A stretch of DNA of 64,000 bases, taken from NCBI GenBank assembly GCA_029262815.1, contig JAJCYS010000038.1, forward strand, positions 15,182 through 79,181, written 5' to 3'. Origin of the DNA: Deltaproteobacteria bacterium (GTDB taxonomy: Bacteria; Bdellovibrionota; JAJCYS01). The position numbers and the translations under genes were made by a program. How positions within the stretch are numbered: position 1 is the first letter of the stretch; each line of letters opens with the position of its first letter. The notes under the pieces are model-generated. The model was not told the origin of the DNA and did no database searches. It saw only the letters and a list, made by a program, of their open reading frames with translations. Shown piece after piece: positions 1-64,000 of the stretch.

Positions 1-391
1 TAATTAAATCTGCGCCATCATCCAACGTTAAAGTGGGTGAAAAAGTTAATGTCTCATCAATGGCCCAATAAAACTCTTCTCGGCTCATGCCATGCCACGC
101 ATACACGGACAACCCCGCGTCCGCCATCGCAGCTGCGACATCATCCTGCGTGGACAAAGGATTGCATCCAGACCATTTCAACTCAGCACCCAAGGCATTC
201 AGCGCTTCAACTAAAATAGCAGTTTCTTTGGTTACATGAAGACACCCTGCAATACGTTGCCCTTTCAATGGCTGTTCTTGCTTATACTCGGCAACTAACT
301 TCGCTAGAACAGGCATATGCTTTCGAGCCCAATCCATTTTCAAATGACCTGATTGAGCCAAACCAATATCTTTTACTTTGTAGTCAGACAT
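1..391 (-). CDS. ahcY: adenosylhomocysteinase, N-terminal part (gene continues beyond window start)
   Basis: Minus-strand translation from ATG at 389-391 gives MSDYKVKDIGLAQSGHLKMDWARKHMPVLAKL...QPLKGQRIAGCLHVT..., matching the conserved AhcY N-terminus. Absent from ORF track because there is no in-window stop. Confidence 0.8.
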   Translation of the reverse strand, partial: MSDYKVKDIGLAQSGHLKMDWARKHMPVLAKLVAEYKQEQPLKGQRIAGCLHVTKETAILVEALNALGAELKWSGCNPLSTQDDVAAAMADAGLSVYAWHGMSREEFYWAIDETLTFSPTLTLDDGADLI

Positions 392-413
392 ATGTAACTC
401 CTAAAAAACTAGA

Positions 414-1847
414 TTAGTGTTTGGGCGGTTTATCGTCCACATTTAAAACTCGTGGTGTCCGTAATATTTCAAGCTGCGACAACCCAAAGTGAACATTATA
501 GTCCTTACCAAAGCGATGGTAAAGCACTTCAGCCTTCTTCCCGATTGGCACACGTCCAAGAACCCGGACAAAATCTCTAATATTTCGAATTCGAAAGCCA
601 TTCACTGCTTTAATGACGTCATACGGCTTCAACGACCCTCGATCGCCCTGTGCATCATCTAAAATATCAGTCACCTCAACACCCAACTGATCAGAAAGTG
701 CATATCCAGGTGTGTCAGGGTTAACGTTGTGCACTGCTACACCAGAAGCCAAGGCATACTCCTTGATCTGAAACTGAGCGCTGTCTTCGATATTCAACTT
801 TAGTTTTTTGAACGCCCCATTGCGAACAACCACTACAGGTACATTTTTGCCCACATTGCGATCCAAATACCGATTCACAAAATCAATCGTATCTTCCATG
901 ACATAGTAAGGCCCTAACTTATAAATCAGATCAAAAGGCTTCAAGATATTCGTCGCAGGCCCACCCGGCGTCGCATGGGTTACCACATACATCCCCTTTG
1001 AAAACAATTTGGGCGGTCGTGGCATACCCGCTTTGAGATACCAGTTCAACCGTTTGTCATCCACCTTCGTAAACTGTGTCCCTAAATGAGCGCGGCGAAC
1101 TTTTTTGACCTTGCCCGTCAATTTGGCTTCACGAATAATATCCATAAAATCATCGGCAGACAGAGCAAAGGTCATTTTTGTATTATCCTGAGCTGAACGG
1201 TAGGTATTCATCCCGAGCACATTTCCCGTTTGAAGACTAAATGAAGGCCCACCAGAGTTACCCCCCGCAATGGCCATATCAAGCTGTAAGAACCGACCAT
1301 ATCCGACTTGCTTTCGCATCTCAGCAGCCACATATCCGACAGAAAGTGAAAACTCGTATCCAAGGGGATGGCCAAAACCACCTACTCGGTGCCCCGTTCG
1401 TATCCTTTTGGCACTTTGAAAAGTCGCCTCAGCCCATTTAAATTTAACTTTCTTAGGGTCAACTTTTAATATTGCAATATCCATTCGATCATCGAGATAA
1501 ACTCGTTTTGCGAGTACTTTTTCTTTGTTGTGAAATACGACATGGATTTCGGCAGGACTTTTTGTAACTACATGGCGATTGGTTAAAATCAACCCACGTT
1601 TTGTGTCGATCACCATCCCACTACCTAAATACGGATTGTTCTCAGTACTTTTTTGATCCCCTCCTAAGCCGATAAAAACTCGGGTTTTCACCAATACTGT
1701 GTACCGATAGGATCGAGACACGATTCTCTCAATCCGGGATGGATTCCGTGACGAATTAGAATAACTATGACTACGTTTCGCAGGTCGTGCTGCAGACGTA
1801 AAAAGCACAACTACACTTAATACACATATTACCGAAAATCGCTTCAT
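414..1847 (-). CDS. secreted trypsin-like serine peptidase (S1 family, HtrA/DegP-like)
   Basis: 477 aa; hydrophobic N-terminal signal peptide; GNSGGP catalytic-serine motif; TNRHVV His region. Confidence 0.75.
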   Translation of the reverse strand: MKRFSVICVLSVVVLFTSAARPAKRSHSYSNSSRNPSRIERIVSRSYRYTVLVKTRVFIGLGGDQKSTENNPYLGSGMVIDTKRGLILTNRHVVTKSPAEIHVVFHNKEKVLAKRVYLDDRMDIAILKVDPKKVKFKWAEATFQSAKRIRTGHRVGGFGHPLGYEFSLSVGYVAAEMRKQVGYGRFLQLDMAIAGGNSGGPSFSLQTGNVLGMNTYRSAQDNTKMTFALSADDFMDIIREAKLTGKVKKVRRAHLGTQFTKVDDKRLNWYLKAGMPRPPKLFSKGMYVVTHATPGGPATNILKPFDLIYKLGPYYVMEDTIDFVNRYLDRNVGKNVPVVVVRNGAFKKLKLNIEDSAQFQIKEYALASGVAVHNVNPDTPGYALSDQLGVEVTDILDDAQGDRGSLKPYDVIKAVNGFRIRNIRDFVRVLGRVPIGKKAEVLYHRFGKDYNVHFGLSQLEILRTPRVLNVDDKPPKH

Positions 1848-1941
1848 AGACCCTGAGCCCTTTAAAAGTAGATACTGACTAAAACTACACGTTTTACCCC
1901 TTTCACTATATGTTAGTTCGCATTAATTGCCAAGAACCGCT

Positions 1942-2901
1942 CTACACGGGATACCCTATCCCTTCTTTATCGTCAGAAAACGAATGGATCAAAGGACGCT
2001 CTCCTTCATACGTTACTGTCGTCTTGTCATGAAGCGGAATTTTGCCACCCCCTTCAGCATCATCGAAAACCAAGTGTGGAATAGCTGCACCCGGCAACTC
2101 AGCCCACAACCCTCGCCATAATGTCGTAGCCTCAGATACGGGCACCATAAAATGAGCTGTCCCTTGGGCCAAATCACACAAATGTAAATACCCCACATGC
2201 ACCCCCAATGTGTATAGGGACATGAACGTCTCCTTGAGTGCTGCCACCGAATCATTTACGCCACGCAACAAAACCGATTGGCTATAACAGACCATTCCCC
2301 GCTTCATCAACGTTTTCACGATATTGGAAAGTTCAGGTGTCACTTCGTCTCGATGATTCACATGAAGATACAACGTCAGTGGTTGATGGGCCTCTAGAAC
2401 ATCGTAGACCTCTGGTGATGAAAATCGTTTTGGATGAAAAATGGGCGCCCGCGTCCCAATTCGAATACGCAAATCCGGTGAAATGTCCCTCACCTTACCC
2501 AGCAATTCCGACAATTGGGGGTCTGACAAAATGAAAGGATCTCCCCCCGTTAGCAAGACTTCAGAAATTTCAGGGTGCTCACGTAAATAGGTATCAATTG
2601 GAGCCCAATGCTCCAGAACGGTTTTGGTCGAGGGTGGGTTAATAAACCCAGCACGAAAACAATACCGACAATAAGCAAAGCATTGTTGTGTAACTAAAAT
2701 CATGGCGATTCGGGGGTACCGATGTACAAGATAAGGTACGGGACTATATTTTGTCTCTCTCAATGGATCCCATGACAACTCAGGCAGCATAACTCCTTCA
2801 CGTTTATCCGGCTCCACCTGTTTCATGAGGTGCGTTTTACCTCTCATGAGTCGCTTAAAAAAAGCAGGGACTCGATTGGGAATTCGTTCTGTCGTCACCA
2901 C
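1942..2901 (-). CDS. KamA-family radical SAM enzyme (lysine 2,3-aminomutase / EpmB-like)
   Basis: CFAYCRYCFR = CxxxCxxC Fe-S motif in the KamA-family context; 319 aa. Confidence 0.7.
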   Translation of the reverse strand: MVTTERIPNRVPAFFKRLMRGKTHLMKQVEPDKREGVMLPELSWDPLRETKYSPVPYLVHRYPRIAMILVTQQCFAYCRYCFRAGFINPPSTKTVLEHWAPIDTYLREHPEISEVLLTGGDPFILSDPQLSELLGKVRDISPDLRIRIGTRAPIFHPKRFSSPEVYDVLEAHQPLTLYLHVNHRDEVTPELSNIVKTLMKRGMVCYSQSVLLRGVNDSVAALKETFMSLYTLGVHVGYLHLCDLAQGTAHFMVPVSEATTLWRGLWAELPGAAIPHLVFDDAEGGGKIPLHDKTTVTYEGERPLIHSFSDDKEGIGYPV

Positions 2902-3037
2902 TTTGCCTCACTTTAAAGGGTTTTTAGCCCAATTTGGTATCAAAATAAAATGCTGTTATAATTCGGTTTTAATACTATTTGCACGCTCAACATCATGCGC
3001 TTGATATAATAAAGCAAAAACCGACCTAGGAGGCCAC

Positions 3038-4837
3038 ATGTCTTTTCAGTCCATACCACACATGATTGCCCATCATGTAGAATCTTCACCAGATAAACCC
3101 TTGTTTTGGGAAAAAAAACCAAGTGGATATACACCTGTCACCTGGCGCACGTTTTGGCAAGATATTGAACTTTATGTATATGCTTTAAATTATTTGGGTT
3201 ATAAAGCGGGTGACAAAATTTCGCTTCTAGCTGAAAACCGATATGATTGGTCTTTGACCGACATTGCAGCCATGACCTACGGCATGCTCGATGTGCCTAT
3301 TTATCCCGTCAACACGGCCGCTCAATGCAAATACGTCATTGGGCATAGTGAATCGCGGATTATCGCAGTTTCAACCCGTGAGCAGCTCGAAAAAATTCTC
3401 TCAATCCCAAACGTTTCTGAGTTGCTTGACCACATCATCGTATTTGATGCCCTAAAAAAATTGCCTGAAGTAGAGGGTGTAACCATTCTCACCTTAACAA
3501 AACTCAAACAATTGGGCCGCGACCATGCCGACAAGACTATCATCAAAAATTCAATGGCCTCTCTTACGAGTGAAACCCTCGCGACCATCATTTACACCTC
3601 TGGCACCACTGCCAACCCTAAGGGCGTGTGCTTAACGCATGGTAATTTTCTTTCGACTGCCGAATCCTGCTGCAAAGCTATCATTGTTGAAGAGGCTGAC
3701 GTTTATCTATCCTTTCTTCCTCTTTCTCATGTCTTTGAGAGACTTGTTGGGCTTTATCTGATGTTGTTTGCAAAAGCAGAAGTCGGCTACGCTGAAAACA
3801 TCAATGCGGTTGCTAAAAATATGCAAGAATTCAAACCCACCATTATGATTGGTGTCCCTCGTTTTTTTGAGAAACTCAATGGCAAAATTCAAGATGCACT
3901 TAGCAAATCATCTCCCCTTAAAAAATGGCTTTTAGGCAAAGCAACAAAAACCCAAGTTGCCTTTGACTCGACACTGGAAAAAGAAGGCAAGGTGCCCTTG
4001 AAGTTAAAATTGGCTCAGGCATTCTTTCATAAGCTTGTATTGAAAAAAATACATGCCAAACTTGGCGGTCGGCTTCGCTTTTTTGTTTCTGGCGGCGCAC
4101 CCCTTTCACCTGAGCTCAATGATACGTTTGCAAAATTTGGCGTGCTTATTCTACAAGGCTACGGCCTCACGGAAACCTCAGCTGTAGTTTCTGTAAATCG
4201 TCTACATCGCCACAAATCAGATGCGGTCGGCTTGCCTATAGATTGCGCCGAAGTTAAGATTGCACCTAACGGAGAAATTCTGACCCGTGCTCCGAACACC
4301 ATGAAATGCTACTACAAGAATGAACAAGCCACCAAAGAAGCTATTACCCCAGATGGCTGGCTCCATACAGGTGATATTGGACACTTGGATGATGAAGGCT
4401 TCCTCTACATCACAGATCGCATCAAAGATATTATTGTGACTTCAGGCGGCAAAAATGTAGCACCTTCAAAAATTGAAAACATGCTCAAAAACACACGTGT
4501 TATTGAACATGCCATGGTCGTCGGTGACAAACGAAAATACCTCACCTGTTTAGTCGTACCGAATGAAGAGTTCCTGACTCTGTTTGCTGAAAGAAAGAAA
4601 ATAAATGGCACTGTCCCAGACCTCTACAACCATCCCATCATCCAAAAAATGATCCAGGACGGTGTCCAAAAAGTTAATAAAAATCTCGCATCATTTGAAC
4701 AACTCAAAAAATTCCGTATGATTACACAGGAGTTTAGCGTGGACACAGACGACCTCACGCCTACCCTAAAAGTAAAAAAATCAAATGTCTGTTTAAAGTA
4801 CAAAGATTTGATCGAAGACATGTATGCAGAAGCCTGA
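3038..4837 (+). CDS. long-chain fatty-acid--CoA ligase (AMP-dependent synthetase)
   Basis: YTSGTTANPKGVCLTHGNF AMP-binding motif; 599 aa; upstream extended -10-like TGATATAAT near 3010. Confidence 0.8.
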   Translation: MSFQSIPHMIAHHVESSPDKPLFWEKKPSGYTPVTWRTFWQDIELYVYALNYLGYKAGDKISLLAENRYDWSLTDIAAMTYGMLDVPIYPVNTAAQCKYVIGHSESRIIAVSTREQLEKILSIPNVSELLDHIIVFDALKKLPEVEGVTILTLTKLKQLGRDHADKTIIKNSMASLTSETLATIIYTSGTTANPKGVCLTHGNFLSTAESCCKAIIVEEADVYLSFLPLSHVFERLVGLYLMLFAKAEVGYAENINAVAKNMQEFKPTIMIGVPRFFEKLNGKIQDALSKSSPLKKWLLGKATKTQVAFDSTLEKEGKVPLKLKLAQAFFHKLVLKKIHAKLGGRLRFFVSGGAPLSPELNDTFAKFGVLILQGYGLTETSAVVSVNRLHRHKSDAVGLPIDCAEVKIAPNGEILTRAPNTMKCYYKNEQATKEAITPDGWLHTGDIGHLDDEGFLYITDRIKDIIVTSGGKNVAPSKIENMLKNTRVIEHAMVVGDKRKYLTCLVVPNEEFLTLFAERKKINGTVPDLYNHPIIQKMIQDGVQKVNKNLASFEQLKKFRMITQEFSVDTDDLTPTLKVKKSNVCLKYKDLIEDMYAEA

Positions 4838-4902
4838 GTAAAAGTGAAGGAGATTGCTTCGTCGTGCATCTGGCCCTCCTCGCGAGTGACATGAGTGTGG
4901 CA

Positions 4903-6321
4903 CTATTTAGTAGGTGTGTTTTTTGTTTTCTTAACGGCCGTGCTTTTGTCCGAAGATGATTTGGGATCCGGGGTCTCTGAAAAAACCCATAAAACACCCA
5001 GCAAAAGTAGCCCCACTAATATAAGAATTTTCCTTTTCTTTGGGTCTTGCCACCAACGTTTAAATAAACTCTTAGATGTACCCTGTCGATTGGCTTTACC
5101 CTGAGCAAGCCCGAACTGAACATCGTCCCAAGACCTATTCGGATCGAGCGCGAACTTAAAACGAATGCCTGAACTGCCTGTCACTTCATGCCAATTTTTT
5201 TTCTGAGTCACAGGTTTTATAATTCGAGGACGTGTATGTTCCTCCGATGAAATCAATTGCGTTTGGCCTTCCGTGCCTGTTGCCTGCAACACGGCTTCAG
5301 AAGCTTCTGTTTCATGGGTTTCAAATACGAGCATATCCGAAGGCTCGTCCATTTTTGCAATCTCTTGCGTGTATTCATCTTTGAAAGATTTCAGAAGCAG
5401 TGCAGCACAGTCTTCTGACCGACACCCTTCATAGTGTGTATTTAAAATACGATGAAGGTCTTGCGCAAAGATTTTGGCTTGTTGATACCGACGGGGACGT
5501 TCCTTGACGATCGCTTTATTTAGCACTTCCTCTAATTCTGTAACCACTTCAGGACGCACTAACCCCGTATGAGGTGCTTTGAATGTCTCCATCATCTTTA
5601 CAAATTGAATTTCAGAATCCGCTTGAAATAACTTCTTTCCGGTTAACAATTCATACAGTACTACCCCAAGGGAAAACACATCACTTCGTTCGTCCAGGCT
5701 TAATCCCTCTACCTGTTCAGGTGACATATATCCAAATTTTCCTTTGAGTATGCCTGTAGCCGTTTTTTCTGCCTTTGTCTGAAATTTTGCAATTCCGAAG
5801 TCTACAATTTTGATCTCACCACCAAAGGTCATCATTATGTTTTGGGGGTTAATGTCTCTGTGAACGATTTTTAAGGGCTCATCGCCTTCCTGCTTCTCAT
5901 GTGCATAGGCCAACCCTCGGGCTACTTCGAGTACCACATGAAGCGCGACTGGGATGGGTAGCAATGTGTTTTTCTCTTTTTGACGCTTTAGGATCTGACG
6001 CAAATTACGACCAAAAATGTACTCCATGACCAAGTACACATCTTTATTATCTTTAAAAAAATCAATAACTTGCACTATATTTGGATGCACCAACGAAGAC
6101 ATGACCTTTGCCTCAGACAAAAACATACTTTGAAAAGCAGGCGTATCTATAAATTCAGGTAGGATGCGCTTCAGGGCCACCACCTTCTCAAACCCAAAGG
6201 CGCCCATGATCTTTGCTCGAAAGACCTCTGCCATCCCGCCACGGGCAATGAGATCCTGGCGAATAATATAGCGGTTTAATTTTATCACTCGGGTAGACAT
6301 ATACATCTCACCTATCGGCAT
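4903..6321 (-). CDS. Hanks-type Ser/Thr protein kinase, C-terminal membrane anchor
   Basis: HRDINPQNIMM catalytic loop, DFGIAK, GYMSPEQ; hydrophobic stretch ILILVGLLLLGVLWVF near C-terminus. Confidence 0.8.
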   Translation of the reverse strand: MPIGEMYMSTRVIKLNRYIIRQDLIARGGMAEVFRAKIMGAFGFEKVVALKRILPEFIDTPAFQSMFLSEAKVMSSLVHPNIVQVIDFFKDNKDVYLVMEYIFGRNLRQILKRQKEKNTLLPIPVALHVVLEVARGLAYAHEKQEGDEPLKIVHRDINPQNIMMTFGGEIKIVDFGIAKFQTKAEKTATGILKGKFGYMSPEQVEGLSLDERSDVFSLGVVLYELLTGKKLFQADSEIQFVKMMETFKAPHTGLVRPEVVTELEEVLNKAIVKERPRRYQQAKIFAQDLHRILNTHYEGCRSEDCAALLLKSFKDEYTQEIAKMDEPSDMLVFETHETEASEAVLQATGTEGQTQLISSEEHTRPRIIKPVTQKKNWHEVTGSSGIRFKFALDPNRSWDDVQFGLAQGKANRQGTSKSLFKRWWQDPKKRKILILVGLLLLGVLWVFSETPDPKSSSDKSTAVKKTKNTPTK

Positions 6322-6384
6322 TACACAAAGAAAAATGATAAATTTTTCATACCTTTACGGTACTTTCTTCGGTAAACTTAAAGT

Positions 6385-6690
6385 ATGGCAGAAAATCATG
6401 TAACGAAGTCGCAATTCGTTGAGCACCTCACCGCCAAGACTGGGTTACCCAAAAAGCAAGTTGAGAAGATCGTGAATACGGTTTTTCAGACCATGATCGA
6501 CACCATGGTGCAAGGGGGTCGAATTGAGATCCGTGGCTTTGCCAGTTTTTTTGTTAAAACATACAAAGGGTACAAAGGCCGAAACCCTAAAACAGGTGAT
6601 GCGGTGATGGTAGAAGAGAAACGCTTACCTTTCTTTAAAGTCGGCAAAGAGCTCCGTACCTATCTCAACGAATCTTCCCGGATCGAATAG
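6385..6690 (+). CDS. HU/IHF family DNA-binding protein (IHF beta-like)
   Basis: 101 aa; RIEIRGFASF and GRNPKTGD motifs. Confidence 0.8.
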   Translation: MAENHVTKSQFVEHLTAKTGLPKKQVEKIVNTVFQTMIDTMVQGGRIEIRGFASFFVKTYKGYKGRNPKTGDAVMVEEKRLPFFKVGKELRTYLNESSRIE

Positions 6691-6739
6691 CACAGTCATT
6701 TACTCTTTTTTTTTCTACACTGAAGTATAATGCCTACCT

Positions 6740-7759
6740 ATGACATCATCCTCAGAAACGCCCTTTCGCACCGTACTCATTACAGGGGGATGCGGATTTT
6801 TAGGGCAGCATCTCACACATAGGCTCATCCAAAGATGGCCGCACCTTCAAATCACACGAATAGACATCAAACCTGAGCGCCAACCCCTTTTTCAATGGCC
6901 CACCCACGCAAAAGTCACCACCTTTGACACCTTAGACTTACTCACATTAGATCCTAAATCCATTGAACCCACCGATGTGGTCATTCACACCGCGGGATTA
7001 GTCTCATTTGCCCAAAAAGATACCGGAGCCTTACACCGTGTAAATGGTGAAGGTACCCGCGTCGCCCTAAAGCTCGCGAAACATGCCAAGCGGTTCATCC
7101 ATGTCAGCTCTGTCGCAGCACTCGGATATTCAGATGATCCAAACCAATACGCAACGGAGGACTTTCGATTTGATTGGTCCGTTGCTGAGCGCCATAAAAA
7201 AGGCTACATGCTTTCAAAGCATAGGGCAGATGTGGTCGTCAAAGAGGCTCGGTCCTTAGGATATCCGGCCACAATCGTTTATCCAGGACTTATGTACGGC
7301 CCTGGGGATTTCACCAATAGTGTGCCTTTCTTTAAGGCCATATGTGAAGGCAAGGTTAAACTCTCCCCTCCGGGGGGCACCAATGTAATCGACGTCCGAG
7401 ACGTGGCGGATGGGATTATTTCCGTACTCTCAAAGGGCATAGGTGGGGAAGACTATCTTCTCTCTGGACACAACCTCCGTTTACACGAAATAATCTCCTT
7501 GATTGCAAAAGTCGCAAACGTTAAGGCACCCAAACTCACTTTGCCTTTTTGGACCCAGCATGGATTAGTACCTTTCTGGCGTTTCATTGAATGGATTCAC
7601 CCAACAATCAACCCCACAGCTGATCACGTACACGCAAGCTATCTCTTTCGATATTTTTCAAATTTAAAAGCAAAAGAACAGCTCAACTGGGTCCCAAAAA
7701 AGTCTTTTGAACAAACGGTATCTGATACATTACACTGGATGGAATCGCATGGCATCTGA
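6740..7759 (+). CDS. NAD-dependent epimerase/dehydratase family protein (3-beta-HSD-like)
   Basis: ITGGCGFLGQHL Rossmann motif near N-terminus; 339 aa. Confidence 0.7.
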   Translation: MTSSSETPFRTVLITGGCGFLGQHLTHRLIQRWPHLQITRIDIKPERQPLFQWPTHAKVTTFDTLDLLTLDPKSIEPTDVVIHTAGLVSFAQKDTGALHRVNGEGTRVALKLAKHAKRFIHVSSVAALGYSDDPNQYATEDFRFDWSVAERHKKGYMLSKHRADVVVKEARSLGYPATIVYPGLMYGPGDFTNSVPFFKAICEGKVKLSPPGGTNVIDVRDVADGIISVLSKGIGGEDYLLSGHNLRLHEIISLIAKVANVKAPKLTLPFWTQHGLVPFWRFIEWIHPTINPTADHVHASYLFRYFSNLKAKEQLNWVPKKSFEQTVSDTLHWMESHGI

Positions 7760-8486
7760 ACACACATCAAAACCCGTCGCTATCGTCACGGGCGCAAGCA
7801 GCGGCATTGGCCGCGCGACAACTCTATCTCTATCTCGCCAGGGCTACCAGGTCGTGGCAGCTGCCAGACGTCCTGAGCGTTTAGCCGACCTAAAAAAACA
7901 ATGTCCCATATGCACGATTGTGCCAACAGATATTACGGACGAACAATCTGTGGCTCATCTATTTCAACACACAGCTGACACCTTTGGTCGATTGGATCTA
8001 CTCGTTAACAATGCGGGTCGAGGCCTTCAAGCAGCTATTCCTGATATTTCATACGAAGACTGGCTCTCTGTGATGCACACTAATTGTACGGGCGTGTTTT
8101 TGTGTACCAAAGCAGCTCTAGCCTACATGACTCGTGGAGGGGTGATAGTGACCGTCTCCTCTATGGCAGGTCGTTTTGGTGTCCCAAACTATGCTGCATA
8201 CTGTGCTTCGAAACATGCGGTTGAAGGATTTCAAAAAGCTGCCTGGTGGGAATTACGTAAGCGTGGTATTGCATGTCATACCTTGCACCCTGCTCGAGTG
8301 AACACTGCTTTTTTTGAAGACTACGATAAACAACCCGGGCAACGTCAATTGCTCGACCCTCAAGACATAGCGGATGTTATCGTTGCCTATAGTCAACGAA
8401 GATGTGTAAAAGCTTGGGGGTATCTGGTTCGAAATTTTGTTAAACGTCTGAAGCGACTTATATTTTTTAAACGAGGCACAACATGA
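7749..8486 (+). CDS. short-chain dehydrogenase/reductase (SDR)
   Basis: TGASSGIGRAT cofactor motif and YCASKHA (YxxxK). Start set at ATG 7749 (MASEH), overlapping the upstream stop by 11 nt; the ORF-track start at 7707 is probably an extension. Confidence 0.75.
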   Translation: MASEHTSKPVAIVTGASSGIGRATTLSLSRQGYQVVAAARRPERLADLKKQCPICTIVPTDITDEQSVAHLFQHTADTFGRLDLLVNNAGRGLQAAIPDISYEDWLSVMHTNCTGVFLCTKAALAYMTRGGVIVTVSSMAGRFGVPNYAAYCASKHAVEGFQKAAWWELRKRGIACHTLHPARVNTAFFEDYDKQPGQRQLLDPQDIADVIVAYSQRRCVKAWGYLVRNFVKRLKRLIFFKRGTT

Positions 8487-9415
8487 AAAGAACATCTTTT
8501 TCTTTACCCAAAGTAACTGTACATCGGTCACTCAAATCGTTAACCCATCTTAAAGAGATTGCACAGGATGAGAAAGAGCGTATCAACTGGGCTGAGTCCA
8601 TACTTGGCATTCCTAATATCTGGCAAAAAACCCGAGGTGAAAACGTACGTGTTGCTGTGTTGGATACGGGGGTCGATACGTCTCATCCCGATTTATCGGA
8701 TGCAGTGATTAAATCGAAAGATTTCACAGGAGACGGCATCGAAGACAGTCAGGGTCATGGCACACATTGTGCGGGTATTATTGCGGCACGTCAAAACGGC
8801 GTGGGATTTATCGGTGTGGCCCCAAAAGCTGACTTACTCATTGGTAAAGTCCTCAATAATCGGGGATCCGGACAGATGGAATGGATCGCAAATGGCATTG
8901 ATTGGGCCGTGAAGCAGAATGCTCATATCATTTCGATGTCTTTAGGGGGTCCTCAATCTTCTCAAGTACTGTATGAAAGTATTCACAAGGCTTTGATGAA
9001 AGGGGTGTTGATTATTTGCGCTGCTGGTAATGAAGGTACACTGTATCAAAACAGTATTGGCTATCCGGGTCGATATGGCAGTGTCATTACAGTGGCTTCA
9101 CATGATCGCAGCGGCAATCGATCTGGATTTTCTTCTCACGGCGGTGAATTGGACGTCATGGCTCCTGGATCTAATATCTGGTCTACTTATAAAAATGGTG
9201 GATACGCTGAACTCAGTGGCACCTCAATGGCAACCCCATTCGTGGCTGGACTTTCGGCGCTTATTCTCTCAAAGCATTTGAAAAAAGGTGGACGAACGCC
9301 TATTGAAAATAATGAGGATTTGCGGATTCATTTATTACGTATGGCAGGACATCCGGGCTTTCACGATAATAGACGTGGGTATGGGCCCTTATTGCCGTTT
9401 CAGTATTTTACTTAA
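8483..9415 (+). CDS. S8 subtilisin-like serine peptidase
   Basis: Catalytic triad blocks VLDTGVD / HGTHCAG / GTSMATP; no obvious signal peptide. Confidence 0.85.
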   Translation: MKRTSFSLPKVTVHRSLKSLTHLKEIAQDEKERINWAESILGIPNIWQKTRGENVRVAVLDTGVDTSHPDLSDAVIKSKDFTGDGIEDSQGHGTHCAGIIAARQNGVGFIGVAPKADLLIGKVLNNRGSGQMEWIANGIDWAVKQNAHIISMSLGGPQSSQVLYESIHKALMKGVLIICAAGNEGTLYQNSIGYPGRYGSVITVASHDRSGNRSGFSSHGGELDVMAPGSNIWSTYKNGGYAELSGTSMATPFVAGLSALILSKHLKKGGRTPIENNEDLRIHLLRMAGHPGFHDNRRGYGPLLPFQYFT

Positions 9416-9417
9416 TC

Positions 9418-10125
9418 TTAGATATCTATTGTTTTGGGCAGTTCTTGTTTTTTTTCTTCAACCTTTAATTGATCAGGCCGGATGTATTTATAAGTCTTAA
9501 CAGATTTTTCGGGGTTGTAATGTTTTTGGACCCATTCTTCGATGTCCATTTCTTTTTGGTGTGGTTTATAAGATTTTATGATGGTTTCAAACGTACAAGT
9601 TCCTGTACATAGATGGCCAAACTTATGGGAAAAAGATTTTCTCGCTTCTTTGGCGGACTCACCGTGAATAATAATTCTTGCTAATGCGCTAGCAAAACTG
9701 GTTCGATCCGCACCAGCTTTACAATGAATGAGTACTATTTTTTTCTCAGCTTTCACTTTTTTGATGGCTTGAATTAAATCGATTAGTAACTTCTTGTTGG
9801 GAAATCCGCCTGTCGCATTGAGATATGGCTTTGCATCGCCGATATCAAAAAACATGTCATAATAATCGACACCCAATTTTTTGACGACTTTCTTCTCTTC
9901 TTCGTAGTAGGACTGACCTACTTTAACCCCGTTTAGGTTAATCACAGCTTGTACGTTGTTAATCGTTAAAACTTCTTCAAGTTTAGACGCGTCTAATTGA
10001 GCCGTACGAAGAATTTTATGAGGATGGCTGGGATCTCCAACTTGATGGATGTTATTACCGCATCCCGAAAGAGTAACGGCAGCAAATCCAAGATAAACCG
10101 AAACGGTTAGAATATTTGCATTCAT
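9418..10125 (-). CDS. lipoprotein Cys-based protein phosphatase (CX5R, PTP/dual-specificity-like)
   Basis: HCKAGADRTS P-loop; N-terminal signal peptide with lipobox-like LSGC. Confidence 0.65.
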   Translation of the reverse strand: MNANILTVSVYLGFAAVTLSGCGNNIHQVGDPSHPHKILRTAQLDASKLEEVLTINNVQAVINLNGVKVGQSYYEEEKKVVKKLGVDYYDMFFDIGDAKPYLNATGGFPNKKLLIDLIQAIKKVKAEKKIVLIHCKAGADRTSFASALARIIIHGESAKEARKSFSHKFGHLCTGTCTFETIIKSYKPHQKEMDIEEWVQKHYNPEKSVKTYKYIRPDQLKVEEKKQELPKTIDI

Positions 10126-10181
10126 GCCCTACATATCGGGCATAAATATATTTAGTTTAGAATTAATAAATATTTAGTTTT

Positions 10182-10335
10182 CAATAGGTGCCAAAAGGTA
10201 GCCGGGGAACCTAAGAGCTATTCCAAAAGGTAGCCGGGGAACCTAAGAGCTATTCAATAGGTGCCAAAAGGTAGCCGGGGAACCTAAGAGCTATTCAATA
10301 GGTGCCAAAAGGTAGCCGGGGAACCTAAGAGCTAG
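10182..10335. repeat. tandem array of four direct repeats (41, 32, 41, 41 bp), family A, core CCAAAAGGTAGCCGGGGAACCTAAGAGCTA
   Basis: Read directly: units at 10182-10222, 10223-10254 (truncated), 10255-10295, 10296-10335. The last unit abuts the stop codon (10336-10338) of the minus-strand gene. No spacers, so not CRISPR. Confidence 0.9.
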
Positions 10336-12198
10336 TCACTCTTCTTCATGAATTTCCACCCATTGAACTTCTTGAGGTTTCAGAAAACCATGTTTTATCA
10401 ATGCTTCTCTAATAACCTTTTCTACATCAGAGTCCCCATCGTCTCCACCTTCAAACTCTAATCGTTTTTTGAGCAGCTTCGCTTCCTCGTCACTCAACTT
10501 CGCCTTTGCTGCTTTATAGGCATAAGCGGCTATGAACCTCGTTGACCAATTCCTTTTAGTACTCAGCTTCGCTTCGTTCTTAAACTGTGACAACACATTA
10601 TGTGCATCCAGCGCTTCAGCGATGGCTCTCAGTACTTTTGGATCGCGTTCTTCCAATAATTGATTTATGAGGTGCTCTTTCTCTGTATCACCAAATTCTT
10701 TTGATACCCCATAAGCTTGTACTGTCGCTTCACGCAAGTATCTACTCGACGCGGTTAAGAAATCTGCATTTTTTAATTCAGGCATTGCATCATTGTTTTC
10801 AAGTACCTCTTTAATCAATTTAAATACTGTCGAATCGTCTTCAACTTTGAGTTGGTCAAGTAACCACGTTTTTTCATCCGAGGTCAAAGGCGATTTAGTT
10901 TTATATGCCAGCACTGCAGATAGTCGGATTTTCCAGCGGCTTGCGTTCAGAAATTCTTTCGTGCCATATTCTGGCTTTACATTATGCTTCTTAAGCGCTT
11001 GGAGAACAAGATCAATATAAATGTCTTTTTCCTCAGTTTTCAGCCGGTTCAATAAATACTTCTGATCAATTTCCACAAGTGGACTCACCACGTCTTCATA
11101 TGCGTAAATTGCAACAAATCGAATAGCCAGACTCTCTGAATTCAAATGGGTATGCGATTTAAATTCCGATAAAAGATTATGTTTTTTATACAGCTTCACA
11201 TAGGCGGCTACAACGTCAGTGTCTTCATCATATCCCAGAGTATCGTTTTCATCTTCCAGATATTTTTTAAGTAGGTTTTTCTCCTTTTCAGTCGGTTTTT
11301 TTCCCGCCTCATAAGTCTGCAGTGACAACAGTTTTAGATTCCTATTATCAGACCCAAGAAAAATCTTCGATTTCAACTCATCTACTGTGTGATGTTTTTT
11401 TATGGCAACAATAAGCACACCTGTAACATCAGAATCGTCTTCTTCATTCAATTGACTAATTAATTGAGTCTTTTCGTCAGGGGTGAGTGACTCAGCGTTT
11501 TCATACGTATGGGCTGCCGCTTGACGTACTTTCCACCTTTCAGAGCTCAAGTCTTCTTTATTTTTAAACGCAGCTAACGCCTTATGTTTCTTAAGCGTCT
11601 GGATGATAGCATCAGACACATAATCGTCCGATTCAACTTTAAATTGCGCAACAAGCGACACTATTTCTTCTGGCGTCAATGATTCTTTCTTCTCATATGT
11701 TCGAGCCGCAGCAAGTCGAAACGCACTCTTATCTGACTCAAGAGAAACCTGACTCATCATTTCTTTTGGTAACGCATCAAACTTAGCGAGAACTCTCAGA
11801 ATAAGATTCTTGAATCGTTCTTTTTTTTCTTGTTTTAACAAATTGAGGAATGCTTCTTTTTCTTTTGGGGTAATACTTTTGGCTCTCAAGTAACCCCTTG
11901 TCACTTCAAATCGAAGACGTGCATTTTTTGCAGTAAGATATTTGAGCTGATTCAAATTGATTTTGATCCCTTTATCCTTTAGGATACTGAAAACTTTTCT
12001 TATTGACTCTTCGTCAGGCGAACTGATTATCGTGTTTTCCAATCTCAAAATATCTTCGTTTGTTAGTTTACTCTTTTTGGACAGTTGCTCCACGCCTTGA
12101 TTAGATAATGAGGAACCACTCTGTGAGCCACAACCGCTACTAAATACAATCATGAGGGAGAAACAAAGAACTAAACCTATTTTCTTTTTAGACCACAT
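10336..12198 (-). CDS. secreted/lipoprotein with HEAT-like (PBS-lyase type) repeats
   Basis: 620 aa; signal peptide MWSKKKIGLVLCFSLMIVFSSGC; recurring blocks such as RWKVRQAAAHTYENAESLTPDEK...EEDDSDV; paralog of 12380-13267. Confidence 0.6.
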   Translation of the reverse strand: MWSKKKIGLVLCFSLMIVFSSGCGSQSGSSLSNQGVEQLSKKSKLTNEDILRLENTIISSPDEESIRKVFSILKDKGIKINLNQLKYLTAKNARLRFEVTRGYLRAKSITPKEKEAFLNLLKQEKKERFKNLILRVLAKFDALPKEMMSQVSLESDKSAFRLAAARTYEKKESLTPEEIVSLVAQFKVESDDYVSDAIIQTLKKHKALAAFKNKEDLSSERWKVRQAAAHTYENAESLTPDEKTQLISQLNEEDDSDVTGVLIVAIKKHHTVDELKSKIFLGSDNRNLKLLSLQTYEAGKKPTEKEKNLLKKYLEDENDTLGYDEDTDVVAAYVKLYKKHNLLSEFKSHTHLNSESLAIRFVAIYAYEDVVSPLVEIDQKYLLNRLKTEEKDIYIDLVLQALKKHNVKPEYGTKEFLNASRWKIRLSAVLAYKTKSPLTSDEKTWLLDQLKVEDDSTVFKLIKEVLENNDAMPELKNADFLTASSRYLREATVQAYGVSKEFGDTEKEHLINQLLEERDPKVLRAIAEALDAHNVLSQFKNEAKLSTKRNWSTRFIAAYAYKAAKAKLSDEEAKLLKKRLEFEGGDDGDSDVEKVIREALIKHGFLKPQEVQWVEIHEEE

Positions 12199-12292
12199 AT
12201 GTATCCTTTTGTTAACATCTATGCCTTATCGGCACCTACTAACCCATCCTTGATATCAAATGTCGAGTTATTCTACAACCTGAATTTAGTGC

Positions 12293-12341
12293 GGATTCCT
12301 GCCGAGTTTATCCCAGCTGAGGCTGGGGCAGTAATGACAAG
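12293..12341. repeat. family B-like element (GGATTCC...GTAATGACAAG)
   Basis: Resembles the GGATTCCC...GGGAATGACAGG elements at 14177 and 37324; lies directly 5' of a family A copy. Confidence 0.4.
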
Positions 12342-12347
12342 TTTGTA

Positions 12348-12383
12348 TGCCAAAAGGGTGACGGGGAACCTAAGTGTGGCTAG
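12348..12383. repeat. family A repeat, single copy (TGCCAAAAGGGTGACGGGGAACCTAAGTGTGGCTAG)
   Basis: Matches the 10182-10335 units; overlaps the stop codon of CDS 12380-13267. Confidence 0.7.
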
Positions 12384-13267
12384 TTCTGTTCTTCTTCTTC
12401 ATCAGATTCTGGTATCTTGACTCCATGTTTTTCCAACGCTTGACGAATTACATCCTTTACATCAGAAATCCCGTCCACATCTTCATCTTCAAATTTCAAT
12501 TGCTTTAGCAGAAGCGCTTTCTCATCTGGATCTGTTAAGAGTTTATCCGCTGCTTTATATGCATGGGCTGCCGCTCGTCGTATTCTCCAATTTTCAGAAG
12601 CTAAACTGTTTTCGGTTTTAAATTTGGCTAGCGCGTTAAGCTTTACCAGAACCAATAAAATAGTATCGGACACATCTCCGTCCATATCTATTTTATAATG
12701 AGCTATAAGTTTTTCTATCTCTTTCTTAGTAAGCGTTTCTTTCTTTTCGAAATTTTTAGCTGCGGCATATCGGAAGCTACCGTAATCTGACTCAAGAGAT
12801 ACTTGACTCATCATGTCTTTTGGAAACGCATCAAATTTTGCCAGTGTCCTCAGTATTAGGTCTTCAGATATATCATCTTTTTCTTCTTTAAATAATTTGA
12901 GGATAATCTTTTTTTCTTTTAACGTGATACTTTTAGATTCCTTGAAATATACTCTTATCGCCAAATTTCTTACCCTTTCATGTATTGCTTTAAGATACTT
13001 AAGTTGATTCAATTTAATTTTGATACCAGAATCAGTTAATATTTTGAATGCTTTTCCTATTATATTTTCATCAGGCGAACTGACTATCACGTTTTGTAAT
13101 CTTTGAACATCAGCATTTGATAATTCACTCTTTATAGAAATTTGCTTGATTTCTTGAATAGAAGGCAGAGGTAGACTTGAGGCGTCTTTTGTTTTGCTAC
13201 AACCGTAATTGAATATAAATATAAGGGGCAAGCAAAGAACTAAACCCATCTTCTTTTTAAACCTCAT
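12380..13267 (-). CDS. secreted/lipoprotein with HEAT-like repeats (shorter paralog)
   Basis: 295 aa; signal peptide MRFKKKMGLVLCLPLIFIFNYGC; NWRIRRAAAHAYKAADKLLTDPDEK block; 5' leader (CCGATAAGGCATAGATGTTARCAAAAGG) nearly identical to that of 10336-12198. Confidence 0.6.
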   Translation of the reverse strand: MRFKKKMGLVLCLPLIFIFNYGCSKTKDASSLPLPSIQEIKQISIKSELSNADVQRLQNVIVSSPDENIIGKAFKILTDSGIKIKLNQLKYLKAIHERVRNLAIRVYFKESKSITLKEKKIILKLFKEEKDDISEDLILRTLAKFDAFPKDMMSQVSLESDYGSFRYAAAKNFEKKETLTKKEIEKLIAHYKIDMDGDVSDTILLVLVKLNALAKFKTENSLASENWRIRRAAAHAYKAADKLLTDPDEKALLLKQLKFEDEDVDGISDVKDVIRQALEKHGVKIPESDEEEEQN

Positions 13268-13425
13268 ACATACCCTTTTGCTAACATCTATGCCTTATCG
13301 GAATTTAGCAACGAAAAATTAATATCAAAGTCTTTGTCATTCTACAACCTCAATCCCTACCTGAAGCACAACTGGTGGTTTCCCGCACGAATGTTAACGC
13401 CTGCGTTGGGAATAACGGAGCGGGG

Positions 13426-14130
13426 TTAAGTTAGGTATTGAGAAAAGGCCTGTTTAAGTTGCTGAGCACCTTCAGCCTCAATCGGCACCCCATGAGAAAC
13501 TATAATCCTTTCAATAGGCCATTCCAACATATGCTCTAATGATTTTCTAAATGCAGGCTTATCTTTGATTAACCATCGAATCACCCGCGTCGGTCCAAAC
13601 CGTCCATAGGCCCCATAAAATTTGAGCAACATCGCAGCGAAGAAATTCCCAGGTACCCTTTGAATATTAAATGCCAAATCTGTCAATATTAACGTTCGAG
13701 TCAATTTATGAAAAAAGACAACTTCACCCAACTTAGGGATTCCCTGAATCACATGTTGCGCGATATCTCCAGCCCATGCAGATTCAGGCTGTTCATTCAA
13801 TTGGCCATCAAACGTAAAGTCTTTTTTCTTATTGTCCAACCCTGGCGCAGAAAACACCTGTGCATTCGGATATGCCTTTTTATAACTAGGCACAAACACA
13901 TGATGATACCTATTGGGCGCAATGACATAAGCCACTTCACCCAGTGCATCTAATTCTTTTTTTATATCTTCAGTCAATCGAATGGGGGAATGAACCCACA
14001 TCATTCGACTTTCCCCCAACCTCACAACCGTCATACGCGACTTCGTAGGCATGCCCATCATTTTGAATAAACATGTGCCTACCCAGATGTTTTCCCCAAA
14101 TGAATGTAGTTTCATGCCCCCCCCCTGCAT
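13426..14130 (-). CDS. hypothetical protein (possibly DUF4336-like; recalled from memory, unverified)
   Basis: 234 aa ORF. Alternative start at 14115 (MKLHSF) preceded by a G-run. No catalytic motif recognised. Confidence 0.5.
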   Translation of the reverse strand: MQGGGMKLHSFGENIWVGTCLFKMMGMPTKSRMTVVRLGESRMMWVHSPIRLTEDIKKELDALGEVAYVIAPNRYHHVFVPSYKKAYPNAQVFSAPGLDNKKKDFTFDGQLNEQPESAWAGDIAQHVIQGIPKLGEVVFFHKLTRTLILTDLAFNIQRVPGNFFAAMLLKFYGAYGRFGPTRVIRWLIKDKPAFRKSLEHMLEWPIERIIVSHGVPIEAEGAQQLKQAFSQYLT

Positions 14131-14176
14131 TCAGAAATGATATCGAGGCTCATCATATCATTTTTGGTAGTATTTT

Positions 14177-14214
14177 GGATTCCCGCTCACGCTACGCGTG
14201 TCGGGAATGACAGG
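14177..14214. repeat. family B palindromic element GGATTCCCGCTCACGCTACGCGTGTCGGGAATGACAGG
   Basis: Inverted repeat ATTCCCG...CGGGAAT flanking a 16-nt spacer; related copies at 37324-37381, 29431-29474 (reverse) and a fragment at 53052-53066. Confidence 0.7.
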
Positions 14215-14237
14215 ATGAATTTAATGTCTTAGATATC

Positions 14238-15701
14238 TTATTTTTTCCAGTACTCAGGAAAGCAAATGGTTACAAAGGTAATCAGCTCTAACCTGCCTAA
14301 CAACATACAAAAAGATAAAATCATCTTTTCGCCCGAATGCAAAAATGCATAATTATTCGACGGCCCAACTTCACCAAACCCAGGACCTACATTGCTCAAA
14401 CTCGTTAAAACAGCCGTCGCTGCAGTCGTCAAGTCACTCCCAAATGCACTCAGACCCAACACCGCCAACGCAAACACCAACATGTAAAAAGTCAAAAAAC
14501 CAAACACGCCTTTAATAGTCTGATCTACTACCGCTTGTCGATTAAACTTAATCACAGAAATACTCTGAGGATGGATCAATCGATATATTTCATTAATCGC
14601 ATGCTTAAATATCAGCGCCAATCGAACAACCTTAACCCCGCCCGCAGTCGATCCCGCACATCCACCCATAAACATCAAAAACAAAATCACTGCCTGACTG
14701 AAAAAAGGCCACGTTTCATAATCCGCAGTTCCAAATCCCGTACTCGATATAATTGAAACCACTTGAAACAACACAGTCCGAATCGCATCATGCCAACTTT
14801 CAGGTTGAATCGTAGCCGTATTTGCAATCAGAATGACCGCAGCTGCCAACATAATGAGCCCAAAGTACGTTCGAAACTCACTGTCCATAAAATATGGACG
14901 AAGCCCTTGCTTTCGAAACTGATAATGCAACGTAAAGCTAGATCCAGCCAACAACATAAACACAACCACAATCCATTCAAAGGCGGCTGTCTCGTATCCC
15001 CCTAAACTCGAATTCTTAATTGAATATCCACCCGTCGCTAGCGTCGTCAAACTATGACAAATGGAATCAAACACCGGCATACCACATGCCGCCAACGCAA
15101 TGGCACACATGGCTGTTAAAAGCACATACACTTTCCATAACGTCTTGGCCGTCTCTTTGACATGAACCTGTAGTTTATCTTTGGTAGGCCCCGGCACTTC
15201 CGCCTTGTACAGCTCGAGTCCCCCCACACCCAAAAAAGGTAGAATCGCCACAGCCAACAGAATAATCCCCATGCCCCCGAGCCATTGGATCAAACTGCGC
15301 CACAATAAAATATCACCGGGCAGACTCTCAATGTGATTCAACACACTTGCGCCAGTTGTTGTAAATCCCGAGATCGATTCAAAAAAAGCATTCACGGCTG
15401 ATTCGAATGACAACGGGCCAAACGTCTCAGCAAACATAAATGGCAGGCCACCTAACATTGATATCCCAATCCATGAAACCACAACAATGAGCAACCCTTC
15501 TTTTCGGTGAATCTCATCCCCAAACCGTGAAAAGGTGGTCGTCAATAACCAGCCAATAAAAATAGCAATGACAAACGAAATTAAAAACGGGGCCGGACTC
15601 GACCCTTCAATAACACTCACGATCACAGGTACTAAAATAAATACACTGAAGGCAATGAAGATAAGGCCCACATACCGAAGGCAGGCAAATAAAACGCCCA
15701 T
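14238..15701 (-). CDS. trkH: TrkH/KtrB family potassium transporter
   Basis: Multi-pass membrane protein with SGFTTTGA selectivity-type motif; 487 aa; adjacent to trkA. Confidence 0.85.
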   Translation of the reverse strand: MGVLFACLRYVGLIFIAFSVFILVPVIVSVIEGSSPAPFLISFVIAIFIGWLLTTTFSRFGDEIHRKEGLLIVVVSWIGISMLGGLPFMFAETFGPLSFESAVNAFFESISGFTTTGASVLNHIESLPGDILLWRSLIQWLGGMGIILLAVAILPFLGVGGLELYKAEVPGPTKDKLQVHVKETAKTLWKVYVLLTAMCAIALAACGMPVFDSICHSLTTLATGGYSIKNSSLGGYETAAFEWIVVVFMLLAGSSFTLHYQFRKQGLRPYFMDSEFRTYFGLIMLAAAVILIANTATIQPESWHDAIRTVLFQVVSIISSTGFGTADYETWPFFSQAVILFLMFMGGCAGSTAGGVKVVRLALIFKHAINEIYRLIHPQSISVIKFNRQAVVDQTIKGVFGFLTFYMLVFALAVLGLSAFGSDLTTAATAVLTSLSNVGPGFGEVGPSNNYAFLHSGEKMILSFCMLLGRLELITFVTICFPEYWKK

Positions 15702-15710
15702 TTGATTCCC

Positions 15711-17063
15711 TTACGTATTCCCAGTTTCAAACATATTGATCAACGTCCCCAATCGCTTCGGAGGTAACAGTAATAAAATTCGATCTTTTGGCTGAAGCAT
15801 CGCGTCATTTAAATTTAAAACCACTTCCTCTAAACGAAGCAGTGCAACCGGCTGAACATCATCCGGCAATGACAATTCTGAAATCATACTGCCACATACT
15901 TCATCTGATTCAAAAATCTCCATCTCAACCAATTCGTATGAACCATCTCCGATAATCTCCACCTGGGTGATCCGTTCAGACCGAATAAAAGCCATCACTT
16001 TTTTGACCGCGATCAATCGAGGCGAAATCCCTACATCGACACCAATACGTGACAAAAGCGGTAAATAGGAAATCTTATTGCTCAACGCGATAACCCGAGG
16101 TGTGCCCAATCGCTTAGCAAGCAAGCAACTTAAAATATTCACCTCTTCATCTTCATCAGCCGCAATGAACAAATCATGAGAGCCTACATTCTCTTCAAGC
16201 AACAGAGACTCATCACTCCCTTGGCCATGTAACACCACACAATGCTGCAGCCGCTCAGCCAACTCAAAACATCGTTTGCGATCCTGTTCAATAATTTTGG
16301 TCAAATATCCTTCACGTTCCAGTTTTTTGACCACCGAAAAGCCCAACTCATTGCCGCCTAAAACCATCACACGTTGTGGAGGTTCGTACCCCTGAAATAC
16401 ATCTTCATAAAATCGTTTCAACTTGTCTTTTTGCACCAGGCAATACACCACATCGCCTTCAAAAAACTGGACGCCCTCATCCATACTCATCCAATGACTA
16501 CCGCGATCGATCAGAATAGGTGCCCATCCTGCATCTTGAAACCCTGTCTTTTGGGTGTGCATCAACGGATCAATATGTGATGACTTAACACTGAACGCCA
16601 AACAAACAACCCGCGCTGCAAAGAAAGCAGAAAAATACATCATGTATGGATATTTCACTAAATCCAAAATGATCTTTGTGGCTTCCTTATCCTGGTTGAT
16701 CACCAAGTCCAGATTGAGCGCGCCTTTTTCAAGCACCTTTGAGTTGTATTCATATTCGGAGTTCTTCACCCGTGCGATTTTAATTGGATTATTACGCAGC
16801 GTCCCCGCCAACAAACAGGCAATCATATTGGCTTGATCACTGCTTGTCACAGCGATCACCATGTCACTCGATTCCATGCCCGCTTTTTTTAAAATTCTTG
16901 GAGATGTACCATCCCCCAATATGACTTGGATATCTGCACGTTCCTGGAGCATAGAAAGAACAGAGGCACTCGTATCAACAACAGACACATTATGGCCAGA
17001 TAATGTGAGCCGGCTTGCAATGCCTGCTCCCACTTCACCACCCCCGACAATTAATACCTGCAT
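15711..17063 (-). CDS. trkA: Trk system potassium uptake protein TrkA (NAD-binding)
   Basis: MQVLIVGGGEVGAGIA Rossmann motif at N-terminus, second GxGxxG (VMVLGGNELGFSV) mid-protein; 450 aa. Confidence 0.85.
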   Translation of the reverse strand: MQVLIVGGGEVGAGIASRLTLSGHNVSVVDTSASVLSMLQERADIQVILGDGTSPRILKKAGMESSDMVIAVTSSDQANMIACLLAGTLRNNPIKIARVKNSEYEYNSKVLEKGALNLDLVINQDKEATKIILDLVKYPYMMYFSAFFAARVVCLAFSVKSSHIDPLMHTQKTGFQDAGWAPILIDRGSHWMSMDEGVQFFEGDVVYCLVQKDKLKRFYEDVFQGYEPPQRVMVLGGNELGFSVVKKLEREGYLTKIIEQDRKRCFELAERLQHCVVLHGQGSDESLLLEENVGSHDLFIAADEDEEVNILSCLLAKRLGTPRVIALSNKISYLPLLSRIGVDVGISPRLIAVKKVMAFIRSERITQVEIIGDGSYELVEMEIFESDEVCGSMISELSLPDDVQPVALLRLEEVVLNLNDAMLQPKDRILLLLPPKRLGTLINMFETGNT

Positions 17064-17066
17064 GGC

Positions 17067-17474
17067 TTATCTTTCCCCAGTTATCGTTATGGCACCCATC
17101 ATACTGCCGTCCGTGAGACAATTCAAAATGGGATTTTTCTCAAGCTGATTTTCTCGTTGCAACACAACGCCAATGTGCCGAAAAGGCGCCAACATAATAC
17201 GTGTTTTAGGTTGCAACCGCTTAACTCCTTTTCCAGAAATCCACAGGTACGGAATCCATTGATGAGGAGCTGCAGGAAATAACCACATCCACTCTCCCCC
17301 TTTGGGACCTTTAAACTCTAACCTTCGGACCCACATCAACCACTGTAATAAATAGGAGGCTTCATCAAAAGATTCAGACGTCTCAATTATAATATCGAAG
17401 TGTTTATTTAGGTGCAAAAACTCGTGGGATTTAGGAGGTTTTGAAACTTGGATGCTATTCACACGTTCCATCAT
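17067..17474 (-). CDS. hypothetical protein
   Basis: 135 aa ORF between nusB and trkA in the same orientation; Trp-rich; no recognised motif. Confidence 0.45.
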   Translation of the reverse strand: MMERVNSIQVSKPPKSHEFLHLNKHFDIIIETSESFDEASYLLQWLMWVRRLEFKGPKGGEWMWLFPAAPHQWIPYLWISGKGVKRLQPKTRIMLAPFRHIGVVLQRENQLEKNPILNCLTDGSMMGAITITGER

Positions 17475-17505
17475 ACCTTAGAACCAGGTAAGGCTTCTCT
17501 CACAT

Positions 17506-17925
17506 TCAAGAAGCAATTTCTTTTTTACAAATTTGATCCAAGTTTCCATTAATAAATATAGGCGAGTCTGACTCACCATACATTTTCGCGATCTCGACAG
17601 CTTCATTAATCACAACCGCCTTGGGCACGTCGGGACAATGCAATAACTCATACACCGCTTGCCTTAAAATACATCGATCAACAGTTGCCATGCGATCCAA
17701 CCTCCAATGTTTGGAGTACTTACTAATCAACTCATCTAAATAATCACGGTGCTCAACAACCCCCTCAAAAAGTTTTTGAGCGTAAGTCCGCCACCCTTCA
17801 AACACGTGATTAGAGCCAGGTATCTTGTCAGAAAAATAAAATAAATCGGTTGGCGTCTCACCTATCAAATCCCAGCTATAAAGGTTCTGAAGAGCAGACT
17901 CTCGACTCTTGCGCCGTTTTCCCAT
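17506..17925 (-). CDS. nusB: transcription antitermination factor NusB
   Basis: 139 aa; RRKSRESALQNLY N-terminus and NGNLD block typical of NusB. Confidence 0.8.
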   Translation of the reverse strand: MGKRRKSRESALQNLYSWDLIGETPTDLFYFSDKIPGSNHVFEGWRTYAQKLFEGVVEHRDYLDELISKYSKHWRLDRMATVDRCILRQAVYELLHCPDVPKAVVINEAVEIAKMYGESDSPIFINGNLDQICKKEIAS

Positions 17926-17981
17926 GATCAGCCTATTCTATGCGTGATTCAACAAAAGTAAAGCGAAAGGATTTATTCATG

Positions 17982-19265
17982 CTAATAGATCGGAAATGAA
18001 GCACAAAGGATCTTTACCTCACACCGAATTCGGTTCAATTGCTCTGCAGACTCACTGCTCAACGCCTGGGCTATCCAATCAGCTATAGCACCCATCTCAG
18101 ATTCACCCATTCCGCGAGTTGTACACGCAGCTGTGCCAAGCCTAAAACCCGAAGTAATCATCGCAGATCGGGGATCATCTGGAATCGTGTTTTTATTTAC
18201 GGTGATACCCGCCTCTTCTAAGCGAGACTCGGCCTCACGGCCATCTAAAGTCGTTCGATCAAGCAAAGACACCCAAATCAAATGGTTGTCCGTGCCATCC
18301 GTAATCACTTTAAACCCTCGATCCATCAACCCCTCAGCCAATGCTTTTGCGTTTTTGATGATTTGCGACGCATAGGTTTCAAAACTAGGCTCTAAAGCTT
18401 CCTTGAAACACACAGCCTTCCCTAACACCTGATGCATCAATGGGCCGCCCTGTGTCCCAGGGAAGACCGCCTTACGAATCTTAACACCCACGTCTTCACG
18501 ACATCCCATAATGAGCCCACCCCGTGCACCGCGGAGCGTTTTATGCGTTGTTGTAGTCACCACATCACAATGGGGCAACGGTGATGGGTGAGCTTTTCCA
18601 GCAACCAATCCAGCAATATGTGCAATATCAGCCATCAATACAGCATCGACCTCTTGGGCAATACTTGAAAAAGCCTCAAAGTCGATTGTTCGAGGATAGC
18701 AAGTTGCCCCACACACAATCAGCTTGGGTCGGTGGGTTTTGGCACGATCACGTACCTGATCAAAATCAATACGGTGGTTAACATCCAACCCATAAGGTAC
18801 CGATTTAAACCATTTACCCGAAAGATTCACAGGCGACCCATGCGTTAAGTGTCCCCCATGAGATAAGGACATAGCCATTAAAGTATCTCCGGGTTCTAAC
18901 AGTGCAAAGTATGCCGCTAAATTCGCATTTGCGCCAGAATGAGGTTGCACATTCGCCCACTGAGCATCAAACAGCCGTTTGGCAAGGTCGATTGCATATT
19001 GCTCAACTTGGTCGTAATAAGTGCATCCTCCGTAATATCGTTTCCCCGGATAGCCTTCGGCATACTTATTGGTAAACAAACTGCCACACGCTTCAAGCAC
19101 CCTTTTTGAAACATAGTTCTCAGAAGCAATGAGCTCTAACCCTGTGGCTTGCCGCTCATGCTCATGGCTTAACGCACTGTACAATACATCATCGAATGCT
19201 TCCCAGTTTTGAAGTGACCACGCAGGTTTGAATTTATCTTGGATCCCATCACTCATCAGAATCAC
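17982..19265 (-). CDS. glyA: serine hydroxymethyltransferase
   Basis: LELIASENYVS and TTTTHKTLRGARGG (PLP-lysine region). Confidence 0.9.
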   Translation of the reverse strand: MILMSDGIQDKFKPAWSLQNWEAFDDVLYSALSHEHERQATGLELIASENYVSKRVLEACGSLFTNKYAEGYPGKRYYGGCTYYDQVEQYAIDLAKRLFDAQWANVQPHSGANANLAAYFALLEPGDTLMAMSLSHGGHLTHGSPVNLSGKWFKSVPYGLDVNHRIDFDQVRDRAKTHRPKLIVCGATCYPRTIDFEAFSSIAQEVDAVLMADIAHIAGLVAGKAHPSPLPHCDVVTTTTHKTLRGARGGLIMGCREDVGVKIRKAVFPGTQGGPLMHQVLGKAVCFKEALEPSFETYASQIIKNAKALAEGLMDRGFKVITDGTDNHLIWVSLLDRTTLDGREAESRLEEAGITVNKNTIPDDPRSAMITSGFRLGTAACTTRGMGESEMGAIADWIAQALSSESAEQLNRIRCEVKILCASFPIY

Positions 19266-19695
19266 CCTCTATTTTTCGAATTCGATTCGAGTGACGTCCC
19301 TCTTCAAATGATGCCTCCAAAAAAGTCTGCAACCATTCCACGATTTGGTCGTCGGGTTGTGTTCTTGAACCGAAGCAAGCAATATTCGCATCGTTATGCT
19401 GACGGGATAAAGCAGCGGTCTCAGCCGAGTAAATCATTGCAGCCCGAATACCTCGAAATCGATTTGCTGTGATACACATGCCGATCCCAGAACCACAAAT
19501 TAACACACCAACCTCAGCAGTCCCAGATTGAACCGCTTGCGCCACTGCTTTGGCATAGTCGGGATAATCCACACGACGATCTTCATCAACACCCAAATCT
19601 TGCCACTGTACGTGTTCGAACGCAGGATGCGCTTTGACATAGGCCTTTGTTACGAGCCCTGCATGATCACAGGCAATTGCAATTTTTTTATTCAT
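19249..19695 (-). CDS. rpiB: ribose-5-phosphate isomerase B
   Basis: IAIACDHAG and GSGIGMCITANR motifs; 148 aa. Confidence 0.85.
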   Translation of the reverse strand: MNKKIAIACDHAGLVTKAYVKAHPAFEHVQWQDLGVDEDRRVDYPDYAKAVAQAVQSGTAEVGVLICGSGIGMCITANRFRGIRAAMIYSAETAALSRQHNDANIACFGSRTQPDDQIVEWLQTFLEASFEEGRHSNRIRKIEGDSDE

Positions 19696-20963
19696 GGTGT
19701 CCCTTCACTGCCTTCAGGCCGTACTACCAAAACAGCATTTGTGCCGCCAAATCCAAAAGAGTTTGTCATAAACGCTTTGGACCGATCAGCAGGCACTGGA
19801 TCACGTCCAACCAATGAAAGTCCGTACGAATCAACAGGGTTTTCGAGATTCAACGTCGGTGGATAAAAACCTTCGCGAATTGCTAAGAGTGAGAAAATCA
19901 TTTCACAAGACCCCGCAGCTCCGAGCATATGCCCGGTCAAACTTTTGGTCGAAGATACATACGTATGTTTTGCACGATCTCCAAGCACACGTGATATTGC
20001 CATGAGCTCTAACTCATCCCCTGCAGGTGTACTAGTGCCATGTGCATTCACGTACCCTATTTGTTCAGGTGACAGCTGAGCATCTTTTAATGCCATTCGC
20101 ATCGCTTGCTCCCCGCCTTTGCCCTCAGGTGCGGGCAAGGCAACATGATAAGCATCTGATGTAGAGCCATAACCCAAAATCTCACCATAACCTTTTGCCT
20201 GACGCGCTTCAGCATGTGTCTGAGATTCTAAAACCACATATCCAGCACCTTCGGCTATCACGAAACCATCTCGGTCACGATCAAACGGGCGCGAAGCTCG
20301 TTCGGGTTCTTTGTTGTATCGTGTGGACAAAGCCCTCATATTGGCAAAGCCAGCAACTGAAATTGGGACTAAAACAGCTTCACAGCCGCCAACCAGCACT
20401 CGATCTAATTGACCTGATTGAATTTTATAAAAAGCTTCTCCAATAGCATGTGAACCGGAAGCGCATGCAGATGCAATAGCCAAGTTCGGCCCCTGAATAC
20501 CAAGCCGTATCCCAAGATGACCACTTGCTAGGTTCGGAATACACATAGGGATTAAAAAAGGATTTACTCGTTTTGCGCCTCTTTGCTCGAGCACCGTTTG
20601 TTGTCTTGAAATGGCGCCAATACCGCCTACACCGATACCCGTAATCACACCTGTACGATGAGCAGCGTCCCCATTTAGCTTATCTAGATCGGCGTCAGCC
20701 CAAGCTTTGAGCCCAGCCACCATCGCCAAATGGATAAAGCGATCCATACGCCTTTGTTCTTTGGGGGGAATATACTCGTCAATTGGTAAATCTAAAATTT
20801 GCCCCACAACACGAGAAGCAATATCAGGCGCGAAGGACTCATCAAAGCATGTAATACCTGATCGCCCTTGCTTCAGAGACTGAGTTACGTCAGATAAAGT
20901 GCACCCGATAGGGGTAGCACATCCCATCCCCGTAACCCACACCTTGTTCCCGGAACGGGTCAT
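19692..20963 (-). CDS. fabF: 3-oxoacyl-ACP synthase II
   Basis: Active-site Cys block IASACASGSHAIG, HGTSTPAGD, GHMLGAAG; 423 aa. Confidence 0.9.
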   Translation of the reverse strand: MTRSGNKVWVTGMGCATPIGCTLSDVTQSLKQGRSGITCFDESFAPDIASRVVGQILDLPIDEYIPPKEQRRMDRFIHLAMVAGLKAWADADLDKLNGDAAHRTGVITGIGVGGIGAISRQQTVLEQRGAKRVNPFLIPMCIPNLASGHLGIRLGIQGPNLAIASACASGSHAIGEAFYKIQSGQLDRVLVGGCEAVLVPISVAGFANMRALSTRYNKEPERASRPFDRDRDGFVIAEGAGYVVLESQTHAEARQAKGYGEILGYGSTSDAYHVALPAPEGKGGEQAMRMALKDAQLSPEQIGYVNAHGTSTPAGDELELMAISRVLGDRAKHTYVSSTKSLTGHMLGAAGSCEMIFSLLAIREGFYPPTLNLENPVDSYGLSLVGRDPVPADRSKAFMTNSFGFGGTNAVLVVRPEGSEGTP

Positions 20964-20984
20964 AAAACGTCCTAACCTAAAAAA

Positions 20985-21236
20985 TTAAGTGTCGCTTTTC
21001 TTCGATTTAATATAAGTCACCGCATCCCCTACGGTTTTGATCTTTTCACCATCTTCATCTGGTATTTGTAAATCAAATTCCTCTTCCATGGACATAACCA
21101 ACTCTACGATATCTAACGAATCAGCGCCTAAATCATCTATAAAGGAAGTACTTAATTGCACCTTATCCAGTTCAACATGAAGCTGATCTGCCACCATGCC
21201 TCGCACGCGCTCTTCTAATGATGCTCCACCCGACAT
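20985..21236 (-). CDS. acpP: acyl carrier protein
   Basis: [13 protein letters not shown] phosphopantetheine-attachment motif. Start set at ATG 21236 (MSGGAS) preceded by AGGAGGA; the ORF-track start at 21266 is an extension. Confidence 0.9.
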
Positions 21237-21274
21237 TGTTTCCTCCTCTTGAATTACACAAATCACTATTTAAA

Positions 21275-21290
21275 GGATAAATTTATCCTA
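21275..21290. promoter_or_regulatory. perfect 16-bp palindrome AGGATAAATTTATCCT between fabG stop and acpP start
   Basis: Read directly. AT-rich centre suggests a dimeric-regulator operator rather than a stable RNA hairpin; function inferred. Confidence 0.3.
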
Positions 21291-21342
21291 CATTTTTTCT
21301 GAGAACAAATCCAAAACCCTTTTTTTGCAAAAAAAACCCGAA

Positions 21343-22092
21343 TTAGCACCTTCCCCCATCTACCACAAGCGTTTGCCCTGTAATATACGCACCAGCAACG
21401 GACGCCAAAAACACACAACTAGACGCTACTTCATGGGGTTGCCCCACACGACCCAAGGGAATGTGTTGCGTGATAGCCTCTTGGTTGTTTTTGATCAAAT
21501 CAGCCGTCATGTCCGTTTCAATAAACCCCGGGGCCACCGCATTCACTCGTATACCTCTAGAGGCATACTCTTTTGCTAACGATTTTGTCAGTCCAATTAA
21601 CCCAGCTTTCACGGCTGCATAGACGCATTGCCCTGCATTTCCGCCTAAACCGACAATACTCCCGATATGAATAATGGACGGATTTTTAGATCGACTCAAC
21701 ATTAGAAATGCATGCTTGTCGATTAACATTGCAGACCTCAAATTGACCTGCCACATATGATCCATATCCTCTAAAGAGGTTCGGGGCAATAAGGTAGATT
21801 TTTCAACCCCTGCATTATTAACCAAAATATCGAGCCCTCCAAATTTTGATTTAATTTCTTTGAGAGTCGATTGGATTTCAGTCTCAGAGCACAGATCCGC
21901 ACGTAAACATAAGGGAGCCTTTCCCCCATTAGACACGATTTCATCAGCAACTTTCTGCGCCTTATCCTCTTGAGAAATATAATGAATGATGACTTGGGCA
22001 CCTTGTACAGCAAACGCTTTTGCAATCGCAGCACCGATTCCTCGAGAACTCCCAGTCACCCAAACCACACTATTTTCTAAACTTTGGCTCAT
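21343..22092 (-). CDS. fabG: 3-oxoacyl-ACP reductase
   Basis: [13 protein letters not shown] and YAAVKAG (YxxxK). Start at 22092 (MSQSL) preceded by GAAGGGG. Confidence 0.85.
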
Positions 22093-22105
22093 TACATACA
22101 CCCCT

Positions 22106-23116
22106 TCACCCTTGGAGGGCCACATTCACTGTCTCTAAGGAGGCCTGGTCAGATACTGTAAACACAGGAACCTGCACATCTCGCTTCATCATTGTACTTA
22201 ACACAGGTTTTGGTCCAAACTCAACAATAGCATCTAGACCAGCAACCCTACTAAGCGCCCGTACGATTAAACTCCAACGCACAGGATGGTCAAGTTGTGC
22301 TAGAAGTAATTTCAAAACTAAATCTGGCGTGACTTCTTGAAGGGGCATGGGTTCAGCGGTCACATTAGGCAGATAACACCCTTCTAAATCTTCACAAATA
22401 AACGGATTATAGATAGCTTCTTCACACACTTCAGCAAAAGACTCTTTCATTGACGTCATATAAGGTGAGTGAAAAGGTGCAGACACATCAAGAGGTACCA
22501 CTTTTTGAATGCCAACTTCGGATCCCAAGTCATACAGTTGACGTAAGCATGCAAGGCGACCACTGACAACAACCTGACGTTCTGAATTAAAGTTCGCAAC
22601 CACAAGCGCTCGCTCATCCCCAAATTTTTGAGAAATTGTTTCACAGGCAGTCATCACATCATCCACATCTCGGGTAAAAACTGCAGCCATGCCACCAAAC
22701 TCGTTGGGACACACTTCTTGCATCAGCTTGCCACGCATATGAACCACACCCACTGTTTTTTTGGGATTCAAACACCCGGCAGCAGCAAGTGCTGTGTACT
22801 CCCCCAAACTATGACCCGCATAAAACCACCCGTTCGGCGTATGGGTGCGTACAAAAGCTTGGTACGCCACAAAGCTGTAGGTAAAAATAAGAGGTTGGGC
22901 AACCTGCGTTTGTTGGAGGGCTGCCTTATCACTCTCGAATAACCACTCTCTAAGCGGTAGTGAGCTTGTCGCCTCGAATGTTTCAATACAAGAGGTGTAA
23001 GGCTCAAAGGTTTGTAGCTTTTCACCCATGCCCGGATGCTGCGCACCTTGGCCTGTAAAAACACATGCGATTCTCTTATCCTTCACTCGCTTCTCCCCGA
23101 TGCTAGGGTTTATCAT
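22106..23116 (-). CDS. fabD: malonyl CoA-ACP transacylase
   Basis: [10 protein letters not shown] and GHSLGEY active-site motifs; N-terminus may be over-extended. Confidence 0.85.
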
Positions 23117-23195
23117 ACCGGCTAAAAAAAGCTCAGCGCCAGCTCTATTTTATTCAATTACTTAAACGAAGGCAGAGGCAAGAATGACTAAGAGA

Positions 23196-24233
23196 TTATT
23201 TGGCGTTTGATTCGGGAATGGCAGCTAAAGCCTGACCGAGTAAATTTTGGTACCAATTGAAATCCATGGCGTGGCTCTGCAAAATGCACTGCGCAATCGC
23301 CGCCCCATCACTTCTACCATGACAGACAAATATGCTACCTTTGAGACCCAGTAACGGCGCGCCACCCACTTCACGAAAGTCTAAACCTTTCTTCAAGGCT
23401 CTCCAGTTGTTTCTAGATATCCACATCCCTAGCTTGTTAACCCATGAACTTTGCACGTAATACCGTTTTAATTCAATTCGGAATCGTTCAACTAGACTCT
23501 CAGTTGTCTTCACAACAATATTGCCAATAAAACCATCCGAGATTAACACTTCAGGTGGGTTAATAAAAACCTGGGACGCATCTACCATCCCTTTAAAATC
23601 CATCCGAGGCACCTGGGCTTGAGACAACAAATCAAAGGCGTCTTTGACGGCACGTGACCCTTTCGAAGATTCCTCGCCATTACTCAATAGACCTACAGTG
23701 ACTCGTTCTTTCTTGTATGCAAAGGCATAATAAATCGCACCCATGGCACCAAATTGAGCTAAATGTATGGGTCGACAGTCAACATTTGCGCCCCCATCAA
23801 GTAACAAAGTGGGCCCTCTGACTGTGGGATAAACGACGCCCAAACCGGGTCGAAGTATACGGTCATGTCGACCAAGTACACTCACAGCCGCCATAAACAC
23901 AGCACCTGTGTGACCGGCACTTACGACCGAACTCCCCTGACCTTCTTTGAGAAGCTGAAGTGCACGAAAAATTGTACACCCTCTCATTTTTAAAACTTCT
24001 TGTGCAGGACGGTCCATATCGAATTGCGAATCACAATGCTCGAAAGTCACCGTTGATGGCAAATGCTTCAATCCACGCTTCGTCAACTCATGACGAAGTT
24101 GGTCCTCAGGCCCTACTAAAATTAGCGAAAGCCCACCACTGGTCTTTCGAATAATTTGAGCAACGCCATCTACATTTGCCTCAATAGCGCGATCACCACC
24201 GAGACAATCTAAAATGACAGGTTTATTACCCAC
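23196..24233 (-). CDS. plsX: phosphate acyltransferase PlsX
   Basis: 345 aa; position between rpmF and fabD; LGGDRAIEANV-type N-terminal block. Confidence 0.85.
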   Translation of the reverse strand: MGNKPVILDCLGGDRAIEANVDGVAQIIRKTSGGLSLILVGPEDQLRHELTKRGLKHLPSTVTFEHCDSQFDMDRPAQEVLKMRGCTIFRALQLLKEGQGSSVVSAGHTGAVFMAAVSVLGRHDRILRPGLGVVYPTVRGPTLLLDGGANVDCRPIHLAQFGAMGAIYYAFAYKKERVTVGLLSNGEESSKGSRAVKDAFDLLSQAQVPRMDFKGMVDASQVFINPPEVLISDGFIGNIVVKTTESLVERFRIELKRYYVQSSWVNKLGMWISRNNWRALKKGLDFREVGGAPLLGLKGSIFVCHGRSDGAAIAQCILQSHAMDFNWYQNLLGQALAAIPESNAK

Positions 24234-24252
24234 TGAGAATCGAATGCGTGAA

Positions 24253-24423
24253 TTAGTTTAAGACCAATCTACCAGCATAATGGCCGCAAGAAAGACACAC
24301 GTGATGCGGTCTTTTTGTAGTGCCACAGTTTGAACAGGCACTGTAAGCCTGCAGCTTTATCTTGTGACTCTTGCGTCGTTGATTTCGCTTCATGGGCGAT
24401 GTTTTTTTCTTTGGTACAGCCAT
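24253..24423 (-). CDS. rpmF: 50S ribosomal protein L32
   Basis: Minus-strand translation gives [56 protein letters not shown] (56 aa). Below the 60-aa cutoff of the ORF track; canonical position upstream of plsX. Confidence 0.85.
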
Positions 24424-24525
24424 AATTTTTTTACCCTAAGTTAGATGGTGCTAATGTACACAGTGTTCCTGATTATATCAAGCTTTTTCGTTTCGAATGC
24501 ACTAAGATACTAATCCATAATAAAA

Positions 24526-25965
24526 ATGGACTGCTTTATGACAAATCATCTGATTCCAGACCAAAAAACTTCAAACGCTCTCAAAAAAAACCTTAAACTC
24601 CACTTTGTCGGCATTGGCGGATGTGGGATGGGCCCTCTCGCCTATTTGCTTGCCAAAGAAGGACACCGCGTTACGGGCAGTGACGCTTCTTCTTCTGACA
24701 TGACCATTCAACTTACAAATTCAGGCATTTGCGTACATATAGGTCATGATGCAACCCATGTTGAATCGCCTGATTTGGTCATTTATAGCAGTGCGATCCC
24801 CTCTTCAAATTGTGAACTAACAGCTGCTCGTGAGAAAGCCATCCCAACATACCCTCGAAGCAGACTCCTGGCTGATCTAGTCAGACGGTACGATAGCATC
24901 GTGGTTTCGGGCTCCCATGGCAAAACAAGCACCACAGCCCTCCTATATTGGGCCTTGAGACATCTGGGCCAAAACCCTTCAACCGTTTTTGGCAGCCATC
25001 TCATGAATGAACCCATGTCTGCCCATCTTTCTGATAGCCCTCTATTTGTAGTAGAAAGTGATGAAAGTGATCGCTCTTTTCTCTCTTTTCATCCAACCGT
25101 GGCTATCGTAACCAATATCGATCGAGAACATTTAAGCGCTTATGGCACCTTTGAAAACCTAGCCCTTGCGTTCGAGCGATTTGCCAAACAAGTACCGTTT
25201 TACGGGTTTACCGTTTTATCTGCTGATTGTCCTCACAGCCGAAAGATTTTCAAACGCATGAGCCATAAAGTAACGACGTTTGGGTTTCATCCGGATGCCT
25301 CGTTCAGAGTTGATCCGAGAACACTTTCAAACAACCTAATCAGTTCTTTTGAAGTCATTGAAGGTCAGTCAACTTATCGCATTCATTGTCAGATATTGGG
25401 TCAGTTCCAAGTAAAAAATATGTTGGCGGCCGTGGCAACCTTGCGAACCATGGGGTTTACGGCCGAGTCTCTTGAATTTGCTTTTGAAGATTTCCCAGGT
25501 GTTGAGCGCCGACTCCAGGTTCTACATCGTCATCCTTATACCTTGATTAGTGATTATGCACACCATCCGACAGAACTCGAAGCGGTTTTTTCTGCTGTTT
25601 CAGCCTTTGCCCCGGATGTGACGCTCATCTTCCAACCTCATCGGTACAGTCGTTTCATGTCCCATGCCCATACTTTCCTCGACTTACTCAAGCGTATTCC
25701 AAAAGCCGTCATTCTCCCACTATACGGTGCGGCTGAACAACCGCCACCTGACTTCGATGCGTTTTGGAAAGAGTGGTCAACCACCCTTAACCAACAAGCT
25801 TCGGGACACGTTTCTTTTATTAACGAGTCTGAGTTTAACGACATCCTTCGATCCGTACCCTCAGGCGGTACTGCACTTTGCTGCGGTGCTGGCTCCATTC
25901 ATCGTATGGCACTTGCATCCTCAACGGAATGTGCCACAACCCTTGTTGCATCTCATGCCATTTAA
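24526..25965 (+). CDS. murC: UDP-N-acetylmuramate--L-alanine ligase
   Basis: LHFVGIGGCGMGPLA nucleotide-binding motif; GSHGKTSTTA P-loop; 479 aa. Confidence 0.9.
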   Translation: MDCFMTNHLIPDQKTSNALKKNLKLHFVGIGGCGMGPLAYLLAKEGHRVTGSDASSSDMTIQLTNSGICVHIGHDATHVESPDLVIYSSAIPSSNCELTAAREKAIPTYPRSRLLADLVRRYDSIVVSGSHGKTSTTALLYWALRHLGQNPSTVFGSHLMNEPMSAHLSDSPLFVVESDESDRSFLSFHPTVAIVTNIDREHLSAYGTFENLALAFERFAKQVPFYGFTVLSADCPHSRKIFKRMSHKVTTFGFHPDASFRVDPRTLSNNLISSFEVIEGQSTYRIHCQILGQFQVKNMLAAVATLRTMGFTAESLEFAFEDFPGVERRLQVLHRHPYTLISDYAHHPTELEAVFSAVSAFAPDVTLIFQPHRYSRFMSHAHTFLDLLKRIPKAVILPLYGAAEQPPPDFDAFWKEWSTTLNQQASGHVSFINESEFNDILRSVPSGGTALCCGAGSIHRMALASSTECATTLVASHAI

Positions 25966-26893
25966 AAACCTCGAAAATTTTCTGACGCAATCCCATATTC
26001 CTTTTCAAAAGGATGTGCCGTTGTCACAGTTGACAACTGTCGGGATCGGCGCACGTGTGCCTTATTGGATTTTGCCGGCGACAGTTGATCAATTGCTATC
26101 AACTGCTCATATCCTTCAAAAGCTAACGATTCCCGTATGGATTCACGGTCAAGGCAGCAATATGTTATTTCACCTTGATCAGGACCCCTATCCCGGTGTG
26201 TTACTCTCTTGGCTCCCCACAAAGGCGCAGATGCCGCTTAGTCCGTTTGAACCCCAATTGATCCATTCAGGACTCCGAAAATCCCAACTTGCTACTTTTC
26301 TTTCGAAACACAAAATTCAAGATGCCATTTGGTTACACGGTATCCCAGGCACTTTGGCTGGTGGCCTCGCAATGAACGCGGGCACGCCGTTGGGTTGCTT
26401 TTCTGATATTGTCCACGAAGTCACGTGGATCAACCTTAAATCACAAACCTTCTCTCAATCACATCCTCAAAAAGATCAGTTTGGATATCGCTCCCAAACT
26501 CTGTGGAATACAGATCAACTTATTACGGAATGTAGTTTTATATTCAGATCCCCTGATGAATCCACATCTTTTGCAGAACAGTTTGCTCGGGCCCGCCAAT
26601 ATCGAAAGCAAACACAACCGCTGACAGACAAAAGTTTTGGCTCCACATTTCGTAATCCAAAACCGCAATTTGCGGGTGCCCTAATCTCCGAAAGTGGGCT
26701 CAAAGGTTTTCAAGTGGGGGAAGCGATGATCAGCCCTCACCATAGCAACTTTTTTATCAATACAGGCCAAGCCCAATCTCACGATATGCTAACCCTCATC
26801 AAAACGGCCCAAGAAAAGATCTTCAAAGATCATGGAATCGAATTGGTTCCTGAGGTTAAAATCGTAAGCAAATTCGACACCCTAAGTGACTAA
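25955..26893 (+). CDS. murB: UDP-N-acetylenolpyruvoylglucosamine reductase
   Basis: Follows murC with 11-nt overlap. Start set at ATG 25955 (MPFKNL); the ORF-track start at 25664 lies inside murC. Confidence 0.8.
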   Translation: MPFKNLENFLTQSHIPFQKDVPLSQLTTVGIGARVPYWILPATVDQLLSTAHILQKLTIPVWIHGQGSNMLFHLDQDPYPGVLLSWLPTKAQMPLSPFEPQLIHSGLRKSQLATFLSKHKIQDAIWLHGIPGTLAGGLAMNAGTPLGCFSDIVHEVTWINLKSQTFSQSHPQKDQFGYRSQTLWNTDQLITECSFIFRSPDESTSFAEQFARARQYRKQTQPLTDKSFGSTFRNPKPQFAGALISESGLKGFQVGEAMISPHHSNFFINTGQAQSHDMLTLIKTAQEKIFKDHGIELVPEVKIVSKFDTLSD

Positions 26894-26934
26894 AATCCCT
26901 AAAGGACACTCAATTTTATAGTACAATAGAGGAA

Positions 26935-27672
26935 GTGGCATGGAAGACACCATACGGAATCCTATTGGGCTGCTTTCTTTGGAGTCACATGGGATTTGCT
27001 CAAGAGGAGCGACGCATCCTCGATGTGCGTGGACCCACGACCCATCTCAGCAAAGTACACAACCGTCAAAAATCTTCAGGATTTAAACTTGGCTTTTCTC
27101 TTGCTTCACAACTCCCACTAGAAACACTCGCGGTTGCTGTCGACAACATTGATCCTACCAAAACAGCTGACTTTGTTGCTAAGGCGACTTTTCACGGCCA
27201 ACTGTCCATCGCATTCATGTTGTTTCATCGGCTGGAAATTTTTGGATTTGTTGGGTTTGGGCTGTGGTCTGCTGACGCTGTCTTAGATGCAGCCATCTTT
27301 GAGAGTCTGACACTCGACTTGAGTATGTTTGAGGGAGGAGCGGGTGCGCTCTATAAGTTCTTCAGTGGGGATATTCTCCCATATCTGATTGTCTATTTTG
27401 GCGGCTCGTCGACTACGGCCGATCTATTCAAAAACAACGATATTGGACTTCAGGAAGGCGAACAAGCCACGTTGTTTTACGGCGGCGCTGGCGCGGGTGT
27501 GGAAGTTTATCTGACACCTCACTGCGGATTTCGGATACAGTTTGTGGGTTTGTTTTATAACGATTTAGTCGACTTGGATGTTTTTATTGGTGGGGGGGGA
27601 ATCGAGCAAGCCGATTTGCCAGAACGCTGGGTCAATCTACTCATCACAACAGGGCTTTTTTATGAATTTTGA
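26935..27672 (+). CDS. putative outer-membrane beta-barrel protein
   Basis: Signal peptide; Gly/aromatic-rich alternating pattern; C-terminal ...LFYEF ending in Phe, typical of OMP barrels. Confidence 0.5.
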   Translation: MAWKTPYGILLGCFLWSHMGFAQEERRILDVRGPTTHLSKVHNRQKSSGFKLGFSLASQLPLETLAVAVDNIDPTKTADFVAKATFHGQLSIAFMLFHRLEIFGFVGFGLWSADAVLDAAIFESLTLDLSMFEGGAGALYKFFSGDILPYLIVYFGGSSTTADLFKNNDIGLQEGEQATLFYGGAGAGVEVYLTPHCGFRIQFVGLFYNDLVDLDVFIGGGGIEQADLPERWVNLLITTGLFYEF

Positions 27673-27708
27673 CTCTCTATATAATAGAGAAGAGAGGGGG
27701 GAGCAACC

Positions 27709-28341
27709 ATGAGTCAAATTATTGGTTTTTTTCAACAAGGGGGGATGTTTATGATACCGATCGCCCTGTGTTTGCTATTTAGTGTGGTTATCAGTATTGA
27801 ACGGTTCTTCAAAGTCTATTACCTGTATAGCATCGACAGCACCTCCTTTATTTCCAAAGTTCAAAATCTGACCCTTCAAAAAAATTACGACCAAGCCATT
27901 TCGCTCTGCAACTCAAAGGAAACAGCTCTTTTACCCCGCGTTATTAAATCCGCACTTCAGGGAGCCAACGAAACAGAACACAAAGTAAACATCCGAATCG
28001 AAGAAGCTACGTTGGGCGTACTGCCGCTTATTGAAAAAAGACAATCCATCCTGCCGATGATTGCAAACGTTGCCACACTGCTCGGACTGCTCGGTACGAT
28101 TGTGGGCTTAATCGAAGCCTTTGGTGCGGTTGCATCAGCCGAACCTGCCTTAAAAGCTGAGCTGCTCACACAGTCCATTTCGATCGCGATGAACACAACT
28201 GCATTTGGATTGATTGTGGCGATTCCCACCAATATTTTCCACACCATCATTCAAGAGCGGGCTACAAAAATCATCGGAGATATCGATCAGTATGCCGTAC
28301 GTATTTCTCATTTATTAAGCTTGAGTAGTGCTAAAGGATAG
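27709..28341 (+). CDS. MotA/TolQ/ExbB-family proton channel
   Basis: 210 aa; three TM segments with LLGLLGTIVGLIEAF block typical of ExbB/TolQ. Confidence 0.75.
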   Translation: MSQIIGFFQQGGMFMIPIALCLLFSVVISIERFFKVYYLYSIDSTSFISKVQNLTLQKNYDQAISLCNSKETALLPRVIKSALQGANETEHKVNIRIEEATLGVLPLIEKRQSILPMIANVATLLGLLGTIVGLIEAFGAVASAEPALKAELLTQSISIAMNTTAFGLIVAIPTNIFHTIIQERATKIIGDIDQYAVRISHLLSLSSAKG

Positions 28342-28347
28342 AAGAGC

Positions 28348-28896
28348 ATGAGACCTCCCAGCCAGCGAAGTTATCGTCGCAAACAGGAACAGGAACTCGA
28401 ACTCACGCCGATGATGAGCCTTTTTGTTGGGCTGGTACCTTTTCTGTTAACGCTTGCCGTATTCACAAAAGTGACCTTAATCTCCCTGCCCTTGCCAAAA
28501 GTAGCCCAAACAGAACAAGAGATCCGAAAAGTAGAGAAGGAAAAATTCTATCTCAGGGTGTATATCATCGATCGTAAGACAAAAAACCAAGTCCGTGGGC
28601 GACCGGGATTCGTGGTAGATAGCAACGCCTTTCGCAAAGGACCCAAATTTCTGCCCCTAACCAAAGAGAAGTCGTACGACACAACGGGGCTCAACGCCGT
28701 AATGCTTGAGGTTAAGAAGAAGAATATCAAACGGAAAAATGTCATTATCATTTCGGGTAAATATGTAGGGTTTCAGGATTTGGTCAGGACTTTAGATGCG
28801 ACACGTGAAATTCTACCCGAATTGGCTGTGAACAATCCTGAACTTCTAGGTGTAGAGCTTTTTCCTGACGTTATTATGGATGAGGCAGGTAGTTAG
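28348..28896 (+). CDS. ExbD/TolR-family protein
   Basis: 182 aa; single N-terminal TM preceded by a LELTP motif. Confidence 0.6.
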   Translation: MRPPSQRSYRRKQEQELELTPMMSLFVGLVPFLLTLAVFTKVTLISLPLPKVAQTEQEIRKVEKEKFYLRVYIIDRKTKNQVRGRPGFVVDSNAFRKGPKFLPLTKEKSYDTTGLNAVMLEVKKKNIKRKNVIIISGKYVGFQDLVRTLDATREILPELAVNNPELLGVELFPDVIMDEAGS

Positions 28897-29422
28897 AGAT
28901 ATGAGTCGATTTAAATCGAAACGTCGCGCTCGAGCCCAAACGCCGCAGCTTCAAATCACATCACTCCTTGATATTATGACGGTACTGCTTTTCTTTTTGC
29001 TCAAAAGCTTTGGCACCACACCTGAATTGAACATTTCAAAAAATCTTGAATTACCTAAAAGTGTCAGCACACGACCTGCGGTTTATGCGTTGAATATCGC
29101 CGTTTCAAAAAACGAGATCTCAGTTGATGGAGAGTCGATTATCGCATTGCAAGGCATCAGCAAGGAGACAAAACGTTTGCCTCAAGCTGTATTTCGGAGA
29201 GATCCTGATTTGATTGCTCCGCTCTTTGAACTCTTGGCCAAAAAGAGAAGTTACGCCGCTAAACTTGCAAAACGCGATCCGCTTATAAAATTCAAAGGCG
29301 ACTGTATCATTCAAGCTGACCAAGACACGCCATTTCACATTATTAAAAAGGTGCTCTATACGGCTGGTCAGGCTGGGTATTTGATGCTCAATGTCGCGAC
29401 CTTGTCGACAAAAGATATTTAA
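28880..29422 (+). CDS. ExbD/TolR-family protein (second copy)
   Basis: ITSLLDIMTVLLFFLL TM block; likely start at MSRFKS (28901). Confidence 0.6.
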   Translation: MRQVVRDMSRFKSKRRARAQTPQLQITSLLDIMTVLLFFLLKSFGTTPELNISKNLELPKSVSTRPAVYALNIAVSKNEISVDGESIIALQGISKETKRLPQAVFRRDPDLIAPLFELLAKKRSYAAKLAKRDPLIKFKGDCIIQADQDTPFHIIKKVLYTAGQAGYLMLNVATLSTKDI

Positions 29423-29430
29423 GTAAAGTT

Positions 29431-29474
29431 GGATCCCCGCTCCTTCTTCGTCATCCCTGCCTTCGCAGGGATCC
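29431..29474. repeat. family B-type palindromic element (reverse orientation)
   Basis: GGATCCCCGC...ATCCCTGCCTTCGCAGGGATCC; hairpin ATCCCTG / CAGGGAT with CCTTCG loop. Confidence 0.6.
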
Positions 29475-29486
29475 ATTTCGACTTAC

Positions 29487-29537
29487 TGCCAAAAGGGTGC
29501 CGGGGAACCTTAGTGCTTTGGGGAACCTAAGTGCTTT
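29487..29537. repeat. family A repeat, 1.5 units (TGCCAAAAGGGTGCCGGGGAACCTTAGTGCTTTGGGGAACCTAAGTGCTTT)
   Basis: Same GGGGAACCTAAG core as the 10182-10335 array; here upstream of the plus-strand CDS 29605-31929. Confidence 0.7.
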
Positions 29538-29604
29538 CCCACCTACTTCCAAACAGCAATTCCTGATATACTACTCACAAGAAATTAGATTCGAGGGGGA
29601 AAGA

Positions 29605-31929
29605 ATGAGATTTCTGAATGTTTTAACTGTACTTTTTTTTATCGGCACGGCAATTGAATTTGAATCATGCAATCCGGCGCCCCCAGCGGACAACAATGTA
29701 GCTGCAGCTCCTGGAGTCGACGATTCAGTTGTTGACATAGAAACTCTAGGTGGTGGCGGAGGCGGTTCCGATAATCCGGATGACACAACTACGGTTTGCC
29801 AGGAAGGAGACATAGATGACAAAGTTGCTGCGGGCACTACAGCTCTATTGTCTGGTGAAGTCGACACAGGTGCGACACCTATAGTCGTTGTATGGCCAAC
29901 TAATGGAGATTCCTGGCTCAGCGGGTTTGAGACAAATACAGACCCTGGAATTCTATTCGATAGTGTAGATTTAACCGGTACATTTGGTGAACTGGGCGCT
30001 ACTGGCGGTACCGGGGACGATACGGATGCTAACTTTTTACTTCAAAATGGCTCTGACGACGTATTCTATCTTGAGGTTACAGGCCGTTTTTCGTCTGCTG
30101 TAGGGGACTACGAAGACGCAGCCCTATCTGCTGATGCAGATTTTATCGGAACTGTGCTTGATGGTACTGGAGATTTAAGTACCTGTTTTGAATATCCGAT
30201 TACAGATGGCACAACACCCAGCTTAACTAACCTAAATGGGGCAAATGATCATTGTAGCGACATCGTAGCCTCAGGGCCACCGACCGGTACTCGAGTTTGG
30301 TACGTAACGGTTGTCGATGATGTGTCAGCAACTTCCGGCACAGCTGCACGAAAACAAGTCGGCACATGTACGGGGGGAGCAGTATGTGTTTCTTTGACCT
30401 CTGAATCAGGTTTCAATTCTGAAGTAGAGGACGTCAATCAAGAAGGCACTTTTGTATTTGTTCGAAACGGCGATGGCACAGCTGCAGCACCCCTCACTGG
30501 CAATCAGTCCATCTATCGATTCACGGTTGCGTCACCTACAACCGCACCTGTCCGGCTCACAGACGGCACTCAAGGTGCTTGTACAGCTGCAAGATTATTC
30601 GGAGATTCGGCCGCCAGCTCTGCTGGTACTGTCCTCTTGACCGCATGTGGTGGCGATGTCTGGGGCATCACTGACCCCTTTGGTACAACACCCGGTTCAC
30701 CGATTTTGTTATTCGATCACGCCACGGTGGACATTGATGTTCTTGTAGGAAGTCCTATGGAATCAGACAAAACGGGACGAGGTTTCACACGTGTTGCCAT
30801 TCCGTCTATGACAACGCCTACAAAAAAATCTGTCATAGCCACCAATACCCCTGTTGGCCTGAATTGTAATGCCGGTGGTAGCGGCACAGCTGCCTTGTCT
30901 TCATTCAGCTTCCTTTGGAATCTGGGCACCGCGACCTCTGGTTTTTCAAGCCTACTCAGACTTGTCAGTGGCTATAATCTGGGTAATGTACGCGATAGTC
31001 ATCTGGGAAAAGATGCAAACGGGGATTTTATTCGATTTGTAGTGTACGATAGCGACCCACAACGTGTGTACGCTTACTTTATCGGAGACAATATTGGCTT
31101 TCCGTTTGTAGCAGTTCGAACCAGGAGTGATACGGACACCTTCCTTGGCATGCATGTCACCAAAGACTTTATTTATGTTTTAGCGAGCAACATGAAAGTG
31201 TACCGCCGATCCAACACAGCAAAATGGGGAACACTGGGAAAAATTGAAAATGAAGTCGATGACTGGACACTCGTCACAACCATGCCAATGGGCACAAAAT
31301 CAATTGTCGTAGACGATTCCGTAGCAGGCGCACTTGATATCTTTTACGATGGCGATAGCCTAATTGATTCAAATAGAGCTTTTCTAAAACAAGGGTATAC
31401 CGTCGCTGGCACGACGTTCACACCTGTCGGCGTGCCGATCGAAAAATATAATTCTGGCTCATCATCAAATACATTACACGTTGATGATCTAACAAAAGTG
31501 GGTTCTCGTAGAAGCCTTTTTGGCCGCGATGACAATGGTAGTATTGTTAAGCCTATCATTGCTGATGTGCTTGATCCCACAAAATCTGTGGGGGACATGA
31601 GTTCCTTTGCCGGACTATCCTCGTGCCCCGCTGGGACGATGCGTGAACTCGTAGCGACGACCGACCCTGCATACAAAAAACTTGGCGGCCCAGATCCATC
31701 ATCTGGCACGTTCACATTTCACGCAACTGTTCTGGCTCCCTGCGGAGGCATTGACGAAGTCTGGGGCATCAATACCTTTGATAGAGTTTCTACATTTACA
31801 TCGACCGACCCCACTAGTCACAACAATTTTGGCACCACACCTGCAGGATGTAAGATTAATGGCCTTGAAATTCCAGAACCCGTAACTGCTGCAACTAAAA
31901 TAGATTGCCCACCCTTTGATACGCCATAA
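29605..31929 (+). CDS. large secreted Gly/Thr/Asp-rich protein, unknown function
   Basis: Start at ATG 29605 (MRFLNVLTVLFFIGTAIEF, signal peptide) preceded by GGGGGAAAG. 774 aa with no recognised catalytic motif; Gly-run GGGGGG near N-terminus. Confidence 0.6.
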   Translation: MRFLNVLTVLFFIGTAIEFESCNPAPPADNNVAAAPGVDDSVVDIETLGGGGGGSDNPDDTTTVCQEGDIDDKVAAGTTALLSGEVDTGATPIVVVWPTNGDSWLSGFETNTDPGILFDSVDLTGTFGELGATGGTGDDTDANFLLQNGSDDVFYLEVTGRFSSAVGDYEDAALSADADFIGTVLDGTGDLSTCFEYPITDGTTPSLTNLNGANDHCSDIVASGPPTGTRVWYVTVVDDVSATSGTAARKQVGTCTGGAVCVSLTSESGFNSEVEDVNQEGTFVFVRNGDGTAAAPLTGNQSIYRFTVASPTTAPVRLTDGTQGACTAARLFGDSAASSAGTVLLTACGGDVWGITDPFGTTPGSPILLFDHATVDIDVLVGSPMESDKTGRGFTRVAIPSMTTPTKKSVIATNTPVGLNCNAGGSGTAALSSFSFLWNLGTATSGFSSLLRLVSGYNLGNVRDSHLGKDANGDFIRFVVYDSDPQRVYAYFIGDNIGFPFVAVRTRSDTDTFLGMHVTKDFIYVLASNMKVYRRSNTAKWGTLGKIENEVDDWTLVTTMPMGTKSIVVDDSVAGALDIFYDGDSLIDSNRAFLKQGYTVAGTTFTPVGVPIEKYNSGSSSNTLHVDDLTKVGSRRSLFGRDDNGSIVKPIIADVLDPTKSVGDMSSFAGLSSCPAGTMRELVATTDPAYKKLGGPDPSSGTFTFHATVLAPCGGIDEVWGINTFDRVSTFTSTDPTSHNNFGTTPAGCKINGLEIPEPVTAATKIDCPPFDTP

Positions 31930-31950
31930 AACAAAGGCCTTGTTCTATTA

Positions 31951-31983
31951 CCCGGTGCGGAGTTCAATCCGCACCGGGTTTTT
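31951..31983 (+). terminator. intrinsic terminator (11-bp stem CCCGGTGCGGA / TCCGCACCGGG, loop GTTCAA, T5)
   Basis: Perfect inverted repeat followed by TTTTT; T-tract overlaps stop of convergent gene. Confidence 0.65.
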
Positions 31984-33131
31984 CACAGTCCAGAGCCTGC
32001 ACACCCTGACCAATACCGAATATACAGATCAACGACGTCTTCGCCAAATTGATGACTCATATTCTCTCGCACTCTAAAAATTTGTGAAACACCTAATTGG
32101 AAACCAGTCCCACTCTCTAAAGTCAATTCGTCAAATTGGCTGATCAGTTTTGGCGATCCATGTGTGTTCATTCGATCAATATCCTCAAGTATCACACTTA
32201 ACCACATATCTGATCCCACAAAATCACGTAACCCGTATCCTTCCTCTACCTCAAGCATAAATGGGACTAACAACAGTCGTTCCAACGCAGCAAGCGTAAC
32301 CATATCATCAACAGAAACCTGTTTTTTGAGGTGCTCTAGAAAAAGGGCCTCGTACATTCCTTTCCTTTGAAATTTTTCTTTATGCAACAATTCGACCAAG
32401 TAGCCTCCCGATACGAGTAGCATCGTAGAAGCAAAGCCTTTGTTGATTTCAATAAAATCTTGCAATATAAATTGCTTGATACTGATATCTGAAAATGGAT
32501 AGGCCAGTACTTTTGCTTTTAGGGGGTCCAAGTAAAACGAACGATAGTCTTTGTATATAAGACCTTCCTCTTCTTCAACCCGTTCAATCCAAGACCGTAA
32601 CTTATGATTTATGACCGTTGCTTTTGTACGTTTTAGATCAAGAGTCTCTTCTATCAGAGCGGCCTTAGGTAAATAAAATTCCATGCGTTCAAAGACCCCG
32701 TATAAATCCGTCAATGCATCTGCACGCACATAGATCAATCGTGCAATGGTTTGCAAATCTGCATCTCTCACGATCTTCGCTGCATTCAACTCGATCAACA
32801 TCTGAGCTTGTATATGTGCATCCATTAATTCCACCAGATGAAACTGAAACAGATCTACAGGTGTGATTTCGAACACTTGGTTTAATTTTTGAAATTCAGA
32901 AATTGTCAAAGGCCTGTTTTGCTCAGCAGCATCCATCAGCCCTTTCGCGGCTTGAAACTGTTTGATGGGAACAACTGCACCCAAATTTTCTGGATTAGAT
33001 TGAATTGTGCGAACGACTTCATCCAACCAACCGGTATCCCCAAATCCTACTTGGGCTGTCAACAGTAATACGACGAACAACACGACTCGACTCATCCTTT
33101 GCACATACCAATAGAGCCCCCCTTCTGTCAA
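31983..33131 (-). CDS. secreted hypothetical protein (alpha-helical by composition)
   Basis: 382 aa; probable start at MSRVVLFVVLLLTAQ signal peptide; no motif recognised. Confidence 0.55.
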   Translation of the reverse strand: MTEGGLYWYVQRMSRVVLFVVLLLTAQVGFGDTGWLDEVVRTIQSNPENLGAVVPIKQFQAAKGLMDAAEQNRPLTISEFQKLNQVFEITPVDLFQFHLVELMDAHIQAQMLIELNAAKIVRDADLQTIARLIYVRADALTDLYGVFERMEFYLPKAALIEETLDLKRTKATVINHKLRSWIERVEEEEGLIYKDYRSFYLDPLKAKVLAYPFSDISIKQFILQDFIEINKGFASTMLLVSGGYLVELLHKEKFQRKGMYEALFLEHLKKQVSVDDMVTLAALERLLLVPFMLEVEEGYGLRDFVGSDMWLSVILEDIDRMNTHGSPKLISQFDELTLESGTGFQLGVSQIFRVRENMSHQFGEDVVDLYIRYWSGCAGSGL

Positions 33132-33252
33132 GTATTTGCATTACCAAATCATCGCGAGCACAGTAGCAGGATGCGTAAGTCACATGATCGTTGAGTCTCT
33201 TTCCGTCTGGTCTAACTTGCAATCTATACTCAATTACTTTACCGTGATCTGA

Positions 33253-34290
33253 ATGTTGCTCGTATCTAATAAACAATCTCTTGTCTTACTTTTACTTTTT
33301 CTCAGCCCGTTAATGCTCAAAGCAGACCATCCAGAAAATTCAAGAACCTCAAATGATTCGGACACCCGAAAAGCCTGTAGTCTCAGTTACACCCTCTCAA
33401 AAATGCAACACCACAACCAAGCACCTTTCGAACACCCCACACGCCTTGAAATTGAAACCTGGAGTGAACGCTTACTCCCCGGGTTGTTGCAAGCTAAAAG
33501 CTACACACATTGGCCGGTTTCGACGCGAGTAGATCCTTGGGCCACTCTTTCCAAAATGGGTGAAGGCAATTGCGGGGATTGCGTTACGTACATGTTCGAT
33601 AGCATGACGCATCTTTTTGGCAACTCAAACGTATCCGTCGTCACAAATGGCTCACAACTGATCGGAAATTATCATCTAGGGGGCGGACATACGTTCTTTG
33701 CGGTTCAGTCATTCCAAAACAAACAGAAGTCCGACAGACTAATCGTCGATTATTCTTGGACCCAATGGTTCGCTCATCAAAATCAAAAACGAAATACCCT
33801 TCCACCGAACATCAAAGACGACCTCCCGTTAATCTTCGTGGGTACCTATGATGAACTGAAAAGTACTTTTGATACCCATCGAGAATGGCTACGTTACTCT
33901 TTTGATGATGCCTCGCTACTCACCTATGACGAGGTTTTATTCTTGCTGTACGACATCGATACGCTCGGCAACATTCGAAAGCGCGCAAAAATGCAATTAG
34001 ATGCTATTCAACGAAATGCGAATGTTCAGTTTGAAGCTATGACTCAAAAGAAAAAAACAATTGAAAGCTGCAGCAATCGAGAAATTTGGTCGGCTCTTAT
34101 TGAACTCAGTAGCCAAAAGAAAGTTGCTGTTGAAGTGAGTTACCGTCTTATCAGCGTCTTTGAGACACAAACACTCAAAGGGATTTTGACCCAACCGGAT
34201 CCCATGCAATGCGACCGGTTCGAAATAAATGGAAAAACATTCGAAGCGAATGACTTCGACAGCATTCGAGTCATCTCAGATCAAGAATAA
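33253..34290 (+). CDS. secreted hypothetical protein with Cys/His motif (possible papain/transglutaminase-like fold)
   Basis: Signal peptide; GEGNCGDCVTYMFD followed by HLGGGHTFF. Fold assignment is speculative. Confidence 0.5.
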   Translation: MLLVSNKQSLVLLLLFLSPLMLKADHPENSRTSNDSDTRKACSLSYTLSKMQHHNQAPFEHPTRLEIETWSERLLPGLLQAKSYTHWPVSTRVDPWATLSKMGEGNCGDCVTYMFDSMTHLFGNSNVSVVTNGSQLIGNYHLGGGHTFFAVQSFQNKQKSDRLIVDYSWTQWFAHQNQKRNTLPPNIKDDLPLIFVGTYDELKSTFDTHREWLRYSFDDASLLTYDEVLFLLYDIDTLGNIRKRAKMQLDAIQRNANVQFEAMTQKKKTIESCSNREIWSALIELSSQKKVAVEVSYRLISVFETQTLKGILTQPDPMQCDRFEINGKTFEANDFDSIRVISDQE

Positions 34291-34467
34291 GAGAATCACG
34301 CAGCCATCGGTTGATAGCTGCGTGAAACAGCCTCTCCATTCCCAGTAGGTTCCACTCCCAATTAGGGGTTATATCAAAAAATAATTTTTGACGCCATAAG
34401 AGAATGATAATCTAGGATTTGTTCTATTTAGGGGGAAATCATTAAGCGCTTACCCAATTGGGGTTAT

Positions 34468-36024
34468 TTGCCATGTATGGCCATATTATCAGCGACTATA
34501 GGCTGTTTATCAACGCCCCCTTTTTCGCTTGTACCACTGGTCTATCTCTACTTGATCCCTGTATTTATAGTGCTACACAACGGTGCCATTTCAACACGCC
34601 AGAAGATACTCTTTATCTTGTTTCACAGCTGGCTTATCGGCATTTCGAACCACCACTGGCTCTACTATGCCATTCATGAATTTGGCGGCATCGACAAACC
34701 CCTAGCCGTTCTATTAACGTGTGCTGTTAGCGCTGTCACCAATCTTGAATATGTCTTTGCGGGCCTCGCTGCAATTTTTACTTTGCGACGCTACCCGGCT
34801 ACTAGCTTGGCCGTTTATGGCATCGTGCATGTGGTATGTTTTTATTTTCCAGCGCTCAAGCTTTTCCCTTGGACCACAGGGTGCGTGCAAATCCTGTCAC
34901 CGATCATAGCGCCTGCGTATTATGTCTTAGGCCAAGCGGGCATGATGGGTGTAGTCTTATTTCTCAATACAGTATTGTATTATGCTTGGAGGCTTTACTG
35001 TTCAGGGATTAAAAATTATCGAATTTTTCTTGCACGTGATTTGGGTGCATGCATTTTATTTGTAGCGCTTTGTATCGGCTTCAAATGTTATCTCGACCAT
35101 CATAAGACAGACATGCAGTCTCAAAAAATACGGTTTCTCGTCGTTCAAGCCAACGTGATGAATTTCATGAAACAACAAGCTAAGGTTGGCCATTACCCAA
35201 CCATTCGAAAGACCATCAAAATATATATCCGAAAAACGAACCAGGCATTGAAGAACCTGGCTATCCCACCATCCAAAGAAAGCCCAGTTGTTGTCATTTG
35301 GCCTGAATCCGCTTACCCCTTAAGTTTCCCCACCCCTATCAGCTGGAAATCACGACGCATGAACCCGTACCTCAGTAACTGGATGAACCAACATGAATTT
35401 GTGCACTTTATCTTTGGAGCCACAAGTCACAATGCTGTTTGGTTCAATAATCATCAGGTGAAAGGCATCTACAAAAAGATACATCTACTGCCGTTTGGTG
35501 AATACATGCCTTATAAAAAACATATGCCAGCTTGGGTACTCAAACTGTGGGCTCAAAATCGCAACCCCACTCCGGGAACTGAATGGGCGGCATGGCCACT
35601 CACCGACACCCTAACACTAGTACCCACAATTTGTTACGATGCCTTATTCCCACAAGCAAGCCATTTTGCAATCCAAAATCACGCACACTTGTTTCTTAAT
35701 TTAACAAAAGATGGTTGGTTTGTTGTCCGTCGTGCCCAAGAGCTCCATCTCATGATGGCTCGAATTCGATCTGCCTCAACAGGCATCCCTATGCTTCGAT
35801 CTACAAACACCGGAATCACCGCATGGATAAACAGTAATGGACAAATTGAAGAACAGCTGCCGATTAACCAGATGAAAACATTATCCCTAGAAAAACAGTT
35901 CCCTCGATCTCAAACCCCACGATACTGGTTCTGGATTCAAAATCTTATTAGTTGGTTGTTTTTAATTGTTTGGTTTTGGCGATGTAGGAATTGGCACCAA
36001 CATGCACTGACAGGTAGCGTTTAA
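34468..36024 (+). CDS. lnt: apolipoprotein N-acyltransferase
   Basis: N-terminal multi-TM region; C-terminal CN-hydrolase domain with VVIWPESA and ICYDALFP (catalytic Glu and Cys blocks). Confidence 0.8.
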   Translation: MPCMAILSATIGCLSTPPFSLVPLVYLYLIPVFIVLHNGAISTRQKILFILFHSWLIGISNHHWLYYAIHEFGGIDKPLAVLLTCAVSAVTNLEYVFAGLAAIFTLRRYPATSLAVYGIVHVVCFYFPALKLFPWTTGCVQILSPIIAPAYYVLGQAGMMGVVLFLNTVLYYAWRLYCSGIKNYRIFLARDLGACILFVALCIGFKCYLDHHKTDMQSQKIRFLVVQANVMNFMKQQAKVGHYPTIRKTIKIYIRKTNQALKNLAIPPSKESPVVVIWPESAYPLSFPTPISWKSRRMNPYLSNWMNQHEFVHFIFGATSHNAVWFNNHQVKGIYKKIHLLPFGEYMPYKKHMPAWVLKLWAQNRNPTPGTEWAAWPLTDTLTLVPTICYDALFPQASHFAIQNHAHLFLNLTKDGWFVVRRAQELHLMMARIRSASTGIPMLRSTNTGITAWINSNGQIEEQLPINQMKTLSLEKQFPRSQTPRYWFWIQNLISWLFLIVWFWRCRNWHQHALTGSV

Positions 36025-37250
36025 AATATCCCTAAAAAATGCCCGCCTTCGACACCCAATAACAAAATCGAAGCAATGCATCCAAGCACAGGCAACACTA
36101 GGGTTGAATTGGGCATTTTCTTTTTCAACGCCAGTTTAATCAACGACAGATTTACAAATACGAAAATACATAAAATGACGAAGCTTGTCGCTTTTGCCAA
36201 CGTCACGATCGGAAAAAAAGCAGCGGAACCAAAAATCAAAATCGACACACCCACAGTCGCCCATATTGGGGTCTGAAATTTCGTGTGCACTTTGCTCAAA
36301 AAAGAGAGAGCGTACCCTTGACAGGCTAGTCCATAGATCACGCGCGAAGCCATGATAATTTGAATCAGAGCGCCGTTAATAACAGCCACTAAACTAATTA
36401 ATGCAATAAGCTTGGGTGACCCGAAGCCCGCTTTTTGGATCACAAGCGACAAAGGTGCCGTAGTGTATTTAAGCTCATCAGGACTGAGTATCGAAACCGT
36501 AATCCAAGAAACGGCAACATAAAACAAAGAACCCAAAACCAACGCTATTCCAATCGCTTTTGGCATGGTGTACTTCACATCAATAACTTCTTCAGCCACA
36601 TTCACCATATCTTCAAATCCGATGAACGCATAAAAAGAAACAAATGCACCGAGTGCAATGCCCAAAAAACCCGGTTCGATTTTGGTTGCAACCTCAGCCA
36701 CAACTACGGAGTCGATACTCATCCACCCCACGCCCATCACCCACAATAGACCTGCGATTTCGATACAGGTGATCACAAACGCTAACATCACAGATTCAAA
36801 AATGCCCCAAACAGCAATCAAACCCAATATAAAAACAAGTACCGCGATCACTGCTAAATCGGGGACAGACAAGAACACCTGCAGATATCCCACAAACCCT
36901 TTAACGAGCGTCGCCGCTGAAACACACCCCGTAAACACCACCAACCATCCAATACTTTTAGATAGCCAAGGTTTTCGAAATGCTTCAAAAACATACACGG
37001 CTTCGCCAGCGCTTTTCGGATAGAGCACAGCCAATTTCGCATACGAATAAGCCGTCAACCCCGCAACGCCCCCAGCAACCAAAAATGAGATCGGTGCATA
37101 GGTCCCCGCGATAGCACCCACCTTCCCCACGAGCACATAAATCCCAGCACCTAATATGGTCCCCAATCCATAAAACGTAAGGAGTGGTAACGTCAGGGTT
37201 CGTTTTAAAGCGGGTTGTTTTTGCGACATATACACAATATTACGACACAA
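36021..37250 (-). CDS. APC-family amino acid permease
   Basis: 409 aa polytopic membrane protein; N-terminal FYGLGTILGAGIYVLVG typical of the APC superfamily. Confidence 0.8.
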   Translation of the reverse strand: MCRNIVYMSQKQPALKRTLTLPLLTFYGLGTILGAGIYVLVGKVGAIAGTYAPISFLVAGGVAGLTAYSYAKLAVLYPKSAGEAVYVFEAFRKPWLSKSIGWLVVFTGCVSAATLVKGFVGYLQVFLSVPDLAVIAVLVFILGLIAVWGIFESVMLAFVITCIEIAGLLWVMGVGWMSIDSVVVAEVATKIEPGFLGIALGAFVSFYAFIGFEDMVNVAEEVIDVKYTMPKAIGIALVLGSLFYVAVSWITVSILSPDELKYTTAPLSLVIQKAGFGSPKLIALISLVAVINGALIQIIMASRVIYGLACQGYALSFLSKVHTKFQTPIWATVGVSILIFGSAAFFPIVTLAKATSFVILCIFVFVNLSLIKLALKKKMPNSTLVLPVLGCIASILLLGVEGGHFLGIF

Positions 37251-37323
37251 GGTTAGACCATTAAAGTACTTGCTTCAAAAAAATTAATCGCGAATTAAAT
37301 CTTTATGTATAGAACAAGTTTTT

Positions 37324-37381
37324 GGATTCCCCTCGCAGACGCTCGCGACGGGGATGATAAAAAAAGACAGGAATGACAAGG
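37324..37381. repeat. family B palindromic element GGATTCCCCTCGCAGACGCTCGCGACGGGGATGATAAAAAAAGACAGGAATGACAAGG
   Basis: Shares GGATTCCC and GGAATGACA termini with 14177-14214. Confidence 0.6.
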
Positions 37382-37386
37382 AAAAG

Positions 37387-37665
37387 TTATTCAGGCCATT
37401 CTACGAGAAGTTCATTCTCAGCTAGATAACCCGTTTGCAATCGAATGACCCGCTCTCGATACCGTCTATCATGCTTGAAGATTTGGATGGTGTGCTGAAG
37501 TGCCTCAAGCTCTTGCTTAAGCAACACCAGCTCCTGATCAAATTTTTTCTTCTTTTGATACAAAGTCCAAAGTGTCTGCACACCCTTTGATTCAAAATAA
37601 GAAATAGTCCCTACAGCTGAGACCACGATTCCCACACACACACTATGTATTAAAAAACGTCTCAC
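37387..37665 (-). CDS. FtsB/DivIC-like small coiled-coil membrane protein
   Basis: 92 aa; N-terminal TM, central coiled coil, C-terminal RERVIRLQTGYLAENELLV resembling the FtsB C-terminal block. Confidence 0.5.
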   Translation of the reverse strand: MRRFLIHSVCVGIVVSAVGTISYFESKGVQTLWTLYQKKKKFDQELVLLKQELEALQHTIQIFKHDRRYRERVIRLQTGYLAENELLVEWPE

Positions 37666-38078
37666 CGCTTAGATGTTCGCTCCGTTGCAATACTAAATTT
37701 CGTTACCTTATTGCGTTGTAATATATCAAAAATCTTGACCACTATACCATGGGGGGTGGCTTTGTCCGCTTCGATTAATAATTGCTTCTCAGTCAAGCTC
37801 GGCATATTTTTGATCGTTGTTTCTAGCTCTTGAGCGGTAATCGGTTTTGATCGCCAATAAATTTGGCTTTTTTCATCAATCGAAATCACCAACGGCACAC
37901 TTTCCCCCGTTCCTTTTTGCATACTGGTCTTCGGCAGATCAATCTGGAGCGGGTTATGTTTGATGAATGTAGTAGACACCATAAAAAAGATTAACAATAA
38001 AAACACCACATCAATGAGCGGTGTCAAATCAATCGAAGGCACCTCTTCAGAAACCGATTGTTCATCAAATTTGATCAT
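37662..38078 (-). CDS. ExbD/TolR-family protein
   Basis: IDLTPLIDVVFLLLIFFMV canonical ExbD/TolR motif; 138 aa. Confidence 0.8.
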   Translation of the reverse strand: MIKFDEQSVSEEVPSIDLTPLIDVVFLLLIFFMVSTTFIKHNPLQIDLPKTSMQKGTGESVPLVISIDEKSQIYWRSKPITAQELETTIKNMPSLTEKQLLIEADKATPHGIVVKIFDILQRNKVTKFSIATERTSKR

Positions 38079-38700
38079 GTCGCTTCTCTAAGAACAGGGT
38101 TTCGTACACGTTATCTAACTCTGATTCAATCGCGGTCATAATCGTCAAAGATCGATTTCGAATCACTTTATGAGCCACAAATGTTGGAATCGCAACCAAC
38201 AATCCAGCGATCGTAGTCAACAAAGCTTCAGATATCCCCCCCGCTAAGTGGCTTGCATTTCCTAACCCATGGGTATTAATCGTCTGAAAGACATGCATCA
38301 TCCCAAGCACCGTACCCAACAACCCCAAAAGAGGTGCAATACTGGCAACCGTCGAAAGCATATCCACACCACGCATCAATTGCTTTTGGACCATCGTCAT
38401 CGGCCCACGCATCCTTTCAGCGGTTTCTTTGGATCCGTGTGATTGATACTCCAACATTTTTAACACGAGATAACTCACCGGACGGTTCGAATGTTTAAGA
38501 CGCCCGATCACTTCATTTGCCTGATCAGAACCTAAATGCTTCAACTCATTAAGCAACGACTTAGGCAAATGATACCCATTTCGTAAATACACCAAACGTT
38601 CCAAAAAAACGGCCAGTGAAACCACAGAAATTAACAAAATAACCCCAAGGACAGGCCCGCCTTGTTCGAATAACGCTACCCAATCAATTGTCATAATCAA
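38065..38700 (-). CDS. MotA/TolQ/ExbB-family proton channel
   Basis: 211 aa; IAPLLGLLGTVLGM block. Confidence 0.8.
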   Translation of the reverse strand: MIMTIDWVALFEQGGPVLGVILLISVVSLAVFLERLVYLRNGYHLPKSLLNELKHLGSDQANEVIGRLKHSNRPVSYLVLKMLEYQSHGSKETAERMRGPMTMVQKQLMRGVDMLSTVASIAPLLGLLGTVLGMMHVFQTINTHGLGNASHLAGGISEALLTTIAGLLVAIPTFVAHKVIRNRSLTIMTAIESELDNVYETLFLEKRHDQI

Positions 38701-38871
38701 AAATCCCCTTCCTCATCCATTGTATCAAAGCATCACAGCCTCAAATCAGGCAAATTCGCTATAACTCCCTTAATATATAAAGAAAATTCATTTTTTATGA
38801 GAAACTAGTGCCAGGCATCTCGAATAGGTCCTCTTGACAGAGGTTCGTATCGCAGGATAAAAAAGAGAACT

Positions 38872-39780
38872 ATGCATTTTTACTATGTATCAAGTACCTT
38901 AGAGCCGTCTCTGACGCCACCCAGTGTTCCCATCACCAGCCGCGCTTTTTTATTTGGCGACCACGTCTACGAATCTTTGCGAACTTATAATAAGGTGCCG
39001 TTCAGAACGCAGGACCATTACGACCGTATGCTCGAAGGGTTAACGTACCTCAAGCACATGGTCTATCCCAGTTATGAAACATTTTGCCTAGATCTGAAAA
39101 CCATCACGCAATACGCAAAAGAAACACTCAATATTAAAGAAGAGATCTATATCCGTGTCCATTTTGGCAGACTCTCAGATGCCCAAATTACTTTAGTCCC
39201 TGATGCACAGCTGAAACCGCTCTGGGTTTATATTTGCGCACCCTATAGTACGTATGCCGTACCCGAAAAATTCAGCCACCATGGCATCCGACTCGGCGTC
39301 AGCTCCTACAAACGACACCACCCAAGCGCCTTTTCCCCGAGCTTAAAAAGCGGCAATTACCTCAACAATGTGCTCGGTGCCGTGGAAGCCAATGAACGGG
39401 GATATGATGGCCCCTTATTTCTGAATCCCAAGAACGATGACTTATGCGAAGGCAGCAACTTCAATATCGCTTTTATGACAGATGACGGCACCCTTGTGTT
39501 CATGGACCCCAAACATCCTGCCGTGTATTTGGAAGGTGTCACCCAAGCCTGTTTTACACAAGGGCCTAAAGCCACTTCCCTCCCCTGGCGATATGAAAGT
39601 GTGACCCTGAATGACGTGAAACGTTTTCCGTATGCTTTTGCCCTATCCACAACCCGAACCCTTTCCTGGGTGTCTTGCATCGAAGACATTGCGTTCAAAA
39701 AACCACCCGTAAATTTGGTTGCTCCGTTTTTTAAACATTTTGAAACCTGCATCGAGAAGAACCCACCCTTGTTAAGTTAG
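38872..39780 (+). CDS. class IV aminotransferase-like protein (BCAT / D-aa aminotransferase / ADC lyase fold)
   Basis: RAFLFGDHVYESLR N-terminal block and KSGNYLNNVLGAVEANERGYD resembling class IV PLP enzymes; specific activity not assignable. Confidence 0.55.
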   Translation: MHFYYVSSTLEPSLTPPSVPITSRAFLFGDHVYESLRTYNKVPFRTQDHYDRMLEGLTYLKHMVYPSYETFCLDLKTITQYAKETLNIKEEIYIRVHFGRLSDAQITLVPDAQLKPLWVYICAPYSTYAVPEKFSHHGIRLGVSSYKRHHPSAFSPSLKSGNYLNNVLGAVEANERGYDGPLFLNPKNDDLCEGSNFNIAFMTDDGTLVFMDPKHPAVYLEGVTQACFTQGPKATSLPWRYESVTLNDVKRFPYAFALSTTRTLSWVSCIEDIAFKKPPVNLVAPFFKHFETCIEKNPPLLS

Positions 39781-39782
39781 CT

Positions 39783-41057
39783 ATGAAACACGTGATCGCA
39801 TTGAGTTGCTACCTGTTAATCCAAACAGGCTTCGCACATGCGCTCCCTCCGAATATCAAAACCGGTGTCAAATATGGCGTCATTAGTTCGAGAGCTGATA
39901 GTAATACGCTGGGTACTCGAATTTTGAGTCAAGGCGGCAGCGCATGGGATGCACTGATTGCCATCGTTACTGATCTCCTTGTTGAGGCTCCCCATATTGC
40001 TTCCTTTAATAGCGACATGACCGTCATGGTTATCCCGCAACACAAACCACCGCGATCCTATTGGCTCTCACAAAACCCTGATGCTAAAAAAACATACCCC
40101 TACAGCACATGGGCAGATACGCTTATCAATTTACACAAACGCAATGTCACAAAGTTCACCCCTGAACGTCTCATGAGCTCCGCTACTCACAAACTCACAA
40201 CCTTATCCAGCATCACGTTCCCCAAAGGAACACCTCACTACCAACGACTCGTAAACCCTAAAACCCGAACTGCGCTCAAAAAATGGCTCTTGCATCTGAG
40301 TCGGTATCAACCGTTGCTCTCTAAAAAAACACTAGCGCTCAGACGAAAACAAACCAAGCAAACTCTATCTCTCCCTAACAGCTCTCGGGCATCCACATTT
40401 CGAGGATCTATTCCGCTTGAAAATAAAACTCAACTCTTCAGCAACACACGCGCCTTACTCACACCCCTACACGCCAAGATTAAAACGCTCCCGACTCAAA
40501 AAATCACGCCTGCTGCACTTGCCAAATATTTAAAAGGTCCCAAGATTGCTAACACTGCCGCTCATTACCGTTACACGTTTCAGCTTGTACTCTTTGATGC
40601 CTATGGCACCATCGTCATGGTCCACATGGGTATTCCCGATCTTTCAAAAGCATTATTTGATCCTGTAACTGCTTGTCTAAATCATACAAGTCGAGCCTCA
40701 TTCGACAACCGAAAACAAGAGCTCGGGGTATTTGCATTATGGCACCCCAAACGACACGTCCTCTGGGCCATCACACCCAAATACCGGTCCGTGACGCCTC
40801 TCCTCTGGACGCTCCCTCTACGGATTATTGAAAGTAAATCAGTTCCTTTTTCAAAACAGGTGGATGCACCTCACTATGAACCAAAATCGTCAAACCTATT
40901 ACACACCTCAGGGGCCGTATCCCCTGATTTATTCAAACACTTTAAAAGAATCCGAAAAAAGACACCACCTATCACCTGGTTTGGCGTAGAAAGTCACCCT
41001 AATCATGCGATCGGATTTGCCTCTCCGTGGGCACACGCATATCCAAGCATGCAATAG
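39783..41057 (+). CDS. secreted divergent gamma-glutamyltransferase-like (Ntn-hydrolase) protein
   Basis: Signal peptide; TRILSQGGSAWDALIAIVTDLLVEAP resembles the GGT N-terminal GGNAVDAAVA block; FDAYGTIV resembles the region after the catalytic Thr; shorter than canonical GGT. Confidence 0.4.
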   Translation: MKHVIALSCYLLIQTGFAHALPPNIKTGVKYGVISSRADSNTLGTRILSQGGSAWDALIAIVTDLLVEAPHIASFNSDMTVMVIPQHKPPRSYWLSQNPDAKKTYPYSTWADTLINLHKRNVTKFTPERLMSSATHKLTTLSSITFPKGTPHYQRLVNPKTRTALKKWLLHLSRYQPLLSKKTLALRRKQTKQTLSLPNSSRASTFRGSIPLENKTQLFSNTRALLTPLHAKIKTLPTQKITPAALAKYLKGPKIANTAAHYRYTFQLVLFDAYGTIVMVHMGIPDLSKALFDPVTACLNHTSRASFDNRKQELGVFALWHPKRHVLWAITPKYRSVTPLLWTLPLRIIESKSVPFSKQVDAPHYEPKSSNLLHTSGAVSPDLFKHFKRIRKKTPPITWFGVESHPNHAIGFASPWAHAYPSMQ

Positions 41058-41169
41058 GGTGAGCATATAGGCTTAGATTGCTTCGTTGGGCCAAATAAAA
41101 GCCCTCCTCGCTGGCGGCGTAAATAAATTCTCAAGCTCGACCCCATTCTTGACGATGATGCACATAGGG

Positions 41170-41847
41170 ATGAAAACTTTATTTCAAAACTACGCCTTAC
41201 TTCTGGTACCTTTTTGCTTGGCGACCCTCTTTACAGGATGTACAAAGGTTGCCATTGAGCGAAACATTGCATTTAATCAATCTCTAGAGGACTATGAGGA
41301 TACTTGGTTGGTCCCGAAGAAACTAGAACACAAGGTCGTCAGTAAATGGCGGGTTTGGGCTTACGGTAAAGACAAAGTCGATGCATTGCTCAAAGACTAT
41401 GAACAAGAGTTGGCTGGCAAAAAAGCTAAACGAATTTATAAATTCTCCAAAAATGAACTTCTAGTCAAAACTTTCGCAAAAGGGAAAAACAAAAGGACCG
41501 AGGTCTGCACCTTTAAGTACACGCCTAAAAGAAAGACGTTTTTCAAAAAAGATCTCAAAGCTCATGCCTTCAAATATACGGGTGTAAAGAAAAAAGATTT
41601 AATCGCCAAAAAACAAGGCAACTGCAGCTATGCTGAAAGCATCACTTTCCCTATCGCGATGATCCGAAATATGCAAATGACCCCATCAGGGCCATTCCAA
41701 GCTGAGATCTCAGGCACTGTCCAAAGAGCTGTAAGTGTCCATTGGGCACTTCAAAGAATCGATGATCCCAGCCAGGTACGTTTGGGCGCAAATAATACGC
41801 TCCGCATTTCACCTCGTGGTATTGCCACATCAAAAAAACGACGTTGA
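41170..41847 (+). CDS. lipoprotein, unknown function
   Basis: Start at ATG 41170 (MKTLFQNYALLLVPFCLATLFTGC, lipobox LFTGC) with AGGGA 4 nt upstream; Lys-rich. Confidence 0.55.
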   Translation: MKTLFQNYALLLVPFCLATLFTGCTKVAIERNIAFNQSLEDYEDTWLVPKKLEHKVVSKWRVWAYGKDKVDALLKDYEQELAGKKAKRIYKFSKNELLVKTFAKGKNKRTEVCTFKYTPKRKTFFKKDLKAHAFKYTGVKKKDLIAKKQGNCSYAESITFPIAMIRNMQMTPSGPFQAEISGTVQRAVSVHWALQRIDDPSQVRLGANNTLRISPRGIATSKKRR

Positions 41848-41863
41848 ACCTTTGGCGCGTGTC

Positions 41864-42982
41864 CTAAATCATTTCGTTTACTTCAAAGAGACGTTGCTGT
41901 CGTTTAATCCCAAGACAAATGCCAATCGCAGTCCAATTAGCAAGCAAACTCGAGCCCCCATATGACATAAACGGCAACGCAACGCCGACAATGGGTAGTA
42001 GGCCAGATACCATTGCAATATTCACCCCCACCTGCAGTGCCAATGCAATGGCGTATCCTAAACAAAATATACTGGCAAATGCATTGGGCCCCGAAGCAGC
42101 CAACGTATAAATCCGAATGAAAATACACGCATACAAAATCAACACCAAAAGACTCCCCAAAAAACCCCATTCTTCCGCAAAAGCACTAAAAATAAAATCC
42201 GTTTGCTGTTCAGGAATAAAATCTAGATGTGATTGAGTCCCCTTTAGATATCCTTTTCCAGCCAGACGGCCACTGCCAATTGCAATCATCGATTGAATGG
42301 CATTGTATCCCGAACCTAAAGGGTCTTTTTGTGGGTTCAAAAAAGCAATCACACGTGCACGTTGATACGGTTTCAGTCCAAATTGATAAGCTGCCGGCAG
42401 CGAAATAACCCCTAATACAACAGCACCTAATAACAACCGCTTTTCGATATTGCATAGCAACACAATCAACACACCGATAGTCGCAACAACACCTGCTGTC
42501 CCCAAATCAGGCTCTAGCAATATCAGACAGCTTGGCACACTGATTAATAGTAGAGGCCCTAAAATTCTTTGAAGGCCCACACGCTCAAAAGGCTGAATGG
42601 CTTGCATCGATTTGGCTAAAAATAAAATCAGCGCTATCTTCATAAATTCACTGGGCTGAAACCTGTACCCCCAAAAAAACAACCACCTGCGTGATCCCGC
42701 AATTTCAGGACTGAAAAACAATACCCATAGCAACGTGCCACCCAATCCCACGTACACCAGAGGGCTCAACCGTTGTATTGTCGTAAGACTGATACGTGAA
42801 ATAATTAACGCTGCAGCAAGACTCAGCATTGCATAGATCATTTGCGTTTTTGCAATGGCTGAGAGGCCCGTACTCACCTCAGACACAGTCGCACTATGTA
42901 TGGACATGAGACTAATGGTCATGAGCCCCAGTAACGGCACTAAAAGCAAAACATCTAAGCTTTTAAAGACTCGAATCCACAT
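41864..42982 (-). CDS. mrdB: rod shape-determining protein RodA (SEDS family)
   Basis: 372 aa polytopic membrane protein immediately downstream of the PBP2 gene. Confidence 0.8.
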   Translation of the reverse strand: MWIRVFKSLDVLLLVPLLGLMTISLMSIHSATVSEVSTGLSAIAKTQMIYAMLSLAAALIISRISLTTIQRLSPLVYVGLGGTLLWVLFFSPEIAGSRRWLFFWGYRFQPSEFMKIALILFLAKSMQAIQPFERVGLQRILGPLLLISVPSCLILLEPDLGTAGVVATIGVLIVLLCNIEKRLLLGAVVLGVISLPAAYQFGLKPYQRARVIAFLNPQKDPLGSGYNAIQSMIAIGSGRLAGKGYLKGTQSHLDFIPEQQTDFIFSAFAEEWGFLGSLLVLILYACIFIRIYTLAASGPNAFASIFCLGYAIALALQVGVNIAMVSGLLPIVGVALPFMSYGGSSLLANWTAIGICLGIKRQQRLFEVNEMI

Positions 42983-42984
42983 CT

Positions 42985-44832
42985 TTAATTCCCTTCTGCC
43001 TTTGCAACTTGCTTTTGTTTTTTTAAGGTTCGAAATACAGCTTGCGCGATAGGTATCGCAGAAGACCCACTACATCCATGCTCTTTGACTACAATCGTAA
43101 TGTACTTAGGGTGCTTCGTCGGCCAAAAACCAGCAAAAATACCATGGTGACGTTCTTTAGGCGGCAGAGATTCACACGAGCTGTATAAATCCTCTGGAGA
43201 AAAAGCCCGTACCTGTGCTGTTCCCGTTTTTCCACCTATTTTCAATGAAGCGTCTCTGTAAGAAAACCCTGTTCCATCTGATGTCTCTATTGCTTTGATC
43301 ATGCCACGAACAATCAATCCGATGTGACCGGGATCGAGCTGCACACGACGGATCACTTTGGGTCCATTAGCACGAATTAATTTCCCATCTACATCCCGCT
43401 CTTGCTCAATCAGATAAGGTCGAAATACGGTTCCGCCATTTAGGAGTGTCGCATAAGCCGAGGCTAACTGTAACGGTGTTGTACTGACATACCCTTGACC
43501 GATGGCGACATTTAATGTTTCACCTGTTTGCCAGCGTTCTCCGTAGGTTTTCTTCTTCCACTTCGTATCCGGAATCAAGCCCCGATTCTCATTCAACAGC
43601 TCTATCCCTAACATACGGCCCATTCCAAATTGCCGTGCGAGCATCGCCAGACGATCCATCGCCATTACTTTTGAAAAATGATAGAAATACACGTCGCATG
43701 AAGCCAAGACAGCTTTTTCAAAATCTACCTTGCCGTGCCCGCCCTCCTTCCAACAGTGAAACTTTTTTCGTCCGAGTTGGTAGCTCCCTTTGCATGTGAT
43801 GGTGTGTTCAGGTGTGATGATTTTTTCTTGCAAAGCAGCCAAAGCAGAGAATACTTTAAACGTTGACCCAGGTGGATAAACCCCTTGAACAACGCGGTTG
43901 AATAAGGGATAGTCTGCCTTACGAGACAAAGTGTGCCAATTCATGCCTAGGGTGTTGGGATTATAATTTGGCGTGCTGACCATCCCCAACACACGACCTG
44001 TATGAATCTCAAGCACCACGCCTGCCCCACGATGTTTTTTAAGCCCCTCATACAATGTTTTTTGCACGTCAACATCTAAGGTCGTGTGTAAGGTATGCCC
44101 CGGTGTTGCAGCGACTGGGCGAACCCAATTCATAAAACTGCCATCTGCATGTTCAATACGTCGTCCATGTGCGTCTACGCGAATATATTGAACGCCGTGT
44201 GTCCCTCGGAGTTGCTCATCAGCTACACGTTCTAGCCCATCCCTGCCCAGCTCTTCGCCCTGAATCATCAAATGGTTTTTAGACTTTCGAAAGTCAGCTG
44301 TGGTAGGTTCAGACACATATCCAAGCACATGAGAAAACACTGCCCCGTAGGGATAATGACGCATTGGCGTCATTTGAATATCTAATCCGTCATAAAATTT
44401 TTTTTGAACTTCAATTTGTGCGACGACCTCTTGAGAAACATCCCGAGCGATCGGAATCGCTTGAAATCTCGGTTTCCCTTTTTTCTTTTTTAGATAGTCA
44501 GATTTTAGAGTACTCATGGGCTGATTGAGTAACGTAGATAGGAGTTTCAACACTTTTTCAGGTTGTTTCAAGTACTGAGGCACTACGACCACGTCGAATC
44601 TAAATCGATAGTCAACAAGCACGTGCCCGTGGCGATCATAAAGCATGCCCCGCAGTGCGGGTACATATTCTTGACGGATTTGATTTTTGGTTGAATAGTG
44701 AAAAAAGGCATCGCCTTTTAAAATCTGAAGCACAGACAGGCGAAATAACAACAGAACAAGCAGACACCCAAAGAGCCAGAGCACCCAGCGGTTTGTTCGA
44801 AGATACTCATTGTGACTGTCCTGACCTAACAT
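42985..44832 (-). CDS. mrdA: penicillin-binding protein 2 (transpeptidase)
   Basis: STFK (SxxK) and KTGTA motifs; N-terminal TM; 615 aa; between mreD and rodA. Confidence 0.85.
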   Translation of the reverse strand: MLGQDSHNEYLRTNRWVLWLFGCLLVLLLFRLSVLQILKGDAFFHYSTKNQIRQEYVPALRGMLYDRHGHVLVDYRFRFDVVVVPQYLKQPEKVLKLLSTLLNQPMSTLKSDYLKKKKGKPRFQAIPIARDVSQEVVAQIEVQKKFYDGLDIQMTPMRHYPYGAVFSHVLGYVSEPTTADFRKSKNHLMIQGEELGRDGLERVADEQLRGTHGVQYIRVDAHGRRIEHADGSFMNWVRPVAATPGHTLHTTLDVDVQKTLYEGLKKHRGAGVVLEIHTGRVLGMVSTPNYNPNTLGMNWHTLSRKADYPLFNRVVQGVYPPGSTFKVFSALAALQEKIITPEHTITCKGSYQLGRKKFHCWKEGGHGKVDFEKAVLASCDVYFYHFSKVMAMDRLAMLARQFGMGRMLGIELLNENRGLIPDTKWKKKTYGERWQTGETLNVAIGQGYVSTTPLQLASAYATLLNGGTVFRPYLIEQERDVDGKLIRANGPKVIRRVQLDPGHIGLIVRGMIKAIETSDGTGFSYRDASLKIGGKTGTAQVRAFSPEDLYSSCESLPPKERHHGIFAGFWPTKHPKYITIVVKEHGCSGSSAIPIAQAVFRTLKKQKQVAKAEGN

Positions 44833-44838
44833 GTTGAC

Positions 44839-45354
44839 TTAAATATCTGAAGCCTGATGAACACGGCCTGAAAATTGCGCCAATATGGGATTCATGATAC
44901 ACACATATAACATCACATTGACGCCACTGAGCACAACCCAACGCCACTGCAAAATGTAAGCTGACCCATCAGTTAAATAGAAAGACATCTTTATGATCCG
45001 GAGTCCTAAAAACAAACCAAAGCAACATAGTACTGCAGCTATTCGGATCTTTTTTTGATCTGGAGCCACATGTGCCCGAAATAATATCCCCAACACACCG
45101 ATGGTTAAAAATGGAAACAGCAACCCCCAAAAACCATGCACACTCGTAAAACTGACCCACAGGATCATCCCAAGCATTGACATAAAACTTTGCCAGTATG
45201 GCCGGACTAAAAGCAGATACGTCACCCAAAAAACCCATATATAACTCACAACACCGACCGATAATCCATCAAAGTAAGCAGACAGTTGAAAGCCCATACC
45301 ATCTATTAAATAGCAGCCTATGCCGACCAACATGTCACAGACCCAAATACTCAT
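44839..45354 (-). CDS. mreD: rod shape-determining protein MreD
   Basis: 171 aa polytopic membrane protein in the canonical slot between mreC and mrdA. Confidence 0.65.
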   Translation of the reverse strand: MSIWVCDMLVGIGCYLIDGMGFQLSAYFDGLSVGVVSYIWVFWVTYLLLVRPYWQSFMSMLGMILWVSFTSVHGFWGLLFPFLTIGVLGILFRAHVAPDQKKIRIAAVLCCFGLFLGLRIIKMSFYLTDGSAYILQWRWVVLSGVNVMLYVCIMNPILAQFSGRVHQASDI

Positions 45355-46175
45355 TTTCCCCTTTGGCCCAAAATAATAAAAACCTCTTGGGCTTTTTGAG
45401 CATCAACAAAAGGCATTATCCATACCGCTTGCTCTAGTTTTTGGCGAGTGGGTTCGATACGCGTGACTTTGCCCACCCCGATACCGTGGGGAAACACTTT
45501 GCCAAGCCCAGAGGTGATATAAATATCCCCAATGTGCACATCCGAATCACGATGCACATATCGGAGTAACTGAAGTGGCCCCTGACTTTCTCCCGTTAAG
45601 ACAGCACGCTCATCAGTACGGAGGTTCACCACGTGGGCTCGAAATAAGGGGTCTTGTAATGCCAAAACTAGGCTTCTATGGCGACCTGCCGCAACAACTT
45701 GCCCTACGATACCTTTGTGATCAATCACAGGTACCGCATTTTGCACCCCGTGCGCAGTACCGGCGTTAACCCAGAGGGCCTTGCGGTCAGCGGAATGATC
45801 GAGTGCCACTACTTCAGCAATCTTAAGCTTGAATGGAAGTTTGGGCTGCAATCCAAGAATGCCACGAAGTCGAGCGACTTCTTGTTCGAGTGTCAACAGC
45901 TTGATTCGCTCTGCATCAGAGGCCTGGAGCTCAGTTTTGAGTCTTTTGTTTTCTAGTTGCAACGCCTCAATACGCAGAAAACGTTCATAGAAGGCGTATA
46001 CGGTATCCGTAGATGACCTCATAAAATGGAATACCGGCTCACAGAATATCTGATACAATTGTGAGGAAGCGGTCGACCGTAGGTCTGGCAGCTTCACAAA
46101 TACAGTAAAAAACGTTATGAATAAGGCTATGATGAGCCAGGCGTATTTTTTTATAATATGTGAACCTTTTAACAT
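45351..46175 (-). CDS. mreC: rod shape-determining protein MreC
   Basis: N-terminal TM, coiled-coil segment, C-terminal VITSGLGKVFPHGIGVGKV block; 274 aa. Confidence 0.75.
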   Translation of the reverse strand: MLKGSHIIKKYAWLIIALFITFFTVFVKLPDLRSTASSQLYQIFCEPVFHFMRSSTDTVYAFYERFLRIEALQLENKRLKTELQASDAERIKLLTLEQEVARLRGILGLQPKLPFKLKIAEVVALDHSADRKALWVNAGTAHGVQNAVPVIDHKGIVGQVVAAGRHRSLVLALQDPLFRAHVVNLRTDERAVLTGESQGPLQLLRYVHRDSDVHIGDIYITSGLGKVFPHGIGVGKVTRIEPTRQKLEQAVWIMPFVDAQKAQEVFIILGQRGK

Positions 46176-47767
46176 GGTTACTCCAAGGAGCTTTTATGCT
46201 TGCTTATTTTAGAGGTCAGCGTAACCCGATTCTACTATATTTTGTTGTGGGTGTGATTTGTATTGTCATGTTGTCGTTTGGATTGGTTGCCAAACAATAC
46301 AGCCCTAAACCATCTTGGGTGCTCAAAGTGAATGGGAAAAAAGTCCCCCTCACGAGATACCTTGCCTCTTATCATCAAATCATAGGCTATTTTCAGAGCC
46401 TACTGAAAGGGCAATTCGACCCCAGTATGCTCCAGTATTTTCAAGTGTATAGCACAGTCCTTGAAAACTTAAAAGAACGTGAGCTGTTAGATTACTTCGC
46501 TCAGAACCAACATTTGGTCTTTAGCACCGAGTTTGTGCGAGATCAGATTCTCAAAGAAGAGGGATTCAAAGACGACGGTCAGTTTTCATTCGACCAATAT
46601 AAGCGAGTGTTAGCCCGAGGTCTCCCCTTCAGCCCTATCAAGCCCAAAGATTATGAGGATTATTTGGGGCAGATCTATGTTGTTCAAACTTTGAATCGTG
46701 TCATTCGAAATGCGTTTCATTTACCAAAAGAGCATCAAGATATTCTAGAGAAATTACGTCAAATTGAGTATAAGGTCACCCTATACCCACTAACACCTAA
46801 ACACATTCAAGCCAAAACGAAGCTCAAAAAAGAAGAAATTGCAGCTTTTGCGTCTGATACAAAAAATTTGCCTGCTATTCAAAATGCATATTTCAAACAA
46901 TCGGCCAAATATTCTCAAAAAGGGACCTACGAAGCCAAACATATTCTGCTGCCAAATGTCACAGAAGAAGAAAAGAAGACATCAAAAGATCTGGCTGATC
47001 AACTGTATACCCAACTTGTGACGGATCCTGGACAGTTTGAAGCATTGGTCAAAAAACATTCCGTCGATCCAAGCAGTAAAGACAAAGGCGGTCGTTTGGG
47101 CAAATTAACTTCTGGCGAGATCAAAGAAGAGCTTGAGGCAGCCCTAAAAACGTTAAAACCTGGTGAAGTGGGCAAACCGATCGTGACAAATCTAGGGATC
47201 CATATTCCTGTGTTAATTGCTTCCACACCTGAGGCAACTACACCGCTGGAAAAAGTAAAAAGCGAGCTTGCTGAGCAAGTGCTTATGGATCAAAAAAGAG
47301 GTGAATTGGTTGAAATTTATCAACCCATTCTGATTTCTCATTTTAAGAATCGAGATATCAAAGAAGTCAAACGTATATTAACCACGACATTGCGAATTAA
47401 ACCTGAGGAAACAGGTTTTTTTAGCCCGTATCAAAGTTTGATCCAACCAGTGGGGCAGGCCTTTCCGTTGAAACAGTATGTGCTCCACAACGAGCTTGAA
47501 GCGGGGGATTTTGTCGAAGAAATTATTAAACTGGGCGGTACCCCCTATGTCATTCAGATCAAAGCCAAGAAAGAAGCATTTGAGGCAACCACTAAGACAA
47601 AAGGCGCCAAAGAACAGTTTTTGACTCAAATGAATTTAAAATGGCAGGATCATGTCTATGCCAAGTTCAAGAAAAGCCTGGAGCAGCGGTATCCCATTAT
47701 TGTGAATCAAGAGGCTATCGCAGCATTTAAAAAACGTCATAGCAGAACTGAACAAGCTGCACAATAA
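46160..47767 (+). CDS. membrane-anchored peptidyl-prolyl isomerase (PpiD/SurA-like, parvulin domain)
   Basis: N-terminal TM; parvulin-type block AKHILLPNV...GGRLGKLTSGEI...; 535 aa. Confidence 0.7.
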   Translation: MNLLTWLLQGAFMLAYFRGQRNPILLYFVVGVICIVMLSFGLVAKQYSPKPSWVLKVNGKKVPLTRYLASYHQIIGYFQSLLKGQFDPSMLQYFQVYSTVLENLKERELLDYFAQNQHLVFSTEFVRDQILKEEGFKDDGQFSFDQYKRVLARGLPFSPIKPKDYEDYLGQIYVVQTLNRVIRNAFHLPKEHQDILEKLRQIEYKVTLYPLTPKHIQAKTKLKKEEIAAFASDTKNLPAIQNAYFKQSAKYSQKGTYEAKHILLPNVTEEEKKTSKDLADQLYTQLVTDPGQFEALVKKHSVDPSSKDKGGRLGKLTSGEIKEELEAALKTLKPGEVGKPIVTNLGIHIPVLIASTPEATTPLEKVKSELAEQVLMDQKRGELVEIYQPILISHFKNRDIKEVKRILTTTLRIKPEETGFFSPYQSLIQPVGQAFPLKQYVLHNELEAGDFVEEIIKLGGTPYVIQIKAKKEAFEATTKTKGAKEQFLTQMNLKWQDHVYAKFKKSLEQRYPIIVNQEAIAAFKKRHSRTEQAAQ

Positions 47768-47799
47768 AGTCTCGAAAAACCATACCCAAAAAGGGTTTC

Positions 47800-47844
47800 A
47801 GAGCACAGTCTTTTTTTCTTTACAAAGAAAAAAGGCTGTGCTCT
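47800..47844. terminator. bidirectional terminator-like hairpin (stem AGAGCACAG / CTGTGCTCT, long A/T loop)
   Basis: Perfect 9-bp stem flanking an A/T-rich palindromic loop, between convergent-free genes 46160-47767 and 47928-48431. Confidence 0.35.
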
Positions 47845-47927
47845 AGTACAACCTAATTTGAACAAACCCAGTTTTGTGTCACATATGTGGGTTTCGTCAA
47901 TTTTTATTAATTTAAGAGGAGGAAACT

Positions 47928-48431
47928 ATGAATTTAAAAGTTTTATCAGTCGCGTTGGTCGCAAGTTTTTTGGTTGTTACAGCGTGCAGCAGCAGCAAAT
48001 CACCTAAGGGCAAAAGTGATGCCGCAAGTGTTTCTATGTCAATTTCAGCAAAAAACAATAAATTCGAATTGAATGTTGATAAATTTAAGATTGAAGCTTT
48101 GAAGGAAGTCAAAAATACAGATGCTATGAAAGCGCTTAAAGATCTAAACGGTAGCTTCTCTATCGCACGTAAGGCAGAGAATGACATCACAAGTGGCAAA
48201 TGGGTTCATACGGATGGTGACAAAGTACATTCAATTGCATTCACCAACGAAAACAATGTCTGGACATTCGCTAATGAAATCACTGGCGTCAAAGCGGACC
48301 ATGCGATGGCTATCTGGGCAAAACAAAAATCTACCATTACAGCTACAAAAGATGGCGGATTCACCATGTCTTTGACTTTGGCTGACAAAGACACTAAAAA
48401 CGTAACCGTTTCTGTACCGTTTAAGAAGTAA
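47928..48431 (+). CDS. lipoprotein, unknown function
   Basis: RBS AGAGGAGGAAACT before ATG; MNLKVLSVALVASFLVVTACSSS lipobox. Confidence 0.6.
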   Translation: MNLKVLSVALVASFLVVTACSSSKSPKGKSDAASVSMSISAKNNKFELNVDKFKIEALKEVKNTDAMKALKDLNGSFSIARKAENDITSGKWVHTDGDKVHSIAFTNENNVWTFANEITGVKADHAMAIWAKQKSTITATKDGGFTMSLTLADKDTKNVTVSVPFKK

Positions 48432-48462
48432 GTACTAACCTACCCAACTGTAGGTCAAAAAA

Positions 48463-48497
48463 ACCTGGCGTCATTTAATTGGCGTCAGGTTTTTTTA
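48463..48497 (+). terminator. intrinsic terminator (stem with G-U wobbles, T7 tract)
   Basis: ACCTGGCGTCA ... TGGCGTCAGGT followed by TTTTTTT; A-tract upstream. Confidence 0.5.
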
Positions 48498-48605
48498 TTT
48501 GCTCCTCCACAGTGTTCTTTATTGACCTACGGCCTCCACCCTGCTTGGTTTAAATATGGTATTATGGTACTGTGGGAGCTGATTTTAGAGCCGGAGGGTA
48601 GTCAT

Positions 48606-49238
48606 ATGCGTCGGGGAATTCTTTTTTTTACACTTATAGCTGCATGTTTTGCAGGATGCAAATCGGATGTTGAAAAACGCCAAAAGTTGGATGAGTTCAT
48701 GCTCTCCATCACATCAAAAGCTTATATCTTCAAAGGACTGACTGTAACCAAGACTGTTAAGTCAAAAGAAGTGAGAACAGATGGCAAAACCTGGCTGGCA
48801 TATTTTACAGACAAGGTCTTTCCGAACGTTCCAGATGATGTGGAAAGAGATCTTAGGCTGATACTTGATAACAAAGACAAATTCGTAGGATCAGAGTTCA
48901 AACTAGGTGCCGCTGCGTGGCGATATACTCGAAACTCAGAAAAATTCCCTCTCGAAAAAAATGGCATGATTGAGTGGAAACGTGCTGATGGGGGGAGCTT
49001 ATTTAGACCTGATTATTTACAAAACGAAACATATTTTTCATTTTTTGGCCCTTTCGGTACAGGGACAGTTGCCAAAGACGCTGAGTTAGAGGACTACGAA
49101 AAGCCTCTTATTCGTTTTTTTCAAAAAAAGAAACTAGAAGTCACTGCTGAGGACAACAAGCAAGAAAAACTCAAGCTTAATTATTACATAGAAGGCATTG
49201 TTGCTTTCTCTCTCAGCTTTGAGCAAAAGAAAGAGTAA
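48606..49238 (+). CDS. lipoprotein, unknown function
   Basis: Start at ATG 48606 (MRRGILFFTLIAACFAGC) with GGAGGG upstream; the ORF-track start at 48522 is an extension. Confidence 0.6.
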   Translation: MRRGILFFTLIAACFAGCKSDVEKRQKLDEFMLSITSKAYIFKGLTVTKTVKSKEVRTDGKTWLAYFTDKVFPNVPDDVERDLRLILDNKDKFVGSEFKLGAAAWRYTRNSEKFPLEKNGMIEWKRADGGSLFRPDYLQNETYFSFFGPFGTGTVAKDAELEDYEKPLIRFFQKKKLEVTAEDNKQEKLKLNYYIEGIVAFSLSFEQKKE

Positions 49239-49265
49239 ACCATCATCAGAAGAGGAGGACATCTC

Positions 49266-50132
49266 ATGAGATATAGCCGATTTTATTGCCTTCTGGCATG
49301 TTGCATGGTGCTTACAAGCTGCACACGTAACAACACCGAACCGACTGCGAAGTTCTTATCTGTCCTATTTACCTCACATGCGGCACTGCTAAATGCAACC
49401 AAAACGCCAAGCGCTGAGAATGATAAAAATTTAAAATTTTTTAGAATGACACATGGTCGATATTTTGGGAATGAGATGGAAACATTCGCAAAATTTGATG
49501 CTATCTACAAAGGGGAACTTTATTGGCTGTTCAGTCAGGGACCTGATCGTGAAACATACATTTGGATGGTGTACAAACTGCCTGAAGGCATGCCCTCAAC
49601 TCTACAGACAAAAAAAGATGAAAAAGATAAGAAGAAGGATGAAAAAGATAAGGAAAAAGAGGTTGATCCCAAAAAACCACTTGTCGGCTGCTCGCAATTT
49701 ATGATGTCGATTGAAACGACATACGAAGGCGGATTGGCCTATGCCTATGATACTGAGTTGCCCACTATTAGCATGGGGCCTTGGATACAAATGGATTATT
49801 CCGGGGAAAAGCTGGCTATCAAAAAGTTAAGCACAAAATACATTAATTCGTTCTTTACGCTTATCCAGCATGAGAGTGGAAGCATCAAAGCACGTTGGCA
49901 GAGTGACAGCTCTATAGCAAGAATCAAAATATCCCGCGTTAGACCCGTAGAGCCCTATGCCTATGTTGATTTAGTTCCAGCTGAACCAACTGCATACATT
50001 AAGGATGCGCTAAGGAAGAATGTTAGATACACGTTTTTGAAACACACGATAAAAAAATCAATTAAAAAGAAAGATGAGAAGGAAGACACTGAAAAAGATA
50101 AAAAAGACAACAAGGAAACCAAAGAGGATTAG
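49266..50132 (+). CDS. lipoprotein with Lys/Asp/Glu low-complexity segments
   Basis: MRYSRFYCLLACCMVLTSC lipobox; KKDEKDKKKDEKDKEKE internal and KKKDEKEDTEKDKKDNKETKED C-terminal tracts. Confidence 0.6.
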   Translation: MRYSRFYCLLACCMVLTSCTRNNTEPTAKFLSVLFTSHAALLNATKTPSAENDKNLKFFRMTHGRYFGNEMETFAKFDAIYKGELYWLFSQGPDRETYIWMVYKLPEGMPSTLQTKKDEKDKKKDEKDKEKEVDPKKPLVGCSQFMMSIETTYEGGLAYAYDTELPTISMGPWIQMDYSGEKLAIKKLSTKYINSFFTLIQHESGSIKARWQSDSSIARIKISRVRPVEPYAYVDLVPAEPTAYIKDALRKNVRYTFLKHTIKKSIKKKDEKEDTEKDKKDNKETKED

Positions 50133-50135
50133 ACC

Positions 50136-50702
50136 ATGAAATTTCTGATCACTGCCTGTGTGTACAGCATCTTCATCTTTGGAAGTATCGGCTGTAAATC
50201 CAAAAATCCTGCGGATTTAAAACGAACAATCGAAAGTGGGCGTCAATTCTATGAATTGGTGGGCGTCAGCAGTCTTGATTCTGGGTATAAAGATTTACGC
50301 AAAGAAGTCAGTTTCTGGCACTTTGGCCCTAAACGGTTGACAATTCTTTTGAACAAAGCGACACAAGAAGCCACAAAACCAGCAACAGTTGAACGACCTG
50401 ATGGGCTTTTTTATGGGCCGCTCAGTGCATTCAAAAAAATCAAGACTTCTGATCGATTGCTAGCGGGGTCAGACAGATTGAAGGGCAGAACATTAAGACT
50501 CAAAGAGTGGCCCCAGCAAATGAAGGCTTTTATCATGCGTCAGCAAGCAGATGGTAGCCTAAAAAAAGACGTTGAGCTGACATTCAAAAAAGTGGATTTA
50601 CCGAGTGCGAAATTTTCTGTGATTTGGCCGGATCATCTGAAGGCTCCGGAGCCTTTGAAGCCCAAAGAACAAAAGCTGCAACCCATCTCCTCCAAAAAGT
50701 AG
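50136..50702 (+). CDS. lipoprotein, unknown function
   Basis: MKFLITACVYSIFIFGSIGC lipobox; 188 aa. Confidence 0.6.
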   Translation: MKFLITACVYSIFIFGSIGCKSKNPADLKRTIESGRQFYELVGVSSLDSGYKDLRKEVSFWHFGPKRLTILLNKATQEATKPATVERPDGLFYGPLSAFKKIKTSDRLLAGSDRLKGRTLRLKEWPQQMKAFIMRQQADGSLKKDVELTFKKVDLPSAKFSVIWPDHLKAPEPLKPKEQKLQPISSKK

Positions 50703-50731
50703 ACGGATCGCAGCTTTTTGAGTTCAAACTA

Positions 50732-52078
50732 TTATTTTTTCCTCCAATCTTTCCATTTGTTTTTCCAATAGTCTTTGGTCTGCTCCAGCGCACCTTTTTC
50801 TTGTTCTTTAACTTTTGGTTTTAACCCATACTGACGATTAACCTCATTTAAAGTTTTGTTATATTCTGCATTTAACTCATTGATCTCCAGCTGAAAATCC
50901 TGCTTATCTTCAAGAGTAAGGGCGGGTTTCACGTCTTTCTTTTGTCTCTGATTAAATTCGTTCACTTTTTCAAGATATGCTTTTTGTTGTTTTTTACTCT
51001 TTTCTTCAAGTTTAGCAAACGCTTCATCACCTATGTACTTATCACTTTGACTGCTACTTTTGTCATCTTCTTCGGCACTCTTCTCTTGCGAGTTACCATC
51101 CTGTGATTTGCTAGAGTCGTCTTGTTGTTTAGTTTCGCCCTCTTGGGAATTGCCATCATCATTTGATTGGTTGTCGTCTTCTTTAGTTTCTTCAGATTTA
51201 CTATCATCAACTTGTTTTACAGTCTTTTGAACAGGCCCTTTAACAATCGGCTTCCCTTTGCTTAGCAGCTGACCTTTTTTATTAATGGTTACGTCATTTA
51301 TATCCACCGCTTGAAATCCAACTTCCATCGTAAACTGCACGGTTACCGTGCTCGCTTCAGTTACTTTTGCAGCTGCTCGAATAAACCCTTCATTTTTAGT
51401 TGGTGTAAATATAAGTTCAGGCACACGGGGACAAATCTGAGTAAATGAGCATTTCAATGTTACATCTAAATTTTCTTCGTAAGGTTTCCGAACGATGAGC
51501 TCCTCTTTCGCATTTTCCATATCCAAGTGAGTCGGCAATGGACGAATCGGTCCACTCCAAATCAACCCATTAATGGTATCGCCATTTTTGATCTCATATG
51601 GTGAGACCCAAGGATTTTTTGCATCTCGTTTTTCTGCAATAAAATCAACAAACGTACCTTTCTCTTGCTCAGTATCCCAATAAAACATCCGTATTTTGAA
51701 AGCCCCTAGTCCTTCTTTAGGAAAAAAGTACACAAATTTACCGTTCAATGTCGTCTCAGGCTTGCCCTTATACTGGAATGGTTCTCCTAGGAATGACTTA
51801 ACACCCTTATCGACCGCTGCCTGTGCCCTCGTTTTAATAAACGCATAATGATCACTAACCACAGTCCCTTTTAGCTCCTCAGGTAGAGGTACAAACCATT
51901 TATCTGTGTTCTTTTGAGTTAATTCCTCTTTGGTGACCTTTACAACATCTTCTTTCTTCAGCACCTGCATCAGCTTTTTATTAAACTCTTCTTCCTTGAG
52001 AGGAACGCCGCAGCCAACAAACACCAAAATACATACAATTGCAATAAAAAATTCTTGTTTTTTCATATATTTCAACAT
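50732..52078 (-). CDS. lipoprotein with acidic low-complexity linker, unknown function
   Basis: Start at 52078 (MLKYMKKQEFFIAIVCILVFVGC) preceded by AAAGAGGTG; acidic Ser/Asp/Gln-rich linker then Lys-rich coiled-coil-like tail. Confidence 0.6.
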   Translation of the reverse strand: MLKYMKKQEFFIAIVCILVFVGCGVPLKEEEFNKKLMQVLKKEDVVKVTKEELTQKNTDKWFVPLPEELKGTVVSDHYAFIKTRAQAAVDKGVKSFLGEPFQYKGKPETTLNGKFVYFFPKEGLGAFKIRMFYWDTEQEKGTFVDFIAEKRDAKNPWVSPYEIKNGDTINGLIWSGPIRPLPTHLDMENAKEELIVRKPYEENLDVTLKCSFTQICPRVPELIFTPTKNEGFIRAAAKVTEASTVTVQFTMEVGFQAVDINDVTINKKGQLLSKGKPIVKGPVQKTVKQVDDSKSEETKEDDNQSNDDGNSQEGETKQQDDSSKSQDGNSQEKSAEEDDKSSSQSDKYIGDEAFAKLEEKSKKQQKAYLEKVNEFNQRQKKDVKPALTLEDKQDFQLEINELNAEYNKTLNEVNRQYGLKPKVKEQEKGALEQTKDYWKNKWKDWRKK

Positions 52079-52294
52079 GTTACACCTCTTTAGGTTGCGA
52101 AAACTTCTTTTCAGTTGACCATAAAAAATAAGTTTAAGCAATTTAAAAAACACTAATCGTTTTATCGGTTATTTAGCTAATAGTTTTAACAGTTTATGCA
52201 TCTATTTAATATTTAATGAATTTATATACTTACACTAAATATTTTATTTATAAATGTCGATCAGACGGTGAGGTTTCATGAAGGAGGGGGGAAG

Positions 52295-53023
52295 ATGAGC
52301 TATTTCAACAACCGTTTGGTGGTGTGTGCGTTTTTGGGCGCGGGGCTGCTGATATTGCCTGCCCAAAGCAATGCGTTCCAACCTAATGACGCTGGCCTTG
52401 CAACACCCGACAACTTTGATCAGATGCCGATTCAGTACCACAACGGCTCACAAGCAAGCCCCTATGACGCTCCTCAAGGTTATGACATGCCCCAACGAGA
52501 TCTCCCTGCAGCTCCTGAGATTCCGCGACAGCCCGCTCAATTCCCGACTGCGCCTAACTTGAACGCCCCCCAAGATATTCAACAGGGCTATGATGCTCCG
52601 CCGCAGTACAACAGCTACCCACAGAATCAAAACCCGTACCCTGATGTTCAACGAGATCCCAACAGTGATTATATGGATAAACAGCCCCCCCCTAATATGC
52701 AACAAGGATATGACTCACTGCCTCAAAGTAACAGCTACCCTCAAACTCAAAACCCCTATCCAGATGTTCAACGAGACCCTGAATCACTCAATGATTCTGA
52801 TCCGTTTGATCAAAATCAATATGACCAAAACCCTCAAGATTATCCTTCTGAATTCATTGATTCAGGAGAACCAGACGCAAATCTACCTCAGGCGGATCGA
52901 CTACCTCTGCAAACACCTTTTGAGCCCCCACAGATTGATGATTTCTCACCTGAGCAAGAGTTACAAAATCCACAACCCTATCCTGAATTTGACCAACAAC
53001 AGCTGGATGACATTCGACAGTAA
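52295..53023 (+). CDS. secreted Pro/Gln/Tyr/Asp-rich repeat protein
   Basis: Start at ATG 52295 after GAAGGAGGGGGG; signal peptide ...LPAQSNA; internal direct repeat QQGYDxxPQxNSYPQxQNPYPDVQRDP occurs twice. Confidence 0.6.
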   Translation: MSYFNNRLVVCAFLGAGLLILPAQSNAFQPNDAGLATPDNFDQMPIQYHNGSQASPYDAPQGYDMPQRDLPAAPEIPRQPAQFPTAPNLNAPQDIQQGYDAPPQYNSYPQNQNPYPDVQRDPNSDYMDKQPPPNMQQGYDSLPQSNSYPQTQNPYPDVQRDPESLNDSDPFDQNQYDQNPQDYPSEFIDSGEPDANLPQADRLPLQTPFEPPQIDDFSPEQELQNPQPYPEFDQQQLDDIRQ

Positions 53024-53179
53024 GATAGATTGCTTCGGATAGTACGCCTGCGACGACAGATGGATCCCTGCCTCCGTGTATAGTCCCGAAAGATTGCAAG
53101 TATAGAAAGGAAGTGATAAGAGGGATAGAGTACAGCAACGGCCTGACACCGCCATCTCTACCAAAATATCGAATCGTCT

Positions 53180-55636
53180 CTATTTAAATAATTTGGATAA
53201 AATGTCTCGCACATTGTTGAAAAACAACAGCTTCAACCCCGACTTGCTACCCTTCTCAAGTTGATCCACATCTGCTTTGTTCTCTTTGGGCAAAAATACA
53301 GTTTTAAGTCCTTCACGTCTGGCTGCCAACAACTTCTCTTTGATACCACCCACTGGCAACAAATCACCAGATAAAGAAATCTCACCCGTCATGGCCAATT
53401 TAGGGGGCATCACCTGGCCCGTTGCCAACGATATCAACACAGACAAAAGCACTACGCCTGCAGATGGCCCATCTTTTGGGATGGCACCCGCTGGCACATG
53501 AATGTGTAACTCATGCTCTCTAAAAAAATCTGAAGACGCCCCATAAAAATGGGCGTATTTCATCGCAAAGGTATGAGCAAGATGGGCACTCTCATTCATC
53601 ACATCACCAATTTGGCCCGTGATCGTATACCCACCTTTTTTTGCAGTAGACGGCATCGCTACACATTCGATAGTGAGGATGTCACCTCCTACTGGCGTCC
53701 AAGCCAAACCATAGGCCATACCAGGGCGCTTGAAGGTCCGAATCTTCTGTTCACGGTACACACTGGGACCTAAAATCTTGGCGATTGCACCTTTTTGCCA
53801 CTTTACTTTTTCAGCTTGTTTTTCGGCTACCAAATAAAAAGCTTGCTTACGCATCAACGTCGCCAAACATTGATCCAAATAACGAACCCCTGCTTCACGC
53901 GCATAGTCTGAAATTAAAAACTTCATCATTGAGTCAGGCATACGAAAATCTTTTTGCTTCAACCCATGTTTTTTTAAAAGTTTCGGTACTAAATGCTTTT
54001 TAGCAATAAACAATTTCTCAGCTTCGTTATACCCATGAACCTCTATCACTTCCATCCGATCAACCAACGGTTCTGGAATTTCTTCCAAAACGTTCGCAGT
54101 AACAATGAACAACACCTTGCTCAAATCAAAAGGCACATCAATATAATGGTCTAAAAATGAATGATTCTGCTCCGGATCAAACACTTCAAGCAACGCAGCT
54201 GCCGGATCTCCTTGGTAGCTTATCCCCAACTTATCAATCTCATCCATCAGGATCACAGGGTTCTGACTGCCGACTCGTTTCATCGCTTCGATAATCTTAC
54301 CCGGCATGGCACCCACATATGTCCGACGGTGACCTTTAATTTCAGCCTCATCTCGCATTCCACCGAGAGAAAACCGAAAAAATTTACGGCCCATCGCCTT
54401 TGCAATACTTTCACCTAAGCTGGTTTTGCCACATCCAGGCGGGCCAACCAAGCACAATACACTACCAGCATATTGTGGATTCAATTTTCGTACTGCCAGG
54501 AACTCTAAAATTCGCTCTTTGATTTTTTGTAACCCGTAGTGCGTTTTATTCAGCTCACGCGTTGCGGCCTTGATATCACTGCATTCTTCAGTAGTCTCAC
54601 CCCAGGGTAAAAACAAAATATATTCCAAATAATTTCGGAGTACTTGATATTCCGGAGACATATCACTCATGTGCTCCAACTTGTCAATATGCTCCTCGAT
54701 CTGATCTAAAGGCTCTTTAGGCAAAGTTAACTCATCAAGCCGCACGCGATATCGCTCAATCGCTTTTGACTGCTCGTCTTGCTTCATCCCAAGTTCTTGC
54801 TGAATCTGGCGCAACTGTTCCTTGAGAAAAAATTCACGTTGCACTTTTGTGATCTTATCGTTCACTTCACTTTGGATTTTCTTCTGCAACTCTAGCAACT
54901 CGTATTCTCGCTTTAATTCAACAAGCACCATACTGAGTCGCTTTTTCACATTCGAAATAGAAAGGTATTTATTAATCTTCGACAACGTCATTGGAATGGT
55001 ATACGCCACCAAATCCGCTAGTTCACCAGGATGATGGGTGTTTACCATAGCAAGACGCATTTCATCAGAGAAGAGCGGCTGCGTTTGAGCCAGTTCCTTC
55101 ACCTGATAAATCAACGCTCGCATCAAAGCTTCGGTTTCTTGATCGCGAAGCAGTTTGTCTTCCAGATATTGAACCGATGCAAAAATGTGTTGACCACTTT
55201 CTAATACTTCTTGAATTCGAAATCGTTTGAGCCCCTGCACCAAAACATGGCTGCCCTCATCAGGTAGATTGACCTTTTTGAGAACCTTTACAGCCACACC
55301 ATATCTGAATACCTGGCGCTCACCGAGGGTCTGTTTATCTTCATGCCCTTCCCGGGGCACAATCAAACCCACAATGCCATGGTCCACCATCAGTTTATTC
55401 AGCATCACAAGATGATGCTTTTCGATGATAAAAAGGGGTGCCATCAAACCCGGATAAACCATCCGAGAACGAATCGGCATACAATACAGCTCATTAGGCA
55501 GCTCTACGTCACGGCCGCCGTTAGGCACCTTCAGCACAGCCTGGCCAAAATCCTTTAGAAAACTGGGATCTCCAGATCCGTTTTTTTCTTCAGCTACCAA
55601 TACAGAATCTATACTATCGTTAAAATAATCACTCAA
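53180..55636 (-). CDS. lon: ATP-dependent Lon protease
   Basis: GPPGCGKTS Walker A, KDGPSAG catalytic-Ser region; 818 aa. Confidence 0.9.
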   Translation of the reverse strand: MSDYFNDSIDSVLVAEEKNGSGDPSFLKDFGQAVLKVPNGGRDVELPNELYCMPIRSRMVYPGLMAPLFIIEKHHLVMLNKLMVDHGIVGLIVPREGHEDKQTLGERQVFRYGVAVKVLKKVNLPDEGSHVLVQGLKRFRIQEVLESGQHIFASVQYLEDKLLRDQETEALMRALIYQVKELAQTQPLFSDEMRLAMVNTHHPGELADLVAYTIPMTLSKINKYLSISNVKKRLSMVLVELKREYELLELQKKIQSEVNDKITKVQREFFLKEQLRQIQQELGMKQDEQSKAIERYRVRLDELTLPKEPLDQIEEHIDKLEHMSDMSPEYQVLRNYLEYILFLPWGETTEECSDIKAATRELNKTHYGLQKIKERILEFLAVRKLNPQYAGSVLCLVGPPGCGKTSLGESIAKAMGRKFFRFSLGGMRDEAEIKGHRRTYVGAMPGKIIEAMKRVGSQNPVILMDEIDKLGISYQGDPAAALLEVFDPEQNHSFLDHYIDVPFDLSKVLFIVTANVLEEIPEPLVDRMEVIEVHGYNEAEKLFIAKKHLVPKLLKKHGLKQKDFRMPDSMMKFLISDYAREAGVRYLDQCLATLMRKQAFYLVAEKQAEKVKWQKGAIAKILGPSVYREQKIRTFKRPGMAYGLAWTPVGGDILTIECVAMPSTAKKGGYTITGQIGDVMNESAHLAHTFAMKYAHFYGASSDFFREHELHIHVPAGAIPKDGPSAGVVLLSVLISLATGQVMPPKLAMTGEISLSGDLLPVGGIKEKLLAARREGLKTVFLPKENKADVDQLEKGSKSGLKLLFFNNVRDILSKLFK

Positions 55637-55654
55637 TGGGCTTTACCTTCCGAT

Positions 55655-57802
55655 CTATAACATATGCAACACTTCGCGCTCTTTTGCAAATGTAAAACGC
55701 TCAGCATAAGAAAAACGCTCAGAAAAGGTGTGTAAACGGTCCTCAACATAGGTCACCCCGAGAGATTTAGCATAGGCCATGATCCCTCCCTTATATGGCG
55801 GGAACCCTGCACCGAAGACCATCCCAACGTCAATCCACTCTGGCCCAGATACCACTTTCTCGTTGACCAGGCGACACCCTTCCGCAAGCATAGGTAATAT
55901 CAAACGATCTTTAATATCCTCATCCGTCACAGACACAGGCGCCTGCCCACGTGCCACATGTTTGGCAATGGATTGGCAATAAGACTCGTCTAAAGAGGGT
56001 TTCTTGCTGTCATAGGTATAAAACCCTTTTTGTGTCTTTCGCCCTAACCGGCCTGCCTGGATCATTTGATCCAACCCAGCTGGTACAGCATATCGATCCC
56101 CATGTTGTTCAAACAAAATTCGTGCCACATGGTTTCCGATGTCTATGCCGATCTCATCTAGTAACCTCAATGGCCCCATCGGCAATCCAAAATTCTTAGC
56201 AAGTTTTTCCATTCTCGCCGGAGCCACACCATCAGCCAAGAGTTGGACCCCTTCATTGAGATACATCCCCAGCATACGGTTCACCACAAATCCGGATGTA
56301 TCCTGACACACCAAGGGGAATTTGCCCAACTTGACCACAAATTGGCACAGACGATCAATGATCTCTGGATCAGTCTGTTTACCCTGAATGACCTCCACAA
56401 GAGGCATTCGAAGTACGGGGTTGAAAAAATGTAATCCTGCAAACCGCTCAGGATGCTTCAACTTCGCACCCACTTCTGACAATGGGAGTGAACTCGTATT
56501 GGTTACCAAAATACAATCTTTTGAAATAACCGACTCAAGCTCAGAAAAAACTTTATGCTTAACATCCAAATCCTCAAACACAGCTTCAATCACACAATCT
56601 AGCCCGTCAAATCCGTACGGATCGGTCTGTAGCCGAAGGTTGCGCTGGACATCAGCCGCCCACCGAGACCAAACTTTTCGTGAGGATTTATGGGCCGATT
56701 TTAATGATTTTTGAACAACATCTAAATTTAAATCTCGACATCGCGTAAAAATACCGGATTTTGCAGCGCTCAAAGCGATGCCAACGCCCATTACACCCCC
56801 TCCAATGACGCCTAGGGTAGCCAATGGGGGTTGGGAGGTTTTCACTCTGCCAATTTTTTTTGACGATTCAGAGAGATTAAAGACCCGAATTAAATTCTTT
56901 GATGTCTCTGTAATAGCAGTTTTAGCAAACGCACGATTCTCTATTTCAAATGCTTTACTTTCAGGTAGAAAATATGTTTGACGCACAACTTCACATACAG
57001 CAGAAAGCGCCGGATAATTTTTACGCATCGGTTCAATTGATTTACGAACCATATAAACCACGAGCGGCGTAAACGCCAGTTTAAACCCCGATACTGCAGT
57101 GCGCTTCTGACCATGTTTCCGAATCATTTGGGCACACACATCTGGCCCTGGCACAACATGCTCATCCACCAATACGTCGACCATATTCAGACGTTTTGCA
57201 GCACGGGGAGTTAATGCCTTACCCTTTAGAATAAGCTCTAGGGCAGATTTTGGCCCAATACGTCTAGGTAATAATACTGTTCCCCCGAAGCCAGGAATAA
57301 TACCCAATTTCGTCTCCGGTAAACCAACCTTGTATTTGGGGTTTTTGTTCATCGCTATGACGTCACAAAACAAAGCAAGCTCGTAACCACCACCCAAGCA
57401 TGTGCCATTCAACCAAGCAATGGTCTTGGCTTTTAAGGCTTTAAACCGTCCAAACACAGCTTTTCCAGCTTCTGCTTTTTTGATGGCATCTTCTTCCTGA
57501 GTAATGGACTCAATCATTGAAATATCAGCGCCCGCTAAAAAGATACCTGGTTTTGCACTTCGAAATACAAGCACCTCAGCCTCTTCAGCTAACGTTGTAT
57601 TCAGAAACGCGCCTAATTCTTGCATGAATTCGAACGTTAAAATATTTGCAGATCGACCGTGGGTATGAAACTGAAGTTCACAGTAATTACCCCCACTTGG
57701 AAGCACACCCGTAACCACCGTAAAGTTTTGATACGGTTCTCCTAAAGAAGTCTGATCTTGATTTTTTGAATTATGCGACTGATTGAATCCAGAGAGCTCC
57801 AC
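55655..57802 (-). CDS. fatty-acid oxidation complex alpha subunit (enoyl-CoA hydratase / 3-hydroxyacyl-CoA dehydrogenase, FadJ/FadB-like)
   Basis: N-terminal crotonase-fold domain then NAD-binding GVIGGGVMGVGIA; 715 aa; downstream of the thiolase gene (fadIJ-like order). Confidence 0.85.
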   Translation of the reverse strand: MELSGFNQSHNSKNQDQTSLGEPYQNFTVVTGVLPSGGNYCELQFHTHGRSANILTFEFMQELGAFLNTTLAEEAEVLVFRSAKPGIFLAGADISMIESITQEEDAIKKAEAGKAVFGRFKALKAKTIAWLNGTCLGGGYELALFCDVIAMNKNPKYKVGLPETKLGIIPGFGGTVLLPRRIGPKSALELILKGKALTPRAAKRLNMVDVLVDEHVVPGPDVCAQMIRKHGQKRTAVSGFKLAFTPLVVYMVRKSIEPMRKNYPALSAVCEVVRQTYFLPESKAFEIENRAFAKTAITETSKNLIRVFNLSESSKKIGRVKTSQPPLATLGVIGGGVMGVGIALSAAKSGIFTRCRDLNLDVVQKSLKSAHKSSRKVWSRWAADVQRNLRLQTDPYGFDGLDCVIEAVFEDLDVKHKVFSELESVISKDCILVTNTSSLPLSEVGAKLKHPERFAGLHFFNPVLRMPLVEVIQGKQTDPEIIDRLCQFVVKLGKFPLVCQDTSGFVVNRMLGMYLNEGVQLLADGVAPARMEKLAKNFGLPMGPLRLLDEIGIDIGNHVARILFEQHGDRYAVPAGLDQMIQAGRLGRKTQKGFYTYDSKKPSLDESYCQSIAKHVARGQAPVSVTDEDIKDRLILPMLAEGCRLVNEKVVSGPEWIDVGMVFGAGFPPYKGGIMAYAKSLGVTYVEDRLHTFSERFSYAERFTFAKEREVLHML

Positions 57803-59057
57803 CTTGTCCTCCTCCTATACAAAGGCTCGCCAGGCCTTGGTTCAATTTCTCTTTTTGTAAGTAGCGACTTAACGTTAGTACCAATCGTGCACCCGAAGCC
57901 CCTAATGGGTGCCCCATGGCGATAGCTCCTCCGTTGGGATTTAAAGTTTCAAGGTTAGGCATCCCAAGCGTCTCTTCAGATTTTGCGATCTCTTTGATGC
58001 ATGCCAATACTTGGGCCGCAAATGCCTCGTTGATCTCTAAAACATCCATATCCTTCCATGTCATGTTGTGCTTTTCGAGGAGCGTTCGCGTTGCAAATGC
58101 TGGACCTAACCCCATACGTTTGGGGTCACAGCCTGCAAAGGCATAGTCTTTTAAAACCGCAATAATAGGCAGCCCCAAAGCTTTGGCTTTATTTTCACTC
58201 GCGACGAGGAGGCCTACCGCACCGTCTGTAACTTGCGACGCATTGCCAACGGTGACACTGCCACCCAGACGTTGAAAAATCGGTTTAAGTTTGGCGAGTT
58301 TTTCGGATGAGGAATCTCCACGAATACCGTTGTCCGCAGCTACAACATGAGCTGAATGCCCATTCACGACGGGCCGAACTTCTCCTTCAAAAAATCCTGA
58401 TTCCCAAGCTTTGGTTGCCTTATGATGGCTACTTACGGCGAAAGCATCTTGTTCCTGACGACTGATGTCATATTCTTGAGCAAGCACTTCAGCAGTGCTG
58501 CCCATGATTAGATGCGCGATGGGATCCGTCAATCCCTCTATCAAAGTGTTAATGGGCTTTAAGTCTTTGGGTCGTATTTTTGAAAATACTTTTAATTTTT
58601 GGATAAAACTCTTAGCACGCATGAGCGGTTCTAGCTTGCTTTTGAAAGAAAGTGGGTACCGCATAGGGTAGAAGCTCATAGATTCGACGCCCCCAACCAT
58701 GACCAGTTCAGAGCGACCCAACCAAATCTGATTCATCGCATGAGTCACAGCATCTAACCCTGATGAACAATTTCGAGCCACCGTATAGGCTGGGATACGC
58801 TTTGACAGCGACGTCTTCAGTTGAATGACACGGGCAATATTGGGCGCCATTGATGATTGGCCTACACACCCAAAAATGACTTCACCCACATGGTCTCTCA
58901 CTTTTGGAAAAGCTGCCAGCAAGTCATTGACCACATACGCACCTAAGTCCTCTGGTGCGACATTTCTGAGGGTACTTCCGGCCTTAACAAACGGGGTACG
59001 AACACCAGCACAAAGAACGACCCGGGGCTTTTGACTGCTCATCTTCACATCACTCAT
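57771..59057 (-). CDS. 3-ketoacyl-CoA thiolase (acetyl-CoA C-acyltransferase, FadI/FadA-like)
   Basis: Thiolase blocks VARNCSSGLDAV (active Cys) and C-terminal CIGGGQGGALWI; 428 aa. Confidence 0.85.
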   Translation of the reverse strand: MSDVKMSSQKPRVVLCAGVRTPFVKAGSTLRNVAPEDLGAYVVNDLLAAFPKVRDHVGEVIFGCVGQSSMAPNIARVIQLKTSLSKRIPAYTVARNCSSGLDAVTHAMNQIWLGRSELVMVGGVESMSFYPMRYPLSFKSKLEPLMRAKSFIQKLKVFSKIRPKDLKPINTLIEGLTDPIAHLIMGSTAEVLAQEYDISRQEQDAFAVSSHHKATKAWESGFFEGEVRPVVNGHSAHVVAADNGIRGDSSSEKLAKLKPIFQRLGGSVTVGNASQVTDGAVGLLVASENKAKALGLPIIAVLKDYAFAGCDPKRMGLGPAFATRTLLEKHNMTWKDMDVLEINEAFAAQVLACIKEIAKSEETLGMPNLETLNPNGGAIAMGHPLGASGARLVLTLSRYLQKEKLNQGLASLCIGGGQGGALWIQSVA

Positions 59058-59131
59058 ACGGGTTAACCCACCTTTAACAAAGACTGATCTAACAAAAATT
59101 TCATGTACATCATACCATTATTGAACTATCT

Positions 59132-59473
59132 TTGTTCGCAATGATACTGTATAAAACGATGATCCGGGGCTTTCTGTTCGCTACCAGCTTAACCCTGTCT
59201 GGATGTCAAAATGCACCGACACCACAACACTTCCAAGTATCCCTCAAAACCCTCATCGAACAAAAACCTAACCTTGTCCAAACACTAGATCATTATGGAT
59301 TACTCGTTGTTGATGCAACCTCTGGGCAGATAGTCGCACAACGCACTCATCTCACTCCCGGCACAAAATTAAAGCTTCTGCTTAAGAAAAATACCCCCTA
59401 TTTTATTCTTATTATTGCCAAAGATGCCTCTGGCACGCTCCTATACGCCAAAGAGACTCTCGAGACATTTTAG
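59132..59473 (+). CDS. small lipoprotein, unknown function
   Basis: Signal peptide with lipobox LSGC; 113 aa. Confidence 0.5.
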   Translation: MFAMILYKTMIRGFLFATSLTLSGCQNAPTPQHFQVSLKTLIEQKPNLVQTLDHYGLLVVDATSGQIVAQRTHLTPGTKLKLLLKKNTPYFILIIAKDASGTLLYAKETLETF

Positions 59474-59521
59474 GTTTCTAGCCCCTCCTACTCTCCCTTC
59501 TTGCCCCCAAGCCACTATCAT

Positions 59522-59556
59522 GTCATTTTCGACGAGATTGCTTCGTCGAAAATGAC
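59522..59556. terminator. perfect 14-bp palindrome GTCATTTTCGACGA-GATTGCT-TCGTCGAAAATGAC
   Basis: Read directly. Lies between the lipoprotein gene and the 5S terminator; no flanking U-tract, so it may be a protein-binding or RNA-processing site instead. Confidence 0.35.
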
Positions 59557-59567
59557 GGTAAAAAGAC

Positions 59568-59603
59568 AAAAAAAAATCCAAGGGATAAACCCTCGGATTT
59601 TTT
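59568..59603 (-). terminator. intrinsic terminator of the 5S rRNA gene
   Basis: On minus-strand RNA: AUCCGAGGG-UUUAU-CCCUUGGAU (9-bp stem with one G-U) followed by U9. Confidence 0.65.
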
Positions 59604-59607
59604 TAAA

Positions 59608-59721
59608 GTTGCGCTGTACTACTCTCCCACAGGGCTACCCCTGCAGTACCATCGTCGCTGAGGAGCTTAACTGCCGAGTTCGGAATGGGATCGGGTGTTT
59701 CCTCCTTGCTATCAGGACAAC
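59608..59721 (-). rRNA. rrf: 5S ribosomal RNA (solitary)
   Basis: Minus-strand sequence ...CCGAUCCCAUUCCGAACUCGGCAGUUAAGCUCCUCAGCGACGAUGGUACUGCAGGGGUAGCCCUGUGGGAGAGUAGUACAGCGCAAC aligns block-for-block with bacterial 5S (CCGAACUC, GUUAAGC, CGAUGGUACUG, GGGAGAGUAG). Ends are +/-5 nt. Confidence 0.85.
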
Positions 59722-59726
59722 GAAAT

Positions 59727-59756
59727 CAAGGTATCAAGCGACCCCTCTCAAGTCAA
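59727..59756 (-). promoter_or_regulatory. candidate sigma70-type promoter for the 5S gene (TTGACT -35, weak TACCTT -10)
   Basis: On minus strand: AAAAGCTTGACTTGAGAGGGGTCGCTTGATACCTTGATTTCG then the 5S 5' end; spacing and -10 are imperfect. Confidence 0.3.
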
Positions 59757-59834
59757 GCTTTTGTTTGTTATACTAGGGTTGCACGATTAACACGTTCTCT
59801 ATCTGGCACGTGCGTGTTTCGAACGGGATGTTCT

Positions 59835-62120
59835 ATGACTGAAAAAGCCCAACGATGGGTATTTATCTTGTTTCTACTTATCGGGTCCTTATGGGTGGGT
59901 CCCCGGTGGATTCCCGCAGAGTGGCTCAAAGAAACCCTCGAGTCCTGGGTCACCACACATATGGGATTTACCCTCCAAACGGACAGTGTGGCTCTGTCGT
60001 TATTTCCGACCACCCAGCTCGTATGCAAAGACGTCACATTTTCTGGCGCCCCCCTTCCGTTCTCGCTCCAGACTACTGGCACCATCTCGCGGATGATACT
60101 GAAGTTTTCTATGATTAAAACGGCTTTGACCGGCCGACCCTTTGTCAACGTCCTGCTTGACGGTGCTCAGCTTGAAATTACGCCACATGAGCCACCCAAA
60201 GACCCCCTTCCCTACGTTGTCTTATCTTCACTCTTTATTAGGTCGAGTGACGCAGTCCTAACCCTAAAAAAAAACCGTATCCCCACAACCCTACATTCAT
60301 TTCAAATTGTTTTTGAGCCTAAGCGTAAAACGGCAACCTTACAAGGTGATATAACCCTACCCGAGTTTGCGCCAAAACCTGGATCACGTTTATCCACACA
60401 GATGACTTTGAACGGTTCAGTTGAGGCCCTCGAAGACGGCTCTCTATACATCCCACAGCTCAGGTTCCGAGCCAAAAATTTTAGCTACGTTTCTCTCGCC
60501 TACCAAATCAAACAAGGTCGAGGCCCTTTCTTTATGACCGCTTCGGGACTCTCTCTCTCTCGAGAAGGGTCTGGCACGGTAAAATCCCTTTTTCTCGGAC
60601 TCAATGACCACACCTTACAACTCACTGGACAATTTCAGACAACGCCTTTTCGTTTTATCGGACGGCTAGCCCCTTTTGAAACAACATTCAAAGACTTCCC
60701 TTTCGAATTGCTTCAAGATACGTTCCCAGGTGCTTCGGGAATAATCACCTTAAACAACCCGATAGGGCTGTCCTACACACACAGTCCCAAATCCGAATTG
60801 CAAATGGATCTTAAGGGGATCGCATTAAAAAATCTGTCTTGGCCCACACCTTGGTTCCTGCTTGAAGAGCCCGAGGCACGCCTATCTGGAAAACTATTTT
60901 TTCATCCCAAAGCAGGAATTCAACCATCGCGAATTGAATGGCGTAACGGTAAACTTGAGCTTGCACACAGTACATTGCTTATGGAAATCTCTACAGAGCC
61001 TGATGTAAACCGCACAGAAATTACACTTCAGCCTTTTGAACTTGATCTTTCACAAATTCCTCAGATCTTTGAAACGTTTCTTGGGTTCAAACACACGAGC
61101 GGCTTACTCACCAGTGCCACACCGTTGACCATTTCTAAAACAGAAAATACAACCGCGTTAGCAGGTCGATTACGAATCGATGAGGGCATAGGCACATGGC
61201 AAAAACAATGGCAGGTAGCAGGACTCACAGCTGATATGGTATTGGGGACACCAAAATCAGATCTCACTTTATCCATAAACAGCCTGACTCAAAAAAATGG
61301 GTGGCAACTCAAAAACCTTACTTTGCAAGGCAACCTGGCTCAAACAGGCGTATGGGAACTCAATCGATTCGCCACACAATTTAAAGACGGTACAGTTGTT
61401 CTAAAGGGCGGTGTGTTTGATCCAATTGCACATACGTTTACAGCAAAGTCTTTAAAAGGTTTTTTTGATCTTACAAAGTCTCGCGTACTCAATCATGTTG
61501 CTCCAAAAGCAAATTTAAGTTTAACGGGCAATCTTCGTTTTCAGATTAACCGCATGGGCATCCCGCTCACCCCGACGACACATCAGCCCAAATGGCATAA
61601 AATGGTCGGAGCATTTGAAAGTGAAATTGCGAATTTTTCCTGGCGTGACTTTGATATGCAAACCCCTTTTACAGAGCTGCTCGAATCATATTATGATCAG
61701 CTGCGAACTCGACGGGTTCGATCGCGTACCCTCGCAACTGAAACCATTCCCACATTAGAAACAACGTACAAAGGTACCATGAAGGGACAATTTTCCTCTC
61801 AGAATGTGATTGTCTCAGAGAGTACATTTTTCAATGCCACTAGTACATTCACCTTAAAAGGGAAAACAACAAAACTACCCGTGCCCCTTCAAAAAACACG
61901 TATAGATTTAAATGGCACGTACATCATCCACAAACCGGGATTTGCGGACCCTGTTATTCAAGAAATTCTACTAGATCCGAATCGGAACCTTCGCATTCCT
62001 GTTCAAATCCAAGGCACCCTTGGTAGACCTGATGCCTATTTTTTAAAAGCTGAAGCGTACCGAACTTTTGATCGACGTATTCAATCGCACCACATAGCCA
62101 AACCAACTAAGGGGCAATAA
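59835..62120 (+). CDS. AsmA-family protein (membrane-anchored, beta-rich envelope protein)
   Basis: Start at ATG 59835 (MTEKAQRWVFILFLLIGSLWV, single N-terminal TM); about 760 aa, repetitive beta-strand-like composition. The ORF-track start at 59685 overlaps the 5S gene. Confidence 0.6.
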   Translation: MTEKAQRWVFILFLLIGSLWVGPRWIPAEWLKETLESWVTTHMGFTLQTDSVALSLFPTTQLVCKDVTFSGAPLPFSLQTTGTISRMILKFSMIKTALTGRPFVNVLLDGAQLEITPHEPPKDPLPYVVLSSLFIRSSDAVLTLKKNRIPTTLHSFQIVFEPKRKTATLQGDITLPEFAPKPGSRLSTQMTLNGSVEALEDGSLYIPQLRFRAKNFSYVSLAYQIKQGRGPFFMTASGLSLSREGSGTVKSLFLGLNDHTLQLTGQFQTTPFRFIGRLAPFETTFKDFPFELLQDTFPGASGIITLNNPIGLSYTHSPKSELQMDLKGIALKNLSWPTPWFLLEEPEARLSGKLFFHPKAGIQPSRIEWRNGKLELAHSTLLMEISTEPDVNRTEITLQPFELDLSQIPQIFETFLGFKHTSGLLTSATPLTISKTENTTALAGRLRIDEGIGTWQKQWQVAGLTADMVLGTPKSDLTLSINSLTQKNGWQLKNLTLQGNLAQTGVWELNRFATQFKDGTVVLKGGVFDPIAHTFTAKSLKGFFDLTKSRVLNHVAPKANLSLTGNLRFQINRMGIPLTPTTHQPKWHKMVGAFESEIANFSWRDFDMQTPFTELLESYYDQLRTRRVRSRTLATETIPTLETTYKGTMKGQFSSQNVIVSESTFFNATSTFTLKGKTTKLPVPLQKTRIDLNGTYIIHKPGFADPVIQEILLDPNRNLRIPVQIQGTLGRPDAYFLKAEAYRTFDRRIQSHHIAKPTKGQ

Positions 62121-62745
62121 TTCCACCACTCACAATTAACTTAAACGCATCATCTACTTTCATATCTAGAGGCACCATATCCTTCAAGGGTACCACCAAA
62201 TAAAATCCTGATGTCGGGTTGGGAGACGTAGGTAAAAATACATTTGCGCACGGGACATCTACGTGTCCTTGAATTCTCAAAGAGGTGGTCTCATTTGTGA
62301 CAAAAGCGATCGCCCACAATCCCTCTCTCGGATAAGGAATGAGTACCACACGGCCAAAACGTTGCGTAGGATCTCCGAACATCGACCGAAATAATTGAGA
62401 TAATCCGGTATAAAGGGAGCCCACAATAGGCACGCGATGAATTGCGCTATCCCAGATGGATACAAAAAAACGACCCACGTAGTTCCGGACTAGAACACCA
62501 CAACAATAAATTATAAAAACAGCAATAACGAGCCCAATGCCAGGCAACTGAAAAATCCACCAATCTTCGATATTTAAACGCGTTGGCACCACTAGAATAA
62601 TGGCATCGATCCAACCCACCAGGACTGCAAGCACCCAAATGGTTAACATCGCAGGCATGACGACAAGCAATCCTGCTACAAAAGACTGCTGAAAGTAGCT
62701 AAAAACCTTGTTTTTGAGCCAAATTAGGGGGTCGATCCATCTCAT
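62107..62745 (-). CDS. DUF502-family membrane protein
   Basis: Start at 62745 (MRWIDPL); two TM helices; VFLPTSPNPTSGFYLVVP and LDMKVDDAFKLIVSGG C-terminal blocks typical of DUF502. Confidence 0.6.
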   Translation of the reverse strand: MRWIDPLIWLKNKVFSYFQQSFVAGLLVVMPAMLTIWVLAVLVGWIDAIILVVPTRLNIEDWWIFQLPGIGLVIAVFIIYCCGVLVRNYVGRFFVSIWDSAIHRVPIVGSLYTGLSQLFRSMFGDPTQRFGRVVLIPYPREGLWAIAFVTNETTSLRIQGHVDVPCANVFLPTSPNPTSGFYLVVPLKDMVPLDMKVDDAFKLIVSGGIIAP

Positions 62746-62856
62746 ACAGGCCACTCTAGCAGGTTGTGCCTCTTGACGCAAAAGGAAGCGTGCTGGTAGC
62801 ATGCAAAGTACTCTTATAGTTTTGTCATCATCACTTTAATCGAAAAGGAGCTTCGT

Positions 62857-64000
62857 ATGGATCCTATAGCTTATTACAACGAACACAAATCACATTATCT
62901 TGATGATCTTAAAACCCTTTGCCGTATTCCATCTGTGAGTCCCGCTGGGCATGATCCAAAGTACCTTGACGAGTGTGCGCAAACTATATTGTCGCTATGC
63001 CAAAAATACGACTTGAACAATACTGAAATCCTAACCTATGAAAACACACCGCCATATGTCTTGGGCCGGATTGGTGATGATCCCAACAAACCCACTTACA
63101 TCCTTTATGCGCATCATGATGTGCAACCCAAAGGCGACACATCAAAGTGGCTTTCAGAGCCCTTTGACGCGGTGGAACGAGACGGTCGACTTTATGGACG
63201 TGGCACATCAGACGACAAGGCCGCTATCTCACTCTATCTATCTGCTATTGATTCGTACCAGAAAGCCAAAGGAGAACTCCCTATCAACATCATTCTTCTC
63301 ATCGAAGGCGAGGAAGAAGTGGGATCTCCAAATTTGGGTAAATTTCTTGAAACCCATCTATCCTTGCTCCAAAGTGCACGTGGCACACTTGTTGCTGACG
63401 GTATGAATCATGATTCGGGACTGCCCACTATTAATATATCTCTTCGTGGAATCGCCATCGTAGAAGTAGAAGTACGATCTTTAAAAAACAAAGTCCACAG
63501 TGGCCTCTTTAGCGGCCCTACCCCTGATCCTGCCATGGCCCTAAGTAAGCTACTTGGCACATTGATGGATGACACGGGGCGGATTACTGTTGACGGATTG
63601 TACGACGACGTCGCCCCCCTGACGGAGGCTCAAAGTGCAAAATTAAGAGAATTGCCTTTTAGCGATGAAGAATTTCGTAAACAAGTCGGCATGTTGCCAA
63701 ACACACAGTTCATGCAACGTGAACACCACACGCTCGAAGCCCTTTGGCATCAACCTTCACTCGTGGTAAATGCGATTCAAGCATCGAGCAGAGCGGAGGC
63801 GAGTAATATTATTTGTGACAGTGCTTGGGCCCGCGTTGGTATCAGACTGGTCCATGCAATGGATCCACAAAAAACATTAAAGCAACTCAAAACGCACTTA
63901 GAAACACATGCTCCTTGGGGATGTGAAGTTGTGGTAACACCTGAAAAAGGGTTCTGCGAAGCTTGGTCTGCCAATATGGACGACGCTGTTTATACGGCAA
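62857..64000 (+). CDS. M20-family metallopeptidase (dipeptidase/ArgE/DapE-like), C-terminus beyond window
   Basis: Start ATG 62857 after AAAAGGAG; YAHHDVQP and GRGTSDDKA metal-binding blocks. Absent from ORF track because there is no in-window stop. Confidence 0.8.
   Translation, partial: MDPIAYYNEHKSHYLDDLKTLCRIPSVSPAGHDPKYLDECAQTILSLCQKYDLNNTEILTYENTPPYVLGRIGDDPNKPTYILYAHHDVQPKGDTSKWLSEPFDAVERDGRLYGRGTSDDKAAISLYLSAIDSYQKAKGELPINIILLIEGEEEVGSPNLGKFLETHLSLLQSARGTLVADGMNHDSGLPTINISLRGIAIVEVEVRSLKNKVHSGLFSGPTPDPAMALSKLLGTLMDDTGRITVDGLYDDVAPLTEAQSAKLRELPFSDEEFRKQVGMLPNTQFMQREHHTLEALWHQPSLVVNAIQASSRAEASNIICDSAWARVGIRLVHAMDPQKTLKQLKTHLETHAPWGCEVVVTPEKGFCEAWSANMDDAVYTA

Follow-up and report, generated by a model that had tools for sequence, protein, structure and literature searches.

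A short non-palindromic intergenic repeat with a four-unit tandem array beside a HEAT-repeat lipoprotein gene

What has been repeated four times between the stop codon of a lipoprotein gene and the start of the next gene, and does the same sequence stand elsewhere for reasons other than gene duplication? The question is raised by an intergenic gap in the stretch of DNA analysed here (64 kb, the window). A sequence-only reading had placed a tandem array at 10182–10335 and proposed that related copies were dispersed over other sites. The array itself is real and has four units, and its limits are corrected to 10180 and 10334. Four mismatch-free copies of a 30-nt core, CCAAAAGGTAGCCGGGGAACCTAAGAGCTA, start at 10191, 10223, 10264 and 10305 on the plus strand, head to tail as described. 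Tandem Repeats Finder reports a period of 41, 3.8 copies and 98% matches. In 100 shuffles of the sequence CCAAAAGGTAGCCGGGGAACCTAAGAGCTA was matched 0 times at up to three mismatches, and none is expected by chance.

The repeating block of this minisatellite is 41 nt long and consists of the 11-nt spacer TTCAATAGGTG followed by the core. Units 1 (10180–10220), 3 (10253–10293) and 4 (10294–10334) are complete, while unit 2 (10221–10252) is 32 nt long, lacks 9 nt (CAATAGGTG) and retains TT as its spacer. The deletion is bounded on both sides by CAA. As the first core is also preceded by TTCAATAGGTG, the array represents a single copy that, along with the 11 nt on its left, was amplified where it stood. 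It is a local tandem amplification of a single block and not a cluster of four insertions. Since the cores are 100% identical, the amplification is either recent or under homogenisation. A CRISPR was also considered for this array. CRISPR repeats of 23–55 nt alternate with unique spacers of similar length; the candidate was rejected, as the spacers here are only 2 or 11 nt long and the 11-nt spacers are identical to one another.

The array lies between two genes of the minus strand. Its last base is 10334, which is followed by one base (G 10335) and then by the stop codon of a 620-aa HEAT-repeat lipoprotein gene (10336–12198; TCA at 10336–10338, TGA on the minus strand). It had been said to end exactly at this stop codon; it does adjoin the codon, with the single G intervening. 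The HEAT-repeat lipoprotein label is borne out by a HEAT_2 match of 33.5 bits against a cut-off of 27.7 bits and by the lipobox FSSGC. On the other side, downstream of the array, a 235-aa lipoprotein is encoded at 9418–10125 (minus strand). Its matches to the tyrosine-phosphatase (PTP) family are all sub-threshold. It carries the cysteine-phosphatase motif HCKAGADRTS, which we take to fit the PTP catalytic motif, and the name phosphatase gene holds. The gap between the two genes, bounded by position 10125 where the 235-aa gene starts, measures 210 nt. Most of it is covered by the array, which thus fills the upstream region of the phosphatase gene as had been noted, and the amplification lengthens the spacer before this gene from about 95 to 210 nt.

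One further feature of the spacer was followed. Ten of the 11 positions of TTCAATAGGTG are complementary to CACCCATTGAA, which lies at 10357–10367 within the 3′-terminal part of the 620-aa gene. The spacers of three of the four units (10180–10190, 10253–10263 and 10294–10304) could thus pair in mRNA with this end of the coding region. The inverted match is probably due to chance, as about 0.2–0.3 such matches are estimated for the region and the paralogous gene described below has none.

A profile was built from the units and the whole 64-kb window was scanned with it on both strands. Matches were obtained at 10189–10334 (the four units), 12348–12379 and 29487–29519, together with a half unit at 29520–29536. 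The six full units scored E = 2e-10 to 3e-9 and the half unit 0.004; the next match had E = 1.3. The 12-mer GGGGAACCTAAG gave a concordant picture, with six exact sites and a seventh containing one mismatch, all inside the same three intergenic gaps. Inspection of a match to GGAACCTA at 34346 (minus strand) showed that it is no copy of the element. The element thus occurs at three loci in the window, always in non-coding DNA. It is about 30–35 bp long, with the consensus TGCCAAAAGG-KWGM-CGGGGAACCTWAGWGCTWT, and at each of the three loci it begins with a sharp left edge, TGCC. In the profile alignment conservation is bipartite: TGCCAAAAGG and CGGGGAACCTWAG flank four variable bases.

The second locus carries a single copy, TGCCAAAAGGGTGACGGGGAACCTAAGTGTGGCTA, at 12348–12382 on the plus strand (profile E = 3.2e-9), which shares 23 of 30 positions with the array core. 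It had been reported at 12348–12383 as overlapping the stop codon of a paralogous gene, and this is what was found. The right end of the copy, GCTAG, holds the stop codon (CTA at 12380–12382, TAG on the minus strand) of a 295-aa HEAT lipoprotein gene (12380–13267, minus strand), which protein alignment identifies as a tandem paralogue of the 620-aa gene. The two proteins are 52% identical over the first 281 aa and their C-termini align too; the shorter one resembles the longer without its internal repeats. About 100 nt upstream of the two start codons are likewise homologous. At the 3′ ends the minus strands read GAAGAAGAGTGA-CTAGCTCTTAGGTTCCCC versus GAAGAACAGAA-CTAGCCACACTTAGGTTCCCC. Here the similarity resumes at the last codons and continues past the stop codon into the element, and GCTAG at the stop codon is common to both loci. 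Because the similarity runs through C-terminus, stop codon and element, the array and the 12348 copy occupy paralogous positions, and duplication of the gene explains both of them. The match of 23 of 30 core positions resembles the divergence of the DNA neighbouring the HEAT genes, which is 72–75% identical between the paralogues, and so nothing in this pair speaks for selection on the element. The demonstrable local effects of the array and the 12348 copy are limited to supplying or overlapping the stop codons of the HEAT genes and to the longer spacer before the phosphatase gene.

Two observations on these genes may be added. A word-index protein search with the 620-aa HEAT protein returned only the protein itself and missed even the 295-aa paralogue; an overload of low-complexity candidates is the probable reason. 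A compound hairpin, CTGCC-GAGTTTATC-CCAGC-TGAG-GCTGG-GGCAG, occupies 12300–12332 (plus strand), with the 12348 copy on one side and the conserved region upstream of the 620-aa gene on the other; it may serve the 295-aa paralogue as terminator.

A degenerate copy that had been suggested at 13413–13436 did not survive. It is absent among the profile matches listed up to an E limit of 1000, and its local alignment to the 12348 copy scores 10–13 where shuffled sequence averages 12–14. It was accordingly rejected as a member of the family.

The third locus decides whether the element is anything other than a duplicated 3′ untranslated region. A full copy, TGCCAAAAGGGTGCCGGGGAACCTTAGTGCTTT, is present at 29487–29519 (plus strand, profile E = 2.7e-10), followed directly by the half unit GGGGAACCTAAGTGCTTT at 29520–29537 (plus strand, E = 0.0044). 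Together they make 1.5 units in the gap between an exbD-like gene and a 774-aa orphan lipoprotein gene (29605–31929), which starts 68 nt downstream of the copy; both genes are on the plus strand. The opposite orientation of this copy relative to its flanking genes, which had been pointed out, is therefore correct, as are its coordinates. By manual count, 25 of its first 27 positions are those of the 12348 copy, and each of the two is farther from the array. Alignment comparison found the flanks of the three loci unrelated. Had the copies been confined to the duplicated gene family, a duplicated 3′ end would have sufficed; the intergenic region that holds the 29487 copy is unrelated, so that such a duplication is not the whole story. 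The description of the copies as dispersed nevertheless stands in part only, since 29487 is one independent locus while the 12348 copy and the array are paralogous and the 13413 copy is not real. With two of the three loci related by duplication, the terms dispersed and family, and the idea of copying to a new site, all rest on one locus.

The right half of the 29487 element is itself tandemly duplicated: an 18-nt segment, GGGGAACCTWAGTGCTTT, occurs twice (Tandem Repeats Finder: period 18, 2.0 copies, 94% matches). Two of the three loci, the array and 29487, have therefore undergone independent local duplications, and these differ in register. The same word-index search gave only the protein itself when the 774-aa lipoprotein was the query, a result to be read with the known HEAT paralogue that this search missed.

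A long imperfect hairpin at 29420–29485 (plus strand) begins at the exbD stop codon, and the 29487 element stands just after it. The hairpin has an inner stem ATCCCTGC/GCAGGGAT and outer arms of 21 nt, and it probably acts as a terminator despite having no T-run. Between its left arm, GGATCCCCG, and the adjoining repeat's CGGGGAACC core, 8 of 9 positions are complementary.

At what level might such an element act? Its mixed orientation had been taken to argue for DNA and against a strand-specific RNA. The orientation relative to the flanking genes is indeed mixed, and the DNA level remains the more economical view. All copies lie on the plus strand of the window, however, which weakens the argument. 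A plus-strand transcript carrying the motif at every locus would be compatible with the sequence, and the orientation argument is reasonable without being decisive.

An RNA motif has therefore to be weighed, located either in the 3′ untranslated or intercistronic part of the HEAT operon on the minus strand or in plus-strand transcripts, and bound by a protein or small RNA. The element stands directly behind both HEAT stop codons, and all copies share one absolute strand. There is no consensus sigma-70 promoter or terminator between the 620-aa and phosphatase genes, so that the array probably lies within a polycistronic mRNA. The difficulty is that the sense transcript at 29487 carries the opposite strand of the element from that at the HEAT loci, that no terminator follows any copy on the plus strand, and that neither strand offers a stable or shared structure. 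Folding of the array and of single units on both strands gave z-scores of −1.3 to +0.8 against dinucleotide-preserving shuffles. Rfam searched over the whole window returned 5S rRNA as its only match and no family for the element, and permissive Rfam scans of two loci gave a best E of at least 0.55, far under the gathering scores. With folding no better than that of shuffles on either strand and no Rfam family, the idea of an RNA structure was dropped, and we consider a strand-specific RNA motif of any kind improbable.

A coding role was considered as well. The frame AKRV(T/P)GNLS is open at 12348 and 29487 and is closed by TAG in the array, which contains no ORF of at least 20 aa; the candidate was rejected.

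The same tests bear on the proposal that the element is REP- or MITE-like. REP and BIME elements are built on an imperfect palindrome of 20–40 nt that forms a stable stem-loop, occur in high copy number and are associated with a RAYT transposase, while MITEs are recognised by terminal inverted repeats and target-site duplications. In the comparison with REP, single units and the array folded on either strand at z −0.5 to +0.8, no better than shuffles. No internal inverted repeat or palindrome was found in the element, and no terminal inverted repeats were seen at any of the three loci. The direct repeats that flank the loci measure only 5–8 nt, are imperfect and are inconsistently placed, so that no convincing target-site duplication was seen either. 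Lacking a fold, a palindrome and terminal inverted repeats, the element is without the defining features of REP and MITE, and the comparison was abandoned.

Could it still be the footprint of a mobile element or of recombination, for instance one terminal repeat of an insertion sequence standing alone, or a site of attachment or recombination left near gene ends? Insertion-sequence termini are typically about 30–35 nt long, which is the length observed, and the sharp left edge with its TG start at all loci would suit such an origin. The copy directly after each HEAT gene also gives a superficial likeness to a gene cassette with its recombination site. Yet every copy is on the plus strand and has no inverted partner in the window, and the 64 kb contain no transposase, integrase or recombinase. 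The integron attC site was rejected for related reasons. Its position 3′ of ORFs would fit, but there is no attC-type palindrome and no integrase in the window, and GGGGAAC and GTTCCCC, as read from the sequence of the element, fail the attC core patterns GTTRRRY and RYYYAAC. A footprint of this kind seems to us quite unlikely.

Promoter-like features within the element were examined in the same manner. Three forms of core promoter come into question: a sigma-54 promoter (−24/−12) on the minus strand, an ECF-type −35 element (GGAAC) on the plus strand and a sigma-70 −35 element (TTGGCA) on the minus strand. Sigma-54 promoters have GG at −24 and GC at −12 in the spacing TGGCAC-N5-TTGCW. The reverse complement of the 29487 copy, GGCACCCTTTTGGCA, has the corresponding GG-N10-GC spacing, and GGAAC and TTGGCA are kept in nearly all units. 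The sigma-54 resemblance fails because the essential GG is not conserved: the 12348 copy has GT instead and the array has GGCTA as its box, and in array unit 2 the GC is lost as well. In addition, the most conserved block, CGGGGAACCTWAG, would fall outside the −24/−12 region, and at 29487 the promoter would fire antisense into exbD and away from any gene. The −35-like motifs have no conserved −10 partner, since the flanks of the loci are unrelated, and a consensus scan finds no promoter in the gaps at these loci. A core promoter is thus a very remote prospect.

The main rival is a duplex cis-regulatory site, an operator or upstream activating sequence, bound in either orientation by a regulator of lipoprotein genes. 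All three loci lie 55–210 nt upstream of predicted lipoprotein genes, a circumstance that fits a regulatory site as well and counts against the reading we prefer. Measured to the centres of the elements, the distance is 81–195 nt for the start at 10125, about 166 nt for that at 12198 and 79–102 nt for that at 29605. A regulatory site would need no fold, its sequence would be kept even as its orientation relative to the gene varied between loci, as is the case here, and the bipartite conservation of TGCCAAAAGG and CGGGGAACCTWAG around four variable bases would suit it. In the array, such sites would be multiplied ahead of the phosphatase gene. On closer view the association with lipoprotein genes is weak. 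About 10 of the 54 genes in the window encode lipoproteins and the other seven are without the element; any intergenic gap between same-strand genes is upstream of something; the 295-aa paralogue has no upstream copy; and two of the three loci are not independent. Nor is there a regulator gene nearby, and 93% identity over 27 nt with sharp edges would be unusually high and long for the sites of one regulator. On this sequence evidence a regulator-binding site is possible and would be the least unlikely of the rivals, the footprint, RNA-motif and promoter readings being less likely than it, yet we still regard it as unlikely.

Our preferred reading is that of a lineage-specific, non-palindromic short intergenic repeat that has expanded by slippage into a minisatellite and that acts, if at all, at the level of DNA; we give it about an even chance of being right. 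That unrelated loci share some 30 nt at high identity and with sharp edges speaks for copying of DNA and against convergence of binding sites. In this mechanism at least one copying event, whether transposition, templated repair or gene conversion, would have carried the sequence to an unrelated site. The element would be prone to replication slippage or unequal recombination. At the array the 41-bp block (the element with 11 bp of left flank) was tandemly amplified before one unit lost 9 bp. The element would work as duplex DNA and not as folded RNA, either as a protein-recognition site or as a repeat that is passive or selfish. In favour of the preferred reading, neither a transposase or integrase nor a DNA-binding regulator was found in the 64-kb window; against it, no copying mechanism was identified. 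A more specific proposal can be put forward as a long shot: a putative bipartite site, read in either orientation by a DNA-binding protein that would be a regulator of surface lipoprotein genes, or else a nicking or recombination enzyme that spreads the hairpin-less 30-bp unit and provokes its tandem duplications at two of the three loci.

How does a lineage-specific repeat of this kind compare with families already described? The MIRU-type interspersed minisatellites (MIRUs) of Mycobacterium tuberculosis are 46–101 bp long, occupy about 40 loci, are oriented with operons and contain small ORFs that overlap the flanking genes. The present element shares with them tandem units of tens of bp that lie in same-strand gene gaps, against neighbouring stop codons and at several loci; with a period of 41 nt between two minus-strand genes, the array falls within units of 40–100 bp in a same-strand gap. 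It differs in its 41-nt unit, its three loci, its mixed orientation and its lack of any ORF of at least 20 aa, and resemblance to MIRUs in sequence would not be expected. For a MIRU-type unit present at several loci, variation in copy number is expected. The MIRUs of Mycobacterium tuberculosis have been described as minisatellites (PMC3635867).

BrickBuilt of Porphyromonas gingivalis has a 23-nt unit repeated without spacers, leader and tail modules and small inverted-repeat ends, and occurs in 19 copies per genome (PMC4596501). Like it, the element is species-specific and strictly intergenic, with a short tandem unit, a limited host range and possible promoter or regulatory effects on its neighbours. 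In contrast to BrickBuilt, neither leader nor tail modules nor inverted ends were seen in it, and what has been amplified is a single block that includes the flank. The pneumococcal BOX, RUP and SPRITE repeats and the REP/BIME elements are intergenic and confined to one species or its close relatives, and what defines them is extensive secondary structure or a palindrome, along with a high copy number. In BOX the number of tandem copies of an internal module varies, and repeats of this group often lie beside stop codons and are co-transcribed with their neighbours (PMC3049150, PMC3184786). A small, intergenic, interspersed repeat of restricted range with a tandem module resembles these families; it departs from them in that it does not fold and has three loci in the window. 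Arrays of regulator sites, such as direct-repeat operators and iterons, offer another likeness, being non-palindromic, bipartite, usable in either orientation and tandem upstream of a gene. The element is longer and more uniform than these, and no cognate protein, replication gene or regulator gene is nearby. It therefore belongs to the class of species-specific small interspersed repeats or minisatellites, outside any named family.

External searches were in keeping with a narrow distribution. These scans needed an exact match to the pattern, so that diverged relatives would be missed. Among genome representatives (one per prokaryotic species) 11 single pattern matches were obtained in unrelated taxa, a number near the 17 or so estimated by chance, and the two that were read both lay in unrelated sequence. 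The JGI metagenomes gave three matches in near-identical sequences, apparently of one ABC-transporter gene, and viral contigs gave four unrelated ones. Similarity searches of plasmid and phage collections yielded no match to the element, and its sequence strings were not found in the literature. The external pattern matches are taken to be chance occurrences, and several that were read stand in ordinary sequence. Relatives in which the element might be followed are few. The best non-self match of the TrkH protein has 60% identity and comes from a metagenome (L019), the next being Desulfuromonadales-like at about 45–49%. The L019 contig, the nearest relative, contains no copy of the element and no synteny past trkAH. 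The lineage is barely sampled and has almost no sequenced relatives.

As it stands, the element is a minor species-specific repeat with minisatellite expansion, of a kind common in bacterial genomes. Should the element prove abundant genome-wide, it would be a small interspersed repeat without the hairpin or inverted ends of REP, MITE and BOX, and the question would become how it spread. The array, for its part, would offer a marker of variable repeat number ready for use, and it might act as a switch of the phosphatase gene downstream.

The surroundings are otherwise those of an ordinary core chromosome, with genes for fatty-acid synthesis, glyA, nusB, trkAH, murCB, mreC-mrdA-rodA, lon and fadJ. 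Several other features of the window deserve mention. Five consecutive predicted lipoprotein genes at 47928–52153 belong to no Pfam family and have no upstream copy of the element. Two separate ExbB/ExbD-type gene sets are present, at 27709–29422 (with two tandem exbD-like genes) and at 37662–38700. A 251-aa ORF contains, at 52566–52779 (plus strand), a pair of 94-nt direct repeats with 77% identity and a separation of 120 nt; the ORF product appears proline/glutamine-rich and has no family match, and the repeats are an internal duplication of coding sequence. Unlinked 5S rRNA genes are unusual in bacteria. A solitary one is found at 59606–59722 (minus strand), no 23S rRNA being detected in the window, and it is flanked by a divergent protein gene upstream and a strong bidirectional terminator downstream (59563–59600).

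Follow-up and report, generated by a model that had tools for sequence, protein, structure and literature searches.

Helical repeat proteins of the HEAT_2 type, such as YibA of E. coli (PDB 1oyz) and the lyase subunits CpcE/F, are built from units of about 31 residues with two helices each. YibA and CpcE/F are cytoplasmic. Here we describe two adjacent genes, A and B, on a 64-kb stretch of bacterial DNA (the window), whose products differ from these proteins in both respects: their repeat unit comprises 64 residues, arranged as three helices and a short linker helix, and they are predicted to be exported and are probably lipid-anchored.

Results

A first-pass annotation had reported two adjacent same-strand genes of 620 and 295 aa, and both ORFs are present exactly as claimed (Table 1). 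Their products align with 52% identity over 281 aa (BLASTP, E 2e-78), with further repeat-shifted alignments, and are clearly paralogues, far beyond chance. Protein A begins with a signal sequence that has a lipobox-like FSSG-C23. A tether rich in Ser and Gly then leads to an N-terminal helical cap (residues ~33–91), eight helical repeat units of ~64 residues (92–620) and an acidic tail. Protein B shares this layout, with FNYG-C23 at the N-terminus, a cap as in A, three repeat units (96–295) and an acidic tail. The units correspond as B1 = A1, B2 = A2 and B3 = A8 (58, 48 and 52% identity, respectively). A and B share the cap, units 1–2 and the last unit, and A has five extra internal units. 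Non-corresponding units are 19–41% identical, and positions R4, Y11, E21 and E32 of the unit are conserved. In the protein database, A is represented by one sequence from one contig (P0001) and B by a 289-aa form that begins at Met7 (P0005), the exact 295-aa sequence being absent. Neither the unit HMM nor phmmer on six-frame ORFs detected further paralogues in the 64-kb window.

Table 1. Coordinates of genes, upstream regions and short repeats around genes A and B (window positions).
Feature	Coordinates	Strand	Description
S8 protease	8483..9415	plus	
Cys-phosphatase-like lipoprotein	9418..10125	minus	235 aa, canonical LSG-C, HCKAGADRT (CX5R)
Tandem array of four repeat copies behind A	10180..10338	minus	periods 41, 41, 32 nt; 98–100% identical
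Gene A	10336..12198	minus	intact ORF, 620 aa
Upstream region of A	12199..12285	minus	alignment of both upstream regions, identity runs
Single diverged repeat copy behind B	12339..12382	minus	core 12350–12374, 3 mismatches
Gene B	12380..13267	minus	intact 888-nt ORF, 295 aa
Upstream region of B	13268..13354	minus	same three blocks as A
DUF4336 protein, upstream neighbour	13426–14130		
Third repeat locus, 1.5 copies	29478..29541	minus	core 29489–29513; intergenic

The pair had been taken for a recent duplication, and here the data contradict the first-pass annotation. In addition to the 52% identity at the protein level, the two genes are only 65% identical in DNA sequence and 52% identical at third codon positions, with dN 0.34 and a dS of ~1.4 that is near saturation (dN/dS ~0.24, 272 codons); the duplication is old. 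Both copies are under purifying selection. Since the ORF of B is intact and dN/dS is that low, the shorter copy is not a decaying pseudogene, an outcome that had been named as one that would undermine the proposal.

Repeats of the HEAT/PBS-lyase type had been proposed for both proteins, and the signal is real though weak. With a gathering threshold of 27.7 bits for the whole-protein score of Pfam HEAT_2 (PF13646), A scored above the cut-off (33.5 bits, E 5e-8) and B below it (14.1 bits, E 0.06). When the units were scanned singly against Pfam, 1 of 11 matched HEAT_2 (E 0.002) and the rest gave noise. The Pfam Arm family did not match A or B at E up to 1, and their period is 64 aa; measured against the definition of Arm proteins (a ~42-residue, three-helix repeat recognized by the Arm profile), the likeness is structural only. 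Both proteins are alpha-solenoids in which helix-turn-helix units stack in tandem, and the 64-residue unit is a double, partly degenerate HEAT/armadillo-like repeat. AF2 yielded an all-alpha model of A at low confidence (pLDDT 61.5) and a model of B with pLDDT 81.8 and pTM 0.74, the latter from an alignment of four rows, all from A and B, that had been deepened with non-overlapping repeat-shifted segments of the two proteins. Structural matches were generic (TM ≤0.43, large rmsd, best Foldseek E 1.5e-3). The repeat-unit profile found nothing better than E 0.4 among PDB sequences, and neither NCBIfam nor PADLOC matched A or B. The earlier description of a family without an assigned function thus holds: Pfam, NCBIfam, PADLOC, PDB-sequence and protein profile searches name no well-characterised family.

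The N-termini of A and B align as M[WR][SF]KKK[IM]GLVLC...G-C, with KKK in the n-region, a 13-residue hydrophobic stretch and then G-C. In line with the signal peptides that had been ascribed to both genes, the aligned N-termini end in one aligned cysteine (Cys23), which is the sole cysteine of each mature protein. As criterion for lipoproteins we used a positive n-region, a hydrophobic h-region and [LVI][ASTVI][GAS]-C within ~35 residues of the start. The earlier term 'lipoprotein' fits A, which has Ser at -3 and passes a relaxed PROSITE-type pattern only, but sits less well with B, which has Asn at -3 and fails even the relaxed pattern. To judge from these N-termini, both proteins are probably membrane-anchored via a lipid at Cys23, which would place them in the cell envelope. 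Many more orphan lipoproteins are encoded in the window. Another of its putative lipoproteins with Ser at -3 is found at 50136 (FGSIG-C).

Upstream of the genes, the almost identical 5' leader of ~35 nt that had been noticed before was recovered and extended. Of the 35 nt preceding the ATG, A and B share 30, among them an uninterrupted 20-nt match, CCGATAAGGCATAGATGTTA. This non-coding block is the longest stretch of perfect identity in a comparison of the gene units; it occurs at these two sites only in the 64-kb window (0 expected). Conservation reaches further, to about -85 (~85 nt), through a block AGGTTGTAGAATRAC (R = A/G) with a perfect 12-nt run and through TTTGATAT. In A, the blocks are located at about -83 (AGGTTGTAGAAT.AC), at about -60 (TTTGATAT) and at -34 to -15 (CCGATAAGGCATAGATGTTA), and within the window all upstream motifs are unique to the A and B loci. 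A Shine-Dalgarno-like site is found 5 nt before the ATG (AAGGA in A, AAGGG in B). Because the duplication is old, conservation of the leader reflects constraint or local gene conversion, not youth. Scans for sigma-70-type sites found none in either conserved upstream region (counts no higher than in shuffles), folding gave no RNA-structure signal there (z-scores not significant), and Rfam matched neither the leader nor the 3' repeats, its only match in the window being a 5S rRNA elsewhere. As no promoter could be identified in the conserved region, common control of A and B is inferred from conservation of the 5' sequence.

The repeats reported at both stop codons (family A of the first-pass annotation) were found as well, four times behind A and once behind B. 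Their core, CTTAGGTTCCCCGGCTACCTTTTGG (degenerate form C[AT]CT[AT]AGGTTCCCCG.C..CCTTTTGGC), has 6 matches in the window versus 0 in shuffles. Behind A, the array begins at the stop codon and takes up most of the 210 nt that separate A from the phosphatase gene. The repeat sets in 6–8 nt past the stop codon, and this offset, equal for A and B, suggests that the 3' repeat was part of the duplicated unit. The third locus, located in the spacer after an exbD-like gene of the opposite strand, identifies the repeat as a dispersed element that is not specific to A and B. The only recent part is the array behind A, in which the 41-nt unit is repeated four times in tandem. The repeat itself forms no stable stem-loop, folding no better than shuffles (array z +0.83; single copies -1.0, -0.37 and +0.61); small separate hairpins stand beside two of the repeat copies, one of 6 bp and GC-rich following the copy of B (12312–12327) and one of 8 bp adjoining the third locus (29453–29472). 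A single exact match of the core in metagenome contigs was chance-like, lying inside a 301-aa ORF in which only the searched core matches. TGGCAC within the repeat was rejected by eye as a sigma-54 site, there being no GC element at the right spacing.

The pair had also been described as flanked by a lipoprotein phosphatase and an S8 protease. Both genes are present, but they lie together on the downstream side, and the upstream neighbour encodes a DUF4336 protein. Several PTP/DSP Pfam families match the phosphatase, all below their cut-offs, and it is nearly an orphan, with two relatives only (~30% identity). GC3 is 0.335 in the phosphatase gene, 0.357 in A and 0.291 in B, versus 0.40–0.47 elsewhere. 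The phosphatase is a possible functional partner of A and B.

Among 1.84 billion representative proteins, searched exhaustively with a profile, only A and B were returned, and a word-indexed search of 5.8 billion proteins with A returned A itself. The alignment of A and B found no relatives in genome contigs, nor were any detected in the viral contigs scanned or, by tblastn, in plasmids. This orphan status is no great surprise, since the lineage is poorly sampled (the closest TrkH to that of the window is 60% identical) and Pfam leaves about half of the other proteins checked in the window without a match. For GlyA, the best matches in genome contigs reach only 59% identity and are scattered over different phyla. 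The metagenome contig with this closest TrkH carries trkA-trkH and no comparable downstream gene; a 639-aa neighbour of trkH is unrelated to A. The contig of the second-closest TrkH ends at trkH. The family had been called unusual, a description tempered by a genome full of orphan envelope proteins. A and B form a genuine envelope family that is specific to the lineage but fairly ordinary.

Discussion

We consider it rather probable that A and B are old tandem duplicates encoding exported alpha-solenoid scaffolds, probably lipid-anchored, presumably co-regulated and predicted to bind partners in the envelope. An old tandem duplication would have taken a complete gene unit, comprising the upstream control region, the CDS and a 3' repeat copy. 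The products would be exported and held by a lipid anchor at Cys23 on a flexible tether of 10–15 residues, the body being formed by an alpha-solenoid with an N-terminal helical cap followed by the 64-residue units. At the envelope membrane, this elongated helical surface would most likely bind one or more partner proteins or peptides, as other alpha-solenoids do. The two paralogues would then be a short and a long version of one scaffold, and the conserved 5' region would place both genes under the same control. By analogy, a role as protein-binding adaptors is reasonable; the sequence contains no pointers to a specific partner or ligand.

The proximity of the phosphatase suggests a more specific role, which we nevertheless regard as unlikely: A and B could be scaffold or regulatory subunits of this Cys-phosphatase, holding it at the membrane and presenting substrates, like the HEAT-repeat A subunit of PP2A. 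The phosphatase gene follows A on the same strand, after 210 nt in which no terminator-like site was detected. Its product combines a canonical lipobox with an HCX5R motif that is intact, is nearly orphan, like A and B, and shares their low GC3. However, the sole link is adjacency in a single genome, the conserved leader is missing from the phosphatase gene, and the structural match to PP2A is no better than that to dozens of other solenoids.

About equally unlikely, in our view, are surface-exposed antigens or adhesins with variable repeat number, by analogy with the paralogous lipoprotein families known from spirochaetes and from other bacteria associated with hosts or prey. A pair of paralogous lipoproteins with 8 versus 3 repeats would be consistent with this, as would the low GC3, the hyper-recent tandem amplification adjoining gene A and the many further orphan lipoproteins in the window. 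But the repeat units are old, as seen from the 19–41% identity between non-corresponding units, and selection between the copies is purifying, not diversifying.

Still less likely is that the region from 9.4 to 13.3 kb is a self-contained, lineage-restricted envelope signalling module, in which the long and short forms of a 64-residue helical-repeat scaffold not seen before would dock the Cys-phosphatase and select its substrates at the membrane, with the leader as a common regulatory switch. If true, bacteria would have an extracytoplasmic equivalent of the HEAT-scaffold/phosphatase arrangement of eukaryotes.

We assign the same low likelihood to A and B being immunity or decoy proteins against an envelope-acting toxin, like the repeat-type immunity proteins of polymorphic-toxin or type VI loci. 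The predicted envelope location, the fold of a repeat-protein binder and a paralogous, fast-evolving family would fit, and the phosphatase weakly matches the polymorphic-toxin DSP-PTPase family PF22785 (E 5e-4, below cut-off). Against this, no toxin domain, secretion-system, Rhs/VgrG/PAAR or mobile-element genes were found among the window proteins scanned (about four fifths of the ORFs of at least 150 aa, the others lying at 33.3–46.2 kb and 57.8–59.1 kb), PADLOC gave no matches, and the phosphatase is itself a lipoprotein belonging to the same cell rather than a fused toxin tip.

Finally, we consider it very improbable that a mis-called ORF or a remnant without function explains the shorter copy, or both copies: B is represented in the protein collection only by the 289-aa version, its lipobox is poor and its HEAT_2 score is below the Pfam cut-off, but the 888-nt ORF is intact with conserved Shine-Dalgarno and start context, dN/dS is ~0.24 (at saturated dS), and the AF2 model of B is confident with clean unit boundaries (cap + A1 + A2 + A8-like).

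If A and B are envelope solenoid scaffolds as we favour, they add another lineage-specific family to the known envelope repeat proteins and serve mainly as an example of alpha-solenoid lipoprotein evolution, in which a whole unit was duplicated and the number of repeats rose from 3 to 8 or fell from 8 to 3 while the leader remained constrained. For a bacterial lineage that is poorly sampled, this leader also provides a candidate for a regulatory motif. The locus opens no long-standing question, and its interest would grow only if the neighbouring extracytoplasmic Cys-phosphatase turned out to be a partner of the solenoids.

Among known systems, REP-like repeats resemble the 3' element, which is short (~30–41 nt), intergenic, located just past stop codons, present at at least three loci in 64 kb and able to amplify in tandem. 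It differs from them in that its core forms no stable hairpin and has no Rfam match, and in that, at the third locus, it is oriented differently with respect to the upstream gene. Armadillo proteins (importin-alpha, catenins and designed armadillo proteins) have a unit of ~42 aa versus 64 aa in A and B, their TM-scores to A and B are only 0.3–0.4 with no Pfam Arm match, and they are eukaryotic and cytosolic or nuclear, whereas A and B are bacterial and predicted to reside in the envelope. The scaffold subunit A of PP2A (PR65) with its phosphatase offers a functional analogy only, without homology to A and B: the PP2A enzyme is a PPP metallophosphatase, whereas the phosphatase beside A is Cys-based and PTP/DSP-like.

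Results

The product of gene A (620 aa) and that of its adjacent paralogue B (295 aa) are 52% identical across B residues 1–281 (E 2e-78), and weaker alignments, offset by whole repeats, expose an internal periodicity. Splitting at the recurring 'W.[IV]R..A...Y' motif delimited eight units of 64–71 aa in A (A1–A8, residues 92–620) and three in B (B1–B3, residues 96–295). They follow the pattern ...R..A...Y......T..EK..L...LK.E.D..V...I...L.KH..L...K....L.S.., in which R4, Y11, E21 and E32 are near-invariant. Run against all six reading frames of the window, an HMM built from these units found exactly the 8 + 3 domains expected by construction and no further ones. Matching units are 58% (B1-A1), 48% (B2-A2) and 52% (B3-A8) identical, versus 39% for B3-A3 and just 19–41% among units without correspondence. 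By these correspondences, B consists of a cap, units 1 and 2 and the terminal unit, and A has five extra old internal units. The cap (residues 24 to ~91) is separate and helical, and its SSPDE and GIKI.LNQLKYL are among the best conserved stretches, as is LAKFDA.PK.MMSQVSLESD in unit 1. An acidic tail terminates both proteins.

Over 272 aligned codons, nucleotide identity between A and B is 65% and third-position identity 52%; dN is 0.34, dS about 1.4, near saturation, and dN/dS about 0.24. The duplication is old, and selection maintains both copies. The first-pass annotation had described tandem paralogues with HEAT-like repeats largely correctly, except that it called the duplication recent, which the near-saturated dS contradicts; the decay of the shorter copy into a pseudogene, which it had considered, does not apply.

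The Pfam model HEAT_2 scored A at 33.5 bits (above the cut-off of 27.7) and B at 14.1 bits (below it), and an NCBIfam search of both gave no match. The single-sequence AF2 model of A was all-helical and weak (pLDDT 61.5). With a four-row alignment built from non-overlapping pieces of A, the model of B was confident (pLDDT 81.8, pTM 0.74), each unit comprising three helices of 12–14 residues and a short linker helix. Structural matches had TM-scores of at most 0.43 and large rmsd throughout. The predicted fold class is clear, yet no specific relative comes out.

Both N-termini carry KKK, a 13-residue hydrophobic stretch, G-C at 22–23 and then a Ser/Gly/Pro-rich stretch, and neither mature protein has a cysteine besides the aligned one. 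A relaxed PROSITE-type lipobox accommodates FSSG-C of A, whereas the strict [LVI][ASTVI][GAS]C does not; FNYG-C of B departs even from the relaxed form, at position -3. Ser at -3 is also present in another putative lipoprotein of the window. From these motifs, A is likely to be lipidated, and lipidation of B is plausible. In E. coli, lipoproteins without Asp at +2 are sorted to the outer membrane; as A and B both lack this Asp, they would go there if the rule holds in this lineage.

Features of the window discussed in the text
Feature	Position	Strand	Description
B	13267 to 12380	minus	ORF, 295 aa
A	12198 to 10336	minus	ORF, 620 aa
Cys-phosphatase-like lipoprotein gene	10125 to 9418	minus	235 aa; canonical lipobox LSG-C; HCKAGADRT (HCX5R) motif intact
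S8 protease gene	8483-9415	plus	convergent on phosphatase gene; Peptidase_S8, E 3e-61
Ser/Thr protein kinase, eukaryote-type	4903-6321	minus	Pkinase, E 5e-44
Hairpin	12312-12327		CCCAGC-CTCA-GCTGGG
Hairpin	29453-29472		ATCCCTGC-GAAG-GCAGGGAT
Lipobox-like ORF cluster	47928, 48522/48564, 49266, 50136	plus	no Pfam match
Lipobox-like ORF cluster	50732-52153	minus	no Pfam match
Direct repeat	52566-52779		94 nt, 77% identity, 120-nt spacing; inside ORF 52268-53023 (no Pfam match)
5S rRNA gene	59606-59722	minus	95.7 bits; solitary
811-aa ORF	59685-62120	plus	no Pfam or NCBIfam match

B and A are consecutive on the minus strand, 181 nt apart, and a 210-nt spacer separates A from the phosphatase gene downstream. 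Upstream of B lie a DUF4336 gene, trkH, trkA, glyA and fabF-/fabG-like fatty-acid synthesis genes, in that order. The phosphatase and S8 protease genes, previously said to flank the pair, are both present but sit on one side of it. The phosphatase matched the myotubularin, DSP, PTP-like phytase and polymorphic-toxin DSP-PTPase families of Pfam, each below cut-off, and has only two database relatives (~30% identity); a Cys-phosphatase outside the cytoplasm is in itself unusual. The protease has no obvious signal peptide, its top NCBIfam match is a type VII secretion mycosin model well under cut-off (213 vs 279 bits), and the stop of the preceding SDR gene and the start of the protease gene overlap by 4 nt. 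GC3 is low in the phosphatase gene (0.335), A (0.357) and B (0.291), against typically 0.40–0.47 in the window, a pattern compatible with accessory or fast-evolving genes. Mobility genes were not found near this block.

The upstream regions of A and B have three blocks in common within ~85 nt, all absent from the rest of the window. One block, a perfect 20-mer at -34..-15, exceeds in length every other identical run between the two gene units, coding sequence included, and each ATG is preceded at 5 nt by a good Shine-Dalgarno sequence. With synonymous sites saturated, such conservation means either constraint, through a promoter, operator or 5'-UTR function, or local gene conversion. Neither a sigma-70-type promoter nor RNA structure was detected in either region. 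A public protein collection lists B as a 289-aa product from Met7 (P0005; window 13250-13267). The conserved Shine-Dalgarno sequence, leader and A-aligned N-terminus support a start at 13267, which would place the P0005 start six codons too late.

Both stop codons are followed, after 6–8 nt, by a repeat core of ~30 nt, so the repeat was duplicated along with the genes. A recent amplification behind A has produced four tandem copies, nearly identical and 41 nt in period. At 29.5 kb, a third locus follows an exbD-like gene that is on the other strand, and the repeat there is oriented opposite to that gene, so the element is a dispersed intergenic repeat and no tag specific to this family. The repeat showed no significant folding and no Rfam match. 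The core has one exact match in metagenome contigs, apparently a chance one: it is located within a 301-aa ORF, and similarity is limited to the searched core. At two of the three loci, a small GC-rich hairpin lies 10–25 nt past the core, which suggests a composite element made up of core and hairpin.

Elsewhere in the window, ORFs with lipobox-like N-termini cluster at 47928-52153, in a second low-GC stretch (0.40) where a 473-aa ORF has a GC3 of 0.348; the lineage seems rich in orphan lipoproteins. The direct repeat at 52566-52779 indicates a tandem repeat inside coding sequence. The kinase matched many PADLOC kinase models, e.g. PD-T4-6, which probably reflects generic kinase similarity and not a defence system. 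The 5' end of the 5S rRNA gene overlaps the 811-aa ORF on the opposite strand by ~38 nt, and the 64-kb window contains no 23S or 16S rRNA match.

An exhaustive profile search across 1.84 billion representatives (from ~15 billion proteins) returned A and B only, and no further relatives were found in a word-indexed protein search, genome contigs, viral contigs or plasmids; the genome-contig scans did not bring up the window's own genome either, which may be missing from that set or masked in it. The genome-wide paralogue count is two, if the collection includes the full proteome of this genome. TrkH has best relatives 60, 58 and 51% identical, all metagenomic, followed by others at ≤49%, several of them Desulfuromonadales-like; GlyA is ≤59% identical to anything among 185,579 species genomes; and 11 of the 20 other window proteins checked lack a Pfam match. 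The host lineage is thus isolated, so orphan status is expected here for fast-evolving envelope proteins. In the one related long contig, trkA-trkH is present and a similar downstream gene was not found.

Discussion

A and B make up an orphan family of just two HEAT/ARM-like repeat (lipo)proteins, and orphans abound in their genome. The structural and evolutionary evidence supports an old duplicated gene unit encoding putatively exported alpha-solenoids that differ in repeat number. Three less likely functions, suggested by adjacency or analogy, are that the pair forms a scaffold for the phosphatase next door, that it confers immunity or acts as a decoy, or that it is a surface antigen or adhesin. 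A more general binding role, the likelier reading, would follow from the fold class: besides a membrane tether, A and B have the conserved cap, units 1 and 2 and the terminal unit in common, which suggests a shared partner, and the five extra units of A would add reach or further sites. Alpha-solenoids serve as binding scaffolds, and A and B probably do so as well.

Follow-up and report, generated by a model that had tools for sequence, protein, structure and literature searches.

The short intergenic palindromes found in the 64-kb stretch of DNA analysed here (the window) are probably members of a pan-bacterial family of oriented, NTS-like hairpins, the Ssn-related motifs (SRM), with an Ssn nuclease predicted elsewhere in the genome; we put this reading at roughly two chances in three. 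The resemblance to the family was seen in sequence, orientation, hairpin formation and location. The family has been known since 2025 and is widespread, and what this assignment adds is a new instance with unusually long cores, from a little-known lineage.

Chenal et al. (Nat Commun 2025; PMC11893778) describe a 28-nt Neisseria Transformation Sequence (NTS), CGTCATTCCCGCGMAVGCGGGAATCYRG, which contains dRS3 (ATTCCC-N8-GGGAAT) and for which the consensus CGTCATTCCCGCG-MAV-GCGGGAATCYRG is quoted. Ssn-related motifs are defined there as NTS-like, hairpin-forming inverted repeats of 20-50 nt occurring in many phyla, and they flank ssnA, a 94-aa single-domain GIY-YIG gene (cd10448). According to the same text, SsnA binds the hairpin as single-stranded DNA only, in one orientation only, and cuts a few nt upstream; cutting depends most on the three bases before the palindrome, and binding most on the C right after it. 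Altering the stem sequence while keeping the hairpin abolished N. meningitidis SsnA activity. In N. meningitidis, the repeat/nuclease pair reduces integration of repeat-bearing transforming DNA, and in strain 8013 just 2% of NTS fall within genes (PMC11893778). The possibility is also raised by those authors that repeat and nuclease together form a domesticated selfish pair that spreads hairpins.

A first-pass annotation of the window, made from the letters alone, had proposed six copies of a palindromic element, and on direct reading the sequences of all six are present where they were placed. Four are supported by our analysis (Table 1), the copy at 12293 being the more diverged, whilst those at 13376-13412 and 53052-53066 fell away; we accepted the four and rejected the two because of their pattern tests and fold scores. 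Conserved termini, a variable GC-rich palindromic core and an intergenic position, as originally described, are correct for all four supported copies.

Table 1. Supported hairpin copies in the window, named by their first position, and one associated half-arm.
Feature	Positions	Strand	Description
Copy 14177	14177-14214	-	Best copy; minus strand reads cTGTCATTCCCG-ACACGCGTAGCGTGAG-CGGGAATCCAAAA
Copy 29450	29450-29474	+	Short copy; cGTCAT-CCCTGC-cttc-GCAGGG-ATCCAT
Extra half-arm	29431-29440	+	GGATCCCCGC, complementary to the 3' arm of copy 29450
Copy 37324	37324-37381	-	Composite; 5' half-site TTGTCATTCCTG, then T7, then inner hairpin ATCATCCCCGTCGC-gagcgtct-GCGAGGGGAATCCAAAAA
Copy 12293	12293-12338	-	Diverged; minus strand reads TTGTCATTACTGCC-CCAGCctcaGCTGGgataaact-CGGCAGGAATCCgc

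When read on the strand opposite to that first presented, the elements take the form (C/T)GTCAT(T)CCCG, variable core, CGGG(A)ATCC, and the reverse complement of the originally proposed GGATTCCC...GGGAATGACA is exactly the NTS/SRM motif. Both termini are near-perfect in two copies, 14177 and 37324. Copy 14177, initially given as TTGGATTCCCGCTCACGCTACGCGTGTCGGGAATGACAGG, reads TGTCATTCCCG...CGGGAATCCAA on its oriented strand, where its GTCATTCCCG and CGGGAATCC are identical to the NTS consensus termini as quoted in PMC11893778. Its outer stem of 7 bp (ATTCCCG/CGGGAAT) surrounds a second stem of 5 bp, the palindrome being abutted by GTC at its 5' end and by C at its 3' end, and the copy lies 23 nt past the trkH stop codon and 46 nt ahead of the start of a DUF4336 gene. 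Copy 29450, which in the initial orientation reads GGATCCCTGC-GAAG-GCAGGGATGAC and stands on the opposite strand to 14177 and 37324, has a 7-bp stem and a 4-nt loop; it is a variant without one T/A pair of the arm, located 27 nt past the exbD stop codon. The neighbouring half-arm creates an alternative, long-range inverted repeat in which 29420-29440 pairs with 29465-29485. Copy 37324 was first given as TTGGATTCCCCTCGC...GCGACGGGGATGAT, an A-run and then AGGAATGACAAGG, and lies 5 nt past the stop codon of a ftsB/DivIC-like gene. Copy 12293 has an outer stem of 9 bp with one mismatch and lies 41 nt past the stop codon of the HEAT-repeat lipoprotein gene at 12380-13267; here too the 5' GTC and the 3' C are retained, such that GTC directly before the palindrome and C directly after it are found in 4/4 supported copies.

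Within the window, the strict pattern GGATTCCC-N10-40-GGGAAT occurs once where 0 occurrences are expected, and a looser pattern of two termini gives three matches (14177, 29450 on the minus strand, and 37324) where 0.03 are expected. A combined flank and pairing test, defined as GTC, a hairpin beginning with AT and finishing with AT, and then CC, recovers all four copies against an expectation of 0.17-0.34; for the class to which 12293 belongs in this test (arm of 9 with 1 mismatch), one match was observed against 0.05 expected. Neither terminus is enriched in the window when taken alone: for GGATTCCC with up to 1 mismatch, 33 occurrences compare with an expectation of 47.9, and for GGAATGACA 22 compare with 19.2. 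The signal is the pairing of two termini with a hairpin between them, and not single 8-9-mers.

Folding as single-stranded DNA gave a clear hairpin for copy 14177 (-12.1 kcal/mol, z = -4.7) and weaker ones for 12293 (z = -2.6), 29450 (z = -2.3) and 37324 (z = -1.6). Nothing comparable was obtained at the two remaining sites: 13376-13412 has a fold z of -0.4, and was missed by the structure test as well as by the covariance model described below at E <= 10, whilst 53052-53066, originally listed as a fragment, has a fold z of +1.2 and matched in no test. Rfam returned no match at the hairpin elements.

All four copies are intergenic, although the intergenic share of the window is only 7.2% (p ~ 3e-5), and all four are located 5-41 nt downstream of a stop codon. 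In each case GTCAT stands on the strand that is sense for the flanking genes, a co-orientation that reaches only p ~ 0.1. Copy density is modest, at four in 64 kb. The window itself has a G+C content of about 44% and is packed with housekeeping genes, including trkA/trkH, nusB, glyA, rpiB, a fab/acp/plsX cluster, murC/murB, two exbB/exbD sets, lnt and ftsB, as well as rodA, PBP2, mreC, a SurA-like gene, lon, fadB/fadA, a Ser/Thr kinase and several proteases. Within these 64 kb, nothing was found that encodes a transposase, an integrase, a RAYT or a GIY-YIG protein. Further along the window, a 5S rRNA gene at 59606-59722 (-) scores 95.7 bits and stands alone, neither 23S nor 16S rRNA being present in the 64 kb. 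An inverted repeat resembling a terminator comes after it at 59570-59604, and the 5' end of the rRNA gene is overlapped on the other strand by a maximal ORF of 811 aa (59685-62120) with no Pfam match. A block of ORFs at 47900-52200, likewise with no Pfam match, has a G+C content of about 0.40, compared to 0.44-0.46 elsewhere, and the gene beside it carries a Q/P-rich internal repeat of 94 nt (52566-52779), the two copies of which are 77% identical.

Two other features adjoin the hairpins. The tandem HEAT-repeat lipoprotein paralogues at 10336-13267 (-) encode proteins that are 52% identical, and their upstream leaders are also similar; DNA similarity between them ends at about 12285 and 13354, just before copy 12293 and the unsupported look-alike at 13377, so that no more than about 10-25 nt separate either of them from the edge of the duplication. 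We considered whether 12293 and 13377 could represent one copy carried by this tandem duplication and rejected the idea: the similarity stops just before both, the two do not align with each other, and 13377 fails all tests. A second repeat, Family A, has the form CCAAAAGG(T/G)(A/T)G(C/A)CGGGGAACCT(A/T)AG and is found at 10180-10337, 12339-12382 and 29478-29541. The first of these sites comprises four tandem units with a 41/32-nt period, and single or double units directly adjoin hairpin copies 12293 and 29450. Family A displays no fold signal and has no Rfam match, and a metagenome scan with its core gave one match, a chance one inside an ABC-transporter signature motif.

To place the hairpins among other genomes, we scanned public genomes, one per species and 596 Gb in total, with the pattern GGATTCCC-N10-40-GGGAATGAC, which matched at least 120 loci. 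By our own arithmetic, a few thousand matches to this pattern are expected by chance in 596 Gb; despite this, the matches are judged clearly not to be due to chance, because they share bases that the pattern left free and carry compensatory changes in the stem. Nearly all of the matches listed read (c/a)tGGATTCCCGC-loop-GCGGGAATGAC(a/g), including bases not demanded by the pattern, and unforced flanks among them include CCAG, and C or T before GTCAT. In an alignment of 55 foreign copies, the two stem pairs that the pattern left free were paired at 99.3%, with 34 double changes compared to 8.9 in shuffles. The groups represented among the matches listed are Nitrospirota, Omnitrophota, Bradyrhizobium, Dehalococcoidia, Patescibacteria, Bacteroidota, Ignavibacteria, Neisseria and others. 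Viral and prophage contigs (IMG/VR, L124-L243; at least 120 loci) are rich in the motif as well, with 7-12 copies in some of them (L142 and L147, for instance).

We then used a covariance model (R1) built solely from foreign copies, with none from the window. R1 recovered copy 14177 at 14169-14219 (-) with 30.8 bits (E = 7.5e-7) and copy 29450 at 29442-29482 (+) with 16.0 bits (E = 0.022). Copy 37324 scored 10.7 bits at 37316-37379 (-) (E = 0.9), which is within noise, the best unrelated match in the window reaching 10.8 bits, and copy 12293 was not found at E <= 10 (below 7.5 bits). For reference, the copies of a Neisseria lactamica cluster score 17-37 bits, and those flanking Ssn-like genes 14-40 bits; the score of copy 14177 falls inside both ranges. 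From these comparisons copy 14177 can be placed firmly in the family and copy 29450 is a likely member. Copy 37324, with a partial match to the termini and a score within the noise of R1, is a weak match, and copy 12293, placed by the flank-plus-stem test alone and also matching the termini in part, is a plausible but not secure member.

The composite layout of copy 37324 is found elsewhere. In about 20 of the foreign matches listed, from several phyla, an extra 5' half-site, GTCATTCCCGC, stands 10-20 nt upstream of a complete hairpin (L010, L028, L043, L103, L104, L082, L018, L035, L089 and others), as it does at 37324-37381. This arrangement is not mentioned in the available portion of PMC11893778; it could be a footprint of repeat multiplication.

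The published degenerate search string for SRMs, HGTCWY N0-2 YYVSBRH N0-5 WNVSBRG N0-2 RNCYNB (PMC11893778), has 0 matches in the window, and none of our copies passes it, the string having no room for cores as long as theirs. To match, they need 1-3 substitutions, a wider central gap or both, and with the string so relaxed chance matches are equally frequent. Only 49/137 foreign copies pass the string, and a long-core copy that lies beside an Ssn-like gene (L105) also fails it. The string is thus an operational search device and not a definition of the family, and surveys based on it would undercount the family, missing long-core copies of which one stands beside an Ssn-like gene.

By tblastn, we identified five Ssn-like genes of about 88 aa among the 240 motif-bearing loci listed. 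Three of the proteins were run against Pfam, and all are single-domain GIY-YIG proteins (PF01541, E = 7e-17 to 2e-13). Each of the five genes lies within 41 nt of a motif copy, and 3/5 have an SRM-gene-SRM arrangement; among the IMG/VR contigs, L126 and L186 carry an Ssn-like gene adjoining a copy. In the 64-kb window, a profile of the five Ssn-like proteins searched in all reading frames detected no such gene (best E = 0.86), and Pfam identified no GIY-YIG gene among the 57 window ORFs.

By analogy with the published system, the strand reading GTCAT(T)CCCG...CGGG(A)ATCC would form a hairpin when it becomes single-stranded, at the replication fork or during DNA uptake or repair. A small single-domain GIY-YIG Ssn nuclease (cd10448), expected elsewhere in the genome, would bind this hairpin with the C just 3' of the stem as its key contact, and would make its cut in the single strand a few nt to the 5' side of GTC. 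The outcome would be either that recombination of incoming or repaired DNA is shaped by the pair, or that the pair is a domesticated selfish system. Binding and cutting by Ssn, and any effect on recombination, are thus extrapolated to this organism from the literature. The diverged copies may not be Ssn substrates, because a stem change that kept the hairpin abolished N. meningitidis SsnA activity in the experiments cited above. The first-pass suggestion that the elements could be binding sites or recombination hotspots survives in this form: they are probably binding sites for a protein, and their Neisseria relatives modulate recombination of incoming DNA (PMC11893778), a role that may carry over here.

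Several other explanations have to be weighed against membership of a working repeat/nuclease pair. The hairpins might derive from SRMs and persist as orphans in a genome that lost, or never had, a matching Ssn, as decaying passengers with no DNA-level function. The lack of an ssn gene in the window and the heterogeneity of the copies (30.8, 16.0, 10.7 and below 7.5 bits in R1) fit such decay, as does the lack of any hairpin copy in 14.5 kb of a relative (L122) whose TrkH is 60% identical and which has a different gene next to trkH; the closest relatives are only 60-68% identical, and include 'Deltaproteobacteria bacterium' MAGs at about 60%. PMC11893778 reports SsnA in 81% of genomes with more than 200 SRMs, so some repeat-bearing genomes are without it. 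Against this, copy 14177 is essentially intact at all conserved positions, GTC and the 3' C are retained in 4/4 copies, and 64 kb is too small for an ssn gene to be called absent; we regard decaying orphans as rather unlikely. We find quite unlikely, too, a long-stem variant of the Ssn hairpin in this deep-branching lineage, either co-opted behind stop codons, on the sense strand and with no nuclease, as an RNA-level stabiliser or processing site of the 3' end, or matched to a divergent Ssn tolerant of far larger cores; if the latter were true, it would imply a new cleavage specificity.

A role in RNA was also implied by the first-pass proposal that the elements could be terminators. In E. coli, some REP elements work at the transcript level, where they terminate transcription, stabilise 3' ends or serve as processing sites, and hairpins in the 3'-UTR could here do any of these things for the upstream gene. 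The hairpins are stable, 4/4 copies follow a stop codon at a distance of 5-41 nt, and 4/4 have their oriented strand in the sense direction of the flanking genes, but that co-orientation is, as noted, weak in statistical terms. No T/U tract follows any copy, the tails being CCAAAATAC, CCAAAAACT, CCATTTCGA and CCGCACTAA, and a terminator scan called none at the copies, which removes the proposal of intrinsic terminators. A purely structural role in RNA would moreover leave unexplained the single-stranded flanks, GTC and C, that recur across phyla. We therefore consider an RNA-level explanation very unlikely on its own, although it is compatible with an SRM origin as a side effect. The original suggestion was of REP/BIME elements that owe their mobility to a RAYT, or of MITEs with an origin in insertion sequences; either would account for palindromes that are short and extragenic, with ends conserved and cores variable, in a mosaic-like neighbourhood with Family A repeats. 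The description as REP-like extragenic hairpin repeats holds, but the partner does not: the ends match a family whose associated gene encodes a GIY-YIG nuclease and not a REP-associated tyrosine transposase, no RAYT (Y1 transposase), IS200/IS605 or other transposase was found among the 57 window ORFs scanned, and the 5' foot of the hairpin is GTC(A), not a GTAG-type tetranucleotide. As for MITEs, the flanks of the four copies were read directly for target-site duplications and no direct duplications were visible; sequence shared on each side of the copies (TTTTGG... / ...GACA(A)GG) is part of the motif itself. Mobilisation of either kind thus seems highly improbable. Finally, a site-specific recombinase (an IS110/Piv-type transposase or a filamentous phage integrase, for example) could use the elements as attachment or target sites. 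The dRS3 core in Neisseria is the target of a specific phage recombinase (PMC11893778), and the motif is abundant in viral and prophage contigs, but the window contains no IS, integrase or prophage gene, the genes neighbouring the copies are all housekeeping, and such use would be a secondary exploitation that does not explain the origin of the repeat; we give this possibility scarcely any credence.

Assignment to the SRM family would give these otherwise unexplained intergenic palindromes a place in a repeat family whose partner is biochemically characterised. It predicts that another part of the genome holds a GIY-YIG gene of about 90 aa with the same hairpins on its flanks. If the cognate nuclease tolerates cores of 16 nt or longer, it would add a new specificity to the set of Ssn proteins proposed as tools for single-stranded DNA.

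Compared to known systems, the hairpins are closest in form to NTS and the SRMs (PMC11893778). The window copies share with them the oriented termini, the single-stranded DNA hairpin and the GTC 5' and C 3' of it; they fall within the 20-50 nt of SRMs, except for the 58-nt composite 37324, are strictly intergenic with several per region, and have foreign counterparts with the same ends that flank GIY-YIG genes of about 88 aa. They differ in that 16 nt separate the arms in the best window copy, as opposed to 3-5 nt in NTS, in that no window copy matches the search string, and in the low copy number and lack of an ssn gene in the window. The inverted core ATTCCC...GGGAAT of a window copy resembles that of dRS3, and the position beside other short repeats, with Family A adjoining two copies, resembles that of NIME and recalls the intergenic mosaics of Neisseria. 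dRS3, however, has exactly 8 nt between its arms, whereas the only hairpin-forming ATTCCC...GGGAAT pair in the window has 18, and Neisseria carries hundreds of copies around genes for surface proteins, where here single copies stand behind housekeeping genes. With Rho-independent terminators the elements have in common a GC-rich hairpin soon after the stop codon on the sense strand, but not the T/U tract. They differ from REP/BIME elements and their RAYT in their conserved termini, which are common to several phyla while REP sequences are species-specific, and in the implied fold of the partner, GIY-YIG and not HUH/Y1 (IS200/IS605-type). They nevertheless resemble them as extragenic palindromes downstream of genes, and in both the REP/RAYT and Ssn systems the repeats flank the gene of a small nuclease-like protein that recognises them as single-stranded DNA hairpins, an analogy also drawn by the authors of the Ssn work (PMC11893778).

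Follow-up and report, generated by a model that had tools for sequence, protein, structure and literature searches.

What does a TolQ/ExbB-type motor drive when the genes of its familiar partners are missing from its surroundings? The question is raised by a 64-kb stretch of DNA (64,000 nucleotides, hereafter the window) from an uncultivated lineage whose organism is known only from metagenomes. An earlier note, made from the sequence alone, had described there a putative outer-membrane protein followed by one MotA/TolQ/ExbB channel and two ExbD/TolR proteins, and had likened the arrangement to the AglRQS gliding motor of Myxococcus. Four ORFs are indeed found at the positions given there (Table 1), on one strand and with intergenic gaps of 36, 6 and 4 bp; Pfam identifies the three motor genes, and an AlphaFold2 model searched with Foldseek supports the barrel assignment. 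An alternative start at 28880 would extend ExbD2 to 180 aa, the gene caller's start being 28901. A promoter and terminator scan returned sites no more often than expected by chance and did not delimit an operon.

Table 1. Genes of the motor locus and of the neighbouring TolQ/TolR pair in the window.
Feature	Position	Strand	Attributes
Small outer-membrane beta-barrel protein, 245 aa, lineage-specific	26935..27672	+	signal peptide, C-terminus ...LFYEF
ExbB1, AglR-clade MotA/TolQ/ExbB channel subunit, 210 aa	27709..28341	+	Pfam MotA_ExbB
ExbD1 ('ExbDa', AglQ position), first ExbD/TolR paralogue, 182 aa	28348..28896	+	Pfam ExbD
ExbD2 ('ExbDb', AglS position), second ExbD/TolR paralogue, 173 aa	28901..29422	+	Pfam ExbD
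Putative secreted protein or lipoprotein, ~775 aa	29605..31929	+	module membership doubtful
TolQ2, second TolQ-like channel, 211 aa; neighbour outside the trio	38065..38700	-	Pfam 103 bits
TolR2, canonical TolR/ExbD, 138 aa	37662..38078	-	Asp present; Pfam ExbD 112 bits
FtsB/DivIC-like single-pass protein, 92 aa	37387..37665	-	TM helix + coiled coil

The channel subunit ExbB1 matches the Pfam MotA_ExbB family at 82 bits (E 3.9e-23) and has homologues in the thousands, those just outside its own lineage being 46-52% identical. Two of these that were looked up lie in clusters of the form mglB-mglA-x-TPR-TPR-TPR-(~89 aa)-exbB-exbD-exbD-(~455 aa), and ExbB1 shares 52% identity with the ExbB of one mglBA-gltCDEF-exbB-exbDD-gltG cluster. 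Neighbours in such clusters match the NCBIfam gliding models for GltG, the AgmX/PglI C-terminal domain (90-108 bits against a cut-off of 40), GltE, GltC and CglF. This composition fits the published core complex, which comprises aglR, aglQ and aglS together with gltD, gltE, gltG and gltC (Luciano et al. 2011, PMC3169522). A profile of 82 ExbB genes from Glt clusters, from which the window's lineage was left out, scores ExbB1 at 277 bits and TolQ2, the second channel of the window, at 116 bits. In a neighbour-joining tree (without support values), the lineage's ExbB is nested among Glt-linked ExbB genes, beside Bdellovibrionota loci with gltF-gltG-exbB-exbDa-exbDb. Similarity to the TolQ and ExbB chains of solved structures is weak (24-29 bits), and the score against the NCBIfam TolQ model is 46.7 bits (cut-off 221). 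The channel-lining Thr residues of ExbB1 (LLGT, NTTAFG) are invariant in a 13-sequence alignment (A2). Gene context and the NCBIfam matches of neighbouring genes thus point to membership of the AglR clade, in a comparison made with core-complex sequences and not with M. xanthus AglR, AglQ and AglS themselves.

The other two members of the trio are recognized by the Pfam ExbD model (ExbD1 at 37.8 bits, ExbD2 at 48.5 bits) and can be told apart as paralogues. Against profiles built without the window's lineage, ExbD1 scores 116 bits with ExbDa and 17 with ExbDb, and ExbD2 scores 151 bits with ExbDb and 23 with ExbDa. The exbDa-exbDb order is identical in 80 of the 80 reference loci having both genes, and the window follows it. 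Together with the 277-bit match of ExbB1, these assignments in matching order carry the earlier comparison with AglRQS beyond gene order to homology. ExbD1 has no match in NCBIfam, ExbD2 reaches 19.3 bits with the NCBIfam TolR model (cut-off 127), and no NCBIfam ExbD model matched either protein; likewise, neither has a significant match to solved ExbD or TolR chains. Judged by its sequence, the window motor can be recognised as belonging to a known family, in unusual surroundings. We consider it likely that the trio is a proton-motive-force motor of the AglRQS clade, that is, the motor of the Agl-Glt 'core complex', with a transducer that is encoded elsewhere or has been replaced.

The transmembrane Asp of the ExbD proteins, which the earlier note had suggested searching for, divides the two paralogues. 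ExbD2 keeps it (LLDIMTV), and ExbD1 has Ser at the canonical proton-binding site instead (LTPMMSLFVG). Across 86 loci of the clade, the residue at this site of the first ExbD is N in 56, D in 17, S in nine, G in two and A in two, so that 69 of the 86 carry something other than Asp; the second ExbD has Asp in 82 of 83 members. A first ExbD without Asp, such as ExbD1 with its Ser, is typical of the core-complex clade. Both AglQ and AglS of M. xanthus carry the transmembrane Asp (PMC9389320), and the AglQ D28N substitution abolishes function (PMC3858216). As far as these sequences indicate, the missing Asp of the first ExbD sets the M. xanthus M1-type trio apart from trios of the core-complex type and does not thereby exclude membership of the clade.

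The partner that would be expected beside such a motor can be read from the reference loci. There are 80 of them among the 185,579 species genomes scanned, and nearly all have the order gltD/E/F-exbB-exbDa-exbDb-gltG. A custom HMM finds GltG in 58 of the 66 loci with enough downstream sequence and NCBIfam adds three, which places a GltG-type transducer close by in at least 61 of the 66. GltG consists of an FHA domain, a TM helix, a linker and an AgmX/PglI TonB-like C-terminal domain. Motors of this family as a rule have GltG as their partner rather than TonB or TolA, and GltG too is absent from the window. Full-length and C-terminal GltG profiles run against the six-frame translation of the 64-kb window gave a best E of 0.74, Pfam and NCBIfam scans were blank as well, and GltF was also not found in the six-frame translation. 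No significant tblastn or HMM match to the GltC/GltD/GltE TPR scaffold or to GltF was obtained in the window or in relatives L002 and L004, and neither GltG, GltC/D/E/F nor MglA/B was found in the window or in the examined parts of the relatives' contigs. The span around the trio without GltG or TPR scaffold genes is 26 kb upstream and 34 kb downstream. The earlier note had named no energised partner for the trio, and none of the usual kind was found in the window.

That note had also reported no linked TonB or TolA, which was borne out: no TonB_C, TolA, TolB or Pal/OmpA_C domain occurs in any window ORF of at least 130 aa, no TonB or TolA gene adjoins the trio, and neither ExbD falls within a canonical NCBIfam ExbD or TolR model. 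These findings bear on a reading in which ExbB1, ExbD1 and ExbD2 are a Ton-type energiser powering nutrient uptake, with TonB and its receptors encoded elsewhere. The Pfam families are those of Ton systems, some Ton systems have two ExbD genes (for example in Xanthomonas and many Bacteroidota), and 64 kb is the visible portion of the genome. Yet ExbB1 scores 33-36 bits with the NCBIfam ExbB equivalog models, whose cut-offs are 135-206; its closest relatives are without exception found in Glt-type clusters and none beside TonB; and Plug and TonB_dep_Rec domains, like TonB_C, are lacking from window ORFs of at least 130 aa. A Ton-type energiser is hence very unlikely.

The same absence of GltG could be taken as a sign of decay, the motor degenerating after loss of its Glt partners and the lost Asp of ExbD1 being a symptom. 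Lineage members do differ at the Asp site of ExbD1, which is D, G or S. However, five of them, after divergence to 54-74% identity, each keep the three ORFs intact; long motifs of the trio are invariant (LPLPKVAQTE, PKFLPLT, LDATRE, ELFPDV), and the five ExbD1 orthologues share 54 invariant positions. Moreover, a first ExbD without Asp is the norm in intact Glt-linked clusters, and the Asp of ExbD2 and the Thr ring of ExbB1 are retained. Decay is highly improbable on this evidence, and the likely AglRQS-clade motor appears to be under constraint.

The protein encoded just before the trio has a signal-peptide-like N-terminus and ends on an aromatic residue. Its family-level homology to OMP_b-brl is weak because the Pfam score (22.5 bits) lies under the gathering cut-off of 28.7, and NCBIfam offers only a weak match to TIGR04565 OMP_myx_plus (14 bits). 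An AlphaFold2 model built from a 3-sequence alignment (pLDDT 69, pTM 0.62) is all-beta with about ten long strands. Small outer-membrane barrels head its Foldseek list, with E values of 1.9e-8 to 1e-5 against solved barrels. The best match is Legionella Dot/Icm porin III (E 1.9e-8, TM 0.60-0.65), and others include the OmpA transmembrane domain, NspA, Ail and OmpW. The predicted fold thus places the protein among small outer-membrane beta-barrels of the OmpA-TM/OmpW/OmpX class.

The barrel is confined to a narrow group. An exhaustive phmmer search over 1.84 billion representatives found two clear orthologues and, besides these, one weak partial match to a 1456-aa protein; a word-based homologue search found nothing beyond the query. 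The barrel profile has no match in the 80 Glt loci. The outer-membrane proteins of the gliding machine are GltA, GltB and GltH (MXAN_2540, MXAN_2539 and MXAN_4866). Within the lineage, the barrel gene lies near the trio in five contigs, and in every contig with upstream sequence its orthologue is at most 2.7 kb upstream of the ExbB gene. Synteny inside this one narrow lineage is the sole basis on which a link to the motor, and a role for the barrel in it, may be proposed. Profile scans of genome contigs with the ExbD1 alignment and of metagenome contigs with the barrel and ExbD1 alignments returned no relative, which leaves a few Logan, JGI and ENA contigs as the only representatives of the lineage.

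Downstream of ExbD2, after 180 bp and with its own ribosome-binding site, lies an ORF of 810 aa (~775 aa from the likely start). Its product has a hydrophobic N-terminus, a Cys and then a Pro/Gly/Asp-rich linker, and it has no match in Pfam, NCBIfam or PADLOC; a single-sequence AlphaFold2 model is unusable (pLDDT 32). The protein was rejected as an analogue of TonB, TolA or GltG, having no TonB-like or AgmX domain. It was also rejected as a conserved member of the module: the gene is not at the corresponding position in relatives L004 and L089, and BLAST finds no similarity to the 657-738-aa lipoproteins that the relatives encode upstream of the barrel gene. Its membership of the motor module is doubtful. 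A defence function, as in Zorya or other MotAB-like systems, was set aside as none of the five proteins matches PADLOC.

A second, more canonical TolQ/TolR pair with an FtsB-like gene, absent from the earlier note, is found 8 kb downstream of the trio, on the minus strand (37387-38700). TolQ2 scores 82.5 bits with the NCBIfam TolQ model and TolR2 72.5 bits with NCBIfam TolR, and the transmembrane motif of TolR2 is LTPLIDVVFLLL. The start of the FtsB-like gene overlaps the TolR2 stop by 4 nt; the product has a TM helix, a coiled coil and the C-terminus ...GYLAENELLVEW, and its orthologues have precomputed Pfam DivIC matches. The tolQ-tolR-ftsB order is kept in L004 and L089. In L089, barrel-exbB-exbDa-exbDb-tolQ2-tolR2-ftsB share a strand and are separated by no more than a few bases each, and the whole array is flanked by murC-murB and rodA-pbp2-mreDC in the window, L004 and L089. 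In the window, an 8-kb insertion and an inversion part the two motors, both of which are undisrupted.

The compact L089 array and its placement between murC-murB and rodA-pbp2-mreDC would suit a second Tol-like, divisome-associated motor, acting with tolQ-tolR-ftsB in envelope constriction or outer-membrane tethering and using the barrel as its anchor. This is unlikely, given that the sequences group the trio with Agl-type motors and not with TolQR, that neither TolA, TolB, Pal nor CpoB was found in scans of the 64-kb window, and that synteny in so narrow a lineage may be mere inheritance; the rearrangement in the window has in addition split the two motors and left both undisrupted.

How might an AglRQS-clade motor work in this setting? 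In a published AlphaFold model of composition AglR5-AglQ-AglS, GltG docks onto the pentamer (PMC11761067). By analogy with this prediction and with the TolQ5R2 and ExbB5D2 structures, about a heterodimeric plug of ExbD1 and ExbD2 would be arranged five ExbB-like copies. Since only ExbD2 has a membrane-embedded Asp, we propose that proton flow is coupled through this one subunit, and ExbD1 may be a structural or peptidoglycan-engaging partner. The clade-wide pattern, with Asn or Ser usual in the first ExbD and Asp in the second, lends sequence support to the predicted AglQ-AglS heterodimeric plug and suggests that a motor needs no more than one proton-binding residue. In almost all relatives, the motor is encoded beside GltG and beside TPR scaffold proteins, which carry force to the outer membrane. 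The conserved neighbours in this lineage are instead a lineage-specific outer-membrane barrel of presumably 8-10 strands and, in the probable ancestral arrangement, Cys-rich lipoproteins upstream and tolQ-tolR-ftsB downstream. The transducer may lie elsewhere in the genome, as aglRQS and glt are unlinked in M. xanthus, or may have been replaced. The output is most likely an envelope-spanning pulling or transport function. Gliding cannot be inferred from the motor, since it is not known in the majority of organisms that carry the core complex, and outside Myxococcales no function of the complex is known (PMC3169522).

The Agl-Glt core complex is widespread, occurring in Myxococcota, Bdellovibrionota, many Gammaproteobacteria, Nitrospirota and KSB1. 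A motor trio under apparent constraint without neighbouring transducer or scaffold genes is a natural dissection of this system. The lineage could reveal the minimal needs of the motor, or an alternative output through the small barrel and lipoproteins or through a link to TolQR-FtsB. A bolder reading can be framed, which we regard as rather unlikely: the motor has lost its coupling to GltG and the TPR scaffold and now works, in an array shared with tolQ-tolR-ftsB, with the lineage-specific barrel and the Cys-rich lipoproteins. The result would be a minimal envelope machine of a new kind, either adhesion/gliding-like or division-linked, with a transducer that is no homologue of TonB, TolA or GltG. 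More generally, core-complex motors would be obligate single-Asp heterodimer motors.

Among known systems, TolQ-TolR (Tol-Pal) and ExbB-ExbD (Ton) have been solved as 5:2 motors (8odt, 5sv0, 6tyi). The trio belongs to the same Pfam families, presumably has the same 5:2 architecture and likewise uses the proton motive force. The plug of the solved motors is homodimeric, whereas that of the window trio is predicted to be heterodimeric; furthermore, the window has neither TolA nor TonB and holds a separate canonical TolQR pair. The tolQ-tolR-tolR-vWA systems of the PVC group (PMC12204202), likened here by gene content alone, also combine one channel with two unlike TolR paralogues and a non-TonB, non-TolA output, but a vWA-domain protein and a TPR gene are missing from the window. 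The Agl-Glt core-complex clusters (gltC/D/E/F-aglR-aglQ-aglS-gltG) have a channel that is 39-52% identical, both ExbD paralogues in orthologous form and the same order, and the same asymmetry at the Asp site; they differ in having a GltG-type transducer and TPR scaffold genes, neither of which the window lineage shows in the 26 kb upstream and 34 kb downstream of its trio.

M. xanthus AglRQS (MXAN_6862-6860) is the motor of both the Agl-Glt gliding and the Agl-Nfs spore-coat machineries, and its genes are unlinked from the glt genes. AglR has 245 aa and the window channel 210 aa. The two systems differ in their Asp residues, carried by both TolR-like subunits of M. xanthus (PMC9389320) and by the second paralogue alone in the window, and in that the window has no visible GltG/GltJ partner, MglAB or glt genes and places a lineage-specific barrel gene next to the motor. 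They are nevertheless alike in having one TolQ/ExbB-like channel followed by two unlike TolR/ExbD-like genes, a trio standing apart from glt genes, and a predicted 5:1:1 organisation with a heterodimeric plug (PMC11761067). Both would belong to the clade of core-complex motors, M. xanthus AglR by its published placement (PMC3169522) and outside our sequence comparison, and the window trio by the profile and paralogue assignments described above.

Four close-set ORFs, delineated by ORF calling, lie between murC-murB and a large ORF without a known family. They encode a putative small outer-membrane protein (the barrel), a channel protein (ExbB1) and two ExbD/TolR-type proteins (ExbD1 and ExbD2), the last three forming the trio. 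The earlier note described an outer-membrane protein plus ExbB-ExbD-ExbD module without linked TonB or TolA, and a Pfam scan agrees: no TonB_C, TolA, TolB, Pal, Plug/TonB_dep_Rec or vWA domain occurs in any window ORF of at least 130 aa. Channel-lining Thr residues are kept in the ExbB1 alignment. An inverted repeat 3′ of ExbD2 is followed, upstream of an 810-aa ORF, by a tandem 18-bp repeat with one mismatch (GGGGAACCTTAGTGCTTT / GGGGAACCTAAGTGCTTT); together they may constitute a terminator plus regulatory site. A promoter and terminator scan gave no more sites than chance predicts.

Features of the window and of related contigs
Feature	Position	Strand	Details
murC-murB	24526-26893		
Barrel ORF	26935-27672	+	245 aa; Pfam OMP_b-brl 22.5 bits, below cut-off 28.7
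ExbB1 ORF	27709-28341	+	210 aa; Pfam MotA_ExbB 82 bits
ExbD1 ORF	28348-28896	+	182 aa; Pfam ExbD 37.8 bits
ExbD2 ORF	28880/28901-29422	+	180 or 173 aa; Pfam ExbD 48.5 bits
Intergenic inverted repeat and tandem 18-bp repeat	29432-29537		Inverted repeat GGATCCC...GGGATCC, loop ~30 nt
Stretch between trio and second motor	29423-37661		~8 kb
TolQ2-TolR2 pair and FtsB/DivIC-like gene	37387-38700	-	More canonical TolQ/TolR than the trio
Eukaryote-typical domains	4903-6321, 9418-10125, 10336-12198, 33253-34290		
Six consecutive ORFs	47928-53023		167-473 aa, no Pfam match; G+C ~0.40 vs 0.45 elsewhere
5S rRNA gene	59606-59722	-	Rfam 95.7 bits
Lipoprotein genes of relatives	L089 4765-9196; L002 3854-5827		Paralogous; lipobox, then Gly-rich acidic tether
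Secreted-protein genes of sister loci	L043 6344-7939; L042 3-1610		531-535 aa

The trio matches the canonical families poorly. ExbB1 scores 46.7 bits on NCBIfam TolQ (cut-off 221) and ExbD2 19.3 bits on TolR (cut-off 127), and no NCBIfam model matches ExbD1. Solved TolQ and ExbB chains align to ExbB1 at 24-29 bits; solved ExbD/TolR chains give no significant match to either ExbD. Homologues of ExbB1 number thousands, the nearest outside its own lineage being 46-52% identical (~217 aa). Two that were looked up share the order mglB-mglA-x-TPR(~800 aa)-TPR(~1200 aa)-TPR(~530 aa)-(~89 aa)-exbB-exbD-exbD-(~455 aa). Neighbours in these clusters match NCBIfam GltG (two proteins, 156 and 255 bits, under the model's 650-bit cut-off), the AgmX/PglI C-terminal domain (90-108 bits, cut-off 40), GltE (103 bits), GltC (100 bits) and, weakly, CglF, which we take to be GltF. 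Such clusters are the Agl-Glt "core complex", comprising aglR, aglQ and aglS plus gltD, gltE, gltG and gltC as defined by Luciano et al. 2011 (PMC3169522).

A channel-alignment survey of 185,579 species, one genome each, yielded 80 loci, in Myxococcota, Bdellovibrionota/Bacteriovoracaceae/Oligoflexia, Marinobacter, Paraglaciecola, Cellvibrionaceae, Nitrospirae and KSB1. With profiles from the two reference clusters, nearly all show gltD/E/F-exbB-exbDa-exbDb-gltG, where ExbDa and ExbDb are the first and second ExbD paralogues. GltG, an FHA-TM-linker force transducer with a TonB-like C-terminus, is the usual partner of this motor; where downstream sequence extends for 1.5 kb or more (66 loci), a custom profile finds a GltG-type gene in 58 (46 of them directly downstream), and NCBIfam adds three of Bdellovibrionota type. 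On clade profiles built without the window's lineage, ExbB1 reaches 277 bits (TolQ2 of the window, 116), ExbD1 116 bits as ExbDa against 17 as ExbDb, and ExbD2 151 bits as ExbDb against 23 as ExbDa. A neighbour-joining tree without support values, drawn like the clade comparison from sequences other than the type proteins AglR, AglQ and AglS, places the window with its relatives L004 and L002 beside two Bdellovibrionota loci of order gltF-gltG-exbB-exbDa-exbDb. The AglRQS-like arrangement noticed earlier thus extends beyond gene order to homology: sequence comparison and the Glt-cluster context of the relatives show the trio to fall within the Agl-type motor clade, with ExbD1 and ExbD2 orthologous to ExbDa and ExbDb. 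Both the equivalog scores and the genes that surround the clade's loci make a Ton-type ExbB-ExbD1-ExbD2 set served by a TonB encoded elsewhere unlikely. A secreted protein precedes gltF-gltG-exbB-exbDa-exbDb in the sister Bdellovibrionota loci; in the L043 copy, to which the scan was confined, NCBIfam recognises OmpL47-type multi-beta-barrel domains (203 bits).

Near the trio the customary transducer and scaffold genes are absent, with no GltG, GltF, GltD, GltE, MglA or MglB detected in the six-frame translation of the window or in the covered stretches of L002 and L004. The window content points to no transducer, in line with the earlier note, which named no energised partner.

The conserved proton-binding Asp expected in the ExbD transmembrane helices is retained in ExbD2 (LLDIMTV) and replaced by Ser in ExbD1 (LTPMMSLFVG). 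The asymmetry is clade-wide: in the TM-segment alignment the ExbDa site is non-Asp in 69 of 86 loci (Asn 56, Ser 9, Gly 2, Ala 2) and Asp in the other 17, and ExbDb has Asp in 82/83. Within the window's lineage the ExbDa residue is D, G or S. Most Asp-type ExbDa proteins come from loci of Bdellovibrionota type and from Anaeromyxobacter stand-alone trios; these trios resemble the M. xanthus M1 locus. There AglQ and AglS both carry Asp, and AglQ D28N is null (PMC9389320, PMC3858216). The asymmetry fits the predicted AglR5-AglQ-AglS complex with a heterodimeric plug (PMC11761067), and suggests that a single protonatable residue per motor may be enough. The portions of the literature examined make no mention of this single-Asp pattern. 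Five ExbD1 orthologues (54-62% identity) have 54 invariant positions in common, from which ExbD1 is judged not to be a decaying gene; conservation of all three trio genes likewise contradicts a decaying remnant.

The barrel protein begins with a signal-peptide-like segment, and its C-terminus reads ...LFYEF. Its AlphaFold2 model, for which three sequences were aligned (pLDDT 69, pTM 0.62), consists of beta structure throughout, with ~10 long strands; the best Foldseek match is Legionella Dot/Icm porin III (E 1.9e-8), followed by the OmpA transmembrane domain, NspA, Ail, OmpW and the OprF N-terminal domain. The predicted product thus looks like an outer-membrane barrel despite its sub-threshold Pfam score. 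Besides itself, 1.84 billion representatives contain two relatives that are clear and a 1456-aa protein that matches weakly and in part; the barrel is specific to the lineage. For ExbD1, a set of 5.8 billion clustered proteins contains only five relatives, and together these counts indicate that the lineage is sparsely sampled.

In all of the lineage contigs the barrel gene lies upstream of the channel gene, at a distance of at most 2.7 kb. In L089 the order is plsX, then murC-murB-lipoprotein(662)-lipoprotein(738, paralogue)-barrel(245)-exbB-exbDa-exbDb-tolQ2-tolR2-ftsB-aminotransferase IV, with murC through aminotransferase on a single strand and gaps of a few bases. An ENA contig reads 652 aa-barrel-exbB-exbD-exbD-exbB2, and L002 murC-murB-lipoprotein(657)-barrel-ftsB-aminotransferase IV-426 aa-exbB-exbDa. 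L004 reads murC-murB-sigma54 regulator-...-barrel-(two inserted small genes)-exbB-exbDa-exbDb, then PMT_2, inverted ftsB-tolR2-tolQ2 and aminotransferase IV-455 aa-rodA-pbp2-mreD-mreC. The window is arranged as L004: relative to L089 (10001-13044), it has ~8 kb inserted and the tolQ2-tolR2-ftsB block inverted, an inversion shared with L004, where the PMT_2 gene lies in between. The insert carries the 810-aa ORF, 382-aa and 345-aa proteins without known family, lnt and an amino-acid permease. Genes for Cys-rich lipoproteins of 657-738 aa directly precede the barrel gene in 3/5 lineage contigs and are missing from the window; the proteins have no Pfam or NCBIfam match and are candidates for surface or periplasmic components working with the motor-barrel module. 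BLAST finds no resemblance between them and the 810-aa ORF (~775 aa if read from the likely start), which is not conserved at its position in relatives and whose single-sequence structure model (pLDDT 32) is unusable.

The tolQ-tolR-ftsB order is common to the window, L004 and L089, and the FtsB-like start overlaps the TolR2 stop by 4 nt in the window and in L089. No tolA, tolB or pal follows in the window. A His near the cytoplasmic end of the FtsB-like TM helix in 4/4 orthologues (LIHSV, WHLVG, WHLSL, QHMFL) loosely recalls the motor-contact His of TonB/TolA, and by this analogy the FtsB-like protein might be coupled to a motor. For the trio, a Tol-like or divisome-linked role is a less probable reading, to which only the array shared with tolQ-tolR-ftsB and the mur/mre neighbourhood point. 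PADLOC gave no match, and to that extent a defence system is excluded.

Elsewhere in the window, the 5S rRNA gene appears unlinked from other rRNA genes, since neither 23S nor 16S rRNA is matched anywhere in it; no tRNA gene occurs in the 64 kb. The 5S gene overlaps the annotated start (59685) of an 811-aa ORF, which probably begins further downstream in reality (MTEKAQRW...). The six consecutive ORFs without Pfam match may form a lineage-specific or acquired island. Eukaryote-typical domains include a Ser/Thr protein kinase, a myotubularin/dual-specificity-phosphatase-like protein, a HEAT-repeat lipoprotein and a protein with weak matches to PDDEXK_6 and plant TIGR01615, which fits a Myxococcota/Bdellovibrionota-like or host-associated lifestyle.

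As an Agl-type motor, the trio would assemble as ExbB1:ExbD1:ExbD2 in a 5:1:1 stoichiometry, conduct protons through ExbD2 and hand force to an as yet unseen transducer. This could be a GltG-type protein encoded elsewhere, as in M. xanthus with its unlinked aglRQS, or GltG may have been replaced. At its outer-membrane end the system would have the barrel, plus the lipoproteins in relatives, as candidate components. The locus does not warrant a claim of gliding, because most core-complex carriers are not known gliders and the core alone is insufficient for motility (PMC3169522). An unconventional partner is conceivable by analogy, since in a recent survey a tolQ-like gene and two unlike tolR-like genes can pair with non-TonB vWA-domain transducers (PMC12204202). 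Two points stand out: the partner missing from this lineage, and the single-Asp pattern that runs through the clade. Among known systems, M. xanthus AglRQS and the core-complex clusters come closest: the former differs from the trio in that ExbD1 here is non-Asp, and the latter in their linked gltG and TPR genes, in place of which the window has a lineage-specific barrel.
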